Positions 1 to 64,000 of a DNA stretch of 64,000 nt are shown here, one piece after another. The stretch is from contig CAYNIC010000011.1 of the NCBI GenBank assembly GCA_964397465.1, positions 3,503-67,502 on the forward strand, read 5' to 3'. Source of the DNA: an uncultured Rhodospirillales bacterium (lineage in GTDB: Bacteria; Pseudomonadota; Alphaproteobacteria; JAWKYA01). The notes below the pieces were generated by a model. It did no database searches. It had not been told where the DNA came from and saw only the letters and a list, made by a program, of their open reading frames with translations. A program made the position numbers and the translations under genes. How positions within the stretch are numbered: the first letter of the stretch is position 1; each line of letters opens with the position of its first letter.

Positions 1-1019
1 CGATGGGGTTGTGCCCGCCGACGGGAACCAGCGATCCGCCCAGATAGGTGATGGAGGCGAGACGATAAAACAAACCCATCTCGCCGAGCGTATCGCCGAG
101 ATAAATGTCGTGCTCCGACGTAAGATCGTCGTGTCGGCTTCGCCGGGCGACCCTAAGACCGGCGTTGATAAATAAATCCGCAACCGCGGCACCGCGTGTC
201 GGATGGCGGGGCGCCACCATGGTCAGGATATGGGGAAAGATTTTTCGCAGGCGCTGATGCGCGGCGATAATAAAATGTTCTTCGCCTTCATGGGTTGACG
301 CCGCCAACCAGAGCGGACGGCCAGCAATCTTGGATTTGAATAACGCAAGCTGGGCGGCATCGACCGGCAAGGGCTCTGCACCGGCCTTAAGGTTGCCGAG
401 GCAGGCGATATTCCGCGCTCCCAAAAGGTCGAGCCGTTTAGCCTGGGTTTCATCCTGAGCCAAACACAAGTCAAACCGCCGTAGCAAATATCGCGCCAAG
501 GATTCTTGTCGCTTCCAGCGCCGAAAGGATGTCTCGGACATACGCCCGTTAAGCAGGATTAATGGCGTTCCGCGACGATGGGTTTCGGCGATCATATTCG
601 GCCATAACTCGGATTCAATCCAGATGGCGAGATCGGGTTGCCAGTGTTCAAGAAAACGCGCGACCCACGGAAGGCGGTCTACCGGAGCAAACTGATGCAA
701 GACGTTGCCCGGCAATCGTCCCGACAAGACCTTTGCCGAGGCGACCGTGCCTGTCGTCAGAACGATAAAAACATCGGGCCGCGAGGCTTGCAGTTTTTTG
801 ATCAAGGCCAGGACGCTCATTGCTTCGCCGACGCTGGCGCCGTGCAGCCAGATCACCGGACCTTCCGGCCGCGGCTGCGTAGCGATGCCGCGACGTTCGG
901 CCAGGCGGCTGACATCTTCTTTGCCGCGCTGCGCTCGGCGCTGCAGCATCAGATCGATCAGAGGGCCGAGGAGTGTCGTTGCCGTCCGCCAGAGGGTTAA
1001 AGAAAACGGTGCTGTCATG
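1..1019 (-). CDS. kdtA: 3-deoxy-D-manno-octulosonic acid transferase (KdtA/WaaA). N-terminus is in the window; the C-terminus runs off the left edge.
   Basis: Translating the minus strand from the ATG at 1019 gives MTAPFSLTLWRTATTLLGPLIDLML...WLHGASVGE, a typical KdtA N-terminus and motif. The ATGA overlap with the upstream acyltransferase stop also supports it. It is not in the ORF track because there is no in-window stop. Confidence 0.8.
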
Positions 1020-1758
1020 AGGCCAGTCGTTTCGCTATCTTGGTTGGTAAGGTTCCGGGCGGCGCCGGTTCGATCGGTGTGGCGCCGACATAACGATCCG
1101 CCGTTTCGGCCTGAGCGTTCATGGTCGCTTCCAGATGCTGACGCAGCGCGGCGATGACGGTGTCGTCGGCGTCAACGGGAACCTCGATCGGATCGCCCCA
1201 AATCATCACGCCGCGAGAAAAGGGCAGGGCGACCAGAAACCGATCCCAGGTGTTCATGACTTTGCGTTTTCTAACGGCGACAGTCGACGGCAGAATGGGA
1301 ACCCGCGCCAACCGGGCAACTCGGATCGCGCCATCGGTTGCTTGCATCCGCGGACCGTGGGGACCATCCGGCGTTACCCCGATGGTTTCGCCGGCGCGCA
1401 GTTTGCGCACCATGGCCTTGACCGCATCCAGCCCGCCGCGACTGGTGGATCCGGCGATGGTATCGATACCAAAATAGGCGACCGTGCGCGCGATCATTAC
1501 CCCGTCACCGTGAGCGGAGATCAACATGTGGAACGGATGCCCGGGAAACCAATTAAACGGCATCATCATCAACCGGCCATGCCAGAAGGTGACGATAAAC
1601 GGCTTGCCTTGATCAAGCAGCTGGCGCGGATGTTCAAAGCCGATGCGGTCCCATCGGGTCGTCGCCATGACCAGTCGGATGTAGAGATGGGCAAGCCAGC
1701 AGGCCAGCCGCCGCAGCCGGTCATTACGCGAGATCTGTTTCAGCAGCTTCTTTATCAT
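1015..1758 (-). CDS. lysophospholipid acyltransferase family protein (DUF374-type, Kdo2-lipid A associated)
   Basis: 247-aa ORF whose stop overlaps the kdtA start (ATGA). The sequence resembles the conserved alphaproteobacterial acyltransferase usually found 5' of kdtA. Confidence 0.7.
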   Translation of the reverse strand: MIKKLLKQISRNDRLRRLACWLAHLYIRLVMATTRWDRIGFEHPRQLLDQGKPFIVTFWHGRLMMMPFNWFPGHPFHMLISAHGDGVMIARTVAYFGIDTIAGSTSRGGLDAVKAMVRKLRAGETIGVTPDGPHGPRMQATDGAIRVARLARVPILPSTVAVRKRKVMNTWDRFLVALPFSRGVMIWGDPIEVPVDADDTVIAALRQHLEATMNAQAETADRYVGATPIEPAPPGTLPTKIAKRLAS

Positions 1759-2016
1759 CGTTGCTCAGTGCAATTCCTAAGGTCGCAGGCCGTGCCAGTA
1801 TGCCCGCCGGTTGTGCCATCGGCTGTGCCCGCCGGTTGTGCCGTGTATCAGCTTTTGGCCGAGGAGGGTATACGCCACGGCGACAACCCGCAGAATTGCT
1901 TAAAAACCAGGCAGATTTGCTAGGGTTATACTGTGTATTCGCGTAGTCAAAGCGGGGTTTTTCTGCTATCGGAAACGGATCGCCGCGGAAGACGGCTGAA
2001 TTTGGGGGAATCATCT

Positions 2017-3198
2017 ATGCGGAAACTGACACGAATTGCCGTGGGGTTGGCCGGTCTGGCCTTTGCCGGCAGCGTCCAAGCTCAAGATATCACCATCGCG
2101 TTGCTTTATGGCAAAACCGGCGCCCTAGAGGCCTATGCCAAGCAAACCGAAATTGGCCTGATGATGGGCCTCGAATATGCGACCAAGGGCACCATGATGG
2201 TGAACGGGCGCAAGATTAAAGTCATCACCAAGGACGATCAGGGCAAGCCCGATATCGCCAAGGCATTGTTGGCCGAAGCCTATACGGATGATAAGGCGGA
2301 CATCGCGATCGGCACCACCTCATCGGGCGCGGCCTTGGCCATGCTGCCGGTGGCGGAAGAAAACAAAAAGATTTTGATCGTCGAGCCGGCGGTGGCCGAT
2401 CAGATCACCGGCGACAAGTGGAACCGCTACATCTTCCGCACCGGACGGAACTCAAGCCAAGACGCGATTTCGAATGCCGTCGCTTTGGGTAAAAAAGGCG
2501 TCACCATCGCCACCCTCGGCCAGGACTATGCCTTCGGCCGCGACGGCGTGGCGGCATTTAAGGAGGCTTTGGCAAAAACGGGTGCGACCCTTGCGGTTGA
2601 AGAATATGCCCCGCAGGCGGCAACCGACTTCACCGCCCCGGCGCAGCGTCTCTTTGATGCGCTGAAGGATAAGCCGGGCCGCAAAATCATCTGGGTGATC
2701 TGGGCCGGCGCGTCGCCGATCCAGAAATTGATGGACCTTAACCCAGGCCGCTACGGCATCGAGTTGGCGTCGGGTGGAAACATTCTTCCGGCCATGGCGG
2801 CGTATAAAAACCTGCCGGGCATGGAAGGCGCGACCTATTACTATTACGAGATCCCAAAGAATACGGTGAATGACTGGCTCGTCGCGGAACACAAAAAACG
2901 CTACAACGAGCCGCCGGATTTCTTTACCGCAGGCGGTATGGCCGCCGGAATCGCCGCCGTCACCGCCATCGAGAAGGCCAAGGGCACTAATACGGAAAAA
3001 CTGATCTCGGCCATGGAAGGCATGGAATTTGACTCGCCGAAGGGCAAGATGAAATTTCGCAAGGAAGATCACCAGGCCCTGCAAAGCATGTATCACTTCA
3101 AAATCAAAAGTGATCCGGCTGTGGCCTGGGGCGTGCCGGAACTCGTCCGTGAATTGAAAATGGGCGATATGGAAATCCCGATTAAGAATAAGCGTTAA
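2017..3198 (+). CDS. ABC transporter substrate-binding protein, branched-chain amino acid (LivK-like) family
   Basis: Signal peptide MRKLTRIAVGLAGLAFAGSVQA starts at the internal Met. Periplasmic-binding-protein type I fold sequence, followed by two ATPases and two permeases. Confidence 0.85.
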   Translation: MRKLTRIAVGLAGLAFAGSVQAQDITIALLYGKTGALEAYAKQTEIGLMMGLEYATKGTMMVNGRKIKVITKDDQGKPDIAKALLAEAYTDDKADIAIGTTSSGAALAMLPVAEENKKILIVEPAVADQITGDKWNRYIFRTGRNSSQDAISNAVALGKKGVTIATLGQDYAFGRDGVAAFKEALAKTGATLAVEEYAPQAATDFTAPAQRLFDALKDKPGRKIIWVIWAGASPIQKLMDLNPGRYGIELASGGNILPAMAAYKNLPGMEGATYYYYEIPKNTVNDWLVAEHKKRYNEPPDFFTAGGMAAGIAAVTAIEKAKGTNTEKLISAMEGMEFDSPKGKMKFRKEDHQALQSMYHFKIKSDPAVAWGVPELVRELKMGDMEIPIKNKR

Positions 3199-3222
3199 CC
3201 TTAAGGCGATGGGTGCCGCGCC

Positions 3223-4017
3223 ATGGCGCCATCCGGCACGGCAGGGTTAACTCCAGGAGCGCAAGTAGAGACGCGCGACGTGACCATCCGATTTGGCGGT
3301 CACGTCGCCGTCGACGCTGTTTCTTGTGCTTTCCATTCCGGAAGCCTGACCGCGATCGTCGGTCCCAACGGCGCCGGGAAGACCACCTATTTTAATCTCA
3401 TCTCGGGTCAGTTGCGCGCCTTCGCCGGGCAGGTTTATCTGCGCGGCGAAGACATCACCAGGTATTCGGCCCCGGTGCGAACCCGCAAGGGCATCGGCCG
3501 GGCGTTTCAGCTGACCAATCTTTTTCCCAATTTGACCGTCATCGAAAACGTGCGTCTTGCGGTGCAGGCGGCTGCGGGCGAAGGATTGGATATGCGCGTG
3601 CCGTGGCAGCGACGCGCGGCACTGATCGATGAAGCGGAAGAAATATTGGCGCGCGTAAACCTGACATCCCGCGCGGCGGTTCTGGCCGCAACCCTGCCCC
3701 ACGGCGATCAGCGAAAGTTGGAAGTCGCGATGCTGATCGCGCTCAAGCCCTCGGTCTTCATGTTTGACGAGCCCACCGCGGGGATGAGCGTGGACGAAGC
3801 ACCGGTGATCTTGGATTTGATCCGCGCCATCAAGGCCGAGGGCGACAAAACGGTTTTACTGGTCGAGCATAAGATGGAGGTGGTGCGTTCGCTGGCGGAC
3901 CGGATTGTCGTGCTGCATAACGGGCAGCTGGTCGCCGACGGCGCACCGGCGGAGGTGATGGCGTCGTCGATCGTGCAGGAAGCCTATCTCGGCACAGGCG
4001 GGGGCGGTCATGATTAA
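3223..4017 (+). CDS. ABC transporter ATP-binding protein (LivG-like)
   Basis: Walker A GPNGAGKTT, ABC signature and Walker B LLVEH are present. Confidence 0.85.
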   Translation: MAPSGTAGLTPGAQVETRDVTIRFGGHVAVDAVSCAFHSGSLTAIVGPNGAGKTTYFNLISGQLRAFAGQVYLRGEDITRYSAPVRTRKGIGRAFQLTNLFPNLTVIENVRLAVQAAAGEGLDMRVPWQRRAALIDEAEEILARVNLTSRAAVLAATLPHGDQRKLEVAMLIALKPSVFMFDEPTAGMSVDEAPVILDLIRAIKAEGDKTVLLVEHKMEVVRSLADRIVVLHNGQLVADGAPAEVMASSIVQEAYLGTGGGGHD

Positions 4018-4747
4018 AGAATCGCCGTCTGCCCTGCTCAGCCTGCGCAATGTCCATACCCACATCGGGCGCTATCATATTTTGCAGGGCGTTGATCTTG
4101 CCGTGCCCGAGGGCGAAGTCACCATGTTGTTGGGACGAAACGGCGCTGGCAAGACCACCGCCTTACGGACCATCATGGGACTGTGGCGCGCCTCAAGAGG
4201 CGAGATAAGTTTTGCCGGACAAAGCATTCATGGCCGGTCGACACCGGAAATCGCCGGTTCCGGGATCGCCTATGTTCCGGAGACCATGGCGGTGTTTGCC
4301 GATCTCAGCGTCAAAGAAAACATGGTGCTGGCGGCGCGCAGCGGTCCGTTAAATACCGAACGGGTGGAATGGATTTTTAATTTTTTTCCGGCGTTGCGTA
4401 AATTCTGGCTGTTTCCGGCCGGAGCTTTGTCTGGCGGGCAAAAGCAAATGCTGTCGATCGCCAGAGCCATGGCCGAGCCGCGGCGATTGATCCTGGTTGA
4501 TGAACCCACCAAGGGTTTGGCGCCGGCCATTATCGACGCCTTGATTGCCGCCTTCCAAGAGTTAAAGCGCGCCCGGACCACGATCCTGCTGGTCGAGCAG
4601 AATTTTCGCATGGCGCGAACGCTTGGCGATTATGTGGTGGTGATGGACGACGGGCGGATCGTGCATCGCGGCGCCATGGAGTCCTTAGCGGCGGATCAGG
4701 ATCTGCAGCGGAGGTTGTTGGGATTAAATTTGGACAGTCATCAATGA
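4010..4747 (+). CDS. ABC transporter ATP-binding protein (LivF-like)
   Basis: GRNGAGKTT Walker A, LSGGQKQ signature, LLVEQ. Overlaps the preceding ATPase gene by 8 nt. Confidence 0.85.
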   Translation: MIKESPSALLSLRNVHTHIGRYHILQGVDLAVPEGEVTMLLGRNGAGKTTALRTIMGLWRASRGEISFAGQSIHGRSTPEIAGSGIAYVPETMAVFADLSVKENMVLAARSGPLNTERVEWIFNFFPALRKFWLFPAGALSGGQKQMLSIARAMAEPRRLILVDEPTKGLAPAIIDALIAAFQELKRARTTILLVEQNFRMARTLGDYVVVMDDGRIVHRGAMESLAADQDLQRRLLGLNLDSHQ

Positions 4748-4760
4748 TGGTGGTGAAGAA

Positions 4761-5792
4761 ATGAGCGCCCATGCGACCATAAAAAGTGCGACCGTAAAAT
4801 CTGCAGCGGTTCCGGTGGCGCGGCGAGACTGGCTGCCGGCGATTTTGCCCGTCGCTCTGGCGCTTTTGGCCTTGCCGTTGATCGGCAATGGCGCAACCTG
4901 GGTTACCTTGACCTTTGCCGGGATCGCCATGGGCATGATGATCTTTCTGATGGCGTCGGGCCTGACGCTGGTCTTTGGTTTGATGGATGTGCTGAACTTT
5001 GGCCATGGCGCCTTCATTGCGGTCGGCGCCTATGTCGCGGCATCGGTGTTGCTTCATTTAAGTGGTTATACCCAGGTTGACTCTCTGTCGAGCAACCTTG
5101 CCGCCACGGCGCTGGCGGCGTCGGCGGCGATCATCGTGACCGCGATCTTAGGTTTGATTTTCGAACGCTTGCTCATTCGTCCGGTCTATGGTCAGCACCT
5201 CAAACAGATTCTGATCACCATGGGTGGGTTCATCGTCGCCGAGCAGGCCTTGCATGCGATCTTCGGCGCGGTGCCGGTGTCCTTGCCGCTGCCCACAAGT
5301 TTTCGCGGATCCTTCAATTTTGGCGACATCACCATCGAGAAATTTCGGTTGGGGGCGATGCTGGTCGGGCTCGCGGTGTTTTTAATGACCAGCGTCATGC
5401 TGACCAAGACCAAAATTGGCTTGCTGGTGCGGGCCGGGGTGGAGAATCCCGAGATGGTGGAGTCACTAGGCTATCGCGTCCGGCGGTTGTTCGTTGCCGT
5501 GTTTGTCGCGGGATCGGCCTTGGCGGGTTTGGGCGGTAGTCTCTGGGCGCTGTACCGCGAAACCGTGACCGCCGCCATGGGCATGGAGATCATGGTGCTG
5601 GTCTTCATCGTAATCATTGTCGGCGGCTTAGGGTCGATCGGCGGCTGCTTCATCGGCTCTTTGTTGGTGGCGCTCCTGGCCAACTATGCCGGATTCTTGG
5701 AGCCGAAGGTAGCGCTCATTTCCAATATTTTGTTGATGGCTTTGGTCTTGATGTGGCGGCCGCAAGGTCTTTATCCGGTGGCAAAACGGTAG
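4761..5792 (+). CDS. branched-chain amino acid ABC transporter permease (LivH-like)
   Basis: Multi-TM hydrophobic 343-aa protein in the Liv-type operon. Confidence 0.85.
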   Translation: MSAHATIKSATVKSAAVPVARRDWLPAILPVALALLALPLIGNGATWVTLTFAGIAMGMMIFLMASGLTLVFGLMDVLNFGHGAFIAVGAYVAASVLLHLSGYTQVDSLSSNLAATALAASAAIIVTAILGLIFERLLIRPVYGQHLKQILITMGGFIVAEQALHAIFGAVPVSLPLPTSFRGSFNFGDITIEKFRLGAMLVGLAVFLMTSVMLTKTKIGLLVRAGVENPEMVESLGYRVRRLFVAVFVAGSALAGLGGSLWALYRETVTAAMGMEIMVLVFIVIIVGGLGSIGGCFIGSLLVALLANYAGFLEPKVALISNILLMALVLMWRPQGLYPVAKR

Positions 5793-5799
5793 GCGTACG

Positions 5800-6879
5800 A
5801 TGTTGGTAAGGCTTCTCTCAGGCGATCTTCCACGCAGCCGGATTTTGGCGCTGCTTCTCATCGCCATCCTTATCGGCCTTGCCTTCGCGCCGTTTCTTTT
5901 TCCCGGCAGCAAGGCGTTGAACGTGGCGGCGAAGATCTGCGTCTTTATCGCGCTGGCGGCGTCCTACGATCTTTTGCTGGGCTATACCGGAATCGTCTCC
6001 TTCGCCCACACTATGTTCTATGGCATCGGCGCCTATGGTGTCGGCATCGCACTATATAGCGCCGAACCCAGTTGGGCGTTGATCGTATTCGGATTTATCG
6101 CCGGCATAGGTGTGGCCGTGCCCTTGGCCCTGGCGATCGGACTTTTATCGCTGCGGGTGAAGGCGATTTTCTTTGCCATGATCACGCTGGCGGTGGCGTC
6201 GGCCTTTGCGGTTCTGGCGTCGCAACTCTCATCGATTACCGGCGGCGAGGATGGGCGGAATTTTCGCGCGCCCGAAATGTTGCGTCCCGCTTTCAAGGTG
6301 ATGGAGACACCTTTGTTCGGCGTCGAGATCAACGGCCGGATCCTTTCCTATTACGTGGTGTTTGTCGGCTGCCTAGTTTTGTTTCTCTTATTGTTGCGCG
6401 TCGTCAATTCGCCCTTTGGCCGGGTTCTGCAAGCCATCCGCGAGAATGCCTTTCGCGCCGAGGCCTTGGGATATAAGACGGTGATCTACCGCACCTTGGC
6501 CAACTGCATTTCCGCAGCGGCCGCGGCGGCGGTAGGGGGGTTATGGGCCTTGTGGCTGCGTCACACCGGGCCGGAAACCACCCTTAGTTTTTCCATCATG
6601 ATGGATATCTTGCTGATGGTGGTGATCGGCGGTATGGGGACACTCTATGGCGCGGTGCTGGGCGCAACCCTGTTTATCTTGGCGCAGAACTATCTTCAGG
6701 CCTTAATGGGATCGGCCAGCAATGCGCTCAGCGATATGCCGGTCTTGGCGGTGTTGTTTCATCCCGATCGATGGCTGCTGTGGCTCGGCATCCTGTTTAT
6801 CCTCAGCGTTTATTTCTTTCCGACCGGTATCGTCGGGCGATTGCGTGACGGTCCAGCCGCCCGGAGGAGGACGCTATGA
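5800..6879 (+). CDS. branched-chain amino acid ABC transporter permease (LivM-like)
   Basis: Multi-TM 359-aa permease, the last gene of the ABC operon. Confidence 0.85.
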   Translation: MLVRLLSGDLPRSRILALLLIAILIGLAFAPFLFPGSKALNVAAKICVFIALAASYDLLLGYTGIVSFAHTMFYGIGAYGVGIALYSAEPSWALIVFGFIAGIGVAVPLALAIGLLSLRVKAIFFAMITLAVASAFAVLASQLSSITGGEDGRNFRAPEMLRPAFKVMETPLFGVEINGRILSYYVVFVGCLVLFLLLLRVVNSPFGRVLQAIRENAFRAEALGYKTVIYRTLANCISAAAAAAVGGLWALWLRHTGPETTLSFSIMMDILLMVVIGGMGTLYGAVLGATLFILAQNYLQALMGSASNALSDMPVLAVLFHPDRWLLWLGILFILSVYFFPTGIVGRLRDGPAARRRTL

Positions 6880-7709
6880 CACCGCAATCTTGCTACGTTA
6901 CAATTTTGGATCGCGAAATACACTACATGGTGTGGGGAAAGCCGGAGGCGCCGCCGGTTGTTCTGTGGCACGGCTTGGCCCGCACATCGCGCGACTTTGA
7001 GGATCTCGCGACACATTTAAGCAATCGTTACTATCTGATCGCACCCGACACGATCGGCCGCGGCCTTAGCGAGTGGTCGCCGCGTCCGGCCGAGGAATAT
7101 TGCCTGGACTTTTATGTGAAGCTGGCCACAGGGTTATGTGATGCGCTGAAGTTGGCGCAGCTGCGCTGGGTCGGAACCTCGATGGGCGGTGCGATCGGCC
7201 TTCGTGCCGCGGCGGGGCCGTTGCGGGATCGCATCACCCACTTAATTCTCAATGACATCGGTCCTGAAATTGCGGTGGCTGCGGTGGCCCGGATTCGATC
7301 CTATGCCGGTAAGCCGCCGTCCTTTGCAAGGCTCAGCGAACTCGAGGCCTATTTCCGAACGATCTATAAGCCCTATGGATTTTTGACCGATGCACAGTGG
7401 CGCCGCTTAACCGAAACCTCGGCGCGGCGGCTTCCCGATGGCCGGATTACACCGCATTATGACCCGCAGATGGTGCAGCAGTTTGAAAACCATCCCGAAG
7501 ATTACCGACAGTGGTCGGCCTACGATGCGATCACCGCAAAGGTTCTCTGCTTGCGCGGCGCCGACAGCGATCTTTTATTGCCCGAGATCGCTCAAGAGAT
7601 GACGCGGCGCGGACCAAAGTGCCACCTGGTCATCGTTCCCGGCTGCGGTCATGCGCCGGCCTTGAATGTCCCGGCGCAGTTCAAGCTGGTTGAGGATTTT
7701 CTGGCTTAA
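6876..7709 (+). CDS. alpha/beta-fold hydrolase
   Basis: Nucleophile elbow GTSMGG and an HG oxyanion region. ATGA overlap with the permease stop. Confidence 0.7.
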   Translation: MTPQSCYVTILDREIHYMVWGKPEAPPVVLWHGLARTSRDFEDLATHLSNRYYLIAPDTIGRGLSEWSPRPAEEYCLDFYVKLATGLCDALKLAQLRWVGTSMGGAIGLRAAAGPLRDRITHLILNDIGPEIAVAAVARIRSYAGKPPSFARLSELEAYFRTIYKPYGFLTDAQWRRLTETSARRLPDGRITPHYDPQMVQQFENHPEDYRQWSAYDAITAKVLCLRGADSDLLLPEIAQEMTRRGPKCHLVIVPGCGHAPALNVPAQFKLVEDFLA

Positions 7710-8047
7710 TACTCGGCCCCGGCTTTGAGCCTCGCCTTTGAGCCTCAAAATGCCGAGAATGATTAACCTCAGGGAAGCCAAGCGAACGATACGGGCCGAC
7801 TCACCAAACAGGTAAATTCCTAAGAGGGGCCGTACCGAGCATGCTGTCCAGACGGCATAGCGGTTCCCGGTCGTCAGGTAGGCTAGGCCGCCGAGCCGTA
7901 ATACCCTGAAAACAGTGTTTTCTCATGCTCATGCCGCGTCTTGGCCGTAATACCGACATATTCCCTTGCAGACTGGAGCACATGCTTACATACATGCAAG
8001 ACGACAGACAGACATCCGACCTATCGAACCTGAGTTCCGGGGGAGCC

Positions 8048-8746
8048 ATGCCGAGTACCATCGCCTTAGTCGATGATGACAAGAATATTTTGACGTCGGT
8101 TGCCATGGCTTTGGAGGCCGAGGGATTTAAGGTCCGCACCTACGCCGATGGCGAAGAGGCGTTGCGCGGATTGTCGGCCAGTCCGGTCGATCTTGCGGTT
8201 CTGGATATTAAGATGCCGCGGATGGATGGCATGGAGCTGTTGAAAAATCTCCGCACTAAGACCGCCATGCCGGTTATTTTCCTGACCTCAAAAGATGACG
8301 AGATTGACGAGTTGTTGGGTCTCAGAATGGGCGCCGACGACTATATCAAGAAGCCATTCTCGCAACGGTTGTTAATCGAGCGTATTCGCGCCTTGTTGCG
8401 CCGCCAAGAAGTAGGAAGCCCCGTTGCCGGAAAACCTTCTGAAGCGATTATTTCACGCGGCGACCTGGTTCTGGATCCGGATCGTCATATGTGCAGCTGG
8501 CGCGGCGAACCGGTCCAATTGACGGTGACCGAGTTCTTGATCTTGAAATCCCTGGCCCAGCGTCCGGGCCACGTCAAAAGTCGCGATCAATTGATGGATG
8601 CGGCCTATGGCGAGCATATCTATGTCGATGATCGGACTATTGATAGCCATATCAAGCGGTTACGGAAAAAGTTTAAAATTGTCGACGACAATTTCTCCCA
8701 TATTGAGACGCTTTATGGGGTCGGGTATCGCTATAAAGAGCAGTAA
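8048..8746 (+). CDS. chvI: two-component response regulator ChvI (OmpR family)
   Basis: Receiver domain (VDDD...D...K) plus OmpR winged-helix C-terminus, immediately followed by the ChvG kinase. Start placed at [11 protein letters not shown]. Confidence 0.85.
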
Positions 8747-8767
8747 TCGTTAGGCGAGCTTGATAAA

Positions 8768-10486
8768 ATGCGGCTTTCCCTGATAAGGAAAGCGATGGCG
8801 GTTTCAGTCAATAATAGTCAAGGTTCTGCAGCGGCTGCTGAAGAGAATTCTTCCGCAGCAACCAGCATGGCTGAGCGCGCCGGCGATAAACCTCTCCCGC
8901 GTCGCCGCCCTCGGATCTCCCCCCTTATTCGTCCGATCTTTGCCGTCAATCTTGTCGCCTTGGGTCTCTTGGGTTTTGGACTCCTATTTCTGGATGATTA
9001 CGAAAAAGGCCTCGTCCGCTCCGAACAAGGAAGCATGCGGACTCAAGCGATTATCATCGCCGGCGCCTTAGGCGAAAGCGCCGTCATCGGCTCGGGATTT
9101 ATTCAGGCCCTTGATCCGGAATCGGCCTCCGCCTTGATTCGCCGGTTGGTGGAGCCGACCAATTTGCGGGCGCGCCTCTACCGCCGCGATGGCGATCTGA
9201 TCGCCGACAGTCGCGTTCTGACCGGTTACGGAAGCGGATCGGTTGAAATCGAAGACTTGCCGCCGCCGGGGACAAATAATCCGTTCCGGCAATTTGTCTT
9301 CATGACGTACGATTTTATTTTGCGCTTGCTGCCCAAACGAAATACGGAACCCAGTGATCGGCAAGTTTTATTGCGGGCCAGTGATTTTGATGAAGTAAGA
9401 CGCGCGCAGAACGGCGAAATTTCCGAACGTCTTCGCCGCCCGCCCGACGGTAGTCTGTTGCTGACGGTGGCGGTGCCGGTGCAACGGTATCGTCAAGTTG
9501 TGGGCGTGCTGCTGTTATCGCAAAACGGCACCCGCATTCAAGATGGGGTTCGCGCCGTACGTTTGGATATCCTGCGAGTTTTCGGAATATCCATGGGCGT
9601 AACCTTATTGTTGTCGCTCTATCTTGCGGGGCGTATCGCGCGGCCGTTGCGCAGGCTTGCCGCCGCCGCCGATCGCGTTCGGGCGGGGCAGGGCCGCTTG
9701 GATGAGCCAATTCCCGATCTTACCCGCCGGGGCGACGAAATCGGCGAGCTATCAGGGGCGTTGCGCGAGATGACGTCGGCCTTGTGGCGCCGCATGGATG
9801 CCATCGAAAGGTTCGCCGCCGATGTGGCCCACGAAATTAAGAATCCTCTGACCTCGGTGCGCAGCGCCATGGAAACGGCGGCGCGGATCGAGGATCCCGA
9901 ACGGGTCAAGAAACTGATGGCGATCGTTTTGGATGACGTCCAGCGGCTTGATCGCTTGATCAGTGACATTTCCGACGCGTCGCGCATCGATGCCGAGTTG
10001 TCGCGCGCGGAATCGGCGCCGATCGATATCGGAAAGATGCTGGAGACTTTGGCTGACGTCTATTCAGAGACCTTGGCCGACGGACCGGTCTTGCGGCTTA
10101 ACCTGGTCGATGTGGATAATCTCGACGTGATCGGGATTGAAAGCCGGTTGGTGCAGGTGTTCCGCAATCTGATCGGCAACGCCATTTCTTTCAGCCCGCC
10201 CAGCGGTGTCATTACCTTGGAGGGAAAACGCGACGGTCGATTCGTTCGGGTGCAAATCAGCGATGAGGGACCGGGAATTCCGGATGACAAATTGGAAAAG
10301 ATTTTTGATCGGTTCTATTCGGCCCGGCCCGAGGGTGAAAAATTCGGGACCCATTCGGGACTAGGCCTAAGCATTTCGAAACAGATCATCGAGGCGCATG
10401 GCGGCCGGTTATGGGCCGAGAACCGGCGCGATACGGGCGGTAATGTCCGCGGCGCGCGGTTTATTGTCCGCTTGCCTGCTGGCTAG
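8768..10486 (+). CDS. chvG: sensor histidine kinase ChvG/ExoS
   Basis: TM helices, HAMP, H-box (AHEIKNPLTSV) and HATPase_c G-boxes. Conserved position after chvI. Confidence 0.85.
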   Translation: MRLSLIRKAMAVSVNNSQGSAAAAEENSSAATSMAERAGDKPLPRRRPRISPLIRPIFAVNLVALGLLGFGLLFLDDYEKGLVRSEQGSMRTQAIIIAGALGESAVIGSGFIQALDPESASALIRRLVEPTNLRARLYRRDGDLIADSRVLTGYGSGSVEIEDLPPPGTNNPFRQFVFMTYDFILRLLPKRNTEPSDRQVLLRASDFDEVRRAQNGEISERLRRPPDGSLLLTVAVPVQRYRQVVGVLLLSQNGTRIQDGVRAVRLDILRVFGISMGVTLLLSLYLAGRIARPLRRLAAAADRVRAGQGRLDEPIPDLTRRGDEIGELSGALREMTSALWRRMDAIERFAADVAHEIKNPLTSVRSAMETAARIEDPERVKKLMAIVLDDVQRLDRLISDISDASRIDAELSRAESAPIDIGKMLETLADVYSETLADGPVLRLNLVDVDNLDVIGIESRLVQVFRNLIGNAISFSPPSGVITLEGKRDGRFVRVQISDEGPGIPDDKLEKIFDRFYSARPEGEKFGTHSGLGLSISKQIIEAHGGRLWAENRRDTGGNVRGARFIVRLPAG

Positions 10487-10489
10487 ACG

Positions 10490-10948
10490 ATGGCGGAGCA
10501 GACTCAACTTCATGGAACCTGTGTGCTGCTTGACGACATAGGTGTTCTTCTTCGCGGTGCATCTGGATCGGGCAAGTCCGACTTGGCCTTGCGATTGATC
10601 GATGGCGGCGCGCTCCTGGTTGCCGATGATCGGGTTGACATTACCCGCGATCAAGACAATCTCTGGGCAAAACCTCCCGAGACCTTGGCGGGAAAGCTTG
10701 AGGTGAGGGGCATAGGAATTGTCGCCATGCCGTTTTATCCTAAGGCCCCGATTCGGCTGATTGTTGATTTGGTGGCGGATCGCGCGGTTGACCGGCTGCC
10801 CCTTGATTTAAGCGTATCCGTGCTCGACATTGCTGTTCCGTGCCTTAGGCTGGATCCTTTCACGGCCTCCGCGCCGGCTAAGATCAGGACGAGGGTCGCC
10901 GCTTTGCTGGAACATCGGTTAAAAATTCTAGATCCATCACGCTTATGA
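10490..10948 (+). CDS. hprK: HPr kinase/phosphorylase, short alphaproteobacterial form (C-terminal domain only)
   Basis: P-loop GASGSGKS. Sits in the conserved chvIG-hprK-rapZ-EIIA-HPr cluster. Confidence 0.8.
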   Translation: MAEQTQLHGTCVLLDDIGVLLRGASGSGKSDLALRLIDGGALLVADDRVDITRDQDNLWAKPPETLAGKLEVRGIGIVAMPFYPKAPIRLIVDLVADRAVDRLPLDLSVSVLDIAVPCLRLDPFTASAPAKIRTRVAALLEHRLKILDPSRL

Positions 10949-11916
10949 CATCATCTCCTTCATCCTCCGCATCATCGAGTAAACCGGTTCCGATCGTTTT
11001 GGTTACCGGCCTTTCGGGTGCGGGGAAATCATCGGCGCTTAAATTGCTGGAAGATATCGGCTATGAGGCGGTGGATAATCTCCCGCTGTTTTTATTGTCG
11101 CGCTTGGTCATGCCGGTTGAAGGTCGCACCCCGAATACGGTGGATGCTCATCCCTTAGCGATCGGCACCGATGTGAGAACGCGGGATTTTGGCATCGAAG
11201 CGTTTCTATCCGAAACCGAGCGCTTACGTAATCTCAGCGGGTTTAATCTTCGCAAAGTGTTTCTGGACTGCGATGTCGATATTCTATGCCGCCGCTATAC
11301 CGAGACCCGGCGCCGGCATCCTTTGGCGCAGGATCGTCCGGTCCGCGACGGTGTGGAGCGTGAACGGGAACTTCTGGCGCCGCTTCGCGATGCGGCGGAT
11401 GTGGTCATTGATACCAGCACCATGACCCTGGGCGAGCTCAAACAAACCCTTATCCGTCATTTCTCGATCCATCGCCCGACAGGTCCGGGCATATTTGTGC
11501 AGTCCTTTTCTTACCGGGGCGGGGTCCCGCGGGACGCGGATCTCGTGTTCGATGTCCGGTTTTTACGCAACCCTCACTATGTTACCGAACTGCAGCCCCT
11601 GACGGGGCAAGATGCCCGGGTCGGAGCCCATATCGCCGCCGATCCCGAATTTGACCGGTTTTTTGCTAACCTCTTAAACCTTTTGCGCCCCCTGCTGCCG
11701 CGGTATTTTGCCGAGGGTAAAAGCTACCTTACCTTGGCGATCGGCTGCACCGGCGGCCGGCATCGATCGGTTTATGTCGCAGAAAAGCTGGCCTCTGCGT
11801 TGCGGAGCGACGGTCAGGCCGTCACCATCCGTCACCGGGATGCCGGACTCAATGACGCGGGAGCGGGCGAGGCGGGATCCGGCTCCATGCAATTAGACTC
11901 GCCGTCCCGTATATAA
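10945..11916 (+). CDS. rapZ: RNase adapter protein RapZ (YhbJ)
   Basis: P-loop GLSGAGKSSAL and a conserved C-terminal RapZ domain. ATGA overlap with hprK. Confidence 0.8.
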   Translation: MTSSPSSSASSSKPVPIVLVTGLSGAGKSSALKLLEDIGYEAVDNLPLFLLSRLVMPVEGRTPNTVDAHPLAIGTDVRTRDFGIEAFLSETERLRNLSGFNLRKVFLDCDVDILCRRYTETRRRHPLAQDRPVRDGVERERELLAPLRDAADVVIDTSTMTLGELKQTLIRHFSIHRPTGPGIFVQSFSYRGGVPRDADLVFDVRFLRNPHYVTELQPLTGQDARVGAHIAADPEFDRFFANLLNLLRPLLPRYFAEGKSYLTLAIGCTGGRHRSVYVAEKLASALRSDGQAVTIRHRDAGLNDAGAGEAGSGSMQLDSPSRI

Positions 11917-11933
11917 TCGCGCTAGGTTTCGCC

Positions 11934-12338
11934 ATGATCGGAATTATTCTTGTTACCCACGGCCGCCTGGCAGACGAACTCAGCTCCGCTCTGCAACATG
12001 TCGTTGGGCCGCAACCCGCCTTGGCGACGGTGTGTATCGGGCCCGAAGACGATATGGACAAGCGGCGCCAAGAAATCATCGACCGCATACGGCAAGTTGA
12101 TGCGGGGCAGGGTGTGGTCCTGCTGACGGACATGTTCGGCGGCACGCCGTCCAATCTGGCGATCTCGGTTATGGAAGGCCGCAAGGTCGAAGTGATTGCC
12201 GGCGTTAATCTGCCGATGTTGGTCAAGCTGGCCAGCGTTCGCGACCATGATGATCTGGCCACCGCGGTCATCAAGGCGCAGGAAGCCGGCCGCAAATATA
12301 TCAATGTGGCCTCCGCCTTTTTGTCCGGCGCTTGTTAG
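11934..12338 (+). CDS. PTS EIIA component, mannose family (EIIA-Ntr-like ManX type)
   Basis: MIGIILVTHGRLA...: EIIA-Man fold with the conserved His in the THG motif. Confidence 0.8.
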   Translation: MIGIILVTHGRLADELSSALQHVVGPQPALATVCIGPEDDMDKRRQEIIDRIRQVDAGQGVVLLTDMFGGTPSNLAISVMEGRKVEVIAGVNLPMLVKLASVRDHDDLATAVIKAQEAGRKYINVASAFLSGAC

Positions 12339-12352
12339 GGTGCGGGGTCGTC

Positions 12353-12661
12353 ATGAGCACAGAGACCACCGGCGGAGCAAAGAATAATCAAGCCGCGTTG
12401 CGGCGCACAGTCATGATCATCAATCAGCGCGGCCTTCATGCACGCGCGGCGGCAAAGTTTGTAAAATTGGCGGGGGAATTTGACGCCGAGGTTGCGGTCG
12501 AGCGCAATGGTACGGCGGTATCGGGGATGTCGATCATGGGATTGATGATGCTGGCAGCGGCTACCGGCTGTGAGATTGAAATTGCCGTCACCGGGCGAGA
12601 AGCGGCATCGGCGCTGGCGGCCCTCTCCAAGCTGGTGAGCGATGGCTTCGACGAACCGTAA
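12353..12661 (+). CDS. ptsH: phosphocarrier protein HPr/NPr
   Basis: NQRGLHARAAAKFV contains the active-site His. GMSIMGLMMLAA is present. Typical alphaproteobacterial N-terminal extension. Confidence 0.8.
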   Translation: MSTETTGGAKNNQAALRRTVMIINQRGLHARAAAKFVKLAGEFDAEVAVERNGTAVSGMSIMGLMMLAAATGCEIEIAVTGREAASALAALSKLVSDGFDEP

Positions 12662-14429
12662 GAAATCTGCCAAATCAACACCGGGCAGTATTACCTTAGG
12701 CGGCTTGGGCGTCTCGGCCGGAATCGCCATCGGGCCGGCCCACCTGGTTGAGGCGGGGTCCGTTCAGGCGCCGGAGTACCGGATCCCCCGCGGCCAGATT
12801 CCAACCGAACTTGCGCGCCTGGATACTGCTGTTGGTGCAGCGCGGCGGCAATTATTCAAATTGAAAGACAAGGCACGGCATCTGCCCGAGACCGCGGCGG
12901 AAGAAATCGGTTTCCTCTTGGACGCCCATCTTTCCATGCTGGGAGATTCCCGGTTGTTGCGCGGGGCAAGGAAGCGGATTGAATCGGAACGGTTCAATGC
13001 CGAGGCCGCCATTGTGCAAGAAATCGCCGTGATCGCCGAAAGCTTCGGCGCGATGGAGGATAGTTACCTTGCCGCCCGGGTCGACGATATTCGCGAGGTG
13101 GGCAATCGTTTGATCCGGACCTTGACGCAAACGCCTTATGCGGTTTTTGCGCATATTCCTGAAGGAACGATTCTCATTGCGGAAGAATTGACCCCGGCGG
13201 ATATGGCCCTGCTGGATCCAAAAAAGGTATTAGGGATTGCCACGGTCTTGGGTGGCGCCGAGGGCCATACGGCAATCATGGCGCGCGCCTTGGGGATCTC
13301 GGCGGTGCTTGGTATTGCCGGCTTGCACGGGAAGATAAAATCCGGCGATCTGATTGTTGTCGACGGTATCAAGGGGCAGGTCATTCTTCGCCCCGAGCCC
13401 GACGTGCTGGCACGGTTCGAGCGATTAAAAGCGAAGCTGGACGCTGCCCAGGCAAAACTGGCGCGGCTGCGCACCTTGCCGGCAGAAACCCGCGACGGCG
13501 TCACGATTTCACTGGTCGCCAATTTGGAACTGCCCCGCGAAGCCGAACGCGCTTTGGATAACGGCGCCATGGGCATCGGCCTGTTGCGGACCGAATTCAT
13601 GTATATGAATCGGGACGATCTTCCCGGAGAGGAAGAGCAGTTTCAAGCTCTGCGCGGTTTGGTGCAGCAGATGGAGGGGCGGCCGGTCACCGTGCGCACC
13701 TTGGATGTGGGCGGTGACAAGCTGGCCTACAGCCTGGATGGCATCGCCAACGAATCGCTTAATCCAGCCTTGGGGCTGCGGGCGATCCGGTTGTCGTTGA
13801 AGGTGCGGAGCCTGTTGGAAAATCAATTTGCCGCAGCGCTTCGCGCCAGCGCCTTTGGCCCAGTCCGGATCTTGCTGCCGATGATCGCCTCGGCGTCGGA
13901 GTTTTTGGAAGCGCGCACTGTTTTGACCGAGGTGGCGCGGCGGCTGCGCCAAGCCAAGGTCGCCATGTCCAATCCCTTGCCGCCCCTCGGTGTGATGATT
14001 GAAGTGCCCAGCGCCGCCTTGTCGGCGGATGTCTTGGCGCGCCACGCCGATTTCTTCGCCATCGGCACCAACGATCTCACCATGTTCACCTTGGCGATCG
14101 ATCGCGCGGATGACCAGGTGGCCTATCTTTATAATCCGCTGCATCCGGCGATCTTGCGGCTTATTCAGTTCACCGCCGCCGCCGCCCGACGGGGAAATAT
14201 ACCCCTGTCGGTTTGCGGGGAGATCGCCGGCGATCCGCGCTATACGGCGTTGCTGATCGGTCTGGGCATTCGCGAGTTGTCGATGACTCCCAGCAACATT
14301 CCCCGGGTCAAGCAACGCTTACGCGCCTTGGATGTGAAGGCGGCCACCCAGCGGGCCCGGCAAATCATGGAGCAATCGGATGGCGGACGGATTGCCGCGT
14401 TGTTGGATGATTTTAACGAGGCTTTGTAG
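12642..14429 (+). CDS. ptsI: phosphoenolpyruvate-protein phosphotransferase (Enzyme I, PtsI/PtsP-type, no GAF domain)
   Basis: EI N-terminal, PEP-utilizing and TIM-barrel domain sequence (GGxxxHxAIxAR, MIEVP, GTNDL). The precise start is uncertain because it overlaps ptsH. Confidence 0.85.
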   Translation: MASTNRKKSAKSTPGSITLGGLGVSAGIAIGPAHLVEAGSVQAPEYRIPRGQIPTELARLDTAVGAARRQLFKLKDKARHLPETAAEEIGFLLDAHLSMLGDSRLLRGARKRIESERFNAEAAIVQEIAVIAESFGAMEDSYLAARVDDIREVGNRLIRTLTQTPYAVFAHIPEGTILIAEELTPADMALLDPKKVLGIATVLGGAEGHTAIMARALGISAVLGIAGLHGKIKSGDLIVVDGIKGQVILRPEPDVLARFERLKAKLDAAQAKLARLRTLPAETRDGVTISLVANLELPREAERALDNGAMGIGLLRTEFMYMNRDDLPGEEEQFQALRGLVQQMEGRPVTVRTLDVGGDKLAYSLDGIANESLNPALGLRAIRLSLKVRSLLENQFAAALRASAFGPVRILLPMIASASEFLEARTVLTEVARRLRQAKVAMSNPLPPLGVMIEVPSAALSADVLARHADFFAIGTNDLTMFTLAIDRADDQVAYLYNPLHPAILRLIQFTAAAARRGNIPLSVCGEIAGDPRYTALLIGLGIRELSMTPSNIPRVKQRLRALDVKAATQRARQIMEQSDGGRIAALLDDFNEAL

Positions 14430-14442
14430 ATCGTGATAGAAT

Positions 14443-15090
14443 CTAGAGATTGTCCGTGCGGGCGATCAAAGTGCCGGCACCGACCATGGCTGACTTAGAG
14501 CGGGCCAAAGAACCGTTCAAGTTAATCGCCCGGCAAGCATCCTCCACCACCACTGCGGCCAGGCCTTCACGGCGCGCATCCAGCGCGGTGTAGGTGACGC
14601 AGAAGTCGGTGGCAAGGCCGGCCAAAAACAACCGGCGAATTCCCCGCTCACGCAGGTAACCGGCAAGACCGGTGGGTGTGCGGCGGTCGTTTTCGTAAAA
14701 AGCCGAATAGCTGTCGATGCCGGGGCGAAAGCCCTTGCGGATGACAAGCTCGGTCTGAGGCAATTTGAGATCTTTGTGAAACTCGGCGCCGTATGTGCCT
14801 TGAACGCAGTGCCGCGGCCACAGGACTTGCTCGCCGTACGGCATAAAGATCGTTTCATACGCCGTCTTATTGGCGTGGCTTGAAGCGAAAGAGCTGTGCT
14901 GTTCCGTGTGCCAGTCTTGAGTCATGATGACGTGTTGAAAGCGCGGGGCGAAATTCATGATCACCGGGATCACTTGATCGCCTTCAGGCACGGCTAAGGC
15001 GCCGCCGGGGCAGAAATCATTCTGAACGTCGACAACCAGAAGAGCGTCACTGTCGCTGTATCGGGTATGCCCATCCATTGTTTCTTTCAC
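14443..15090 (-). CDS. pncA: nicotinamidase/pyrazinamidase (isochorismatase family)
   Basis: LLVVDVQNDFCPGGALAV... is a typical PncA sequence with a catalytic Cys (ATDFCV). Confidence 0.8.
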   Translation of the reverse strand: MKETMDGHTRYSDSDALLVVDVQNDFCPGGALAVPEGDQVIPVIMNFAPRFQHVIMTQDWHTEQHSSFASSHANKTAYETIFMPYGEQVLWPRHCVQGTYGAEFHKDLKLPQTELVIRKGFRPGIDSYSAFYENDRRTPTGLAGYLRERGIRRLFLAGLATDFCVTYTALDARREGLAAVVVEDACRAINLNGSLARSKSAMVGAGTLIARTDNL

Positions 15091-15806
15091 TCCGTTAACG
15101 CCAAGTCGACCATGACAATGCGCGTGTCTTGACCGGCCGTAATGTCAATCTGTGACTCATTTCTAACTTCGATACCATCTCGCGACCGGGCGTCGACGCC
15201 GTTGATCGTGATGCTTCCGCCATCGGCGACCACGTAAGCACCCCGGCCTGGTGCAAAGATATGCTGCACCGTTGATCCGGCACTGAGACTGGCGCCCAGA
15301 ATGGCGGCGTCACAGTGGATGGGAAGCGCGCCAGATCCTGCGTCTGCCGGGCGTCCCGAAGCAAAGGGGACAAGGCCCCTTTTTTTATTCCCTGGAAAGG
15401 CTTTTGTCTCCCAATGCGGCGACATGCCGCGAGCTTGAGGCCGCAGCCAGATTTGGAACAAGGTGGTCGGCGTATCTTCAAAATTATACTCGGCATGAAG
15501 AATGCCTGCGCCGGCGGACATGACCTGCACGTCGCCCGCGGCCGTTCGGCCCTTGTTTCCAAGGTGATCTTGATGCGATACGGCACCGGTGCGTACCACG
15601 GTGATGATCTCCATATCCCGGTGACCGTGGAGGTCAAACCCCTGTCCCGGTGCGATGGTATCGTCATTCCACACCACCAGGGGTCCAAACCCCATACGGT
15701 TCGGATCCCGATAACTGCCGAAGCTAAAATGATGGGTGGCGTTTAGCCACTCGTTGCGGAATTTTCCAAGCTGGTCATAGGGGGTTACGGTGATCATATT
15801 TTCCAT
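15087..15806 (-). CDS. pirin family protein
   Basis: HxH...FxxHPHRGxE-type cupin motifs (HHFSFG, FDLHGHRDMEIITVV). Start placed at MENMITV; the upstream extension lacks support. Confidence 0.8.
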   Translation of the reverse strand: MENMITVTPYDQLGKFRNEWLNATHHFSFGSYRDPNRMGFGPLVVWNDDTIAPGQGFDLHGHRDMEIITVVRTGAVSHQDHLGNKGRTAAGDVQVMSAGAGILHAEYNFEDTPTTLFQIWLRPQARGMSPHWETKAFPGNKKRGLVPFASGRPADAGSGALPIHCDAAILGASLSAGSTVQHIFAPGRGAYVVADGGSITINGVDARSRDGIEVRNESQIDITAGQDTRIVMVDLALTE

Positions 15807-15953
15807 CCTTTCACTGTAGAATATGGGATGAAAGCTGATTTCCGCAAGAGGCCTAGATGAGGATTGCCAAAAACACGAGAGGCGCCGGCTTTTATGGCCG
15901 ACGCCTCTTGAAAGCAAGTTAATGCAATAAGGCGCTAACCGTTGCGTGACGAC

Positions 15954-16691
15954 TTACTTAGGCTGCGTGCCCGCTGCTGCAGGAGGCGTCCCGGCGGCAG
16001 GCTTCGGACCTCCGGCAGGGGTTGAGGGCGTTGCCGCGGCAGGCGGCTTTGTGCCGGACGATTTGGCGGCTTCGCGGGTACGATTGTTCTTTTCAATTTC
16101 GGCAATGACCAGGTTGGCTTTTTTCTGCGCCTCTTCCAGCTGTGCCGGCTTCAATTCACCGAAGGCTTTTTCCCGTGCCGAAATCGCCGGCGGGTAACCC
16201 ACCCGGGCGGCAAGCATGAACCACATAGTGCCTTCGATCTTATCTTCAGGGATGCCGATGGCTTCGTATTTCATAACGCCCGCATTGTACTGCGCATCGA
16301 TATGGTTCGCTCTGGCGGCCTTGGCGAAGTATTGATAGGCCATGGCAGGATCTTCTTTAACGCCTTCGCCGCGGATCAAAAGAATGCCGACATGAAAGGC
16401 GGGATCGCCGCGTAAGGGATCGGTGTCTGCCGCCAACTTGTACCAGGCAAGCGCGGCCACCGGATCGGGTTTTTCAATTCCATATCCGGCCTGCACCATC
16501 TTGGCCAGGTTGAACATCGCCTCGACATTGCCGGCACGGGCAAGCTTCTCAAAAATTTCCAGGGCTTTTTTGTAATCTTTTTGATCTTGCGCCTTGATAC
16601 CGTCGACCACCGTTTGTGCCATCGCGGGCATCGGCACGGCAAAGCCAAGAGCCAATAAGAAAAGAAGAGCAGCGAAAAACCTGCGGACCAT
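15954..16691 (-). CDS. Sel1-repeat (TPR-like) periplasmic protein with Pro/Ala-rich C-terminus
   Basis: Signal peptide MVRRFFAALLFLLALGFAVPMPAMA. Sel1 repeats (A..W...AA..G...AQ..LG). PAAG/PAAA low-complexity tail. Confidence 0.7.
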   Translation of the reverse strand: MVRRFFAALLFLLALGFAVPMPAMAQTVVDGIKAQDQKDYKKALEIFEKLARAGNVEAMFNLAKMVQAGYGIEKPDPVAALAWYKLAADTDPLRGDPAFHVGILLIRGEGVKEDPAMAYQYFAKAARANHIDAQYNAGVMKYEAIGIPEDKIEGTMWFMLAARVGYPPAISAREKAFGELKPAQLEEAQKKANLVIAEIEKNNRTREAAKSSGTKPPAAATPSTPAGGPKPAAGTPPAAAGTQPK

Positions 16692-16814
16692 CAAAATCTC
16701 TCGTCGTGTGGTTGAACCAAAATTCCTGGGGAAGGGTATGCCACAGATCGCATAGCGCTGGCCAGGGGCGTTCCCCGCCTTACGATGGGAAAACGGCAAA
16801 ACCGTGGCGCCGCC

Positions 16815-17894
16815 TTAGGATGGCTGGCGCAAAGGCCCCAGACCCTTGCGGAGCGCCTCTTGACCGACCAGCAGCGATCCCAGCAAAAGAAACGCCCCCA
16901 TCTGGTGCAGGCTTGCCAGGAAAACGGGTACCTGCAGAAGAAGGGTGGTGATGCCCAAGGTAACCTGCAGCACAACCAAGCCAAGGACGCAGCGCCAGGC
17001 CCAAACCGCGCGTAACGGTGGGGATTGACGCCGAATGATCAGAAAGAAGCATAAAATGGCGATGAAACTGAGAAGGGCCAGAATCCGGTGGATGAACTGG
17101 GCAGTGGCGGGATTCTCGAACAGGTTACGCCACAGCGGTTTCAACGCCCATACATCGGGCGGAACGACGGCGTCGTTCATCAACGGAAAAGTATTATAGA
17201 TAAGGCCGGCATCAAGCCCGGCAACCAGCGCGCCGGCCAGCAGGGTTGCGGCCACCAAACCGATGAGCACAAAACTCCATCCTCGAAGTCTGCGGAGATC
17301 GGTGTCACGCGCACTCTGCTGTCCGTAAGGCCACAGCAATCGCAGAGCGGTCAGCAACAATGCGCTATAAATAAGGGCGGCAAGGCCAAGATGAGTTGCC
17401 AGACGATAGGGGCTCACCATCGGATCGTTGACCAATCCGCTTTTGACCATCCACCAGCCGACGCCGGCCTCCGCACCGCCGAGAGCGAAAATGCCCAGCA
17501 ATGGCAAAATGAGGTTGCGCGGGATTTGGCGAGTGATCAAAAAACCCAAAAACGGAATCAAGAACACGATCCCGATCAGCCGCCCCCATAACCGGTGCAG
17601 ATATTCCCAAAAATAAATCTGCTTAAATTCCGCCAGGGACATACCGTGATTGCGTTTCACATATTCCGGCGATTGGCGATAGGCGTCGAACTCCGCCGCC
17701 CAAGCCGTTTCGGATAGCGGCGGCAAGGCGCCGGCGACCGGTTTCCACTCGACGATGGAAAGACCGCTTTCGGTCAACCGCGTCACCGCACCGATGGTCG
17801 CCATGGCCAACACCATCAGGCAGCACACGAGCAACCAGGCGGCGATTCGTCGGTGAGAGGGTGGCACCCCTCCTAAGGAGGCGGATAATGTCAT
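16815..17894 (-). CDS. ctaA: heme A synthase (COX15/CtaA)
   Basis: Eight-TM protein with conserved His residues; the sequence is typical of alphaproteobacterial CtaA. Start ambiguous (17954 or 17894). Confidence 0.75.
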   Translation of the reverse strand: MTLSASLGGVPPSHRRIAAWLLVCCLMVLAMATIGAVTRLTESGLSIVEWKPVAGALPPLSETAWAAEFDAYRQSPEYVKRNHGMSLAEFKQIYFWEYLHRLWGRLIGIVFLIPFLGFLITRQIPRNLILPLLGIFALGGAEAGVGWWMVKSGLVNDPMVSPYRLATHLGLAALIYSALLLTALRLLWPYGQQSARDTDLRRLRGWSFVLIGLVAATLLAGALVAGLDAGLIYNTFPLMNDAVVPPDVWALKPLWRNLFENPATAQFIHRILALLSFIAILCFFLIIRRQSPPLRAVWAWRCVLGLVVLQVTLGITTLLLQVPVFLASLHQMGAFLLLGSLLVGQEALRKGLGPLRQPS

Positions 17895-18030
17895 GCTCAA
17901 ACCTAGGCGCAAGCCAAAGGCTGCGCCAAGCGGCAGGCTGTCGCGGGGCAACAAAGGTGGTTATTCATAGGCGTTTGGTGCAAAATCTGAAGACAAGGAC
18001 AAAAACAACACGCTGTTGCGAGGAAAAAAG

Positions 18031-18375
18031 ATGAAACACGCAAGCAGAGGGGCGGTGATTTTGAGCTTAGTTTGCGGTGCCGCCGCGGCCGCGGAATATA
18101 CGCCATCCGAACTTCAAAGCATGATCGCGGCGGGCAAAACTCCGGATACCTTGACGCCGACCACCGACACAAAAGACGCAAACTTTCCAGTTTGCCGCGC
18201 CATGGTTAATGCGACTATTGGCGCTCTCAGCCATCCGGTTGTTTATCCGGTTGTCGTCGTTGCAGATAACCCATCCACCTACGCCAAGAAGCTGTGGCTC
18301 AATGATGCGGTGATGGTTTTCACCTGCACGGCTGCCGACGGAAAATTCACGACTACGACGGCAAAGTATAAATGA
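18031..18375 (+). CDS. hypothetical secreted protein
   Basis: Signal peptide MKHASRGAVILSLVCGAAAAA. No recognisable domain. Confidence 0.4.
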   Translation: MKHASRGAVILSLVCGAAAAAEYTPSELQSMIAAGKTPDTLTPTTDTKDANFPVCRAMVNATIGALSHPVVYPVVVVADNPSTYAKKLWLNDAVMVFTCTAADGKFTTTTAKYK

Positions 18376-18379
18376 TGAG

Positions 18380-19417
18380 TTACCCTTTAACTTCCCAGGT
18401 ATAGCCCGACCGCAGCAGGGCATTGATGTCGCCGGGCTTGCCTTTGATCTTAGCCTTGGCGGCTTCGCCTTGTTGTTGGACCAGGCGCTCGAAGCTCGGC
18501 GCAGGATCGCAATAGATAACGCCCATGGCGACCGGGAATTCCGGCGGGGTCATGCCGCCCAGCAAAAACGCCAGCGCGCGGTTGGTCTCGTCATGGACCA
18601 GAATATCGGCTTCGGTGACGCCGTTTTCGCCAATCTGGACGACTTCCAACTCGAAGGTGCCGGGTTTTAATCGCAGGCCCTTCTTATTGTCCTTGCCGTA
18701 CAGCATGGGTTTGCCATGTTGCAAATGAAGCTGCATCTCGGCGGCAACGTCCTTGGATGTGAAGTGATCGAAGGCGCCGTCGTTATAAACGATGCAGTTC
18801 TGAAAGATCTCGATCAGGGATGTTCCCTTGTGGGCGTGACCGCGCTTCAATACTTCGGACAGATGCTTTTGCAGGGTGTCGACCGAGCGCGCCACGAACC
18901 GCGCACCGGCGCCGAGAGCAAACAACGCGGCGGAGATCGGCGTCTCAACCGACCCACCCGGCGTCGACGGCGAGCGCGTGCCTTTGCGCGACGTCGGCGA
19001 ATACTGACCCTTGGTCAGACCATAGATCTCGTTGTTGTGCAGCAGCATGGTGATGTCGACGTTGCGGCGCAAGGTGTGCAGCAGATGATTGCCGCCGATC
19101 GACAAGGCGTCGCCGTCGCCGGACACCAACCACACATCCAAGTCCGGCCGCGCCAGCTTTATGCCGGTGGCAAAGGCGGGGGCTCGACCATGGATGGTGT
19201 GAAAGCCGTAGGTCGACATGTAATAGGGAAAGCGCGCGGCGCAGCCGATGCCCGACACGAACACCGTGTTCTCGCGGTTGACATTCATGTCGGCGAGGGT
19301 TTTCTGCACCGCCTTCAAAATCGCGTAGTCGCCGCATCCGGGGCACCATCTGACTTCCTGGTCGGAGGCAAGGTCCTTGGCCGACAAGGGGGCTGCGGGA
19401 GGTGTCATGACATTCAT
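18380..19417 (-). CDS. korB: 2-oxoglutarate:ferredoxin oxidoreductase beta subunit (TPP-binding)
   Basis: CPGCGDY and a TPP-binding GDG...N motif. Directly downstream of korA. Confidence 0.85.
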   Translation of the reverse strand: MNVMTPPAAPLSAKDLASDQEVRWCPGCGDYAILKAVQKTLADMNVNRENTVFVSGIGCAARFPYYMSTYGFHTIHGRAPAFATGIKLARPDLDVWLVSGDGDALSIGGNHLLHTLRRNVDITMLLHNNEIYGLTKGQYSPTSRKGTRSPSTPGGSVETPISAALFALGAGARFVARSVDTLQKHLSEVLKRGHAHKGTSLIEIFQNCIVYNDGAFDHFTSKDVAAEMQLHLQHGKPMLYGKDNKKGLRLKPGTFELEVVQIGENGVTEADILVHDETNRALAFLLGGMTPPEFPVAMGVIYCDPAPSFERLVQQQGEAAKAKIKGKPGDINALLRSGYTWEVKG

Positions 19418-19428
19418 CGCCGGCGTCC

Positions 19429-21312
19429 TTACTTTTTCTGAGCGAGCTGCTGGCGGGCAGCCGCTTCAATTTCGGAAATCTTGAACGGTTGGCCCGTTAC
19501 CTTGGGCAGGCTGACCGCGGGAACGAGATATTCGGCGCGCAGGAGTTTGACCAACTGGCCGTTATTCATTTCTGGAATGAGAATCTTCTCGTAGCCGCGC
19601 AAAAGATCGCCAAGGTTGGCGGGCAGCGGCCAAATATGCCGGAGATGAATATGGGCCACATCCAATCCTTCGGCCAGCATGTTCGATACCGCGCGGTTGA
19701 TCGGACCGAAGGTCGACCCCCAACCGACGATCGCCAGCTTGCCCTTTTCCTTGCCCAGCTCGACGGTTTGGTTCGGGATATCGCGCACCATGCCCAAAAC
19801 TTTATTGTGCCGGGCGTCGGTCATCTTTTGGTGGTTCGCCGCGTCATAAGAAATATTGCCGCTATTGTAGTCGCGCTCGATGCCGCCGATGCGATGCTCT
19901 AACCCAGGCGTCCCCGGAACCGCCCAGGCGCGGGCGAGGGTTTCCGGATCGCGGAGGAACGGATGAAACCCATTGGGTTCGGTGCGGAACTTGACCGGCG
20001 CCGGTTCATACCGATCCATGGACGGGATTAGCCACGGCTCCGACGCATTGGCAAGATAGCCGTCGGTCAGCACCATGATCGGTGTCATGTATTTGACCGC
20101 CAGCTTGGTGGCGAGAATGGCGACTTCGAAACAATCCGACGGAGAGCGGGTGGCGATAACAGCCATCGGCGCATCGCCGTTGCGTCCCCACACCGCTTGG
20201 AACAAGTCCGATTGTTCGGTCTTGGTGGGAAGACCGGTCGACGGTCCGCCGCGCTGGGAATTGACGACCACCAGGGGCAACTCGGTGGCGATCGCCAGGC
20301 CCAAGGCTTCGCCCTTCAGCGCGATGCCCGGACCCGAGCTGGAGGTGACGCCCAGCGCCCCGGCATAGGAGGCGCCGATCGCGGCGCAGATGGCGGCGAT
20401 TTCATCCTCGGCTTGGAAGGTGGTGACGCCGTAATCGCGCAGCCGCGCCAAATGATGCAGCAAGGCGGATGCCGGCGTAATCGGATAACCGGCGAACAAC
20501 ATTTCAAGATTGCATAGGCTGGCGCCCGCAACCAAACCCCAGGCCAGGGCTTCGGTGCCGGTGACGGTGCGGTAAAGACCCGGCGCGATCTTGGCCGACG
20601 GCACCACATAGGCGCCGATCTCGGCCGGCATCTCGGCGGTCTCGCCGAAGGCGTGGCCCGCGTTCAATGCCGCGACATTGGCTTTCGCGACGTCGTCGCG
20701 TTTGGAGAATTTACCTTCCAGCCATTGCAAGGTCGGACCGCGGTCGCGGCCGAACATCCAATAGACCAGACCCAGGGCCCACATGTTTTTGCAGCGCAGG
20801 GCTTCTTTCTGCGACAAGCCGAACGGCTTCACCGATTCAAGCGTCAACCGCGACATATCCAATTTTAAAATGCGATACTTCGCCGCCAGCTCAGGATCCG
20901 AAAACGGATCAGCAGGATAACCGGCCTTGATGAAATTTTTGTCGTTGAACTGACCGATGTCGACGATCAGCACGCCGCCGGGTTTGAGATCTTTCAGATT
21001 CACCTTCAGCGCGGCGGGATTCATCGCGATTAAAACATCCAAGGCATCGCCCGCGGTTTTGATGACGCGGCCGCCGAAATTAATTTGGAACGCGGACACG
21101 CCGTAGGTCGTGCCAACCGGGGCGCGAATCTCGGCCGGGAAATCCGGGAAGGTGGCAAGGTCGTTCCCCGCCAGAGCGGTTGCTTGGGTAAACTGACTCC
21201 CCGTCAGCTGCATGCCGTCGCCGCTATCTCCGGCGAAGCGGATCACCGCCGATTCAAGTGAGCCTCGTTCGCCGTCGCGACGTTTTTCCTGAACCGTGTT
21301 GGTTCCTTCCAT
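19429..21312 (-). CDS. korA: 2-oxoglutarate:ferredoxin oxidoreductase alpha subunit
   Basis: 627-aa pyruvate/2-oxoacid:ferredoxin oxidoreductase alpha domains (domain III/gamma plus the alpha core). Confidence 0.85.
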   Translation of the reverse strand: MEGTNTVQEKRRDGERGSLESAVIRFAGDSGDGMQLTGSQFTQATALAGNDLATFPDFPAEIRAPVGTTYGVSAFQINFGGRVIKTAGDALDVLIAMNPAALKVNLKDLKPGGVLIVDIGQFNDKNFIKAGYPADPFSDPELAAKYRILKLDMSRLTLESVKPFGLSQKEALRCKNMWALGLVYWMFGRDRGPTLQWLEGKFSKRDDVAKANVAALNAGHAFGETAEMPAEIGAYVVPSAKIAPGLYRTVTGTEALAWGLVAGASLCNLEMLFAGYPITPASALLHHLARLRDYGVTTFQAEDEIAAICAAIGASYAGALGVTSSSGPGIALKGEALGLAIATELPLVVVNSQRGGPSTGLPTKTEQSDLFQAVWGRNGDAPMAVIATRSPSDCFEVAILATKLAVKYMTPIMVLTDGYLANASEPWLIPSMDRYEPAPVKFRTEPNGFHPFLRDPETLARAWAVPGTPGLEHRIGGIERDYNSGNISYDAANHQKMTDARHNKVLGMVRDIPNQTVELGKEKGKLAIVGWGSTFGPINRAVSNMLAEGLDVAHIHLRHIWPLPANLGDLLRGYEKILIPEMNNGQLVKLLRAEYLVPAVSLPKVTGQPFKISEIEAAARQQLAQKK

Positions 21313-21573
21313 AACGCAATTCCCTTTCGACCTTATGGCCGCTTAACCAGATTGCCCTTTTAAGGCATTCCCCCAAATTACAACCCGGACCTCAGTCTGT
21401 CGGTTTGCCGGCAATGATTATCCCGTCGGTTTTACCGACAATGGCTATATCGATGTGTCGGCTTTTATGGGGCTTCGTCTACACCCGGCAGCCCCAGGGT
21501 TCAAGCTTTTCACATAAACCTAAGGCCTCAGGATGAATAGTGCAATCCTATCATATAGTTATGCATAATTAGA

Positions 21574-22080
21574 GTGTTACATCTACGGTTAAGAGCTATG
21601 CTTGGGGCAGTTGAAGGATTTTCTTCTATGAATGAAGTTTTGTGTATACCTCTAGCCGCAAGCAAGGTGGCATCCTTAGCTCGGGCGCTTCAACAAGACG
21701 GCTTGCCTGCCGAGGATATTTCCGAGCCTGGCCGCAGCTTCTGGCGATTTGAAAATCCTACGGGCGAAATTGTGGGATTTGGTGGGCTTGAGTTTTATGG
21801 GTCGATGGCCTTGTTGCGCTCGGTTGTCGTGATGCCGCAAGTCCGGCGGCAAGGCATCGGGCAAAAGATCGTGCACCAGCTTTTACGATGCGCCCGGGAC
21901 ATGGGCATTATCGAGATTTATCTTTTGACGACGACGGCGCAGGCATTTTTTGAAGCGCAAGGATTTGAGGCTATCGACCGACGTAATGTGCCGGCGGAGA
22001 TTTTAGCGACACGGCAAGCTGCTCAGCTTTGTCCTGGGTCCGCAATAATTCTTACCAAGACAATTAGCGATATCAGCTAA
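21574..22080 (+). CDS. GNAT family N-acetyltransferase (ArsN2/amino-acid acetyltransferase-like)
   Basis: Acetyl-CoA binding motif VRRQGIGQKIV. Start may be an internal Met (MNEVL). Confidence 0.65.
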   Translation: MLHLRLRAMLGAVEGFSSMNEVLCIPLAASKVASLARALQQDGLPAEDISEPGRSFWRFENPTGEIVGFGGLEFYGSMALLRSVVVMPQVRRQGIGQKIVHQLLRCARDMGIIEIYLLTTTAQAFFEAQGFEAIDRRNVPAEILATRQAAQLCPGSAIILTKTISDIS

Positions 22081-22087
22081 CGCATCT

Positions 22088-23380
22088 TTATCGCCGATTA
22101 ACCACTTCCAGCATTTCCTTGATGCGGGTGAATTTGCGCCGGGGGGCGCCGCTGGGCGCCGCCGCGATTTCGGCGGCATCGATGGTTTGCCAGTCCTGAA
22201 AGGTCACCGGCACAACCTTGCGCTTGATCAAGTGATCCATGAATTTCGCGCGTCCTGGCCGACCTGAGACTGTACCTACATCCGCAACAATATGCTTGGC
22301 GATCAGATCGCCGTCGGCCTTATTCGTGCCGATGACCCCGGTGGGGCCGCGCATCGCCCACCCCGCCGCATAAAGCCGCGGCGAAATCCGCCCTTCGACA
22401 TTGACGGTATGACCATGGGCCAAATCGAACGGCACATCGGCCAGAGGCACGGCGGCATAACCGATGGCGGCGATCACCAAGCCGCAGGGAATTGTGAAGC
22501 TGCCGGACGGATGGGCGGGATCGGTGGTTTCAAACCGCACAGCTTCGACACGATCGCCGCCGACAATTTCCACCGGCCGCGCATAAAAATGAAAATGGAT
22601 GTGCTTGGTTTTATCCTCGGTGTGGGCGGCAAAGTCGCGTAGCGTGGCAAGGTTACGCTCCTTCAATCGCTTCTCGCGATCGGGCAAGTCGCTCGGCACG
22701 TGATCGGGCAGGTCGGCCGGATCGACAACGGGTGATGCATCCACCAGTTCACCCAGTTCGCGCAGCTCCACATTGGTGAACTTCGCTTCCACTGGTCCGC
22801 GGCGCCCGATCAAATGCACGTCGCGGAGCGGACTGGCGTTGATTTGCTCCGCCGCATGAAGCGCCAGATCGGTTGCCGCCATTTCCTCCGGTGTCTTCAC
22901 CAGAATGCGCGCCACATCGACCGCAACGTTGCCGTTGCCGATTACTACCACGCTGGTGGTATCGAGGGGAGGATGAAGATCGCGAAAGTCAGGATGACCG
23001 TTATACCAGCCGACAAAACTGGCCGAACCAAACACGCCGACTTTTTCTTCGCCAGGAATGCCGAGGGGCCGATCGCCCGGTGCACCAACGCTGAGGACGA
23101 CGGCATCGTAAATCTCCAGCAGTTCCGGAATGGATATATCTTTCCCGACTTCGACATTGCCGAAATAACTGACGCGGTCGTGTTGCGCCGTGCGATCAAA
23201 CGCACGGGTGACTTTCTTGGTGGATTGATGATCGGGGGCCACACCGGCGCGGATTAAACCGAAAGGTGTCGGCAAGCGTTCGATCAGATCGATGGTGACG
23301 TCGGGTGCGGCCTCGATCAAAGCTTCAGCGGTGTAAAACCCTGCCGGCCCCGCGCCAATAATGGCCACCGATAAACCCAA
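22088..23380 (-). CDS. ferredoxin-NADP+ reductase, adrenodoxin-reductase (FprA) type
   Basis: VAIIGAGPAGFY FAD Rossmann motif, a second NADPH motif VVVIGNGNVAVD and an FprA-like C-terminus. Confidence 0.8.
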   Translation of the reverse strand: MGLSVAIIGAGPAGFYTAEALIEAAPDVTIDLIERLPTPFGLIRAGVAPDHQSTKKVTRAFDRTAQHDRVSYFGNVEVGKDISIPELLEIYDAVVLSVGAPGDRPLGIPGEEKVGVFGSASFVGWYNGHPDFRDLHPPLDTTSVVVIGNGNVAVDVARILVKTPEEMAATDLALHAAEQINASPLRDVHLIGRRGPVEAKFTNVELRELGELVDASPVVDPADLPDHVPSDLPDREKRLKERNLATLRDFAAHTEDKTKHIHFHFYARPVEIVGGDRVEAVRFETTDPAHPSGSFTIPCGLVIAAIGYAAVPLADVPFDLAHGHTVNVEGRISPRLYAAGWAMRGPTGVIGTNKADGDLIAKHIVADVGTVSGRPGRAKFMDHLIKRKVVPVTFQDWQTIDAAEIAAAPSGAPRRKFTRIKEMLEVVNRR

Positions 23381-23409
23381 AGCTCATCCTCCTCATCTGT
23401 TGTCGTATC

Positions 23410-23739
23410 CTAATTAGACACTTTAACTCCGAAAACAATTATAGCAGCTCCGATCAGGGAAAGTGCCGTACCGGCAAAATCAGTAAGCGTTGGGCGAACG
23501 CCTTCGGCTAACCAAAGCCACCCTAATGATGCGGCAATATATACGCCACCGTATGCTGCATAGGCACGCCCAGCATGGTATGATTCGACCAACGTTAGAA
23601 GATAGGCAAATAGGGCAAGAGACAAAACGCCGGGCACTAGCCACCAGACGGGCTTATCCAGCTTCAGCCAGGCCCAGAAACTGAAACATCCGGCAATCTC
23701 CGCAAGGGCCGCGCCGACATAAGCAAAAATCGTCGTCAT
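23410..23739 (-). CDS. ynfA: YnfA family (UPF0060) small membrane protein
   Basis: 109-aa, 4-TM protein highly similar to YnfA. Confidence 0.75.
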
Positions 23740-23800
23740 TCCTTATCCATAAACGTGGCGATGCCTACCGGGCCTTATACGGATAAGTATAGCACACTCG

Positions 23801-24088
23801 TCAATGCAGCCGGAACTCGGCATTGGCGTGACGAAACTCGGCCGCGGACACGATCGGTTTTTGCGCCAGCCGCACCGAATGAAGCTTGCCGTCGAGATTG
23901 TGAGTCCAAAAATCGAGGAACCCGCGCAAGGCCGGAAACTTCGGGGCCAAATCCAAATCCTGCCAAAGGAAGGTCTGCAAAAGATCCGGATGGTCGGGAA
24001 TATGGTAAAGAATCTCCGCGGTGGTAAGGCGGTATCCCAACAGCAGTTTCTCCGATGCGGTGAGGGAAGTGGTTAATCGCATGCCCAT
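23801..24088 (-). CDS. usg: Usg family protein
   Basis: LLGYRLTTAEILYHIPDHP...LDGKLHSVRLA. Typical location next to groESL in alphaproteobacteria. Confidence 0.6.
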   Translation of the reverse strand: MGMRLTTSLTASEKLLLGYRLTTAEILYHIPDHPDLLQTFLWQDLDLAPKFPALRGFLDFWTHNLDGKLHSVRLAQKPIVSAAEFRHANAEFRLH

Positions 24089-24292
24089 AGCCCGTCTCCT
24101 TTTGCTCGTCCTATCTCTAAAAAGCGTGGCGATGAGATTAGGTTGCCAGGTTTGAGTTAAAAATCAATTATTACAATAGGTTAGCAGCCTGTCAGGACGA
24201 CTGCTGCTAAGCAGGCGCCCCATAATCGCTTTCAGATGGCAAAAGACCTGAGGCCCTGCCCTTGACATCAGGCCCGCAGCAGCTTAAGTGCA

Positions 24293-24319
24293 TTGGCACT
24301 CGGTCAGACAGAGTGCTAA
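24293..24319 (+). promoter_or_regulatory. CIRCE element (HrcA operator) upstream of groES
   Basis: TTGGCACTC-N9-GAGTGCTAA inverted repeat about 105 bp upstream of the groES start. TTGACA (24262-24267) lies upstream. Confidence 0.8.
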
Positions 24320-24425
24320 CAGTCGATCCACAAGGATCGCTAAGGCTTTGATTTCGATCGATATGTCATTTTGACCATTGGCCTGCTCCTGACGGTGCGG
24401 CCTTACGAAAAAGGGAGACCCCGGC

Positions 24426-24743
24426 ATGAAATTCCGTCCGTTACATGATCGCGTCCTGGTTCGCCGCTTAGAGTCCGAAGAGCGGACCGCAGGCGGCATC
24501 ATCATCCCCGACACGGCAAAGGAAAAGCCGATGGAAGGCGAAGTGGTTGCCGTTGGCCCCGGCGGCCGCGACGAAAACGGCAAGCTTCAAGCGCTCGACG
24601 TCAAAGTCGGCGACCGTATCCTGTTCGGCAAATGGTCCGGCACGGAAGTGAAGCTGGACGGCAAAGAACTCATCATCATGAAAGAATCCGACATCATGGG
24701 GGTTATCGAAGGCACCGCCGGTAAGGCCCGGAAGGCAGCTTAA
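24426..24743 (+). CDS. groES: co-chaperonin GroES
   Basis: [14 protein letters not shown]... Confidence 0.95.
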
Positions 24744-24784
24744 TCCCCATCGGTTTTTTCACGACCCTTTTAATTTTCACCTGA

Positions 24785-26443
<1,659 letters not shown>

Positions 26444-26477
26444 TCCACCGCAACTCAGCGTCAATTATTACGGAAAA

Positions 26478-26506
26478 GGCCGCGGTTACTCTGCGGCCTT
26501 TTTTGT
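26478..26506 (+). terminator. rho-independent terminator after groEL
   Basis: GGCCGC-ggttactct-GCGGCC followed by TTTTTTGTTT. Confidence 0.6.
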
Positions 26507-27199
26507 TTGGGCTGTTTATGGCGACGCAAAACTATGCTTAGGTGGTTCGCAGGTCACCACCGCCATGCTTGGGAGTCTGACTTGTCGCCTTCATCCTTTC
26601 TTTCTGAAATCCGTTTGGGTCTGCGCGCCGCCTATCACGGTCTGTGGGGGCGAACCGAGGTAGTGGCGGCGGTGCCTAATGACCGCGGTATGGCGCTGCG
26701 GTCGTTTCTGGGACCGGTGCTGGCGTCACCCTGGTTTTTCTTCGAGCGGTGGATGGCCTATCGCCTGCCGGTGTGGTTGTACATTCCCTATAATCCGCCG
26801 CGGCTGATTTTCCTCGAGATCATTTACGAGCTGCAAAGCTGGGTGATGTTTCCCTTGGTGGTTTTCGCTTTGACCTCCGTCTTGGGCGGGCGGCAAAACT
26901 TCTGGCGGTTTTTGACCCTCACCAATTGGGCGATGCTGGTGTTGCTGCCGTTTACCATTCTGATCAGTCTTCAGGACTGGGTGTTGGTCGGCGGCAGTGG
27001 TCTGGTTTTGATGGTCACATCATTGATCGTGGCGGCGATCGTGCTGGTGGCGTCGTATCGGTTGCTGAAACTCAGTTTGGATGTAACCTGGGGACGCGCC
27101 GCCTTGATGTTTGCCGTCGGAATTTTGGTGTCCGTGACCATGGATCAGATTTTGCCGGGGATCCTGGGTCTGCCCAGCGAAAGCCTCTTTTACGACTAA
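26507..27199 (+). CDS. hypothetical integral membrane protein
   Basis: Several hydrophobic helices and good codon usage. No recognised family. Confidence 0.45.
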   Translation: MGCLWRRKTMLRWFAGHHRHAWESDLSPSSFLSEIRLGLRAAYHGLWGRTEVVAAVPNDRGMALRSFLGPVLASPWFFFERWMAYRLPVWLYIPYNPPRLIFLEIIYELQSWVMFPLVVFALTSVLGGRQNFWRFLTLTNWAMLVLLPFTILISLQDWVLVGGSGLVLMVTSLIVAAIVLVASYRLLKLSLDVTWGRAALMFAVGILVSVTMDQILPGILGLPSESLFYD

Positions 27200-27203
27200 C
27201 TGT

Positions 27204-27503
27204 TTATCGCGCGGTACGGTTCATCATCTGACGAATGACAAAGCGCACCGCCGGCGCCGCGATCATCAGTAGCCGCAGTTGCGGCGGCGTTATCCGCAGA
27301 AAGGCCACGGCGCGCGGCGAGGTCATCAACAAGGTCAGAAACATATCCAATCCCTGCAGCGAGGTTTTGGTCAAGCGCGGATTGTTCTTGAAAAAGCGCA
27401 GGATATCGGCGGCGGATTTGGCGCGTGTAATGCGCGCCGTGAAAGCCTTGCGCAAATCAAAGGCCTTAAAATTAAACCGCGACTTAAACGAGGGCACTAC
27501 CAC
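27204..27503 (-). CDS. hypothetical small basic protein (doubtful)
   Basis: 99-aa ORF in a region otherwise lacking genes. Competing plus-strand ORFs look worse. No domain. Confidence 0.25.
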   Translation of the reverse strand: MVVPSFKSRFNFKAFDLRKAFTARITRAKSAADILRFFKNNPRLTKTSLQGLDMFLTLLMTSPRAVAFLRITPPQLRLLMIAAPAVRFVIRQMMNRTAR

Positions 27504-27592
27504 GAAACCTCACTACCTATGAGACAAGCAGTCTCTTAAATAGTGAGCCGGAGATACTAATTCCAGAGCGAATAACGGCTAAGCTTGAAATC

Positions 27593-28495
27593 TTACCACT
27601 GAAACCCGGCGATTGCCGCGGTGGGAGCTTGCCGCCATTCGTCATAATGTTTGGCCAAGGCGTCGACCGCGGGAGCGGTGCCTTCCTCGATATCCAGCAT
27701 CGCCGCGTGAATGCCGCCGGTGACGAACAGGGAGCTGATGCCCGCGCCGTTGGCGCCGGCGATGTCGGTGCGCAGACTATCGCCGACCGCGATGATGCGA
27801 TTCTTGGCGATCTTGCCGAACAGACCAAAACAGGTTTGGTAAACCGACGGGTAAGGCTTGCCATGCCAGCGCACTTCCCCCGCCAATTCCTCGTAGCGTT
27901 TGGCGATGGCGCCGGCGCAGATCTGCCGCTTGCCGCGATGGATCACCTCCAGATCGGGATTGGCGCAGACCATCGGCAACCTGCGCTTGGCGGCGATCAC
28001 CAAGGCCGGCTCGTAGGTCGCCAGGGCGTCGCCGTCCATGTAGGATCCGGTGTTCAAAATCGCCTCGGCTTTTTCGATGTCGGTGGTCTCGTCAAGATCA
28101 AGCCCCGTCAACATGCCGCGATCCCGCGGCGGACCCATGTGATAGATCCTGCGGCCCAGGTTGGCGTACCATGGATCGCGGCGATCTTTCAGATGCTGCC
28201 AGGTCTCTTCGCCCGAGGTCATGACTTCATGATACAGCGCGCGCGGAATGCCGATCCCGTCCAGCCGCTCTTTCACGTCCTCGGCTCTACGCGGCGCATT
28301 GGACAAAATCACGATATGCTTGTTGTGATCGCGCAGTTTGGTCAGGCAATCGATCACCCCCGGCAAGGGTTTGTCGCCGTCATGGACCACGCCCCAGAGA
28401 TCAAGAATAAATCCATCGTAAGCGTCGGCGATCTGCTGCACGCCGGTCAATAAAGTGGGCCGCTCGGATCGTGCTAGGTTGGTGCTGCTTGTCAT
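27593..28495 (-). CDS. HAD-superfamily class IIA hydrolase (TIGR01459-like)
   Basis: DLWGVVHDG motif I, a later GDSLRTD motif and the typical HAD-IIA length. Confidence 0.8.
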   Translation of the reverse strand: MTSSTNLARSERPTLLTGVQQIADAYDGFILDLWGVVHDGDKPLPGVIDCLTKLRDHNKHIVILSNAPRRAEDVKERLDGIGIPRALYHEVMTSGEETWQHLKDRRDPWYANLGRRIYHMGPPRDRGMLTGLDLDETTDIEKAEAILNTGSYMDGDALATYEPALVIAAKRRLPMVCANPDLEVIHRGKRQICAGAIAKRYEELAGEVRWHGKPYPSVYQTCFGLFGKIAKNRIIAVGDSLRTDIAGANGAGISSLFVTGGIHAAMLDIEEGTAPAVDALAKHYDEWRQAPTAAIAGFQW

Positions 28496-29853
28496 ATGGT
28501 GTTGTCTTCTTCATCGTCTGCCGCAACGGCGCGGGTGGTTTTTCCGAACAAGGGTCCTTGACCAAAATCCGGCTGATAGGGACTTAACGCTTCCAATTCG
28601 TCGTCGCGGGTGATGCCGCCGATCACCAGATCGATCCCCGCCTTGTCCAACAGCGACTTGAACACTTTCGGTTCGCTAAGCGGCGCGGTCTGACGGAGCA
28701 ACGGCAGCAGCGGCGCCGCATCGATGCGGACAAACCTTACATGGGCTGCGGCCAAGGCGTCGGCGTCGATCTCGGGTTCCGGCAGATCGGCGACGGCAAA
28801 GCGGAAGCCGAGTTCGGCCAACCGGGTCAAGGATTCCACCGTGGCGGGCGGCAGGCTTAACAGATCGGCAAAGACGATCGACAACACCAAGGATGCCGCA
28901 AGTCCGGCGTTCTCTTCCATGAAATCGACGAAGGCGGGAAAAAACACCCGATCGTTCAGGGTCGATGCCGACAGGGGACAGAAGAATCCCACGTCGGACA
29001 TCCGTTGCCGCGAGCGGCGAATGACCTGCACGCTGCGGAACAGCCGCATATTGTCGATCGCCGCCATCAGCCCCGCGCGCTTTGCAGCGTCGGTATAGCG
29101 ATCGGCGGCGACCATGCTGCCGTCCTCGGCGCGGATGAGGGCCAGGCACTCTTGATAGCGCAGCTTTCGTTGCGGCAGGCTGACGATCGCGCGCAGCTGC
29201 ACCTCGATCCGGTCGTCGCGCAGGGCGTCGCGCACGGTTTCCAAAATCGCCCGGTCTTCCGACGGCAATGATGCCCAAGACGACCCGCCCAAATCCAAGG
29301 CCGGCTGATCGGCATTACCATCCACCAATCCGCCGGCATAAAGTTGCTCTACCAGCAGCTGCAGCAAACGAACCTCGGCCACCACATCTTCCGCGCGATC
29401 GCCGTTGCCGACGGTCAGCTGCGGCGGTGGAATAATCGCTGCCGGTGGAGATGCCGGAGCCGGTAGCGCAGGCGGCGCCGCGACGGCGGGTACGGTTTCA
29501 ACCAAATCCCGCAGCCGCGATCCCTCGTCCCGCAGCTTGATCATCTCGTCGCTCATTTCCAGCACCGCCCGGCGCAACATACCCATGCGGCGGCGGATCG
29601 CCATTTCGCCGCGGCGGCGCAGCATCACCTCGTGGGTCAAGGCGGCGGACATGAAAAATGTAACACCGATGACCGCGGCCAGGGTGGCATCGATAATCGG
29701 CGCCACCTCGGGCAGTAACAATGCGAGTCCGACACCGATGGCCGCATAGATGAAAACCAGCAAAAGATGGAGGACGCGGGACATGCGGAGGGGGATAACC
29801 TTACGCGGGAGATGAAGGGCCAGAGAATGCCGCGATCTTGGCCGCCCGTGCAA
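28492..29853 (-). CDS. membrane-anchored EAL-domain protein (probably degenerate)
   Basis: N-terminal TM helices, a coiled-coil linker and a C-terminal EAL-like domain (QECLALIRAEDG..., FAVADL..., VIGGITRDDELEAL...FGQGPLF). The catalytic EAL motif is altered to ECL. Confidence 0.6.
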   Translation of the reverse strand: MHGRPRSRHSLALHLPRKVIPLRMSRVLHLLLVFIYAAIGVGLALLLPEVAPIIDATLAAVIGVTFFMSAALTHEVMLRRRGEMAIRRRMGMLRRAVLEMSDEMIKLRDEGSRLRDLVETVPAVAAPPALPAPASPPAAIIPPPQLTVGNGDRAEDVVAEVRLLQLLVEQLYAGGLVDGNADQPALDLGGSSWASLPSEDRAILETVRDALRDDRIEVQLRAIVSLPQRKLRYQECLALIRAEDGSMVAADRYTDAAKRAGLMAAIDNMRLFRSVQVIRRSRQRMSDVGFFCPLSASTLNDRVFFPAFVDFMEENAGLAASLVLSIVFADLLSLPPATVESLTRLAELGFRFAVADLPEPEIDADALAAAHVRFVRIDAAPLLPLLRQTAPLSEPKVFKSLLDKAGIDLVIGGITRDDELEALSPYQPDFGQGPLFGKTTRAVAADDEEDNTI

Positions 29854-29886
29854 ATGATTTTCCCGCTAAACTGTTTTTCTAACCGT

Positions 29887-31335
29887 TTAGCGGGCATCCA
29901 CGCCAATCGCTTGGGTAAGCGAGGTAAAACCATCCCGGGCCAGCAGCGCCGAAACCTCGGATTTCAGGCGCTGAACCAGCCCCGGCCCCTGATAAACCAG
30001 GGCGGTATAAAGCTGCACCAGACTGGCGCCGGCCCGGATTTTCGCATAGGTATCGGCCCCGCTGGCAATCCCGCCGACCCCGATCAACGGCAGCTTGCCC
30101 GCAGTGTCGCGATGAACGGTGCGTAAGAGTTCGGTCGATGGGGCGAACAAGGGTTTGCCGCTAAGACCGCCCTGTTGCGACGCGTGAGAACTGCGCAAAA
30201 ACGAAGGCCGGTCGACGGTGGTGTTACTGATGACCAAGCCATCGGCGCCGTTGCCATCGAGGGCGACACTGATGATGCCGTCCAAGGCGGCGCGGCTTAG
30301 ATCCGGCGCGATCTTGATCAGGATCGGCACGGTTTCGCGCAGTTTCACCTGACGTAACGCGGTCAAAATCGCGCGCAGCTGCGTCTCGCCCTGCAGGTCG
30401 CGGAGGCCCGGCGTGTTGGGCGACGACACATTGATCACGGCAAAATCAACCAAGGGGGCGAGCTGGGTAAACACGGTCACGTAATCGCCCACCGGATCGG
30501 CGGTGTTTTTATTGCAGCCGATATTGACCGCCACGGGACGGCGAATTTCTTTATACTGCCGCATCTCGGCAAGACGGCTTGAGGCCGCTGTGGCGCCGTG
30601 ATTGTTGAACCCAAGACGATTGATCAGGGCGTGATCTTCGTTCAAGCGAAACATCCGCGGCCGCGGATTGCCCGGTTGCGGTTTCGGCGTCAAGCCGCCG
30701 ACTTCGATGAAGCCGAAACCAAACCGCTCCATCGCCGGCACGACCCGCGCATCCTTATCAAATCCGGCGGCAAGACCGATCGGATTGGTGAAACTTTTTC
30801 CCCACACCGAGATCGCAAGATTGGCCGGATCATCGGGCGGATCGGTGCGCCAGGGAAACAATCCGGTCTCCAGCAGACGAAGCGTCAGCCGATGAGCGGT
30901 TTCAGGCGCAAGACAGCGCAGCCAGGTTGTCGCCGTACCATAGATGTCGAAGGATAATGCCGCGTCATCGTTCATCTTCAGCGGCGGAAAAACATGCACA
31001 CCATCGGGACCCAGCGGCAAAGGCTCAACCTTGATCACCGCGGCGGGTGACAGCGGACCATAAAGATGGGGGAACAGATCGCCGCCGCGGGACGATTCCC
31101 ATTTTAACGCCGAGCCTAAACTTGGCGCATTCACCGTCAGCAGCAGAAGATCTTTTTGTCCGGCGCGATGTTTCGCGGCGCTGACTTTAATTTGTACCGC
31201 GGTGGAGAAATGGATAAAGCCGTCGCGTATGTCGTCGGGCGACCCGCGATAAGGCGCGCCGCTTGCGACAGCCGCACGCCATTCCGCCTCATGGGCCATG
31301 TGATAGATGAGCTGGGGTGCGGAAGATGAAGTCAT
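29887..31335 (-). CDS. pyrD: DUF952 domain fused in-frame to dihydroorotate dehydrogenase (quinone), PyrD
   Basis: The N-terminal 120 aa match DUF952 (IYHMAHEAEW...GFIHFS...SRGGDLFPHLYGPL). The PyrD portion starts at about Met121 (coordinate 30975) with class-2 DHODH motifs (NRLGFNN, GGLSG, IGVGGI). There is no stop between the two parts. Confidence 0.8.
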   Translation of the reverse strand: MTSSSAPQLIYHMAHEAEWRAAVASGAPYRGSPDDIRDGFIHFSTAVQIKVSAAKHRAGQKDLLLLTVNAPSLGSALKWESSRGGDLFPHLYGPLSPAAVIKVEPLPLGPDGVHVFPPLKMNDDAALSFDIYGTATTWLRCLAPETAHRLTLRLLETGLFPWRTDPPDDPANLAISVWGKSFTNPIGLAAGFDKDARVVPAMERFGFGFIEVGGLTPKPQPGNPRPRMFRLNEDHALINRLGFNNHGATAASSRLAEMRQYKEIRRPVAVNIGCNKNTADPVGDYVTVFTQLAPLVDFAVINVSSPNTPGLRDLQGETQLRAILTALRQVKLRETVPILIKIAPDLSRAALDGIISVALDGNGADGLVISNTTVDRPSFLRSSHASQQGGLSGKPLFAPSTELLRTVHRDTAGKLPLIGVGGIASGADTYAKIRAGASLVQLYTALVYQGPGLVQRLKSEVSALLARDGFTSLTQAIGVDAR

Positions 31336-31440
31336 GGGTGTTTTCTATCTAGTCCTCAGGGCAAAGGGCAAGGGTTCAATAGGCAGCTTGGCTTTTCTCG
31401 GTATAGGCCGTATACTCGTATCACGGGTAATGGTGATGAT

Positions 31441-32250
31441 ATGAAGTTTTCATTTTTTACGACATCCGTTTTGGCAGCAACTCTATGGCTGTCTATGAGT
31501 GCAGCAGCACAGGCTCAAGCCCCGACGCCGCAGGAATACATTAAGCGTGGTTTTACATACAACGGCTTCACCCGCAATCCGCATGCCCGGGAACCGTGGA
31601 CGGGACTTTACGCCGATGAGTTGCCGCAACCGACACCGGGTGACGTTTGGCTGACCTTGGGGTGGAGCAAAAAGCAAACCTCCAGTACCTGCATTGGCGA
31701 AACCACGACGCCTTTATGCACCCTCGATACCTTTCTTGCCTGCCTTATCCGCGATGACGGCCGACTTTGCGCCAAGGCGGAGGGAACGAAACCAACCCGT
31801 CGCTGGTCAGGACCACCCCCTTATGCGCCTTATCCATCCCAGACTCCTTACCCGGCTTATGCGCCTTATCCCCGCACCGGACTGATGCGGTATAAAGTTG
31901 CCTCGGTTGCGCGGATTACGGCTGAAACCGCCGCCGAATTTCAAGAACAAGATTCAAGCCACCAAGAAAAATCTGGCGATATTCAGTTACGTATTGATTG
32001 GGAAATGTGTGGCCGCGCCGATCGCAATGGTCATCTTTCCGATTGTTGCCAGCCGCCCTACTCTAGTAGTTTTGTAGTTCGCCGCCAGACTTATGGTCAT
32101 TGGATCTTGGTGCGGCATGATCATCCTGACTTAAACGACCGGCTGCGATTTCACCCCGAAACCGAAGATATCCGCTGGTCAGAAGATTATTACCAAGATG
32201 CGCCTTATTGTACGGATATCAAGGCACCAATTCGGCGCCGTAAACCCTAG
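31441..32250 (+). CDS. hypothetical secreted Cys- and Pro/Tyr-rich protein
   Basis: Signal peptide MKFSFFTTSVLAATLWLSMSAAAQA. PYAPYPSQTPYPAYAPYP repeat. GC lower than the core. Confidence 0.5.
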   Translation: MKFSFFTTSVLAATLWLSMSAAAQAQAPTPQEYIKRGFTYNGFTRNPHAREPWTGLYADELPQPTPGDVWLTLGWSKKQTSSTCIGETTTPLCTLDTFLACLIRDDGRLCAKAEGTKPTRRWSGPPPYAPYPSQTPYPAYAPYPRTGLMRYKVASVARITAETAAEFQEQDSSHQEKSGDIQLRIDWEMCGRADRNGHLSDCCQPPYSSSFVVRRQTYGHWILVRHDHPDLNDRLRFHPETEDIRWSEDYYQDAPYCTDIKAPIRRRKP

Positions 32251-32295
32251 CGTTTGGGTTGACGCGGTGGGGCCACAAAAAAACGGAATCTTTCG

Positions 32296-32350
32296 ATATC
32301 GCCATCATCCGCCTTCAGACAGCCGCGCGTCATCCGCCTCATGGCCATGT
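32296..32350 (-). pseudogene. diverged duplicate of the DUF952-pyrD 5' end (gene fragment)
   Basis: About 55 bp, roughly 85% identical to 31270-31335. The minus-strand translation MISPFIYHMA... compares with the real MTSSSAPQLIYHMA... Confidence 0.4.
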
Positions 32351-32385
32351 GGTAGATGAATGGAGAAATCATGAAAGTATGTTCT

Positions 32386-33687
32386 CTAAGGAGATCTCTT
32401 TTTCTGATCTTTGCTCTTAAACTTTAGTTTTGGCTGAGGATGGCGTGAGCCATACATCCATTTAGGGTCTATTATCAACTCAGGTTCTTTTTTGGGAGTC
32501 GCTGGTCTTGGAGGGAGAGAAAGCTGCATCGCTTTATCGCCTTGAGCAATATTTTTTAAATGATTTTTAAATAAGCTAACGTCACCAAAATAGTTTGGAT
32601 AAGCAATTTTCAGATTTGCAATCTTATCTATTTCTACCAAAACAACCTCAACCATTTTTTCATTTTCTCTCAATTCACTTTCAACCCTATTGTAAGACTC
32701 AGTAGCAGCAAGCGCTGTGTAGTAGGGGTCAAGATAGACGTAATTTGTAGCGTAATCATACTTAACAAGAAGGTGTGTTGCCTGAGTATTTTGAAGTTGA
32801 GCAGAGCTTGTTCCCTCGACTGCAAGGCTGACACCTTCCAGCAAATTAACAGCATTCAACACATGTGCTAGTTCCCTTATCTCTTCTCGGCGTTCATTAG
32901 CATTAGGTGTGTTAGGAACCGTCGGGCATTCTTCGTGTTCAGCAAACTCGGCTGACATTAATGTTAACAACCGAAGCCAGTTATGGTCGCCCTTACTATA
33001 TTTAAGTTCTTTTTTAATTATAAGACCTACAGATTCTACGGCTGTTGCCCAGGTATGTTGAAGTTTTGTTCGTATCTGAACTTCTATTTTTTTGCCATCG
33101 AAGGCCGTAGGCCGCTTTCCTTGGTAGCTAAAAATAATGTGGTGACTACGATAGCCATCATCTTTAGGTGAAACAATAAAATCTTTCTCACTGTGAAAAC
33201 TGTTAGAAAGATGATGAGTCAAAATATCGCTAATATTTTTTACGTCAGAAATACTTTTAACAATTGCTCTGCATCCGCCGATATCTTGAATCGTTTGCAG
33301 TTTTAAGCGAGTGAGCCTATTTAACTTGTCGCGAATTGACTGCATTCGTTTAAGTCTAGCCGCTACCAGGCCTTCTTGCTTATTGGCTCGTAGCAATGCT
33401 CTAATTTTACCTCGAATACTTCTCATAGGATAAGCATGAGCTTCCCGCCAGTTGTTAGCTATAAGGAAAGCATCGCGGACCTCGAAAGGTATATCGGTTC
33501 CTTCTGGGTGCAGATTTTTTACAGCAATTATTTTACCCGCCTTCTCTATATCGTTAAGCGAGAATTTAAGGTGTGGATAATCGTTCTCGTCAGCCAAGGA
33601 AGGCTCCAAATTAAGGATATCATCCTCCCAGGAAAAACACTTTTCCCGGGCATCTGAGGCTACTATAAGAAATGGTAGATTAGCCAT
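32386..33687 (-). CDS. RelA/SpoT (alarmone synthetase-like nucleotidyltransferase) domain protein with about 190-aa C-terminal extension; toxSAS-like
   Basis: IQDIGGCRAIV...DDGYRSHHIIF...KIEVQIRTKLQHTWATAVE are signature RelA_SpoT synthetase motifs. GC about 37%, in contrast to the 62% of neighbouring genes. Start placed at MANLPFL. Confidence 0.7.
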   Translation of the reverse strand: MANLPFLIVASDAREKCFSWEDDILNLEPSLADENDYPHLKFSLNDIEKAGKIIAVKNLHPEGTDIPFEVRDAFLIANNWREAHAYPMRSIRGKIRALLRANKQEGLVAARLKRMQSIRDKLNRLTRLKLQTIQDIGGCRAIVKSISDVKNISDILTHHLSNSFHSEKDFIVSPKDDGYRSHHIIFSYQGKRPTAFDGKKIEVQIRTKLQHTWATAVESVGLIIKKELKYSKGDHNWLRLLTLMSAEFAEHEECPTVPNTPNANERREEIRELAHVLNAVNLLEGVSLAVEGTSSAQLQNTQATHLLVKYDYATNYVYLDPYYTALAATESYNRVESELRENEKMVEVVLVEIDKIANLKIAYPNYFGDVSLFKNHLKNIAQGDKAMQLSLPPRPATPKKEPELIIDPKWMYGSRHPQPKLKFKSKDQKKRSP

Positions 33688-33724
33688 GAAATTCCTTTCT
33701 AAGAGATCAAGAATAATCCCTACC

Positions 33725-34345
33725 CTACCTACGCCCTGCATAAGGATCATGTAGAGCAGGTACAGTAACTTGTGACGTAGCGCCGCCGCCGTTGCGTTGG
33801 AAAAGTTTCTCGGCTAACCGCGCGATGCCACCGCCGTCGGGCAAGCTCAACGGGCCCGACTTATCGTGGCTGCGCTTATAGACATAGATGCCCAGAACGC
33901 CCAAAGCGACACTCCAACTGGTCGAGAGGTTGTCGAGGGCCGCAATCACCTCCACGGCAAACGCTGGTTTGATCGCGATCAGATAGGCAACCGCCCCCAT
34001 CTGTCCCAACCAGGTCACGGCGATGATATAACCAAAGGTGGGTCTCATGCGCCGCACGTAAGGATCGTCCGACGCAACCTCGCGGCGGATGGTGCGGTTG
34101 ACTTCGGTCAGTGTAACGGCATCCCGGTCGGCTTCGATCTGCGCCATGGTTTCCAGATGGCGGTTGGCCTCGTTTATTGCTTCGGGCGGAACCTCGCCCT
34201 TGCCGATGGCGTCGGTGACACGGCCTAAGGCGTCGGACGCTGCCTTGGCCAAAGGATGAGAGAGTTTACCAAGGGCAAATCCGACGAGTTTGGCAAGAAC
34301 CGGCAAGCCGATGCCGGCAAGAAGACTGGCAAACATTTTTGTCAC
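33725..34345 (-). CDS. putative holin (3-TM, GTA/phage type)
   Basis: Three predicted TM helices. Gene overlaps the endolysin stop (ATGA). Confidence 0.5.
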   Translation of the reverse strand: MTKMFASLLAGIGLPVLAKLVGFALGKLSHPLAKAASDALGRVTDAIGKGEVPPEAINEANRHLETMAQIEADRDAVTLTEVNRTIRREVASDDPYVRRMRPTFGYIIAVTWLGQMGAVAYLIAIKPAFAVEVIAALDNLSTSWSVALGVLGIYVYKRSHDKSGPLSLPDGGGIARLAEKLFQRNGGGATSQVTVPALHDPYAGRR

Positions 34346-34800
34346 TCCACATTGTTATAGAAAACATGGCGGCCGATGCGGGCCGAGGGGGTGCGGCCGT
34401 GGGACCAATAGGGGCTGATATGGCTTGCGTGGTAATGGGTGGCGCCGTTGGTCGGATCGGCCATGGTGCCGCCAAGCGCCTCGGCGGCGATGAGAAGCGC
34501 CAAACGAAACGCCGCATCGCTTTCATCCACGGTCAGTACCTTGATCCGGTTGGGATCGCCCACGTTCCAGCAGGAAAATTGATAGGCGGCAAGGCAGATC
34601 TCCCGCACCGACCGTGTCCGCTCGATCCCTTCGCGAGCCCGGCGGTTGATGATGACGGCGGCGATCGCGCGCATGCCGGCCTCGCCTTCGCTGCGCGCTT
34701 CGCCCCACAAAGTGCGGGCCAGGATGTCCCGTTCCCGCGCCGGTTCGGCCAAGGCCTGATCGATCCGCACCGCGGCGGGACTCAAAGTGCGACTCATCAT
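34342..34800 (-). CDS. cell-wall hydrolase (SleB/Hydrolase_2-type endolysin)
   Basis: TLWGEARSEGEAGMRAIAAVIINR...NGATHYH is a typical Hydrolase_2 family sequence. Confidence 0.75.
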   Translation of the reverse strand: MMSRTLSPAAVRIDQALAEPARERDILARTLWGEARSEGEAGMRAIAAVIINRRAREGIERTRSVREICLAAYQFSCWNVGDPNRIKVLTVDESDAAFRLALLIAAEALGGTMADPTNGATHYHASHISPYWSHGRTPSARIGRHVFYNNVE

Positions 34801-35108
34801 ACGGCTCCTTGTTTGGGAAACAGGGGAACATCCAGCTTGGCTTCGATGCGCAACAGGTGCGACGTTAACCGCCGCTCTACATCCTTCAGGTAGGCGATCG
34901 AGGCGTAGGATTTCGCCACTTCCAGTTTATAGGCGGCCAAGGTCTCGCGCAGTTGCGCATCCCCGGTGTGACATTGATGACGGAGGTGATCTAGTTTCTC
35001 TTCGCCATCGCGGCGGATGCGCCAGATGAACCAGAACAGACCGGCCAGGGTCGGCAGCTCGACCGCGGTGATCCACCACAACAGGGTCTCGGGCAAAAAG
35101 TTGCTCAT
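34797..35108 (-). CDS. phage membrane protein (N-terminal TM plus coiled coil; spanin/holin-associated?)
   Basis: MSNFLPETLLWWITAVELPTLAGLFWFIW is a TM helix, followed by a helical region. ATGA overlaps on both sides. Confidence 0.4.
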   Translation of the reverse strand: MSNFLPETLLWWITAVELPTLAGLFWFIWRIRRDGEEKLDHLRHQCHTGDAQLRETLAAYKLEVAKSYASIAYLKDVERRLTSHLLRIEAKLDVPLFPKQGAV

Positions 35109-35434
35109 AGGGATGATCCGTTTGCAGAAGGTAAGGTTGGCGCCGGTGCGTGGGTGTCGCTTTGCCAGTTTTTTCCTTCGGTGATGATGCAAGATCGGCT
35201 GGAGGTGAGGCGCGCCACGGCAACCCAACTTGCCGTCATCGGCGCGATGTAAACATCGATGGTCGTGCCCTCCGCCGTGGTGCCGCGGCCTAGACGGATA
35301 AATCCCTTGGCGGGGGCGAGGGCTTGATCAAGCTCCGCCGTCGATCCGCACCGCGGTGCTGCAAGAGTAAGCGACGGCAAGGCAAGGATCATCGCGCCAA
35401 GCGTCAGCCCGGCGATACTGTGACAGTAGCGCAT
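35105..35434 (-). CDS. hypothetical secreted phage protein
   Basis: Signal peptide MRYCHSIAGLTLGAMILALPSLTLA. Placed between terL and the lysis genes. Confidence 0.35.
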   Translation of the reverse strand: MRYCHSIAGLTLGAMILALPSLTLAAPRCGSTAELDQALAPAKGFIRLGRGTTAEGTTIDVYIAPMTASWVAVARLTSSRSCIITEGKNWQSDTHAPAPTLPSANGSSL

Positions 35435-35466
35435 AAAAATTCTCCTCAAGATGGGGTTAGAAAAAC

Positions 35467-36960
35467 CTACGGTTCGAAATCGGTTGCGGCGGCGGTGTTG
35501 GTGGCGCCCGGTCGCCAATCGCGTTTGGTCCGCGGCGCAAAGGCGGCGGCAATTCGCACCGGCTCTGCTGAAATGGCGCCGGCCACCGCATCCAGGGCGT
35601 CATCGGGACGTTTGCGACTGGTCGCCGCGGGCCGCCAGTCGCGCATCTGTTGAATAAACGGTGTCTGCCACAGGCTGCGATGGGCGTATAAGGTTCCCGC
35701 CGCCAAGGGCACATCAAGCGCATCCAAAATGCGTTGGGTTTTGGGTTTGCTGCTGTGGGCTTCGACCACCACGGTTGGAATCTTCGCCTCACTCAAGGCG
35801 TGACGTAAAAGTCCGGGCAAGAACCGGCCGATGCCGTTGGTCTCGATGGTCACTGTGGGCAGATGAAGTCCGCGCAAGAATTCGGCCGCTTGGCGGCAGA
35901 GCTGCGTTGCCTCGTCGACTTGCGGCAAGGCGGTCATGTCGTGGTTCAGATAGGTCAGGCGATGGAGATAGAAATTTCCTATCGCATCGGAAAACACCGC
36001 GGCAATCACGCTGCCGTCGCCCTTTTCCGCGGCGCCAAAGGCCGGATCCCACCAACAGCTCGCCGAGACCAGTCGCGTTTGACCCAACATCAGCACCGGC
36101 ATCCGGTTGGCCTCGCTGTAAACCAACTCGCCGTCATAGGGACGCAAGCGATCGGGGTTGAGACGCGCCGCCGTGACGTTGCTGGGCCGCAGCAACATCT
36201 GCGCCGCGAACTTCGCCTCGCCGCTGCGCCGCCGCATCTTGGCAATCTCGGTTTTGCCATAGCGTTCCGGCCAGATGCTGCGGCCCCGACGATCGAGCAA
36301 CGGCATCTCCATCCGTTTGAAGTTGCCCAGAAACGGTATGTCTTCACCCAATTCGCGCCGCGCTTCGGTGGCATAGATAGAGTAATAACTGTGGGGCGTG
36401 CCGATATAGATCTGGGTTCCGCCCGGCACCAGGATATAGGGAATTTCACTCAACCGGTCGCGCAGGTCCTGACGCTTGGGCGGGGTATCGCAGGTATTGG
36501 GAACCTCCACATCATCGCACAGGATCACATCGGCCCGGCTGCCGGTGACATTGGCCGAGATGCCGCGGCCCAGCATTGACGGATCGCGCAGCTCGCCCGG
36601 TCGTTTGACCGTAAACTGATCCATCGCCCAGGACGAAGTGCGGCGCGGTTTTAATCCCTTGGTAAAGGGATGGCGCTCGATCAGCCGTTTCACATTGCGC
36701 ACCATCTTGCAGGCAAGATCGTGCTCCGCCGCCAGAACCAAGATCCGCAGCATCGGATTCTTGGTAAACAACCAAGCACAGAATAATCCGCAGATGGTCG
36801 ACTTGCCGCTTGACCGAAACGCCAGCAGTACCAGTTCATGATCATGGGCTGCCCACCGGGCCGCCAGCCACCGCGCCATGCGGAGTTGCACCCGCGGTGT
36901 GGTTTGGCCCTGATGCTCGTTCCACATCCAGACGAATTCGGGAAAGCTGGGCGCGGTCAT
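35467..36960 (-). CDS. phage terminase large subunit
   Basis: Walker A LLAFRSSGKST, Walker B ILCDDVE and a C-terminal RNaseH-like nuclease region. Occupies the T7 gp19 position. Confidence 0.85.
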   Translation of the reverse strand: MTAPSFPEFVWMWNEHQGQTTPRVQLRMARWLAARWAAHDHELVLLAFRSSGKSTICGLFCAWLFTKNPMLRILVLAAEHDLACKMVRNVKRLIERHPFTKGLKPRRTSSWAMDQFTVKRPGELRDPSMLGRGISANVTGSRADVILCDDVEVPNTCDTPPKRQDLRDRLSEIPYILVPGGTQIYIGTPHSYYSIYATEARRELGEDIPFLGNFKRMEMPLLDRRGRSIWPERYGKTEIAKMRRRSGEAKFAAQMLLRPSNVTAARLNPDRLRPYDGELVYSEANRMPVLMLGQTRLVSASCWWDPAFGAAEKGDGSVIAAVFSDAIGNFYLHRLTYLNHDMTALPQVDEATQLCRQAAEFLRGLHLPTVTIETNGIGRFLPGLLRHALSEAKIPTVVVEAHSSKPKTQRILDALDVPLAAGTLYAHRSLWQTPFIQQMRDWRPAATSRKRPDDALDAVAGAISAEPVRIAAAFAPRTKRDWRPGATNTAAATDFEP

Positions 36961-37319
36961 GACAGATCATCATCCTCGGCATCATCGTCCGGCACGGTAT
37001 CGTCGGTATCCGCCACCGCATCCCGCGCCCGGGTCAACAGCGACGCCAAGGCATCGTCGCTTTCCGCTTCTTGATGATCCACCGCCCACCGCGCCAGACG
37101 TAACAGCCCATCCAAATGTCCTAGGGCGGATTTGCACGCAGTATGATAGGCGGAAAAACCCTTGGCGGTGTTGTCGCAGGGTGCGGCGACAAACTGGGTA
37201 TAGCTGTCCAAGGCGGTGGCCAATAAAACGGGAAGATCCTGGGCGATTTTTTGCCGGGTGGACTCGAGGCCCTTTTGGGTGCGGTTTTTGCTGGAAAGTT
37301 TTGATACCGAAACTGTCAC
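36957..37319 (-). CDS. hypothetical phage protein with acidic C-terminus (in the position of the terminase small subunit)
   Basis: 120 aa. ATGA overlap with terL. No recognisable motif. Confidence 0.35.
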   Translation of the reverse strand: MTVSVSKLSSKNRTQKGLESTRQKIAQDLPVLLATALDSYTQFVAAPCDNTAKGFSAYHTACKSALGHLDGLLRLARWAVDHQEAESDDALASLLTRARDAVADTDDTVPDDDAEDDDLS

Positions 37320-37354
37320 GTCATGTCCTTTCGAGGGAAAACAAAGGCAAGAAA

Positions 37355-37585
37355 TTATCGGGGCGGCAGTGTGCCGGTGATTCCAGTGGCGATTTTTAGA
37401 AACTGTTCCAGCCGCGCCTCGACCTCAGCCAATCGGGTTTCCAGGGGCAGGGAAGATGCCGGTGAAGAAGGTGATGAATCCGGCGGCGCAATGAAAACCG
37501 CCGAGGCGGTTTCGTCGTTTTTCAGGATATAGTTCTCGTCCTCCCATCGAACGCTAAGACCGCGGTTACTGTAGATATAGGGCAT
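37355..37585 (-). CDS. hypothetical phage protein
   Basis: 76-aa ORF between the tail fiber and the terminase module. Confidence 0.3.
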   Translation of the reverse strand: MPYIYSNRGLSVRWEDENYILKNDETASAVFIAPPDSSPSSPASSLPLETRLAEVEARLEQFLKIATGITGTLPPR

Positions 37586-37594
37586 GGAACCTCC

Positions 37595-40087
37595 TTAAAA
37601 TTCGTAGCCGTTGATATCGAGCCGAAACTGAGCCGTAGTTGTGGACGACCGCCAATACACCTGCTGGGTTGTGTTCAAGATCAGACGAAACTGTCCGGCG
37701 ATCCGCCATCCATCGAAGATGGTACCGCTGGCATTCCCGGCCGCGGTGTAACAGCCGCCGGTGCCGGTGGCGTCGGCGGCAATGGCGATGGTGTCGTTGG
37801 CCGAGGCGGCGGATTGGCCGATGGTTCCGGAGACCACACCCGCGGCCGGCGGCACCGCATTGGCGATGGATTGCACCGTCCAACTGGTGATGCCGGCGAT
37901 GCCGGTAAAGATGGTTTGTGGTGCCTGAATGACGCTGCGGTCGAACTGATAAAACTTCACCAGATTTGATGCGCCGTCATTGCGCGCCGACCCGACCAAG
38001 GCCTTGTAAGTATATCCGCCGGGAAGCATCGGTGTCGTTCCCGACAAGGATATCAATCCCGCCACGGTGGAGGTCGCGGCATTGTAAATGACCCACAACC
38101 GGTACCAGGTGGCGGCGGCTTCAACGCCGCTGTCCAACCCGTTGACGCCGCTGGCGGCGATGTCGACGGTAACCGCAATGTTGCTCAGCATCATCGCGTC
38201 ACCGGCGGCGTCCTTCACCATCAGTTCATCCGCGGCGATGTCGATCTTATTGGCCGGCGACGCGGCATTGACTCCGGCTTTCAGCCGTCGCGCTTGCCCG
38301 GCAAGGGTGAGGGAATGGGTAAAACTTAAAACGCCATTACCATTGGTGCGGAGAACTTGACCGGCCAGGCCGTCGCTGCCGGGAAAAACAAGACCCTTCA
38401 GTTTGATCTTGCCGCTGCCGTTGGGTGAGAGGTCGATGTCGCCGTTCCCGGTACTGACGATTTTCTTGCCATTGACGATCAAATCCCCGCCCAGTTTTGG
38501 CGCCGGATCATCTTCGATCTTCATCAATATCCCGGGGATGCCTTGCGCGCCGGTGTCGCCTTTCATCGCCAGGACATCCCAATAGATCCCGTTGGGCGGC
38601 GTGTGATTGATATGGGCGATTTTGCAGCGATAACTGCTGCCGGCAAGGGTTGCCACATCGCCGATGACATAGGACGTTACCGCCGACCATGCGCCTTTCC
38701 AGGCCAAGGCGCCGTCATTGCCGGCAAGGCCGTCCACGGCGACCAAGGCCCATTGCGGCGTGGTTGCCGTAAGACCGATGCGGCTTGGCGTGATGCCTTG
38801 ATGATCGACGGCGGCGATATAGGTTGCGCCGCTGGCATCATGGCGGACGACATCGCCGCGTTTGTAGGATGTCGTCATTTCCCACGCGGCCATCCAAGCG
38901 AATCCAAGCTCGGTCAAGGGCAAGGGTACAACCGTAACCGACTTGCCGGTCCACACCATCCATCGTGCGGCATAGGAGGGCGACGTCAGATCAACGGGGG
39001 TGCCGCCGCCGCTGGCGTCGGTTGTTCCCGCCTGGGCGATGTCGCCGGCGGCGAAACCGCTGCCGCCCGCCAGTTGGGGATTGGCCCCGGCTTTGTTGTA
39101 AACGTATCCGTGGCTGTGGGTTGGAAGTTCCGCCAAGGTTAGACTGTGTTTCTCTTCGCCGAAACTTGCGCCCAGTTGGCGAAGAGTAAGACCGGCACCT
39201 TGTCCTGCACCGACGATGGCACGGCCGCGCAAGTCGGGAAGTTTGACTGTGTCGTGCAAAAGCCACGTCTCGCTTCCCTGGTTAGGCGGCAAGGTGCGGA
39301 GGATGGAAAACAGGTTTTCATAGGCGCCATGGGCATGATCCGCTCCGCTTGAGGCGTCGCCCAAGGTTTTGCCATCGAGCTCCAGCCATCCGTCGGGCGC
39401 CATGCCGCCAAGGAGGCCGCCGAGAAACGGATGAATGGTGCCGACCGGTATCGCCGCCGCGACCTGACTGTTAAGGGCGTTCAAGCTGGCGGTGACACCG
39501 TTTAATGCCGCGGTACTGGCGGCGCCCAAGGTGGATCGTCCCGCTGCGGGATTTCCTGCCGCCAATAATGTCTCGCCAAATCCCGACACCGCCAGGTTTC
39601 CCGGCGGGGTGGCGATAATGGCCGTGGGCCGCCCCTCCGCATCAAAGCCCAGCGCTCGCCCGGCGCGAAGCGGCGCCAAGGGCAAGGTCATATCGACGTC
39701 GCTGTCGAACGGCGCCTTGGCAAGGGCATCGCCGGTCAAAGCCTGAACCTGCTGCACGCCCAAGGTCAAACGATCCAGTTCTTCATTCACCACTGCGGCG
39801 CGAAAGGATTCGCCATCGATGAAATCGGTGGTGCGGCTGATCGGCATGGCGCGGCTGATGGTCACCCGGCATCCGGCGGGCGGCGGAATAAAAAATACCA
39901 CATCACCGCCGCTGCTATTTCCGATGCCGGTAACCGTATAGGTGTTGATCGGCGCCCATTGGTCGTTCAACGCGACCTTTAAATCATCGCCGTTCAGAAT
40001 GGGGAAGTCGTAAGCAAAGGCCGTGACGGCGCCGGTGCCCCAATGCTGAAGGCGTGGCCGGACATCGCCGATGAGAAGATCGGACAT
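37595..40087 (-). CDS. phage tail fiber protein with tail-collar domain
   Basis: VKLPDLRGRAIVGAGQG is the phage Tail_Collar motif. 830 aa, Gly/Ala-rich and beta-rich. Confidence 0.8.
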   Translation of the reverse strand: MSDLLIGDVRPRLQHWGTGAVTAFAYDFPILNGDDLKVALNDQWAPINTYTVTGIGNSSGGDVVFFIPPPAGCRVTISRAMPISRTTDFIDGESFRAAVVNEELDRLTLGVQQVQALTGDALAKAPFDSDVDMTLPLAPLRAGRALGFDAEGRPTAIIATPPGNLAVSGFGETLLAAGNPAAGRSTLGAASTAALNGVTASLNALNSQVAAAIPVGTIHPFLGGLLGGMAPDGWLELDGKTLGDASSGADHAHGAYENLFSILRTLPPNQGSETWLLHDTVKLPDLRGRAIVGAGQGAGLTLRQLGASFGEEKHSLTLAELPTHSHGYVYNKAGANPQLAGGSGFAAGDIAQAGTTDASGGGTPVDLTSPSYAARWMVWTGKSVTVVPLPLTELGFAWMAAWEMTTSYKRGDVVRHDASGATYIAAVDHQGITPSRIGLTATTPQWALVAVDGLAGNDGALAWKGAWSAVTSYVIGDVATLAGSSYRCKIAHINHTPPNGIYWDVLAMKGDTGAQGIPGILMKIEDDPAPKLGGDLIVNGKKIVSTGNGDIDLSPNGSGKIKLKGLVFPGSDGLAGQVLRTNGNGVLSFTHSLTLAGQARRLKAGVNAASPANKIDIAADELMVKDAAGDAMMLSNIAVTVDIAASGVNGLDSGVEAAATWYRLWVIYNAATSTVAGLISLSGTTPMLPGGYTYKALVGSARNDGASNLVKFYQFDRSVIQAPQTIFTGIAGITSWTVQSIANAVPPAAGVVSGTIGQSAASANDTIAIAADATGTGGCYTAAGNASGTIFDGWRIAGQFRLILNTTQQVYWRSSTTTAQFRLDINGYEF

Positions 40088-40111
40088 GAGAGTGTCTCCT
40101 TATAGAGGCGC

Positions 40112-40603
40112 TTAACGGATCAGGGATATTTGCTGAATGGCGTAGTGGGTTCCGGTGTCCAGCAGGCTGCGGCCGATGGCGTTCGCCGGCGACAAGCGAC
40201 GCTCGCGGTCCAAAATCTTGGCGCGCTGCTGCGTTTGGGCGATTGCGGCGCCGTTGTCGGCGAGGTCAGCATCCCGTTTGGCCAAGGCTTGTTCCGTCGC
40301 GTCGGCATGACGCGATTGCATCGCCTGTTGCAAGGCCGCCGTACTGCCGCCGTCATCATTGATGCCGCGCGCCGCCGCACTGGTGCGGGCGCCGCCCAAC
40401 TCGCGGCGTAACCCAAGGCGCCGGGTCGCTTGATCGGTCTCGAAGTTGTCGGCGATCAGCGAGCGTCGCCGCTGCAAGGACGCCAGTTGCTGCTGGGCAG
40501 CGAGGCTTTGCGCTTTCGCTTCGGCCCGGCGGGCGGGAAGATTCAGCGCCGTTTGGGCTGCTGTGGCGGCAAGCTGTGGAAGTAACGGGGTTGACGCGGC
40601 CAT
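40112..40603 (-). CDS. hypothetical virion protein (T7 gp13/gp14 position)
   Basis: 163-aa Ala/Gln-rich protein between the tubular protein B gene and the tail fiber gene. One-nt overlap coupling. Confidence 0.4.
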   Translation of the reverse strand: MAASTPLLPQLAATAAQTALNLPARRAEAKAQSLAAQQQLASLQRRRSLIADNFETDQATRRLGLRRELGGARTSAAARGINDDGGSTAALQQAMQSRHADATEQALAKRDADLADNGAAIAQTQQRAKILDRERRLSPANAIGRSLLDTGTHYAIQQISLIR

Positions 40604-42534
40604 CAGTCATTCACCTTAAGTTCGCAGTTGACGGAAAGAAGCGTGAAGGAAAAAGGATTGCTTTGGGTAATGCGCCACAGCGGTTCCAGCGCGCCGCGAT
40701 GCCAGCCCAAGGCCCGCACCGTGACATCGCCGGTATAGGCCGCCGGCGGTGAGTCAAGATTGACGCCGCCGATCGTCTGCAACGGAACCAATCTTGGTCC
40801 GCGGCCCACATCAACCATCAAGGCGGGGGTGTCTTTGATGCGGAAGGTGGCGCGGATCAGCCGCAAGGGCTCACCCTGAAGTTCTCCGTTGTCCGACGGC
40901 GGCAGGGGCTCGATGCTGTGGGTAAAGGCAAGACCTACTTCGATGCGGGTGGCGGTGGCGGCCAGAGAAATCACCCCGCCTTTGACCTTATAAAGGCCGA
41001 GCGGCCGGCCATCGGCGATGACCGTCACCCATTTGTCGTTGAGATGGGACAGCCCGCCCCAAATCGATTGGGCTTGTTCGGTTTCGCCCAACAAGGCGGC
41101 ATCACTGTTAAGTTGCGGATCAAATTTTTCGATCCGAAAATCGGCAAAACGTTTGGCCAAGGCATAGACGTCGCCGCCCACCACGGCGACGGCATGAAAC
41201 TCGCCGTCGGTTTCCAACCGCGTCCAGGCGGTGACATTCTCCGAGCGATAAAGGGTAAGGGCGCCGAGGCCGCCGTCGCTCATCACCACGTAAAGCACCC
41301 GCGACTTATCGGCGTAATCCATGTCGATCGGATCCGTCACCAGATGCGGAGCCAGCACCGAGAGGTCGCGGGCTTGGTAAGCCGCCTCGGCATCGGTATA
41401 AAGAAGTTCGCGAATTTGCCGGCCGCTGCGCGCGGCAAACAGGGTTGCGCCTTCAACCGCGCGGGGTGGTACGGTGCGATCAGGGTGTGAGCCGACGGTG
41501 GTTTGCCGTTTCGCCTGGACCGTGGCGGGAGATAACGGCTCGCCGGTGATCTGCCACTCGCCGCCGGTGGTCAAAACAAACAGCGTCAGACCGGAATGCA
41601 TCCCGCGAATGGCGTCGACCTGTTCCGACAACAATCCGAACTCGATCGCATCGTCATCCTCGCCGATGCCAAGATCAAAGTTGAACAGATCCGAAGTCCG
41701 CGACATCCAGATCCGGTTGGGGATCGACCGGGCGCCGCCGAACACCAACCGGTCTTGGGCGAAGGCGACGCTGGCGGGCCAGCCGCGATAGGGTGAAAAC
41801 GCCTGCTCGGACCAATCGGTGATGGCGGTGGTGTTGGGCAAGGACAGGGCCAGCGTCACCTTCACCGCCGTTGCCGAGGTGACCTCGATGATGGCGACAT
41901 CCTGGTTGGGCAGGCGTAAGTATGCGCCCAGCTGCGCCGGATCAAACACCGGTGCCGATGCGGTCAAGGTAATGGTGCCAGAGGTGCCGCTGGGCGTTAA
42001 GGTCACGGTATCTCCGGCGAAACGATAGAACGGATGATAGCGGCGTTTGGTTGTCGTATTGGCGACAAAGGTTAGATCCGCCAAAACCCAGGTTTGCGGC
42101 CCTAGACGGGTGAGGGTCTTTGGCGCAACATCGGGATGACAAATAAACAACGTGTCCGCACTTTGCGCCCAAGTCAGACGCTTGATCTGATCCGCCGTCC
42201 ACGGCGTGGCCACGGTGGCGATGACCGCATCATGGTGCAGGATGGTGATCTGCTGATGGGTGACGACCAACAGATAAGTCTGCTCGGCATTAAAGGCGAA
42301 ACCGATCAGACGGCCGGAGCCCGCGGCGATGGCGATATGACGCAGGCCAGGCCGGCGCGTCACGCCTCCGGTCGGCTGCACCAAAATATTGCGCAGTTTT
42401 TTTGCGGCGTTGCTGTACGACGCAAGATCGCCCCGGCCGTAAAGATCGCTCGATACTTCGCCGGCGGTGAAATTATTTTTGAGAACCCGCATGCGTCCCA
42501 TCTCAGCCTCCTCCAGTCCAGCCGGTAAGATCAA
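40603..42534 (-). CDS. tail tubular protein B (T7 gp12-like)
   Basis: N-terminus MRVLKNNFTAGEVSS...VQPTGGVTRRPGL parallels gp12 (NLKGGISQQP...GLQKRPP). Size 643 aa. Synteny after the tubular protein A gene. Confidence 0.65.
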   Translation of the reverse strand: MILPAGLEEAEMGRMRVLKNNFTAGEVSSDLYGRGDLASYSNAAKKLRNILVQPTGGVTRRPGLRHIAIAAGSGRLIGFAFNAEQTYLLVVTHQQITILHHDAVIATVATPWTADQIKRLTWAQSADTLFICHPDVAPKTLTRLGPQTWVLADLTFVANTTTKRRYHPFYRFAGDTVTLTPSGTSGTITLTASAPVFDPAQLGAYLRLPNQDVAIIEVTSATAVKVTLALSLPNTTAITDWSEQAFSPYRGWPASVAFAQDRLVFGGARSIPNRIWMSRTSDLFNFDLGIGEDDDAIEFGLLSEQVDAIRGMHSGLTLFVLTTGGEWQITGEPLSPATVQAKRQTTVGSHPDRTVPPRAVEGATLFAARSGRQIRELLYTDAEAAYQARDLSVLAPHLVTDPIDMDYADKSRVLYVVMSDGGLGALTLYRSENVTAWTRLETDGEFHAVAVVGGDVYALAKRFADFRIEKFDPQLNSDAALLGETEQAQSIWGGLSHLNDKWVTVIADGRPLGLYKVKGGVISLAATATRIEVGLAFTHSIEPLPPSDNGELQGEPLRLIRATFRIKDTPALMVDVGRGPRLVPLQTIGGVNLDSPPAAYTGDVTVRALGWHRGALEPLWRITQSNPFSFTLLSVNCELKVND

Positions 42535-43114
42535 ATCCGCCGGCGGTTTCTTCCTGGGCGTCGATCAGACGGGCGCGGCGAAATTCTTCCTCGGCGGCAC
42601 GGGCCAAGGCTTCGGCCCGGGATGAATTCTCGGTCAAAGGAATGCAGAACTCGGCCGCCAGGCGCGCGATCAGCACATGATCAAAGAACGGCGGAAAATC
42701 CGCTTCGCCGGGGCGAAAAATATAGGTCAGGATCACTTCATCGGCGTGGGCGTGAAGCCGCCGCTCGGCGATGCGGTAGGTAAGCCCGCGCCCGCGACGG
42801 CCGTTACCGGCGGAAAGGGCGCGAAGATAATCGCCGGGCAATTGAAACGCATAGGCATAGTCGGCGGGGGGCGAGGCCGCCAAGGGCGCAAGCCGCCGTT
42901 GCGCCGTGGCGAAATTCCACGGATGGGCGGAGAGCAGGGCGTCCCGCGTCGACGGATAAAGCAGGCTGGCCACCTCGGCGGCAGCGGAGCCTTCGTCAAA
43001 TCCTAAAATAGGCGCGGCGCCGATTTTCACCAGCGCTCGGGCACAAAGTTGAATGGCGCTCAGAGCCATGGCTCGTTGCCTTTCCCATAAAAAAGCTCCG
43101 CGGCGATGAACCAT
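42503..43114 (-). CDS. tail tubular protein A (T7 gp11-like)
   Basis: 203 aa. MALSAIQLCARALVKIGAAPILGFDEGSAAAEVASLLY...HPWNFA parallels the gp11 N-terminal pattern. Confidence 0.6.
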   Translation of the reverse strand: MVHRRGAFLWERQRAMALSAIQLCARALVKIGAAPILGFDEGSAAAEVASLLYPSTRDALLSAHPWNFATAQRRLAPLAASPPADYAYAFQLPGDYLRALSAGNGRRGRGLTYRIAERRLHAHADEVILTYIFRPGEADFPPFFDHVLIARLAAEFCIPLTENSSRAEALARAAEEEFRRARLIDAQEETAGGFDLTGWTGGG

Positions 43115-43152
43115 CGCCGGCGGAGCCGATCACAACAGAGAAAATAGATTTA

Positions 43153-43410
43153 TTAGTCGGTGTTCACGCTGCCGACGGCGGTCATGTCGGCGACATCGAC
43201 CGTGCCGTTCTGGCTGGAAGCGATCAGAAGAATGCCGGCGCCGCCGTTGACATTGGCGAGAATCATATCGCCTTTGCGCAGCATATCTACGGCGGGATTA
43301 AAATAGCCGTTGGTATCGACGATGTCGGCGGTATCGGTCGAGGCATAATGCCAAAGGGTAAAGCCGTTGGCATAGGCCAGCACCGAAAGGTTTCTGGCAA
43401 GATAGGCCAT
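43153..43410 (-). CDS. hypothetical phage protein
   Basis: 85-aa ORF between the capsid and tubular A genes. Confidence 0.35.
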   Translation of the reverse strand: MAYLARNLSVLAYANGFTLWHYASTDTADIVDTNGYFNPAVDMLRKGDMILANVNGGAGILLIASSQNGTVDVADMTAVGSVNTD

Positions 43411-43448
43411 GAAGATCTCCTTTATCTCTTTAAGCTAAGGGTGAAATT

Positions 43449-44273
43449 TTACGCTTCGCTGCACGGCAGGGTGACAAGACCGGTGCCATCGACCAGCACC
43501 GCGCCCAAGGACAGCGAGCAGCTGACGAACCACGCGGCCCGATCGTTGTGATAGGCGATGTCGGTGTTGACTTCCGATCCCACCGCGAGGGCAAGGGCGG
43601 TCTTGTGCCACCAATGGCACAGGCGGTGACCATTGCCGTCGAGGCCAAGGCCGGAATGGGGCATCCACAAGGTTCCCAGCCAGCGCTTGGCCTGGGTGCC
43701 GCGCCAGGGCAGATCGTCGCTGCCGACATAATCGGCATTGGCGAATTCCTGGATCATCAAGAGATCGGACCATTGTTTCCATCCCACCACGGCGTAACGA
43801 TCTCCGTCATCGGGCACATCGTTGCCGCCCAGGATGCCGAAGGCCTCCAGCACCTTTTGTTTGGTGAGACCGCCGCTAACCGTCGGAGTCAGATTGGCCG
43901 AGGTGTTCATCTGCGCCAAAATCAGCTCGTCGGTTTTGCGGCCCAAGGCATAGGCGCCGGCATTGGCCACCACCGCCCGCTCTTCGTTCTCGGTCTTAAG
44001 TTCGTCCAGGGCGTCCACCCATTCGCCGGCATAGTAATCCGACAGAAAACATTCGATCGGCGCGTGATCGATGTTCATCACCGGCACCTTGCCGTGTCGC
44101 GCTTTGGTCGAAGCGCTGCCCTTGCCGACTTTTTGAAACACGGTGGAGGCGCCTTTAACGCTGCCCTTGGCGCGAACGCAAGGGCGGAGCTTGGCGCCCG
44201 TACGCTGATAGGCTTCGTGAACTTCCTTTTCGAACTGCTTGATGAAAGCAGCATCAATGGAGGGTTTATTCAT
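43449..44273 (-). CDS. major capsid protein (T7-like podovirus type)
   Basis: 274 aa. Position between scaffold and tail tubular genes. Weak pattern similarity to gp10. Confidence 0.6.
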   Translation of the reverse strand: MNKPSIDAAFIKQFEKEVHEAYQRTGAKLRPCVRAKGSVKGASTVFQKVGKGSASTKARHGKVPVMNIDHAPIECFLSDYYAGEWVDALDELKTENEERAVVANAGAYALGRKTDELILAQMNTSANLTPTVSGGLTKQKVLEAFGILGGNDVPDDGDRYAVVGWKQWSDLLMIQEFANADYVGSDDLPWRGTQAKRWLGTLWMPHSGLGLDGNGHRLCHWWHKTALALAVGSEVNTDIAYHNDRAAWFVSCSLSLGAVLVDGTGLVTLPCSEA

Positions 44274-44394
44274 GGTGATCCTTTCAGAAAAAATAAACGG
44301 TTGAGTCCGGCCACGGGTTATCCGCGCAGGGGCGGGCTTGCAGCCGGATGAAGGAAAAAGACGGGCCGCCGCAACGGTTGTCCGTAATTAAGAC

Positions 44395-45132
44395 TTATGA
44401 ACTGGGGTAAAGACGGCGGAAGCCCTCGCTGACCTCGGCCACAAAGGCGGGGTCTTTGTGCTTCCAATAGCGGGGATCGCGCATCATCTTGGTCAGATCC
44501 TCTTCGGTTAAACTTGCAACCGCGGTGCCGCCACCGCCAAGCCGCGGCGGCGATCCGCTTTGCATCATGGCGTGAAGCGCCAGAACGCCGTCGCTGGTCG
44601 AGGCCAAGGCGTCGAACACGTCGCGCGGCAGGTGGGCCGTGCCCCAGGCGTTGAGTTGCCGGGCGATTTCGCGCCATGCCGTATCGCCGCCGAAATGGGC
44701 GATCAGTCGCTCGCGCTGTTTTTGCGCCTCGAATTCCGACGCCAGATCGGTGATCGCCGGCAGCATGCGTTCGCCGGCGAGATCGTAAACCAGCTGAGCT
44801 TGGCGCGGCGTGAAGTGGGCCGCGTGCAGGCGACCGTTGACATCCGGATCAATGTCCAGAAAATCGGTGCTAAGATTGATCTCGTAAGCATCGGGTGTGT
44901 CGGGGATACCGAGCGCCCGGCGGAAGGCTGCGGTCTCCGTCTCGTCGGCATCATCTCGCGGCACCCGCACCATGGTCGATAGTTTTCGCTCCAGCTCCAA
45001 ATAGGATCGCGCCAGTTTCGCCACATCGGGCGCGCCGGTTTGCGGGTCCAAAAATTTCTGGGGAATTTGCACCGTGTCGGATGAAGGGGCGGCGGGCGTA
45101 TCCGATGGTGTGGTCAGTAAACTCTCGGTCAT
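44395..45132 (-). CDS. capsid scaffolding protein (probable)
   Basis: Acidic, helical protein starting MTESLLTT. Position between portal and capsid. The long N-terminal extension of the ORF is Arg/Pro-rich and not credible. Confidence 0.45.
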   Translation of the reverse strand: MTESLLTTPSDTPAAPSSDTVQIPQKFLDPQTGAPDVAKLARSYLELERKLSTMVRVPRDDADETETAAFRRALGIPDTPDAYEINLSTDFLDIDPDVNGRLHAAHFTPRQAQLVYDLAGERMLPAITDLASEFEAQKQRERLIAHFGGDTAWREIARQLNAWGTAHLPRDVFDALASTSDGVLALHAMMQSGSPPRLGGGGTAVASLTEEDLTKMMRDPRYWKHKDPAFVAEVSEGFRRLYPSS

Positions 45133-45136
45133 GGCA

Positions 45137-46669
45137 TTATCCTTTTGTCGACGAAAGGGTTTGCGCCTCAACAGAGGCAGGTAAAATTTCAGAAGAAATC
45201 GCTGCTGGAACATCGGGACGTAACAGGCTCGCCGGCAGGTCCAGCATCTTGGCGGCCCATCTGGCGGCGGCCGGCGCATCCAAGGTCGCGGCGGCGTCCG
45301 GCCCCAACTGCTTGGCGATGTCCAGCCACGACAAGGCGCCTTGCGCCTCCAACTGGGCTTGCCGCCGCGCCAAGGGCGATCGGTATTGCAAGGTGATGGT
45401 GCGACCATCCAAGGTCAGGTTCGGCAATTCGCCGCGCCGGGATAAAATCGCCAAGGCCCGCGCCACCAACGGCGTCAAAAGTTCGGCCTGCAGCCGGCCG
45501 TAGGTTGCGCCCAATAACCGCGCGGTCTCCGCCGCCCGGTGCAGAACTTCGGTTGCGGTCATGCCCGGCGTCGCCACACTTGCCAGGCGGTCGGTCAGCA
45601 GACTGGAGCGGATCGCTTGCCGTAGGGTGGCAAGAGTCAAATCCGAGACATTGAAATTTCCCGGCACCTGCAAGGGCGTCAGGCCCGATGAGCCGACCGC
45701 CTTGGGAATGATGGTGCCCGGCACCAACCTCACCGTCGCCGGATTTAAAACACCGTCGTCATCGGCCTGCCAAATGCCGGTGACGGCGATGGCGGCGTTT
45801 TTCAGCGTCAACTCAACCACCTTGTTGGCGGTTTTGATATCGGGCAATGCCTTCATCACCGGCGAGCGGCCATAGGCCTCGCCCGGCGCTTTCATCCAGC
45901 GAAACGACAAAAAGGGCGATTGATCCAATCGCGCCTTGGCCAAAAGATGCGGGCCGTTGAATTTCTCCGCACCGCCTTCCAACACCGCGACGTAATCGTA
46001 ACCGTTGCCGGTCTCGCGGGGGACCACCGCTTCGATCACCGTGTAAAGACGATCGCTGTCGGTTGCGGCGGAAGCGGGAATCTCCGCTGCGGGAAAGCGG
46101 CTGTGCAGTTGCAGCCGGCTCAACCGATTGCGACGATAGGCGATATCCAACCTTCCCTCGGCGCCTTCCTCCAACACCACATCCCACAACGGCACGGCGG
46201 CAAAGCGAAAGGCGCTGGGTTGTCCCGGGGCGGTTTCTTCAAAGGACAAACAAGCCGTGCCCGACACCACCAAATCCAGAAAGCATTGATGAATCTCCAC
46301 CGCAAAATTCGAGCGATCGAAATGCTGCTGCAGAATCTCGGCGGCGCGATCGAGTTTCGGCGCCAGGTCGCCGTGCAGGTGTTCGGGAATTTCCCGGCCG
46401 GGGGCAAAGCCGAACCATCTGGCCCAGGGCGGCGTCAGTTCAGCCAGCAAACTGGCCGCCAATTGATCCACCGCATCGGGGGCGGTGCCGTCGAACAACC
46501 GCTCGCGGCTGGCGGCGGATAGACTGGAGGGCCCCGCTCCGGCAAAGGGCGTCTCATCCCGCGACGGCAAACTGTAGGCATAGCAGTCGCGCCACACCGA
46601 CTCCCAGGCGCTGCGCTGCATCTTGGCGCGGTGAAACCGGGCCATCACGCTTTCCGGCGTCATGATCAC
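45137..46669 (-). CDS. portal (head-to-tail connector) protein, T7 gp8-like
   Basis: 510 aa. N-terminal VMARFHRAKMQRSAWESVWRDCYAYSLPSR parallels the gp8 N-terminus. Position 5' of scaffold. Confidence 0.75.
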   Translation of the reverse strand: MIMTPESVMARFHRAKMQRSAWESVWRDCYAYSLPSRDETPFAGAGPSSLSAASRERLFDGTAPDAVDQLAASLLAELTPPWARWFGFAPGREIPEHLHGDLAPKLDRAAEILQQHFDRSNFAVEIHQCFLDLVVSGTACLSFEETAPGQPSAFRFAAVPLWDVVLEEGAEGRLDIAYRRNRLSRLQLHSRFPAAEIPASAATDSDRLYTVIEAVVPRETGNGYDYVAVLEGGAEKFNGPHLLAKARLDQSPFLSFRWMKAPGEAYGRSPVMKALPDIKTANKVVELTLKNAAIAVTGIWQADDDGVLNPATVRLVPGTIIPKAVGSSGLTPLQVPGNFNVSDLTLATLRQAIRSSLLTDRLASVATPGMTATEVLHRAAETARLLGATYGRLQAELLTPLVARALAILSRRGELPNLTLDGRTITLQYRSPLARRQAQLEAQGALSWLDIAKQLGPDAAATLDAPAAARWAAKMLDLPASLLRPDVPAAISSEILPASVEAQTLSSTKG

Positions 46670-46983
46670 TCTCCCAATAAAATTTTGCGGGCGGGGATAA
46701 GGCGCGCCGATTTGCCGGCGGTAATGGCAGGCTGCTCCAGCACGCCGGTCAGTCCGGTTTTGACGGTGGTGGCAAGGCCGCGGCGAATCCGGCGGTGCGG
46801 GTGAAGATCTTCCTTCACCGCGGCGGATAGGGGCGGCGGTGCCGGAACCGGCGGTGGGGTGGGGGCGATAAAGCGGCTGGCCATCAAGGATCTCCCTGAA
46901 GCAGGTGGAACGAACGGGACAAAGGGTGGAAAAAACAAAACCCGCCGCGGTTTCCCGGGGCGGGTGAGAAGAGGCGGAGTCAT
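46666..46983 (-). CDS. hypothetical phage protein (first gene of structural operon)
   Basis: Pro-rich small ORF. ATGA overlap with the portal gene. Start may be the internal MASRF. Confidence 0.3.
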   Translation of the reverse strand: MTPPLLTRPGKPRRVLFFPPFVPFVPPASGRSLMASRFIAPTPPPVPAPPPLSAAVKEDLHPHRRIRRGLATTVKTGLTGVLEQPAITAGKSARLIPARKILLGE

Positions 46984-46998
46984 GGCCTCATGTGTTCC

Positions 46999-47027
46999 TA
47001 TATAGTTCTCTTTTCAGTTCCTGTCAA
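46999..47027 (-). promoter_or_regulatory. consensus sigma70-type promoter reading into the structural operon
   Basis: On the minus strand: TTGACA, a 17-nt spacer, then TATATA. Confidence 0.5.
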
Positions 47028-47109
47028 CGGTATTTTTTCTTAAAAAATGAAAAAGAAGCTGGCCGCCTGTGGGCAAGGTTTCCTTCCGGCTGAATCCCCA
47101 GCGTCTATT

Positions 47110-47562
47110 TCAAGAACGGCTTACCCGACCCGCGGGATTTAAAAGACGTCCCGCGTTCCTGTCCGTCAGGGATAAAAATAACCGCCATGGGGTCCAAATA
47201 AATCGGCGCCGCAGGTGCAAAATATTTTTTACCACGGCAACGCAGGTCATCGGCCGCAGCAGGTTAAGACAAGATCGATGGCGCCGCGGGGTGCGGGTCA
47301 TCGGCATCATCACGGGAATCGGCACCGCACCCTTTGCGGTATAGAATCGAATCATCTCCGCAACGGAGTAGGGAGGAAGGAGTTTGATCATCAGACGGCC
47401 GCACAGGGGATCCACCATGATCCATCCGCTGGCGATTCGATAAAGGATAAAGCAATGGCGGAAGCCTCGTTTCAACAGATAAAACCATGGAAATTCCAGC
47501 TCGCCGCGAAATACCACGATCGCCGTAACCCCGCGGCGCGGACGATCAGAGTCGGCGGTCAT
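47110..47562 (-). CDS. hypothetical protein (early/regulatory region of element)
   Basis: 150 aa starting MTADSDRP. ATGA overlap with the upstream gene. The longer 244-aa ORF has an Arg-rich, non-credible extension. Confidence 0.4.
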   Translation of the reverse strand: MTADSDRPRRGVTAIVVFRGELEFPWFYLLKRGFRHCFILYRIASGWIMVDPLCGRLMIKLLPPYSVAEMIRFYTAKGAVPIPVMMPMTRTPRRHRSCLNLLRPMTCVAVVKNILHLRRRFIWTPWRLFLSLTDRNAGRLLNPAGRVSRS

Positions 47563-47924
47563 CGGACGATTCCCTTGGCCCGCAGCGGCGGCGTCAAACG
47601 CTCTAACGCTTCGCGCCACAGCTTGGCGAAGTTCGCCTCTTCGCCCCGGGCATAGGGCGACGGAGCGCGGCCCATGCGGCCGTAGTGCATCAGGATTTTG
47701 ACATGAGCCCGGCGCAGGCGCCGTCGCTCGACCAGCCGCACCAGCTCGCGCACCACGTCGTCGGGCTCGCAGGGTTTGGGGGTGGATTTTCCCGCCTCGA
47801 ACCGGGCGCCGTCGGCGCGGGCGGTCAGGCAGGCGACGCACCAAAACCAGCAGGCTAAACTCGTCGGGAAAGGCTCCCCAATCGTTGTTCCCTTGCCGGT
47901 GGTGATAAGCTTCAACTGGCCCAT
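47559..47924 (-). CDS. hypothetical protein, possible Cro/CII-like regulator
   Basis: 121 aa, divergently transcribed from the repressor gene. Cys cluster CWFWCVAC. Confidence 0.4.
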   Translation of the reverse strand: MGQLKLITTGKGTTIGEPFPTSLACWFWCVACLTARADGARFEAGKSTPKPCEPDDVVRELVRLVERRRLRRAHVKILMHYGRMGRAPSPYARGEEANFAKLWREALERLTPPLRAKGIVR

Positions 47925-47969
47925 GGCTTTGCTCCCTTGAAGGGCTTTTTTCTCTCGCGGTAAACGAGT

Positions 47970-47984
47970 GTTCTATTATTGTTC
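47970..47984 (+). promoter_or_regulatory. alphaproteobacterial LexA-type SOS box (GTTC-N7-GTTC)
   Basis: GTTCtattattGTTC lies in the divergent intergenic region between the regulator gene and the repressor gene. A TTCAC-N7-GTGAA palindrome sits at 48058-48074. Confidence 0.5.
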
Positions 47985-48084
47985 GCTATTAGAGGGAGAG
48001 TCTATATGCACAAATACCCATGTCAAGCCTGAATCAGAATTTGATCCTAGTGACATTTTTCACCTGAATTGTGAAGGTGTTCCC

Positions 48085-48717
48085 ATGTTGAGACATGCGG
48101 ATATATGGCGGGGGATTGACCGTTTGGCTGCGACACATAATTTGTCGCCCTCGGGCTTGGCTCGAAAGTCAGGATTGGATCCCACCACCTTTAACAAATC
48201 AAAACGGGTTGCCCGGGATGGCAAGCCGCGTTGGCCGACGACGGAAAGCCTGGCGAAGATTCTGTCGGCCACCGGCGCCGGCATGAACGAATTCGTCTCA
48301 TTGATGAGCGAGACTCCCGGCACCTCGGTAACCCAGCGGATCCCGGTCATCGGCTATACCCAAGCGGGTCAGGCCGGTTACTTCGACGACGCCGGTTATC
48401 CCGCGGGCAAGGGCTGGGACGAGGTGGAGTTCCCCGATGTCGGCGATCCTCACGTTTATGCGCTGGAGATCAACGGCGACAGCATGATGCCGGTTTATCG
48501 CGACGGCGACGTGGTTGTGGTCTCGCCCCAGGCGCAGATCCGCCGCAACGACCGGGTGGTGCTGAAGACCGTCGAGGGCGAGGTGATGGCCAAGGTGCTC
48601 AGCCGCCGGTCGGCCAAGAAGATCGATCTGCATTCGCTCAACACCGATTTCCCCGATCGCAGCCTGGACAGCGACGACGTGCTGTGGATCGCGCGGATTA
48701 TCTGGGCCAGCCAATAG
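48085..48717 (+). CDS. phage repressor, HTH plus S24 (LexA-like) peptidase domain
   Basis: N-terminal HTH region (SPSGLARKSGLDPTTFNK). C-terminal S24 domain with GDSM and a following Lys (ALEINGDSMMPVYRDGDVVVV...K). Confidence 0.8.
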   Translation: MLRHADIWRGIDRLAATHNLSPSGLARKSGLDPTTFNKSKRVARDGKPRWPTTESLAKILSATGAGMNEFVSLMSETPGTSVTQRIPVIGYTQAGQAGYFDDAGYPAGKGWDEVEFPDVGDPHVYALEINGDSMMPVYRDGDVVVVSPQAQIRRNDRVVLKTVEGEVMAKVLSRRSAKKIDLHSLNTDFPDRSLDSDDVLWIARIIWASQ

Positions 48718-48731
48718 TCTTAGCGCCGATT

Positions 48732-48874
48732 GATTCCGCGATTCCTGTCGCAAGATTCCATTCCTTAAATGCCGGAGTCCGACTCTTCTCCTAACTTGGG
48801 TATGAAGAGTCGAGATTGCTGTCGATTAGGAATCCTTGAATCGCCCCCGAATCTTCAATGAATCTTTCTGAATC
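48732..48874 (+). promoter_or_regulatory. cluster of 11 GANTC (CcrM methylation) motifs in 143 bp
   Basis: gattc x3, gagtc, gactc, gagtc, then gaatc x5. Also contains a GACTCTTC/GAAGAGTC inverted repeat. Confidence 0.6.
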
Positions 48875-48952
48875 CCATTTCGGAGGCGACTAGCTGGCGC
48901 CGGTTGCGTAGCCGGCCTAGGATCGGTCGCCACCTTTAAAGAAAGATCCGCC

Positions 48953-49813
48953 ATGGCGAAGAGTCTAAGTAACGAGGATAATTGTCAGACCTTCGTCGAT
49001 GGCCGGTGGATCGCGGGCAATCCGCCGCTGATGCATGCTATGACCCATGCGGTGTGGTTGGGATCGGTGGTGTTCGACGGCGCGCGGGCCTTCGACGGCG
49101 TGGCGCCCGATCTTGATCTTCATTGCCATCGGGTCGTCAATTCGGCATCGGTGTTGGGCTTGGCGCCGACCCTGACCGCGACGGCGATCGAAGATCTGGC
49201 GCGGGACGGCATCAAAAGATTTGCGCCGAACACCCCGCTCTATATCCGGCCGATGTTCTTTGCCGAGGACGGGATGCTGGCGCCCGATCCCGCCACCACC
49301 AAATTCGCCCTGGTGATGTGGGAGGATCCCTTGCCGGCGCCGACCGGATTTTCCGCAATTGTCACACCGATGCGGCGCCCGCCGCCCGAAGCGGCGCCTT
49401 CGGAAGCCAAAGCGTCTTGTCATTATCCCAATCTGGGTCGCGCGGTGCGCTGGGCAAAGGAACGCGGCTTTGACAACGGCGTGGTATTGGATCCCGCCGG
49501 CAAGATCGCCGAATTCGCTTCATCGAATATTTTCTTCGTGCAGGACGGGGTGGTGGTGACGCCGGCGGCCAACGGCACTTTCCTGAATGGCGTCACGCGG
49601 CGCCGCGTGTTATCGCTGTTGCGCGCTGATGGCGTGAAGGTTGAGGAACGGGTAGTTGACCCGTCAGAGCTTGATCGCGCGTCCGAAGTTTTCTCCACCG
49701 GCAACTATGCCAAGGTCATGCCGGTGACGCGGATGAACGATCGCAGCCTGCAGCCGGGACCGCTGTTCCGCCGCGCCCGCGAGCTCTATTGGGGTTATGC
49801 ACATGGGAAGTAA
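48953..49813 (+). CDS. class IV aminotransferase (branched-chain amino acid / D-amino acid aminotransferase family)
   Basis: Fold-type IV PLP enzyme pattern (FxxDG...Y...R..F, conserved E...K region). 286 aa. Confidence 0.75.
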   Translation: MAKSLSNEDNCQTFVDGRWIAGNPPLMHAMTHAVWLGSVVFDGARAFDGVAPDLDLHCHRVVNSASVLGLAPTLTATAIEDLARDGIKRFAPNTPLYIRPMFFAEDGMLAPDPATTKFALVMWEDPLPAPTGFSAIVTPMRRPPPEAAPSEAKASCHYPNLGRAVRWAKERGFDNGVVLDPAGKIAEFASSNIFFVQDGVVVTPAANGTFLNGVTRRRVLSLLRADGVKVEERVVDPSELDRASEVFSTGNYAKVMPVTRMNDRSLQPGPLFRRARELYWGYAHGK

Positions 49814-49829
49814 CGTATGAGAGGGAGTT

Positions 49830-50627
49830 ATGCCTTACGTACAGCGAGATAAAAAAGGAATTGTAACAGGGTTATTTGAACATAAATTACCAGAGGCTAC
49901 TATGGAATTTCTGGAAAAAGACGATCCGGAAATTAAAGACTTTTATGATCGATTTCCACTATCGCCTCAGATGATAGAGGCGCTTCGCCCTAAATCTACA
50001 AAAGAGTTACTCGAACAGCATCAAAAAATTGAAAAAGAATATAATCAACTTATAGAAGACCATAAAGCACTTCAAAATCTCATTATATCTTTATTAGGTG
50101 TATGGGCGGAAATGGAGACTAGCTTTGCTGGCTTACTAAATGTTCTTTTAACAGGAAGTAGAGAAAAATTGGCGTTTGCACTTTACTTTTCTATTCGAAA
50201 TTTTCAAACGCAAATGACGGTAATTCAAACACTTGGTGAAGTGCTTTTTCCTTCCGAAGAAAATTCAAAAAAAGTGTATAAAGAATGGGAGTCAGTTTTT
50301 AATAAAATTAAAAAGGAAGTACCTGAAATTCGAAACAGAATCGCTCACGGGCATATAGTCCAGTTCTTGCACGAGAAGAAACATATACGTGTTTTGCCGC
50401 CATTTTTTGATTTCATTAAAATAGAAAAAAGCAACGCAAAAGCTGAATTACCTGGAGTTGGACAAAACGAAATATACAAAAGTATAAAGGTAATAGGCCT
50501 AACTTCTCAGTTTGCCAATCGCTTGTCGCTTATTTTTAAGCGTTCTTTTGAAGGCGAGGCATTAGCACTTAAAGAAATTGATTTGGAGCTCAAAAGTTAT
50601 AAGGAAAATTTCAAAAATTTAAGATAA
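49830..50627 (+). CDS. hypothetical protein with HEPN-like Rx4H motif (Abi-like)
   Basis: AT-rich (about 35% GC). All-helical protein. EIRNRIAHGH matches the HEPN R-x4-6-H motif. Confidence 0.5.
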   Translation: MPYVQRDKKGIVTGLFEHKLPEATMEFLEKDDPEIKDFYDRFPLSPQMIEALRPKSTKELLEQHQKIEKEYNQLIEDHKALQNLIISLLGVWAEMETSFAGLLNVLLTGSREKLAFALYFSIRNFQTQMTVIQTLGEVLFPSEENSKKVYKEWESVFNKIKKEVPEIRNRIAHGHIVQFLHEKKHIRVLPPFFDFIKIEKSNAKAELPGVGQNEIYKSIKVIGLTSQFANRLSLIFKRSFEGEALALKEIDLELKSYKENFKNLR

Positions 50628-50765
50628 CAGATGATATAAACATCAGCACCGCCATACGTCGTGTCAATGTCCTGAGATCGACTATCCGCCGGTGCCCTTC
50701 AGCAATAAACCCTTTGCCAGCCTCAGCCCGCTTAAGTAGCATTGCGCGGAAGGGATTTTCGTCTC

Positions 50766-51779
50766 ATGACGCTAAATTATCTCGAACTGATTATCGGCAG
50801 TCTGTGCTTAATCATCATCGGCTTCTGCGCCGGTGTTGTTATCCATGCCGGCGAGATCATTCCCTATCAGCCGCTGATCGTCGGTTTGATCGCGCTGGGC
50901 GGCGCGGTGATCGCCTATGTCGGAACGCTGAGGGCATCCCACGCCCATCTGCAGGTCGCCGAGAAGAACATCAAGCATCAGCAAGAGCAGAAGGCGCTGG
51001 ACTCTATCAACGAGAAACAGGAAATCGCGTCCTTTGCGCAAAAGCTGCTGCTGGAAATATTCAATTATCTGGTGGCGACAAGCCTTCTTTCCCGGGACCA
51101 GGCCATCGATGAAAAATGGCTCAACCTCTTGACCCTGAAAGACATGATAGAGCGATATGTCACCAGGATGGAGGACGCCTCGGATAAATTCATGAAACTG
51201 GACATTAACAACTCCAGCCGAATTCATCTGATCATTCGCGGCTTGAAAAACATCCTGCCCGAGGCGGAGACGATCCAAAATATAAATCAGCTGATGAAAA
51301 CCGGCGACAATGGCGCGATCTGCGCCCAGTATATCAACCGCACCTATGAATATATCGGGACATTCTTGAACGAGAACGTTACGGTACATGACATCCTTAA
51401 CGACTTGGATGTCATCTCCAAGGGCAATGTGGATCAATCAAGGGCGTATTCGATCTTGACGACGGATCTGAGAAAAATCATCAACGAGAATCTGAGGCTT
51501 ATTCAATCCGCCGTCACCGCGGGCCGCTATCTCGAGATCGATTATCCGCCGGGGCGCCGGGTGGTGGCGCCGCATATTTTGGGGCGCACCAGCAGTGGCG
51601 AGCTGGTGCTCAGCGTCTATCAAGTCAACGGCGCCAGTGATGCTGGCGAGACGGTGGGGTGGAAGACTTTCCATCTCGATCGCATTTTGGGCGTAAGGGT
51701 GTTGGATAAACGCTTTTCACCGCAGGGCGATTACAATCCCCACGATCCGAAAATACCCGAAGTTATCGTCAAGGTATAA
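50766..51779 (+). CDS. membrane-anchored protein with C-terminal WYL domain
   Basis: Two N-terminal TM helices. The C-terminus RRVVAPHILGRTSSGELVLSVYQVNG...WKTFHLDRILGVRVLDKRF matches the WYL consensus (..P..L....wYL.......R.FrLdRI..v.vL...F). Confidence 0.5.
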   Translation: MTLNYLELIIGSLCLIIIGFCAGVVIHAGEIIPYQPLIVGLIALGGAVIAYVGTLRASHAHLQVAEKNIKHQQEQKALDSINEKQEIASFAQKLLLEIFNYLVATSLLSRDQAIDEKWLNLLTLKDMIERYVTRMEDASDKFMKLDINNSSRIHLIIRGLKNILPEAETIQNINQLMKTGDNGAICAQYINRTYEYIGTFLNENVTVHDILNDLDVISKGNVDQSRAYSILTTDLRKIINENLRLIQSAVTAGRYLEIDYPPGRRVVAPHILGRTSSGELVLSVYQVNGASDAGETVGWKTFHLDRILGVRVLDKRFSPQGDYNPHDPKIPEVIVKV

Positions 51780-51806
51780 GCGCCGCAGCGCGCCTGTTGC
51801 AGGTGC

Positions 51807-51885
51807 GGATCACTGATCAACAGTTTTCATCGCAGCTAAAGGACCATCTACGCGATGTGATTGTCACTCCCATCAGCTCTGCAAA
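51807..51885 (+). repeat. about 80-bp direct repeat, copy 1 (about 75% identical to 53179-53257)
   Basis: gcggatcactgatcaacagtttt...gtcactcccatcagc versus gcggataactggtcaacagttttt...gtcgctcccatcactgc. Confidence 0.45.
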
Positions 51886-51903
51886 TAGGTCTATACGGTT
51901 CAA

Positions 51904-52623
51904 TTAATTTGTCGTTTGAAAGCCACGAATCGCCCAGAGTATTGACCATCCAAATATAAAGATAATCGTTGGGGGAATGATAAACATACCCAGGATAAAT
52001 AATAAACTTTTGTCAGCTATAGATCGATATTCTTTGGCATGGTTTTTTGCGGCATCAATTTTGTCTAACCGGCTTACTTTAGATTTGTAGATTTCTGCAG
52101 GGTTACGGCCGCAAGGAAGATCTATGATCTGTCTTGATTTTTCTGCCAGATTCTTATTCAGAATATTTCTAGCATCTTGAATAGATAATGACCTAAAATC
52201 AACAATAGTAACCCAAGCTTCTCGTTTAAAAGCTTCCACTATAGCTTCCAGCTGTTCATCAGATAATTTTTCAAAGTCAAACTTAGTTTGGGATGACGGA
52301 TTTTGTTTCTCCGTTTGTCGTTCTGGTGGGGGAAAATTTGATTCTTGTATTTGATTAAGATCTATCCAGCCGTTCTCCATAAAATAGAAGATAGGCTCAG
52401 TGCGGCATTTAGTTCTATAATACTTTCCTACTTCCGGTTCAGGCAGAGAGTCTGTCTCTGATTGTAGAAAAGATATTTCGCGATCTGCTTCTGCAGAACG
52501 CCTTATATTATTAGTATATTCCGATTTCAATTCGGTTAATACCAGCCAAGCTACCAGCGAAACCCATATTGCACTAATTATCAGCCATAAACGAAAAAGC
52601 CCTCTTCCAAATCTAGACATCAT
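51904..52623 (-). CDS. hypothetical membrane protein (N- and C-terminal TM helices)
   Basis: 239 aa, AT-rich. Last gene of a three-gene minus-strand cassette. Confidence 0.45.
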   Translation of the reverse strand: MMSRFGRGLFRLWLIISAIWVSLVAWLVLTELKSEYTNNIRRSAEADREISFLQSETDSLPEPEVGKYYRTKCRTEPIFYFMENGWIDLNQIQESNFPPPERQTEKQNPSSQTKFDFEKLSDEQLEAIVEAFKREAWVTIVDFRSLSIQDARNILNKNLAEKSRQIIDLPCGRNPAEIYKSKVSRLDKIDAAKNHAKEYRSIADKSLLFILGMFIIPPTIIFIFGWSILWAIRGFQTTN

Positions 52624-52813
52624 ACTTTAGGCACTCTTCTGCAGAAGCAACTTCAGATTTTAATTTTGAATAATCTATATTTTCACCCCAAGGTTTATCG
52701 TCTCGAGCGTTCTTTAAGGCGTCGCTGCAAAGATCTTTATTGCTCAAATTCGTAAATGGATATGAATAGAATTTTGGTGGGTAGTCTGGAATAGTAACTT
52801 TCACACATTTCAT
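52613..52813 (-). CDS. hypothetical small protein
   Basis: 66 aa. Overlaps neighbouring genes, which suggests translational coupling. Confidence 0.3.
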   Translation of the reverse strand: MKCVKVTIPDYPPKFYSYPFTNLSNKDLCSDALKNARDDKPWGENIDYSKLKSEVASAEECLKYDV

Positions 52814-53046
52814 TGTTTGATCTTTCCATTATTTTTTATAATTTGGTTGGGATCGAATCCCTCCGCCACAAGAAGTGAGCTAAGTTGTTCACCAAAACTT
52901 TTACTGTCTTCATATGCGAAGAGAGGCTTTTGAGTCTTATCAGATACAGATATATAAACGCGCCCTTGACCCGCATGCTCAAAATCAAAGTTGTAGCCAA
53001 GGTCATGGAGCGCAATGAGCATTCTGGCGTTGTTTGTATTGCTCAT
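52810..53046 (-). CDS. hypothetical small protein
   Basis: 78 aa, first gene of the AT-rich cassette. Confidence 0.3.
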   Translation of the reverse strand: MSNTNNARMLIALHDLGYNFDFEHAGQGRVYISVSDKTQKPLFAYEDSKSFGEQLSSLLVAEGFDPNQIIKNNGKIKQ

Positions 53047-53178
53047 TAGGTTATGCTTCCCTTTTATTTCTATTTAAAAGGGTATCATTAAATATATATA
53101 ATTTTAAATAGTTTTAAAAACACCTGACTTTTCAGTATCTTCTGCCTAGAAATCATTTTTAGCGCATTGTGTGGTTGC

Positions 53179-53257
53179 GGATAACTGGTCAACAGTTTTT
53201 ACCGAAATTGAAAGCCATCCGCGCGAAGTGACGGTCGCTCCCATCACTGCGCGGATT
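53179..53257 (+). repeat. about 80-bp direct repeat, copy 2
   Basis: See copy 1 (51807-51885). Lies upstream of the minus-strand cassette. Confidence 0.45.
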
Positions 53258-53284
53258 TAACCGGCGTCTCAGGTCAACCCGGCG

Positions 53285-53494
53285 CTAACACGTCGCGTAG
53301 GTCGGGCTTTGCGCCGCCTCAAACACAAACATCACTTCCGACGGAATAATGTCATGGGGCAACTGGCCCTTTTCCTGTGCTGCTTTCAACACAAGATCCT
53401 TCACATCGCGTCGCATCGTGCTGTTGAGGGTTTGAAAACCGCCGACCCCATAAGGGCCAACTGTTTTTCCGTGGTATTTGATAAATACGTTCAT
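53285..53494 (-). CDS. hypothetical small protein
   Basis: 69 aa beginning MNVFIKYHGKTVGPYG. The upstream part of the ORF is AT-rich and unlikely to be coding. Confidence 0.3.
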   Translation of the reverse strand: MNVFIKYHGKTVGPYGVGGFQTLNSTMRRDVKDLVLKAAQEKGQLPHDIIPSEVMFVFEAAQSPTYATC

Positions 53495-53803
53495 CGTAAC
53501 TCCCTCCCGCAGTAAACGGTTGTCCCCGTTTCCCGGTATTTTTTTAAGTGCAGTTACTTTTTTTCTAGGCCATATCGCGCGTTTAAGGGCGCCTCGGCCG
53601 TATGATATCCGATCTAGAATACGCAGCATTATAGGCACTGCATGATCGGGTCCACAAGCAAAGATCGTAAGCTCATGATTACGTTGAGCAATAAAAATAG
53701 TCGGGCGACGTTTTATTAACCAATTATTTTTTCTGAAGAAAAATAGCGTGGCCATACGCTAATTTTAGCGACGTAAATACCTCGGAAATACTTGGTTTTT
53801 ACG

Positions 53804-54181
53804 TTACGAGCCGACAATCACCACCACATAGCCGTCGGGATCACGCAGCCAGCACTCATGGTGGCCGGCATTGGGGTTAAAGCGGCGTTCCTCGATGATC
53901 TCGATCTTCAATCCCTTGGCGCGTTTGATCACCGCATCGATAGCGTCGGTGTGAAACCACAACAAAACGCCATAGCCGTGGGGCGCCGCATCGGGATCGC
54001 CCAAATTGGGATGATCGTGATCACCCCAATGATGGAGCTGCAGGATCATCTCGCCGGTTGCCGGATCGATCAGTTGTTCGTACTCATCCCCGCCATGACC
54101 GCTGATGCAGCCGAGAAGTTTTTGATACCAGCGGCTGCTGGCGGGAACGTCTTTGACGGCGATCAGTGGTTGCGGTTTCAT
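53804..54181 (-). CDS. VOC (glyoxalase/bleomycin-resistance) family protein
   Basis: 125 aa with a VOC fold pattern and metal-binding His/Glu. Confidence 0.75.
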   Translation of the reverse strand: MKPQPLIAVKDVPASSRWYQKLLGCISGHGGDEYEQLIDPATGEMILQLHHWGDHDHPNLGDPDAAPHGYGVLLWFHTDAIDAVIKRAKGLKIEIIEERRFNPNAGHHECWLRDPDGYVVVIVGS

Positions 54182-57009
54182 GTCTTGTCCTCGATCGATG
54201 ATGTCTCATGTGGCGCTCGCTCGTGCACAAAAAATTCCCGCACGGCGGTGACCGCCTCGGCCAACCCAAGCCGCGAGATCGCAACGCCTTCGGGAAAGGC
54301 GGTGGTAAGGCGGCTGGGCAGCCGTGAATCAAGCAACACAAACACACCGCGATCGGTGGTGCGGCGGATCAACCGCCCGAAGGCTTGGCGCAGTCGCAGC
54401 CGGGTCAGCATATCGGCATAGGCCGCCTTGCCGCCGGGAAAAACCTCGGCCCGCGCCTTGTACAAAATATCCGGCCGCGGCCACGGCACCCGGTCGAACA
54501 CCACCAGACGCAAGGAACGCCCCGGTACATCGACGCCGTCGCGCACCGCATCGGTCCCGAGTAGACAGGCGTCTTCCTCGGCACGGAAAATATCGATCAA
54601 GGTGGCGGTGTCGACGCCGTCGACGTGTTGCGCGTAGAGGGGAATATTTGCTGCCTCCAACGGCGCTGCGATCCGCGCTTGTACCTCGCGCAGTCGGCTG
54701 ATGGCGGTGAACAGGCCAAGCCCGCCGCCGTGGGAGGCTTCGAACAGGGCGCGATAGGCCGCCGCCATCTGTCCCGGATCCTTGCCATCGATGTTTTTCA
54801 CGATCAGCACCCGGGTTTGACGGGGATAATCAAAGGGTGAGGGCACGCGAACCAGCAAGGCCGGCCTGGCGAGATGCCGCGTGCCGGTACGCGCCTCGGC
54901 GGCGATCCAATCTTCATCAACGCGGCCGGTGCGATCGGCCAAGGTCGCCGAGGTAATCACCCCGCCATGGACGCCGGCTTCGATCGCCTGGGCGAAGGGC
55001 TGCATCGGATCGCGCCAATGACGGTAAAGACCGATGTCGATGTCGCGGCCCTCGATCCGGTCGACCGCGCACCAATCGACGAACTCGGGCGGCGTTTCGC
55101 TGCGCAGACTTTTGAGCATCGATCGCCAGGCGGCGATGGGGGCAAGGGCTCGGTGGCTAAGCCCGCGCACCACCGCTTCGATGCGGATGCGGGTCGCGAC
55201 GTCGATCTCGCCGGCCTCGCTGCCGGTCAGCCGCGCGGCGATGGCGGTGCGAAGCTGGGTCAAAGGTTCCTCCAACCGCGCCAAGGCAAGATCAAGCGCC
55301 GTCGCCGCCTCCAGCAGGCCGTCAACCGGATCGGTGGTGGGCGCTTCGAGGCCATAAGGACCATCCCGATCGGCGACCCGGGCGTAAACCTGGGTGCGAA
55401 TATGCGCCAGGAATACTTCGGTCGGTCCGCGCGGTGCATCGTCGGCCAGGCGTTTGATCCACCCGTCACCGGGAAGCGCGCGGGCGGAGTCCAGCGCATT
55501 GCTCAACGCCACCTCCGCCGCGGTATTGCCGGCGGCAAGATCTTCGGCGCGGCGCTTCAAGCCGCGGGCACGGCCCCGTCCACCCTCGGCACCCAACAAC
55601 CAGCGGCGAAGTTCGGCGGCTTCGATTCCGGAGAGCGCGGCCGAGAAGGCGCTATCGGCGGCATCAAACAAATGATGACCTTCATCGAACACGATCCGTG
55701 TCGGCAATTGACCGTCTTCGCCGCGCGTCGCACTGATCAAGGTGAGGGCATGGTTCGCCACCACCAGTTTCGCCCGGGCGGCCCTGCGGATGGTGCGCTC
55801 GATGAAACACTTATTATAGTGCGGGCAGGCGGCGTGGATGCATTCGCCGCGTCGATCGGCCAGGCTAAGGCTGCGCCGTGTTCCCAAGAGATGCACCAAC
55901 CATCCGGGAAAATCACCGCCGATCAAATCACCGTTGCGCGTCGCGCCGGCCCAGCGGGTGATAAGACCCAAAGCCACCGCATCGGAGACGCGGCCGCCGG
56001 GTCCAAGCGAGATCAATCCGCGCACCGCCTCTTCCAAATTCAGCAGGCACAGATAATTCTCTCGGCCCTTGCGCACCACGGCGCGCAAGGATTTTTCCAC
56101 CGGATCGGGGTAAAGCCGATCAAGCTCGCTATCCAATTGGTGTTGCAGGTTGCGGGTAAAGGTCGACAGCCACACTGTGCCGTCGTTCTTCTCCGCCCAC
56201 AGACTGGCGGGGGCGATATAGCCCAAGGTCTTGCCGACACCGGTGCCGGCTTCGGCCAGGATCACCGTCGGTGCCGCCAGGGCCGGCGGCGGTTGAAACG
56301 CGGCGCTTAACGCTGCGGCGTAGTCGGCTTGCGGCGCACGCACCTCCGCATCCTTGCCCAGCAGCTCGGCCAGGCGCCGCGTGGCCTCGATCGGGGAAAC
56401 ACCGATCTGTCCGGGCGGCGGGGGCGGTTCGTGCTCGGCGATCTCGGGCAGACGGCGCCATACTTCAAATCCGGAGACATGTCCCGACGGTGCTGCATCG
56501 GCGGGTGAAGATTTCACCCGGCCGTGATCCAGCGCTTGAAGGACCCAGGGTCCCCAACTCCACCCGCCGCGCTCCATGGCGGCGGCAAGATCGATCATGT
56601 CGCGCCGCTCGGCAAAGGAGTGAGTTTGCGCCAATTCGGTTAAGAGCAGGCGCGTAATCTCGATCAAGCTTAAGGCTTCGCGTGCAGGCGTCGACGGCGG
56701 CGGCTGCTTCATCGCCATGGCCAATCCCCGCGGTGTCGACAAGGCGAAGTTGGCGGGACGCACGAAGGCGAAGAGTTCCAAAACATCAAGCGCGGGAAAA
56801 CTGTCGATCCCCAACCGCCGGGCTGTCGCCAGGCGGTGGCATAGAATGGGGACGAGGCCGGCATCAACTCTTAATGCGGCGTCGCCATGGCTGAGGGCTT
56901 CGATCGTTCCGTCGGAAGATAACAGCACGGCATCCCGCGCCGAGGCCACCAAGACAGGTGCATCGGGCAAAGATATATCAGGGGAAGGGACGTGGTCTGG
57001 CGCGCGCAT
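54178..57009 (-). CDS. DinG/Rad3-family ATP-dependent DNA helicase with N-terminal extension
   Basis: AEAGTGVGKTLGYIAPA Walker A, a DEAD_2-type VFDEGHHL motif and a C-terminal helicase_C_2 region. 943 aa. ATGA overlap with the VOC gene. Confidence 0.8.
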   Translation of the reverse strand: MRAPDHVPSPDISLPDAPVLVASARDAVLLSSDGTIEALSHGDAALRVDAGLVPILCHRLATARRLGIDSFPALDVLELFAFVRPANFALSTPRGLAMAMKQPPPSTPAREALSLIEITRLLLTELAQTHSFAERRDMIDLAAAMERGGWSWGPWVLQALDHGRVKSSPADAAPSGHVSGFEVWRRLPEIAEHEPPPPPGQIGVSPIEATRRLAELLGKDAEVRAPQADYAAALSAAFQPPPALAAPTVILAEAGTGVGKTLGYIAPASLWAEKNDGTVWLSTFTRNLQHQLDSELDRLYPDPVEKSLRAVVRKGRENYLCLLNLEEAVRGLISLGPGGRVSDAVALGLITRWAGATRNGDLIGGDFPGWLVHLLGTRRSLSLADRRGECIHAACPHYNKCFIERTIRRAARAKLVVANHALTLISATRGEDGQLPTRIVFDEGHHLFDAADSAFSAALSGIEAAELRRWLLGAEGGRGRARGLKRRAEDLAAGNTAAEVALSNALDSARALPGDGWIKRLADDAPRGPTEVFLAHIRTQVYARVADRDGPYGLEAPTTDPVDGLLEAATALDLALARLEEPLTQLRTAIAARLTGSEAGEIDVATRIRIEAVVRGLSHRALAPIAAWRSMLKSLRSETPPEFVDWCAVDRIEGRDIDIGLYRHWRDPMQPFAQAIEAGVHGGVITSATLADRTGRVDEDWIAAEARTGTRHLARPALLVRVPSPFDYPRQTRVLIVKNIDGKDPGQMAAAYRALFEASHGGGLGLFTAISRLREVQARIAAPLEAANIPLYAQHVDGVDTATLIDIFRAEEDACLLGTDAVRDGVDVPGRSLRLVVFDRVPWPRPDILYKARAEVFPGGKAAYADMLTRLRLRQAFGRLIRRTTDRGVFVLLDSRLPSRLTTAFPEGVAISRLGLAEAVTAVREFFVHERAPHETSSIEDKT

Positions 57010-57116
57010 GGCGGCGGAGTATAGGCGAGATTCATCCGTCTTGGACGGTTAATCTCATGGCGCAGGGAGGGGTAGTGTTGAGGTGAGGTTGCCGAGATAT
57101 CGGCGCCGCCGATAGG

Positions 57117-57386
57117 TTAAGGCGGCTTGTTAAAATCCATCTGATTGTTGTTGGACGACTGATTGGTCTTCAAATCGCCGCGTGCCGGACGGACGGTTTC
57201 ATCCTGGGTCGGGGTCGGCGCGGGCCGTAGAGACGGCGGCTTGTGATCCCGGGGCGTCGGCTGAGTGAGGCCCAAAAGCTGATCCAAATTGTCCGCAGCT
57301 CTACCGGCGGACGCAAGGCTGATCATCAACGCAAAAGCGCCGATGCCGCACAGGACCAGTCCACGGATAGAGAGCCTCAGGAGCAT
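57117..57386 (-). CDS. hypothetical small secreted/membrane protein
   Basis: MLLRLSIRGLVLCGIGAFALMISLASAG hydrophobic N-terminus, then a Pro-rich region. Confidence 0.35.
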   Translation of the reverse strand: MLLRLSIRGLVLCGIGAFALMISLASAGRAADNLDQLLGLTQPTPRDHKPPSLRPAPTPTQDETVRPARGDLKTNQSSNNNQMDFNKPP

Positions 57387-57644
57387 GCCCACCTCGTCAG
57401 GGCACCGGCTTAATTCAATAAAACCAGCACCCAAAGTTCATTCATATCTCTTAAAACATGCGCTTTGTAAGGGAAAAAAGCAAACTAACAGTATTAGATA
57501 AAATTAGAGTAAATAAAACGGTTCAGCAAGGGTGATCTATTTGAATAATCAGGAAATTCTTGTCTAACGGACGTTTAAAGGCGAAGCGGCTTTGTTGTGG
57601 AAACGAAACATTGTTGCGCGCTAAATTTTTCACGATGAGGGGAA

Positions 57645-57685
57645 TAAACAAACGGGCACCCTTAAAGGATGCCCGTTTGTTGTTT
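57645..57685 (-). terminator. hairpin plus T-tract terminator downstream of the Sel1 gene pair
   Basis: ACGGGCA...TGCCCGT stem. T-rich on both strands. Confidence 0.5.
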
Positions 57686-57702
57686 AGCCGATCATCGAAG
57701 GT

Positions 57703-57737
57703 CTAGTCGGCTCTTGTGATCCGCCCTTCGACCTTGG
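57703..57737 (+). repeat. 35-bp exact direct repeat of the 3' end of the 5'-nucleotidase gene (copy A)
   Basis: ctagtcggctcttgtgatccgcccttcgaccttgg is identical to 59308-59342. Confidence 0.75.
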
Positions 57738-57739
57738 TC

Positions 57740-58366
57740 TTACTCTCCGCAGTCACGATAGGTGGATTCGCGGCACTTTTCGGCCATGGCCTTGGCTTCA
57801 CTGACTTGCTGAGGCGTTAAGTCTGACTCCGTAGCGGTGAGAATTTTCTGTGCCAGATTGGCAATATCAGAATTGGTTGCCGTTTCGCTGGCTATCGAGG
57901 TCCACATATAGGTGCGAACATCATCGCGAGGAACGCCCTTTGCGGCAGAATACAACAAGCCAAGTTGTATTTGTCCCAAGGCATATCCTTGCACCGCCGC
58001 CAGCTTAAACCATTTTCGTGCTTCTTGATAATTCGGCACGACGCCGTCACCTTGGCGATAAATAACGCCGATCGTAACCTGCACGGTAGGATGATGGGCT
58101 TGTTTGTTGGCGAGACTGAACCACTTGGCGGCTGCAGCATGATCCCGCGTCACACCTTCGCCTCGATAATACATCGTGCCCAAGGTAATTGAAGCTTGAT
58201 CCATGCCACCTTCAGCCAAGGGCTTGAGAATGGAAAGTGCCGTGGCATAATCTTTGCGGTCGTAAGCGGCTTTGCCGTCTTGCAAAGGGCCAGTCGCTGC
58301 AGGGGCGGCAAAAATGAATCCCCCCAGAATTATCACGGTCAACCGATAGGCCATTCTCCTTTTCAT
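57740..58366 (-). CDS. Sel1-repeat protein (secreted)
   Basis: Signal peptide, then Sel1 repeats (GTMYYRGEGV, AAKWF..AA.QG). C-terminal CRESTYRDCGE. Confidence 0.7.
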   Translation of the reverse strand: MKRRMAYRLTVIILGGFIFAAPAATGPLQDGKAAYDRKDYATALSILKPLAEGGMDQASITLGTMYYRGEGVTRDHAAAAKWFSLANKQAHHPTVQVTIGVIYRQGDGVVPNYQEARKWFKLAAVQGYALGQIQLGLLYSAAKGVPRDDVRTYMWTSIASETATNSDIANLAQKILTATESDLTPQQVSEAKAMAEKCRESTYRDCGE

Positions 58367-58370
58367 GAGC

Positions 58371-59096
58371 TCATTCCCCGCAGTCTTGATAGTCGGGATG
58401 GCGGCACTTCAGCAGCATGATGTTAGCTTCAGCAAGTTGCGACGGCGAAAGCCGCTGCTTTAAAGCTGGGTAATTTTTCGCTGCATTAGAATCTTTATCG
58501 GCGCTAAGACTGAACCACATATAGGCACGGGCGAGATTGGATTTAACACCATAGCCATCACGATAGATCACGCCGAGATTATTTTGTGCCTGGGCGTCGC
58601 TCTGCTTTGCGGACAACAAAAACCATTTCCGCGCCTCTACATAGTTTTTGGGCGTGCCTTGGCCCAGCCAATGCATCTGGGCGACCTGGAATTGAGCGTC
58701 GGGATTACCCCATAAGGCGGCCAGGCGAAACCACTTCAAAGCTTCCCGATAATCTTGGGGAACACCGGTCCCGTTTTTGTATAGCACCCCCAGATTGCTC
58801 TGCGCCATTACGTTTCCTGTTTCGGCGGCCAGGGTGTACCATCGGATGGCTTCGTTATAATCTTGTGGCACACCTTCGCCATTGCTGTAGGCACGGCCAA
58901 GATTATACTGCGCCATGGCATCACTTGTTTGCGCCAAGGTTCGCCAAATGGAGACAGCGGTTTGGAAATCACCCCGTTGAGAAGCAGCATAGGCCTCTTC
59001 CATCGGTGTCGCTGCTAAGCCGGGACGTGCGAGAAAAACAAGCGCGATTAAATATACAAAAGTAATCAACATCCGCCGCTGAAGACGTTTTGTCAT
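58371..59096 (-). CDS. Sel1-repeat protein (secreted), tandem paralog
   Basis: Sel1 repeats. C-terminal CRHPDYQDCGE. Start ambiguous (59156 or 59096). Confidence 0.7.
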   Translation of the reverse strand: MTKRLQRRMLITFVYLIALVFLARPGLAATPMEEAYAASQRGDFQTAVSIWRTLAQTSDAMAQYNLGRAYSNGEGVPQDYNEAIRWYTLAAETGNVMAQSNLGVLYKNGTGVPQDYREALKWFRLAALWGNPDAQFQVAQMHWLGQGTPKNYVEARKWFLLSAKQSDAQAQNNLGVIYRDGYGVKSNLARAYMWFSLSADKDSNAAKNYPALKQRLSPSQLAEANIMLLKCRHPDYQDCGE

Positions 59097-59261
59097 GTCG
59101 ATGTCGGGTGTAGCGGAGCGAAAAGCTGTTCTCATCCTGACCCCTTGACAATGCACTTGCCATTAACAAACGTATATCGAGTAAAATATTATAGTATGCT
59201 ACTATAAATTATAAGATCAAGAAAAGCGTTTTTAAGAGGTGATAACTTCGCAGTAACAAAA

Positions 59262-59295
59262 AGGCACCGTGGTTGCGGTGCCCTTTAGTCATGCC
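59262..59295 (-). terminator. rho-independent terminator of the 5'-nucleotidase gene
   Basis: GGCACCG-tggttg-CGGTGCC with a T-run on the minus strand. Confidence 0.6.
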
Positions 59296-59307
59296 ATCAG
59301 TATAAGC

Positions 59308-59342
59308 CTAGTCGGCTCTTGTGATCCGCCCTTCGACCTTGG
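59308..59342 (+). repeat. 35-bp direct repeat copy B (equals the last 10 codons plus stop of the 5'-nucleotidase gene)
   Basis: Identical to 57703-57737. Encodes ...VEGRITRAD*. Confidence 0.75.
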
Positions 59343-60945
59343 GCTCGACCGCGCCGCCTTGCTGCGATTTGATGTAATCGCGCAGCACGTCTTCAAGATT
59401 GGCGCCGCCGTCGCGAACGTCGGTCGCCTTGGTCTTGAACATGGCGTAACCGTCACCACCAGTGCGAACGAAATCATTGGTGACAATGCGATAGCTGGCT
59501 TTGGTGTCGAGCGGTTTGTAGCTGCCGTCGGCTTGGCGGATCTCCACCTTGGTGATGCGCTTGCCGGCGGGCTGTTTGGCCGACCAGGTATAGCGGGCGC
59601 CGGCAACCTGGGCGAAACGTCCGGTGCCTTCGTTCTTGGCATCCTCAGCCTTGCTGACGCCGTTTTCCAACGCGGCCCACAACTCGGCACCCGTTAGTTT
59701 GAAAGTCGAGACAGTATTGGAGAACGGAAGAACCTCCAGCACGTTGCCAAAAGTAATCTGACCTTTGGGAATGCTGGTGCGGATGCCGCCGCCGTTTTGG
59801 ATGGCGACTTGCGTGCCTTCGTTCTTGGTCTTCCACAGCAAACTGTCGGCGATCAAATTGCCGAGATTGCATTCGACGTGACGGCAAACGGCGCGATCAC
59901 CGTTCAGCTCGACCTTGGCTTCGCCGACGGCCTGGGTGCGCAGCTCGGCCAAGGGCTTCGCCATCTCGTTGACCATGGCCTGGACGGCGGCATCTTGAGG
60001 AACGGATGAATCCAGCAAGATCGGGTTGCCTTCCCATTTCGTCAGCACGCCGTTGTTGTCGAAGGTCGCATCCAAGTGACCCAGGAAGATGCTGGCGTAA
60101 TAAGCCTGCACGATCAGCGATGGGGCGCCCGATGGTTGCTTGACCACGATCGGATATTTGCCTTCCGCCGCCGCATCGGTATTCGACAATAGCGTGTGGC
60201 TGTGGCCGCCGACGAAAATGTCGACGCCGTCGACCGTCTTCGCCAATTTTTCGTCCTCGGCTTCGCCGATATGGGACAGCACGATGATCTTGTTGATCTT
60301 GGCCGCCTTCATTTTATTGACCTCGGCTTGCAAGGTCTGCTTCAGCGGCAAGAACTTCACCTTACCCGGGCTGGCCAGGGTTGGCGTATCGGGCGTGACC
60401 AAGCCGATGACACCAATGGATTGGCCGCCGACCTCGATCACCATGCTGGGCGCAAACCGCCGTTGCAGGGAGGGTTCTTGATCGACATTGACGTTGGCGG
60501 TCAGGAGCGGCGGCTGCAACCCGTCAAAAAACTTGGCAATTTCAGGCACACCGTCGTCAAACTCGTGGTTGCCGAAGATGATGGCGTCATAGCCCATACG
60601 ATTGACGAACGGCTTGAGGGCGTCGCCTTTGGCCTTGGTATAGAAGAGCGATCCTTGGAAGCGATCGCCGGCATCCAGCACCAAGACGTTGGGGGCGCTG
60701 GCGCGAAGTTCCTGAATCTTGGAATAGATCCGCGCATAACCGCCAAAGCATTTTTTGTCGGTCGCGTCCTTCGGTGTGCAGTAGCTGCCCGAGCGCGTGA
60801 CTTGGTCCACCCGCGCGTGAACGTCATTGGTGTGCAGAATACGAAGTGTATAGTCCTGGGCGCCGGCACTCATAGAGATGCTGAAGGCGCCGATAGATAA
60901 AGCCAAAGTCGCCGGTGCGACCGCAGCGCGTAATAAAGTAAACAT
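59308..60945 (-). CDS. bifunctional 5'-nucleotidase/UDP-sugar hydrolase-family metallophosphoesterase (periplasmic)
   Basis: Signal peptide. Calcineurin-like motifs (ILHTNDVHAR, GDRFQGS, GNHEFD). 5'-nucleotidase C-terminal domain. Confidence 0.8.
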   Translation of the reverse strand: MFTLLRAAVAPATLALSIGAFSISMSAGAQDYTLRILHTNDVHARVDQVTRSGSYCTPKDATDKKCFGGYARIYSKIQELRASAPNVLVLDAGDRFQGSLFYTKAKGDALKPFVNRMGYDAIIFGNHEFDDGVPEIAKFFDGLQPPLLTANVNVDQEPSLQRRFAPSMVIEVGGQSIGVIGLVTPDTPTLASPGKVKFLPLKQTLQAEVNKMKAAKINKIIVLSHIGEAEDEKLAKTVDGVDIFVGGHSHTLLSNTDAAAEGKYPIVVKQPSGAPSLIVQAYYASIFLGHLDATFDNNGVLTKWEGNPILLDSSVPQDAAVQAMVNEMAKPLAELRTQAVGEAKVELNGDRAVCRHVECNLGNLIADSLLWKTKNEGTQVAIQNGGGIRTSIPKGQITFGNVLEVLPFSNTVSTFKLTGAELWAALENGVSKAEDAKNEGTGRFAQVAGARYTWSAKQPAGKRITKVEIRQADGSYKPLDTKASYRIVTNDFVRTGGDGYAMFKTKATDVRDGGANLEDVLRDYIKSQQGGAVEPKVEGRITRAD

Positions 60946-61130
60946 GATTTTTTCCCCTCATCTTAAGGCCGCATCCCCTCTCGGTCGGCCTCGCGTGTGC
61001 CGACCCTAGCAGCCTTTAAAGAGGTCGTCACCCCAACTCCAATCTCGGCTTTGATCTGGGCTCTGATCTGGGTCGTGATCACGGAACTTCATTTTGCCGC
61101 GTTAAGGCGGGTTGCGAGGTTGCGCCGACC

Positions 61131-61810
61131 GTGTTAGACACCGCCCAACTGGGTCGATTGCAGGCGCTTTGCCTTGGCGTCTCGCCGTTTTTTTTGGGGC
61201 GTTGTGCCGCTTTCAGGCCCAAAGACACCAAATGTGGGGATAAGTCGGACGTGGCTGCCGAAGGCTCGGGTTCAAACGCTATAGCGCGCCGATATGCGGC
61301 GGCATTATTCGATCTTGCGGGTGACCGTAAGGTCCTGGACGCTGTGGCTGCGGATCTTAAGGCCTTAAAGGCAGCTTTGGGGACAAGCGAGGATCTGCGA
61401 CGCCTGGTCGCAAGCCCGATGATTTCCCGGGCCGACCAAGCCAAGGCGGTGGATGCCTTGGCGGTACGGGCCAAGGCCCACGACCTGACCCGGAATTTTT
61501 TGGGCCTTCTGGCCCGGAACCGTCGCTTGGGTACCCTGAATGCGACGATCAACGGATTTCTGGCCAAATTGGCCGAGGCTCGCGGTGAAGAAACCGCTGA
61601 AGTAACAACAGCAAAGCCGCTCTCCGACGCGCAACGCGCTATGGTAACGGCCAGCTTGAAACAGGCAGTCGGCCGCGCCGTAACGGTGACGGAAACTGTC
61701 GACCCCGCCATTCTTGGCGGGCTGATCGTTAAGGTGGGCAGTCGAATGGTCGACGGTTCGCTGAAGTCGAAACTGCAAAGACTCGAACGCGCGATGAAAG
61801 GGAACGGCTG

Positions 61811-61811
<1 letters not shown>
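61131..61811 (+). CDS. atpH: F0F1 ATP synthase delta subunit (true start probably internal, near 61250)
   Basis: OSCP/delta family sequence ([13 protein letters not shown]...). Immediately precedes atpA with an ATGA overlap. Confidence 0.8.
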
Positions 61812-63340
<1,529 letters not shown>

Positions 63341-63363
63341 CCGGTAGAGGAAGAGATCAGCCG

Positions 63364-64000
63364 ATGAGTCTGAAGGACCTGCGCAACCGGATCAAAACCA
63401 CCAAGTCGACGCGGCGGATCACCTCGGCGATGAAGATGGTGTCGGCGGCCAAGCTGCGCCGGGCGCAGGACTTGGCCGAGGCGGCGCGTCCTTATGCAAC
63501 CCGGATGGAGCGGATGCTGGGCTCGCTGGCTGGTGGATTGAAAGGTGCGGCGGGTGCGCCGAAGCTTTTGGCCGGCACCGGTAAAAGCGATACGCATCTT
63601 TTGGTTCTCATCACCTCTGATCGCGGTTTGTGCGGCGGCTTCAACAGCACCATCGTGCGGTGGACGCGGCGCCGGGTGCGCGAATTGGAAGGCGCCGGGC
63701 AGAAAGTTCAGATCTATGGCATCGGCCGCAAGGCGGGTCAGATTCTGCGCCGCGATTTAGGCCGGCTGTTTGTGGCCTCCAAGGAAGAAGTCTCGAAGCC
63801 AGCACCCAGCTTTGCCGCAGCATCGGCGATCGCCGAAGAAATTCGCGCCATGTTCGACGCCGGGCAGTTCGATACTTGCACGGTCGTCTACAACAAATTC
63901 GTCTCGGCGTTGACGCAGGTCACCACGCCGCAGCAGCTGATCCCGTTTGCACCGCCTGCCGAAGAGACGGGCAAAAAAGGCGGCGCGGTTGCAGCTGTCG
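63364..64000 (+). CDS. atpG: F0F1 ATP synthase gamma subunit (5' part, runs off the window)
   Basis: MSLKDLRNRIKTTKSTRRITSAMKMVSAAKLRRAQ is the typical AtpG N-terminus. Confidence 0.9.
   Translation, partial: MSLKDLRNRIKTTKSTRRITSAMKMVSAAKLRRAQDLAEAARPYATRMERMLGSLAGGLKGAAGAPKLLAGTGKSDTHLLVLITSDRGLCGGFNSTIVRWTRRRVRELEGAGQKVQIYGIGRKAGQILRRDLGRLFVASKEEVSKPAPSFAAASAIAEEIRAMFDAGQFDTCTVVYNKFVSALTQVTTPQQLIPFAPPAEETGKKGGAVAAV

Follow-up and report, generated by a model that had tools for sequence, protein, structure and literature searches.

An old Sel1-repeat gene cassette between two copies of a 5'-nucleotidase gene end in an uncultured Rhodospirillales bacterium

The closest described counterpart of the locus reported here is e14 in the icd gene of Escherichia coli, where the element supplies a replacement 3' end at its proximal border and the displaced end survives as the icdC relic (PMC13626634). 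When the two e14/icd copies recombine, one chimeric gene is re-formed (PMC13626634; Hill et al., 1989, cited therein). In the 64 kb of DNA from an uncultured Rhodospirillales bacterium analysed in this work (hereafter the window), a cassette of two Sel1-repeat genes resembles e14 (and phage 21) in icd in that it occupies the 3' end of a coding gene, leaves that gene intact and carries a relic of the gene end at its distal border. Of the hallmarks of e14/icd-type insertion, gene-end repeats at both borders and an empty attB-like site are found, whereas a recombinase in or adjacent to the element is absent. The two systems also differ in scale and behaviour: e14 is 15 kb long, carries integrase and excisionase genes of its own and is excised upon SOS induction, while the Sel1 cassette spans 1.6 kb, has no recombinase and gives no indication of being mobile at present. 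The duplication in e14, of about 165 bp, is larger than that around the Sel1 cassette, which measures about 35 bp (perhaps about 90 bp originally) and the copies of which appear to have been homogenized.

Genomic islands and islets bounded by direct repeats that copy the 3' end of a tRNA gene or of another gene share with the cassette their target-derived repeats, atypical GC content, presence/absence polymorphism and surface or secreted cargo, but the cassette has no integrase in or beside it, and neither a second copy nor another insertion site is known. CIME-type elements are integrase-less, cis-mobilizable derivatives of such islands. Insertion sequences and transposons likewise leave an insert bracketed by a direct duplication of the target; their target duplications are typically 2-14 bp, and 35-90 bp is far longer. 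As regards the cargo, the Sel1-like repeat (SLR) proteins c5321/EsiB of E. coli CFT073 (PDB entry 4BWR), Hcp of Helicobacter (PDB entry 1OUV) and the Sel1 proteins of Legionella and Oxalobacter have the PF08238 repeat in common with the cassette proteins, which differ from known SLR proteins in carrying a C-x7-C motif that is missing from the more distant homologues retrieved. A literature search returned nothing relevant on the concerted evolution of island-flanking repeats.

Organization of the locus and its repeats

The cassette lies behind a 5'-nucleotidase gene (59308..60945, minus strand) that encodes a protein of 545 amino acids with Pfam Metallophos and 5_nucleotid_C domains; this target gene of the insertion is intact. 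It is followed by Sel1A (58371..59135), Sel1B (57740..58366) and, beyond the distal border of the cassette, a small ORF (57117-57434) and a helicase gene (54178-57009), all of them on the minus strand. The 35-mer CTAGTCGGCTCTTGTGATCCGCCCTTCGACCTTGG occurs exactly at two sites in the window, 59308-59342 and 57703-57737. The proximal (P) copy comprises the last 32 nt of the nucleotidase gene and its TAG stop codon, and was aligned with the P and distal (D) copies of relatives; the D copy is a noncoding relic of the nucleotidase 3' end, also on the minus strand, with homologues in L094, L096, L102/L105 and L104. The match can be extended to 38 bp at 37/38 identity and is the sole long exact direct repeat of the window; no further copy was found in the 64 kb with up to three mismatches allowed, and none of 100 shuffled sequences gave a match. 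The exact repeat around two Sel1 genes that an earlier note on this DNA had described from the sequence is thus real, save that the gap between the Sel1B stop codon (57740-57742) and the 35-mer, given there as 3 bp, is 2 nt.

The two genes that the same note took for paralogues of the Sel1-repeat family are indeed such. Sel1A encodes a 254-residue protein with an N-terminal hydrophobic segment, four repeats (Pfam Sel1, E = 2e-44, 148.8 bits against a PF08238 gathering cutoff of 30.7) and the C-terminus ...CRHPDYQDCGE; Sel1B encodes a protein of 204/208 residues with two repeats (E = 2e-17, 63.5 bits, same cutoff) and the C-terminus ...CRESTYRDCGE. The two proteins are 32% identical to one another and share the C-terminal C-x7-C motif (...C..x..Y.DCGE), while the retrieved Sel1B homologues of at most 42% identity lack the C-terminal DCGE motif. 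Sel1-repeat proteins are the best matches of Sel1B in the PDB, and both cassette proteins match solved SLR structures there with E values from 1e-53 to 1e-15. Orthologues of Sel1A are 86% (L096) and 92% (L104) identical to it, and those of Sel1B, at the same locus in other contigs, 79, 73 and 71%. Purifying selection acts on Sel1A and Sel1B alike, their dN/dS values being about 0.2 and 0.12, respectively. The N-terminal hydrophobic segments read off the sequence suggest that the products are probably secreted.

A hairpin terminator stands behind each copy of the repeat, as had been proposed; both were found by folding, a simple terminator scan having listed neither. The proximal hairpin (59254..59286, minus strand), AAAGGGCACCG-CAACCA-CGGUGCCUUUUU, has a U-rich tail, a folding energy of -25.1 kcal/mol and a z score of -4.3, and is identical at 24/24 positions in the window and L096. 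The distal hairpin (57640..57681, minus strand), also with a U-rich tail, is the more stable (-34.1 kcal/mol, z = -7.8). Between the proximal terminator and Sel1A lies an AT-rich spacer that serves as the promoter region (59136..59253, minus strand), with a GC content of about 0.44, which contains a perfect palindrome, TATAGTAGCATACTATA, at 59190-59206 and a sigma-70-like match at 59235-59208 that may represent a promoter. A block of about 50 nt of this spacer is nearly unchanged between the window and L096, and no Rfam family was detected over 57000-61200.

Empty and occupied sites in relatives

The nucleotidase has orthologues of at least 90% amino-acid identity in five other lineages (90% protein cluster). 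A scan of GTDB genomes yielded a nearest species with only 57% identity and a different synteny, which is of no use for an empty-site comparison. The comparison rests on ten species-level relatives from metagenomes, in which four lineages are empty and four further ones occupied. No Sel1 genes are present at the empty site of L082-L093, the contigs that encode the five other members of the 90% cluster, or of L107 and L110; the nucleotidases of these relatives are at least 90% identical to that of the window. In L082-L093 the gene order is atpH, nucleotidase, an ORF of about 90 residues, helicase and a glyoxalase-like gene; in L107 and L110, which were found by a DNA scan, nucleotidase, the ORF of about 90 residues and helicase follow one another in the same way. 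The arrangement that the earlier note had suggested looking for, a nucleotidase gene running directly into the terminator, thus exists in four lineages. In the empty-site relatives the sequence immediately behind the nucleotidase stop codon is homologous to the flank of the window beyond the D copy, with the hairpin at 57647-57681 included. Since the two flanks correspond, the distal terminator is the ancestral nucleotidase terminator, and the DNA from the proximal terminator through the D copy is extra. This extra DNA has a GC content of 0.505, and the GC3 of the Sel1 genes in the window is 0.53, while that of the genes around them is 0.63-0.74; across three lineages the corresponding values are 0.47-0.55 for the Sel1 genes and 0.61-0.74 for their flanks. 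The insert is therefore compositionally foreign. Together, the empty sites, the homologous terminator behind the stop codon and the foreign GC3 bear out the proposal of an insertion at the nucleotidase 3' end that left the gene end intact.

The same junction is occupied in other lineages by a cassette of one of two types. Type I, found in the window, L096-L101 and L104, consists of the hairpin GGGCACCGCAACCACGGTGCC, the conserved promoter block and the 254-residue Sel1A (as characterized in the window, L096 and L104), the proximal terminator of the window being part of it. Type II, found in L102, L103 and L105 and characterized in L102/L105 and L094, has an unrelated hairpin and promoter and a 384-residue Sel1 protein. 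L094/L095 hold a decayed type II cassette of 667 bp with a frameshifted Sel1 remnant ending in ...AYRDCGE. Sel1B and the D copy are common to both types. Over its entire length the cassette of the window is colinear with those of L096/L098 and L104, at 75-77% nucleotide identity. A comparison of the window with L096 gives dS values of 0.35 (Sel1A) and 1.05 (Sel1B) in the cassette and of 0.56 (nucleotidase) and 0.81 (helicase) in the flanks; between lineages in general, cassette genes range from 0.35 to 1.3 and flanking genes from 0.5 to 1.0. As the junction is occupied in four other lineages and the divergence equals that of the flanks, the cassette is as old as its surroundings and its insertion is not recent.

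This age bears directly on the reading under which a recent insertion, either site-specific or with a target duplication of about 35 bp, left the repeat as an untouched footprint. The perfect 35/35 repeat, unique in the window, the foreign composition of the insert and the empty sites in relatives would all be expected of such an event, and the repeats had been taken earlier as the signature of an insertion, which implied recency. Recency is not supported: orthologous cassettes of the same age as their flanks sit at the same junction in four other lineages, the repeats have diverged there, searches turned up the cassette nowhere else, be it at a second locus or in phages or plasmids, and recombinase, transposase and terminal inverted repeats are lacking. 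A recent insertion is accordingly improbable.

The architecture could, in principle, have been created during assembly, by the joining of occupied and empty haplotypes or by the collapse of reads, given that the source is a 623-kb contig of JGI metagenome 3300013121 and that related strains share samples. The same architecture was nevertheless assembled independently in at least ten samples, the Sel1B and atpH proteins of the window are also encoded on a separate NCBI/Logan contig of 68 kb, and a 35-bp repeat with its copies 1.6 kb apart is not typical of a k-mer chimera, all of which makes an artefact a most remote prospect.

The distribution of the alleles was examined in neighbour-joining trees of 760-810 nt from the 3' part of the nucleotidase gene and the 5' part of the helicase gene, in which some internal nodes are weak (36-60%). 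The groups {window, L094, L082} and {L085, L086, L088, L098, L102} are recovered with bootstrap values of 98.5-100% and 100%, respectively, and both sides of the deepest split hold empty and occupied sites, types I and II alike. With the three alleles on either side of this split, the polymorphism is older than the split and has been resolved either through repeated precise loss or through flank recombination that carried alleles from one lineage to another. Identity was also scanned in sliding windows along the 3' end of the nucleotidase gene for a recombination breakpoint beside the cassette, and the signal was noisy. The outgroups P0002 and P0004 have nucleotidases that are 59-60% identical and no synteny at the locus, and the nearest outgroups overall (57-60%) have other neighbours; because the outgroups are not syntenic, the rooting is uncertain.

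The unpolarized character, the presence of occupied sites to either side of the deepest split with support, which may make occupancy ancestral, and the apparent paralogy of the proximal and distal terminators (see below) are compatible with another history, in which the Sel1 genes are ancestral, the gene end and its terminator were later copied past Sel1B and the empty sites are all deletions across this duplication. Against this, every lineage has a GC3 in the Sel1 genes that is 0.1-0.2 lower than in the flanks, Sel1 genes are missing next to the more distant nucleotidase loci, and two unrelated versions of the left half of the cassette exist, which is a better fit to imported DNA. Insertion is preferred to ancestral genes with a later duplication on the grounds of composition and of the D copy being a relic, and we regard an ancestral origin as doubtful.

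Divergence of the repeats and extent of the founding duplication

In every occupied lineage the D copy abuts the Sel1B stop codon. Outside the window its sequence has drifted from that of the P copy: the two differ by six mismatches and one indel in L096 and at 6/36 positions in L102/L105. In L094 the edges of the D copy are of the L096 type (a GCCGA... start and an extra T in the ...CTTAA end), while the inner 23 bp, ACCCGCGCC, are those of its own gene end and differ at four positions from the repeat of the window. Such an inner patch is what a conversion tract leaves behind. Both copies in the window carry a GGG codon and a TAG stop codon that are specific to this lineage. At a per-site divergence of about 17%, the probability of 35/35 identity is about 0.0015 by our own calculation. 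Because the repeats have diverged elsewhere, chance identity is this improbable, L094 bears the apparent footprint of a tract and the GGG and TAG codons recur in both copies, the perfect repeat of the window seems best explained by later intrachromosomal gene conversion, in which the coding gene end would have overwritten the relic, rather than by recency. In the window taken by itself, gene conversion is indistinguishable from renewed duplication, and a length of 35 bp is near the lower limit of RecA-dependent exchange, so that gene conversion over such a length is borderline.

The segment duplicated at the outset was probably longer than the present repeat. When the proximal flank of L096 (type I) was compared with a profile of the ancestral terminator flank, it scored 15.3 bits at the same offset from the stop codon, a value equalled by none of 500 shuffled sequences. 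The proximal terminator of the window no longer matches the ancestral profile, and the longer duplication is visible through L096 only; the proximal flank of the window is, however, homologous to that of L096. Since the L096 flank fits the profile and the window flank is homologous to it, the founding duplication would probably have covered the gene end together with its terminator, about 90 bp in all. A duplication of this length counts against one of the transposase type. It fits an element that brings a substitute for the gene end, by analogy with e14 in icd, or the integration of circular DNA through one crossover.

Mobility, origin and significance of the cassette

The ORF and Pfam content of the insert is limited to the two Sel1 genes and the spacer, with no ORF for an integrase, transposase or recombinase, in keeping with what had been noted from the sequence. 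All versions of the cassette lack a recombinase gene or a remnant of one, and terminal inverted repeats were not found at the ends of the insert. A nearby integrase, which the earlier note had thought worth seeking, was found neither among the large ORFs at 22-54 kb (Pfam and PHROGs), covering about 30 kb of neighbouring DNA, nor in the gene calls of L081. The podovirus-like block in the neighbourhood was considered as a source of recombinase and set aside, being also present in empty-site relatives and devoid of an integrase. Nothing in a plasmid collection (blastn, distant mode) matched the cassette, and viral contigs yielded neither a match to it nor a relative of Sel1B; close relatives of Sel1B were found at the nucleotidase locus only.

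Several known classes of element can be discarded on this basis. An insertion sequence or transposon is contradicted by the lack of a transposase and of terminal inverted repeats, and by a duplication of 35-38 bp (probably about 90 bp originally) instead of 2-14 bp. The 3' border is a copy of a gene end abutting the Sel1B stop codon and not, by inspection, an attC site with its imperfect palindrome, and no integrase is nearby, which speaks against an integron cassette. A dispersed family of the REP or MITE kind, which would have undermined the interpretation of the 35-mer as a copied gene end, was not encountered in the window, metagenome or viral collections: the window holds two copies, a degenerate 28-nt pattern of the repeat matched the metagenome collection at this locus (L105, L107 and L110) and in eight single matches without homology to the nucleotidase, and there were no matches in the viral collection.

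A further reading holds that the cassette is a still-mobile element without an integrase of its own, for which an unlinked recombinase uses the last 35 bp or so of the nucleotidase gene as an att site; cycling, or selection on the att site, would keep the repeats identical in the window and partly in L094, and decay would have followed in L096 and L102, where mobility was lost. Such a module, mobilized in trans and also between species, would, if real, account both for the scattered alleles and for the identical att repeats of some lineages. The scatter of empty, type I and type II alleles over the tree, the co-occurrence of occupied L105 with empty L107 and L110 in a single sample (3300006056) and the variation in repeat identity among lineages are as this reading would have it. 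It is difficult to reconcile with the lack of an integrase among the large ORFs of about 30 kb of neighbouring DNA and in the gene calls of L081, with the divergence of the cassette, which tracks that of the flanks, and with L094, where an internal patch seems to have been converted and not the whole copy reset; to our knowledge, site-specific recombination does not homogenize sequence outside the crossover core. We consider continuing mobility quite improbable.

The interpretation that we favour, with a probability of roughly 65%, is that of an old genomic islet at which the gene end was duplicated and the repeats were later homogenized by conversion. Before the present species-level lineages of this Rhodospirillales-like group separated, a foreign segment of lower GC content, with its own promoter and one or two Sel1-repeat genes, would have entered at the end of the nucleotidase gene. 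The founding event would have duplicated the last 35 bp or so of the gene, and probably the terminator too, giving rise to the order gene, end with a derived terminator, promoter, Sel1A, Sel1B and end with the ancestral terminator. The empty sites may be due, at least in part, to recombination between the two repeats, or to lineages having exchanged alleles through flanking homology. The integration itself may have been site-specific or driven by homology, with a recombinase, if there was one, since lost or never carried. As no version of the cassette contains a recombinase or its remnant, this founding mechanism is a matter of conjecture, and there is no direct sign of either of the processes proposed earlier, site-specific recombination or target duplication of the transposase type.

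Perfect direct repeats flanking an insert therefore do not prove that the event was recent, for the insert examined here dates back to the split between species. The locus offers a compact natural case of a gene end regenerated upon insertion, like that of e14 in icd, without an integrase. It also displays a trans-species polymorphism in which the three alleles are empty, type I and type II sites, together with a 35-bp relic that appears to have undergone concerted evolution. As to annotation, the locus adds two conserved, selected and probably secreted Sel1-repeat genes to the accessory genes of this uncultured Rhodospirillales-like group.

Decay of a type II cassette

The fate of the Sel1 cassette, the old 1.6 kb islet lying 3' of the 5'-nucleotidase gene, differs among the metagenome contigs of related lineages. 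The stretch at 2931-3572 of contig L094 is a type II cassette (a 384-amino-acid Sel1 protein followed by Sel1B) in decay, the start of which still resembles a signal peptide. Comparison with the type II cassette of L105 revealed frameshifts and internal deletions, and Sel1B is readable in L094 only over its last ~40 codons. The cassette of L094 is undergoing pseudogenization in situ and has not been cleanly excised. In the type II contig L102, the nucleotidase gene adjoining the cassette (3-1628) was called as two open reading frames of 450 and 78 amino acids, which suggests a frameshift near its 3' end; the gene may have become a pseudogene, or the assembly may be wrong there.

Neighbouring genes

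Between the ancestral terminator of the nucleotidase gene and the helicase gene lies a small open reading frame (57117-57434; 90-105 amino acids) with one hydrophobic segment. It was found in all relatives and is fast-evolving (64% amino-acid identity and a dN of 0.28 relative to L096), and a Pfam search with it returned no match.

Elsewhere in the window, positions 33725-48717 carry structural, packaging and lysis genes of the podovirus (T7-like) type, namely an S24 repressor-like gene (47968-48717, forward strand) and genes for a portal (45137-46669), a scaffold (44395-45408), a capsid (43449-44273), tail tubular proteins (42503-43114 and 40603-42534), a tail fibre with a CBM_5_12 domain (37595-40087), a large terminase (35467-36960) and a holin-like product (33725-34345). 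Neither an integrase gene nor genes for replication were detected within this block. In L088, a relative in which the site behind the nucleotidase gene is empty, the S24 gene is followed by the portal gene at the same position as in the window, and the S24 gene is also present in the empty-site relative L082, where the sequence covered ends beyond it. On the basis of this shared position, the block has no relation to the Sel1 cassette and may represent a defective prophage that has been conserved, or else a cluster of domesticated particle genes. Directly adjoining it, a gene at 32386-33750 encodes a 454-amino-acid protein with a RelA_SpoT synthetase domain, which may be of the small-alarmone-synthetase type and of phage or defence origin.

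Conserved elements of the Sel1 cassette

The AT-rich spacer of the cassette contains a perfect 7-3-7 palindrome, TATAGTAGCATACTATA, at 59190-59206. The enclosing block of ~50 nucleotides is nearly unchanged between the window and L096, which both carry the type I cassette, while the sequence around it has diverged; the palindrome probably serves the Sel1 genes as an operator or as part of their promoter.

At the protein level, Sel1A, Sel1B and the 384-amino-acid type II protein share a conserved C-x7-C motif at their C-terminal ends, ...C(R/L)xxxY(R/Q/K/H)DCGE* (57740-57775 and 58371-58406 in the window; 1545-1578 in L105), which was not found in more distant Sel1 homologues. Its two cysteines may form a disulphide that caps the C-terminus, a feature that would be peculiar to this small Sel1 family.
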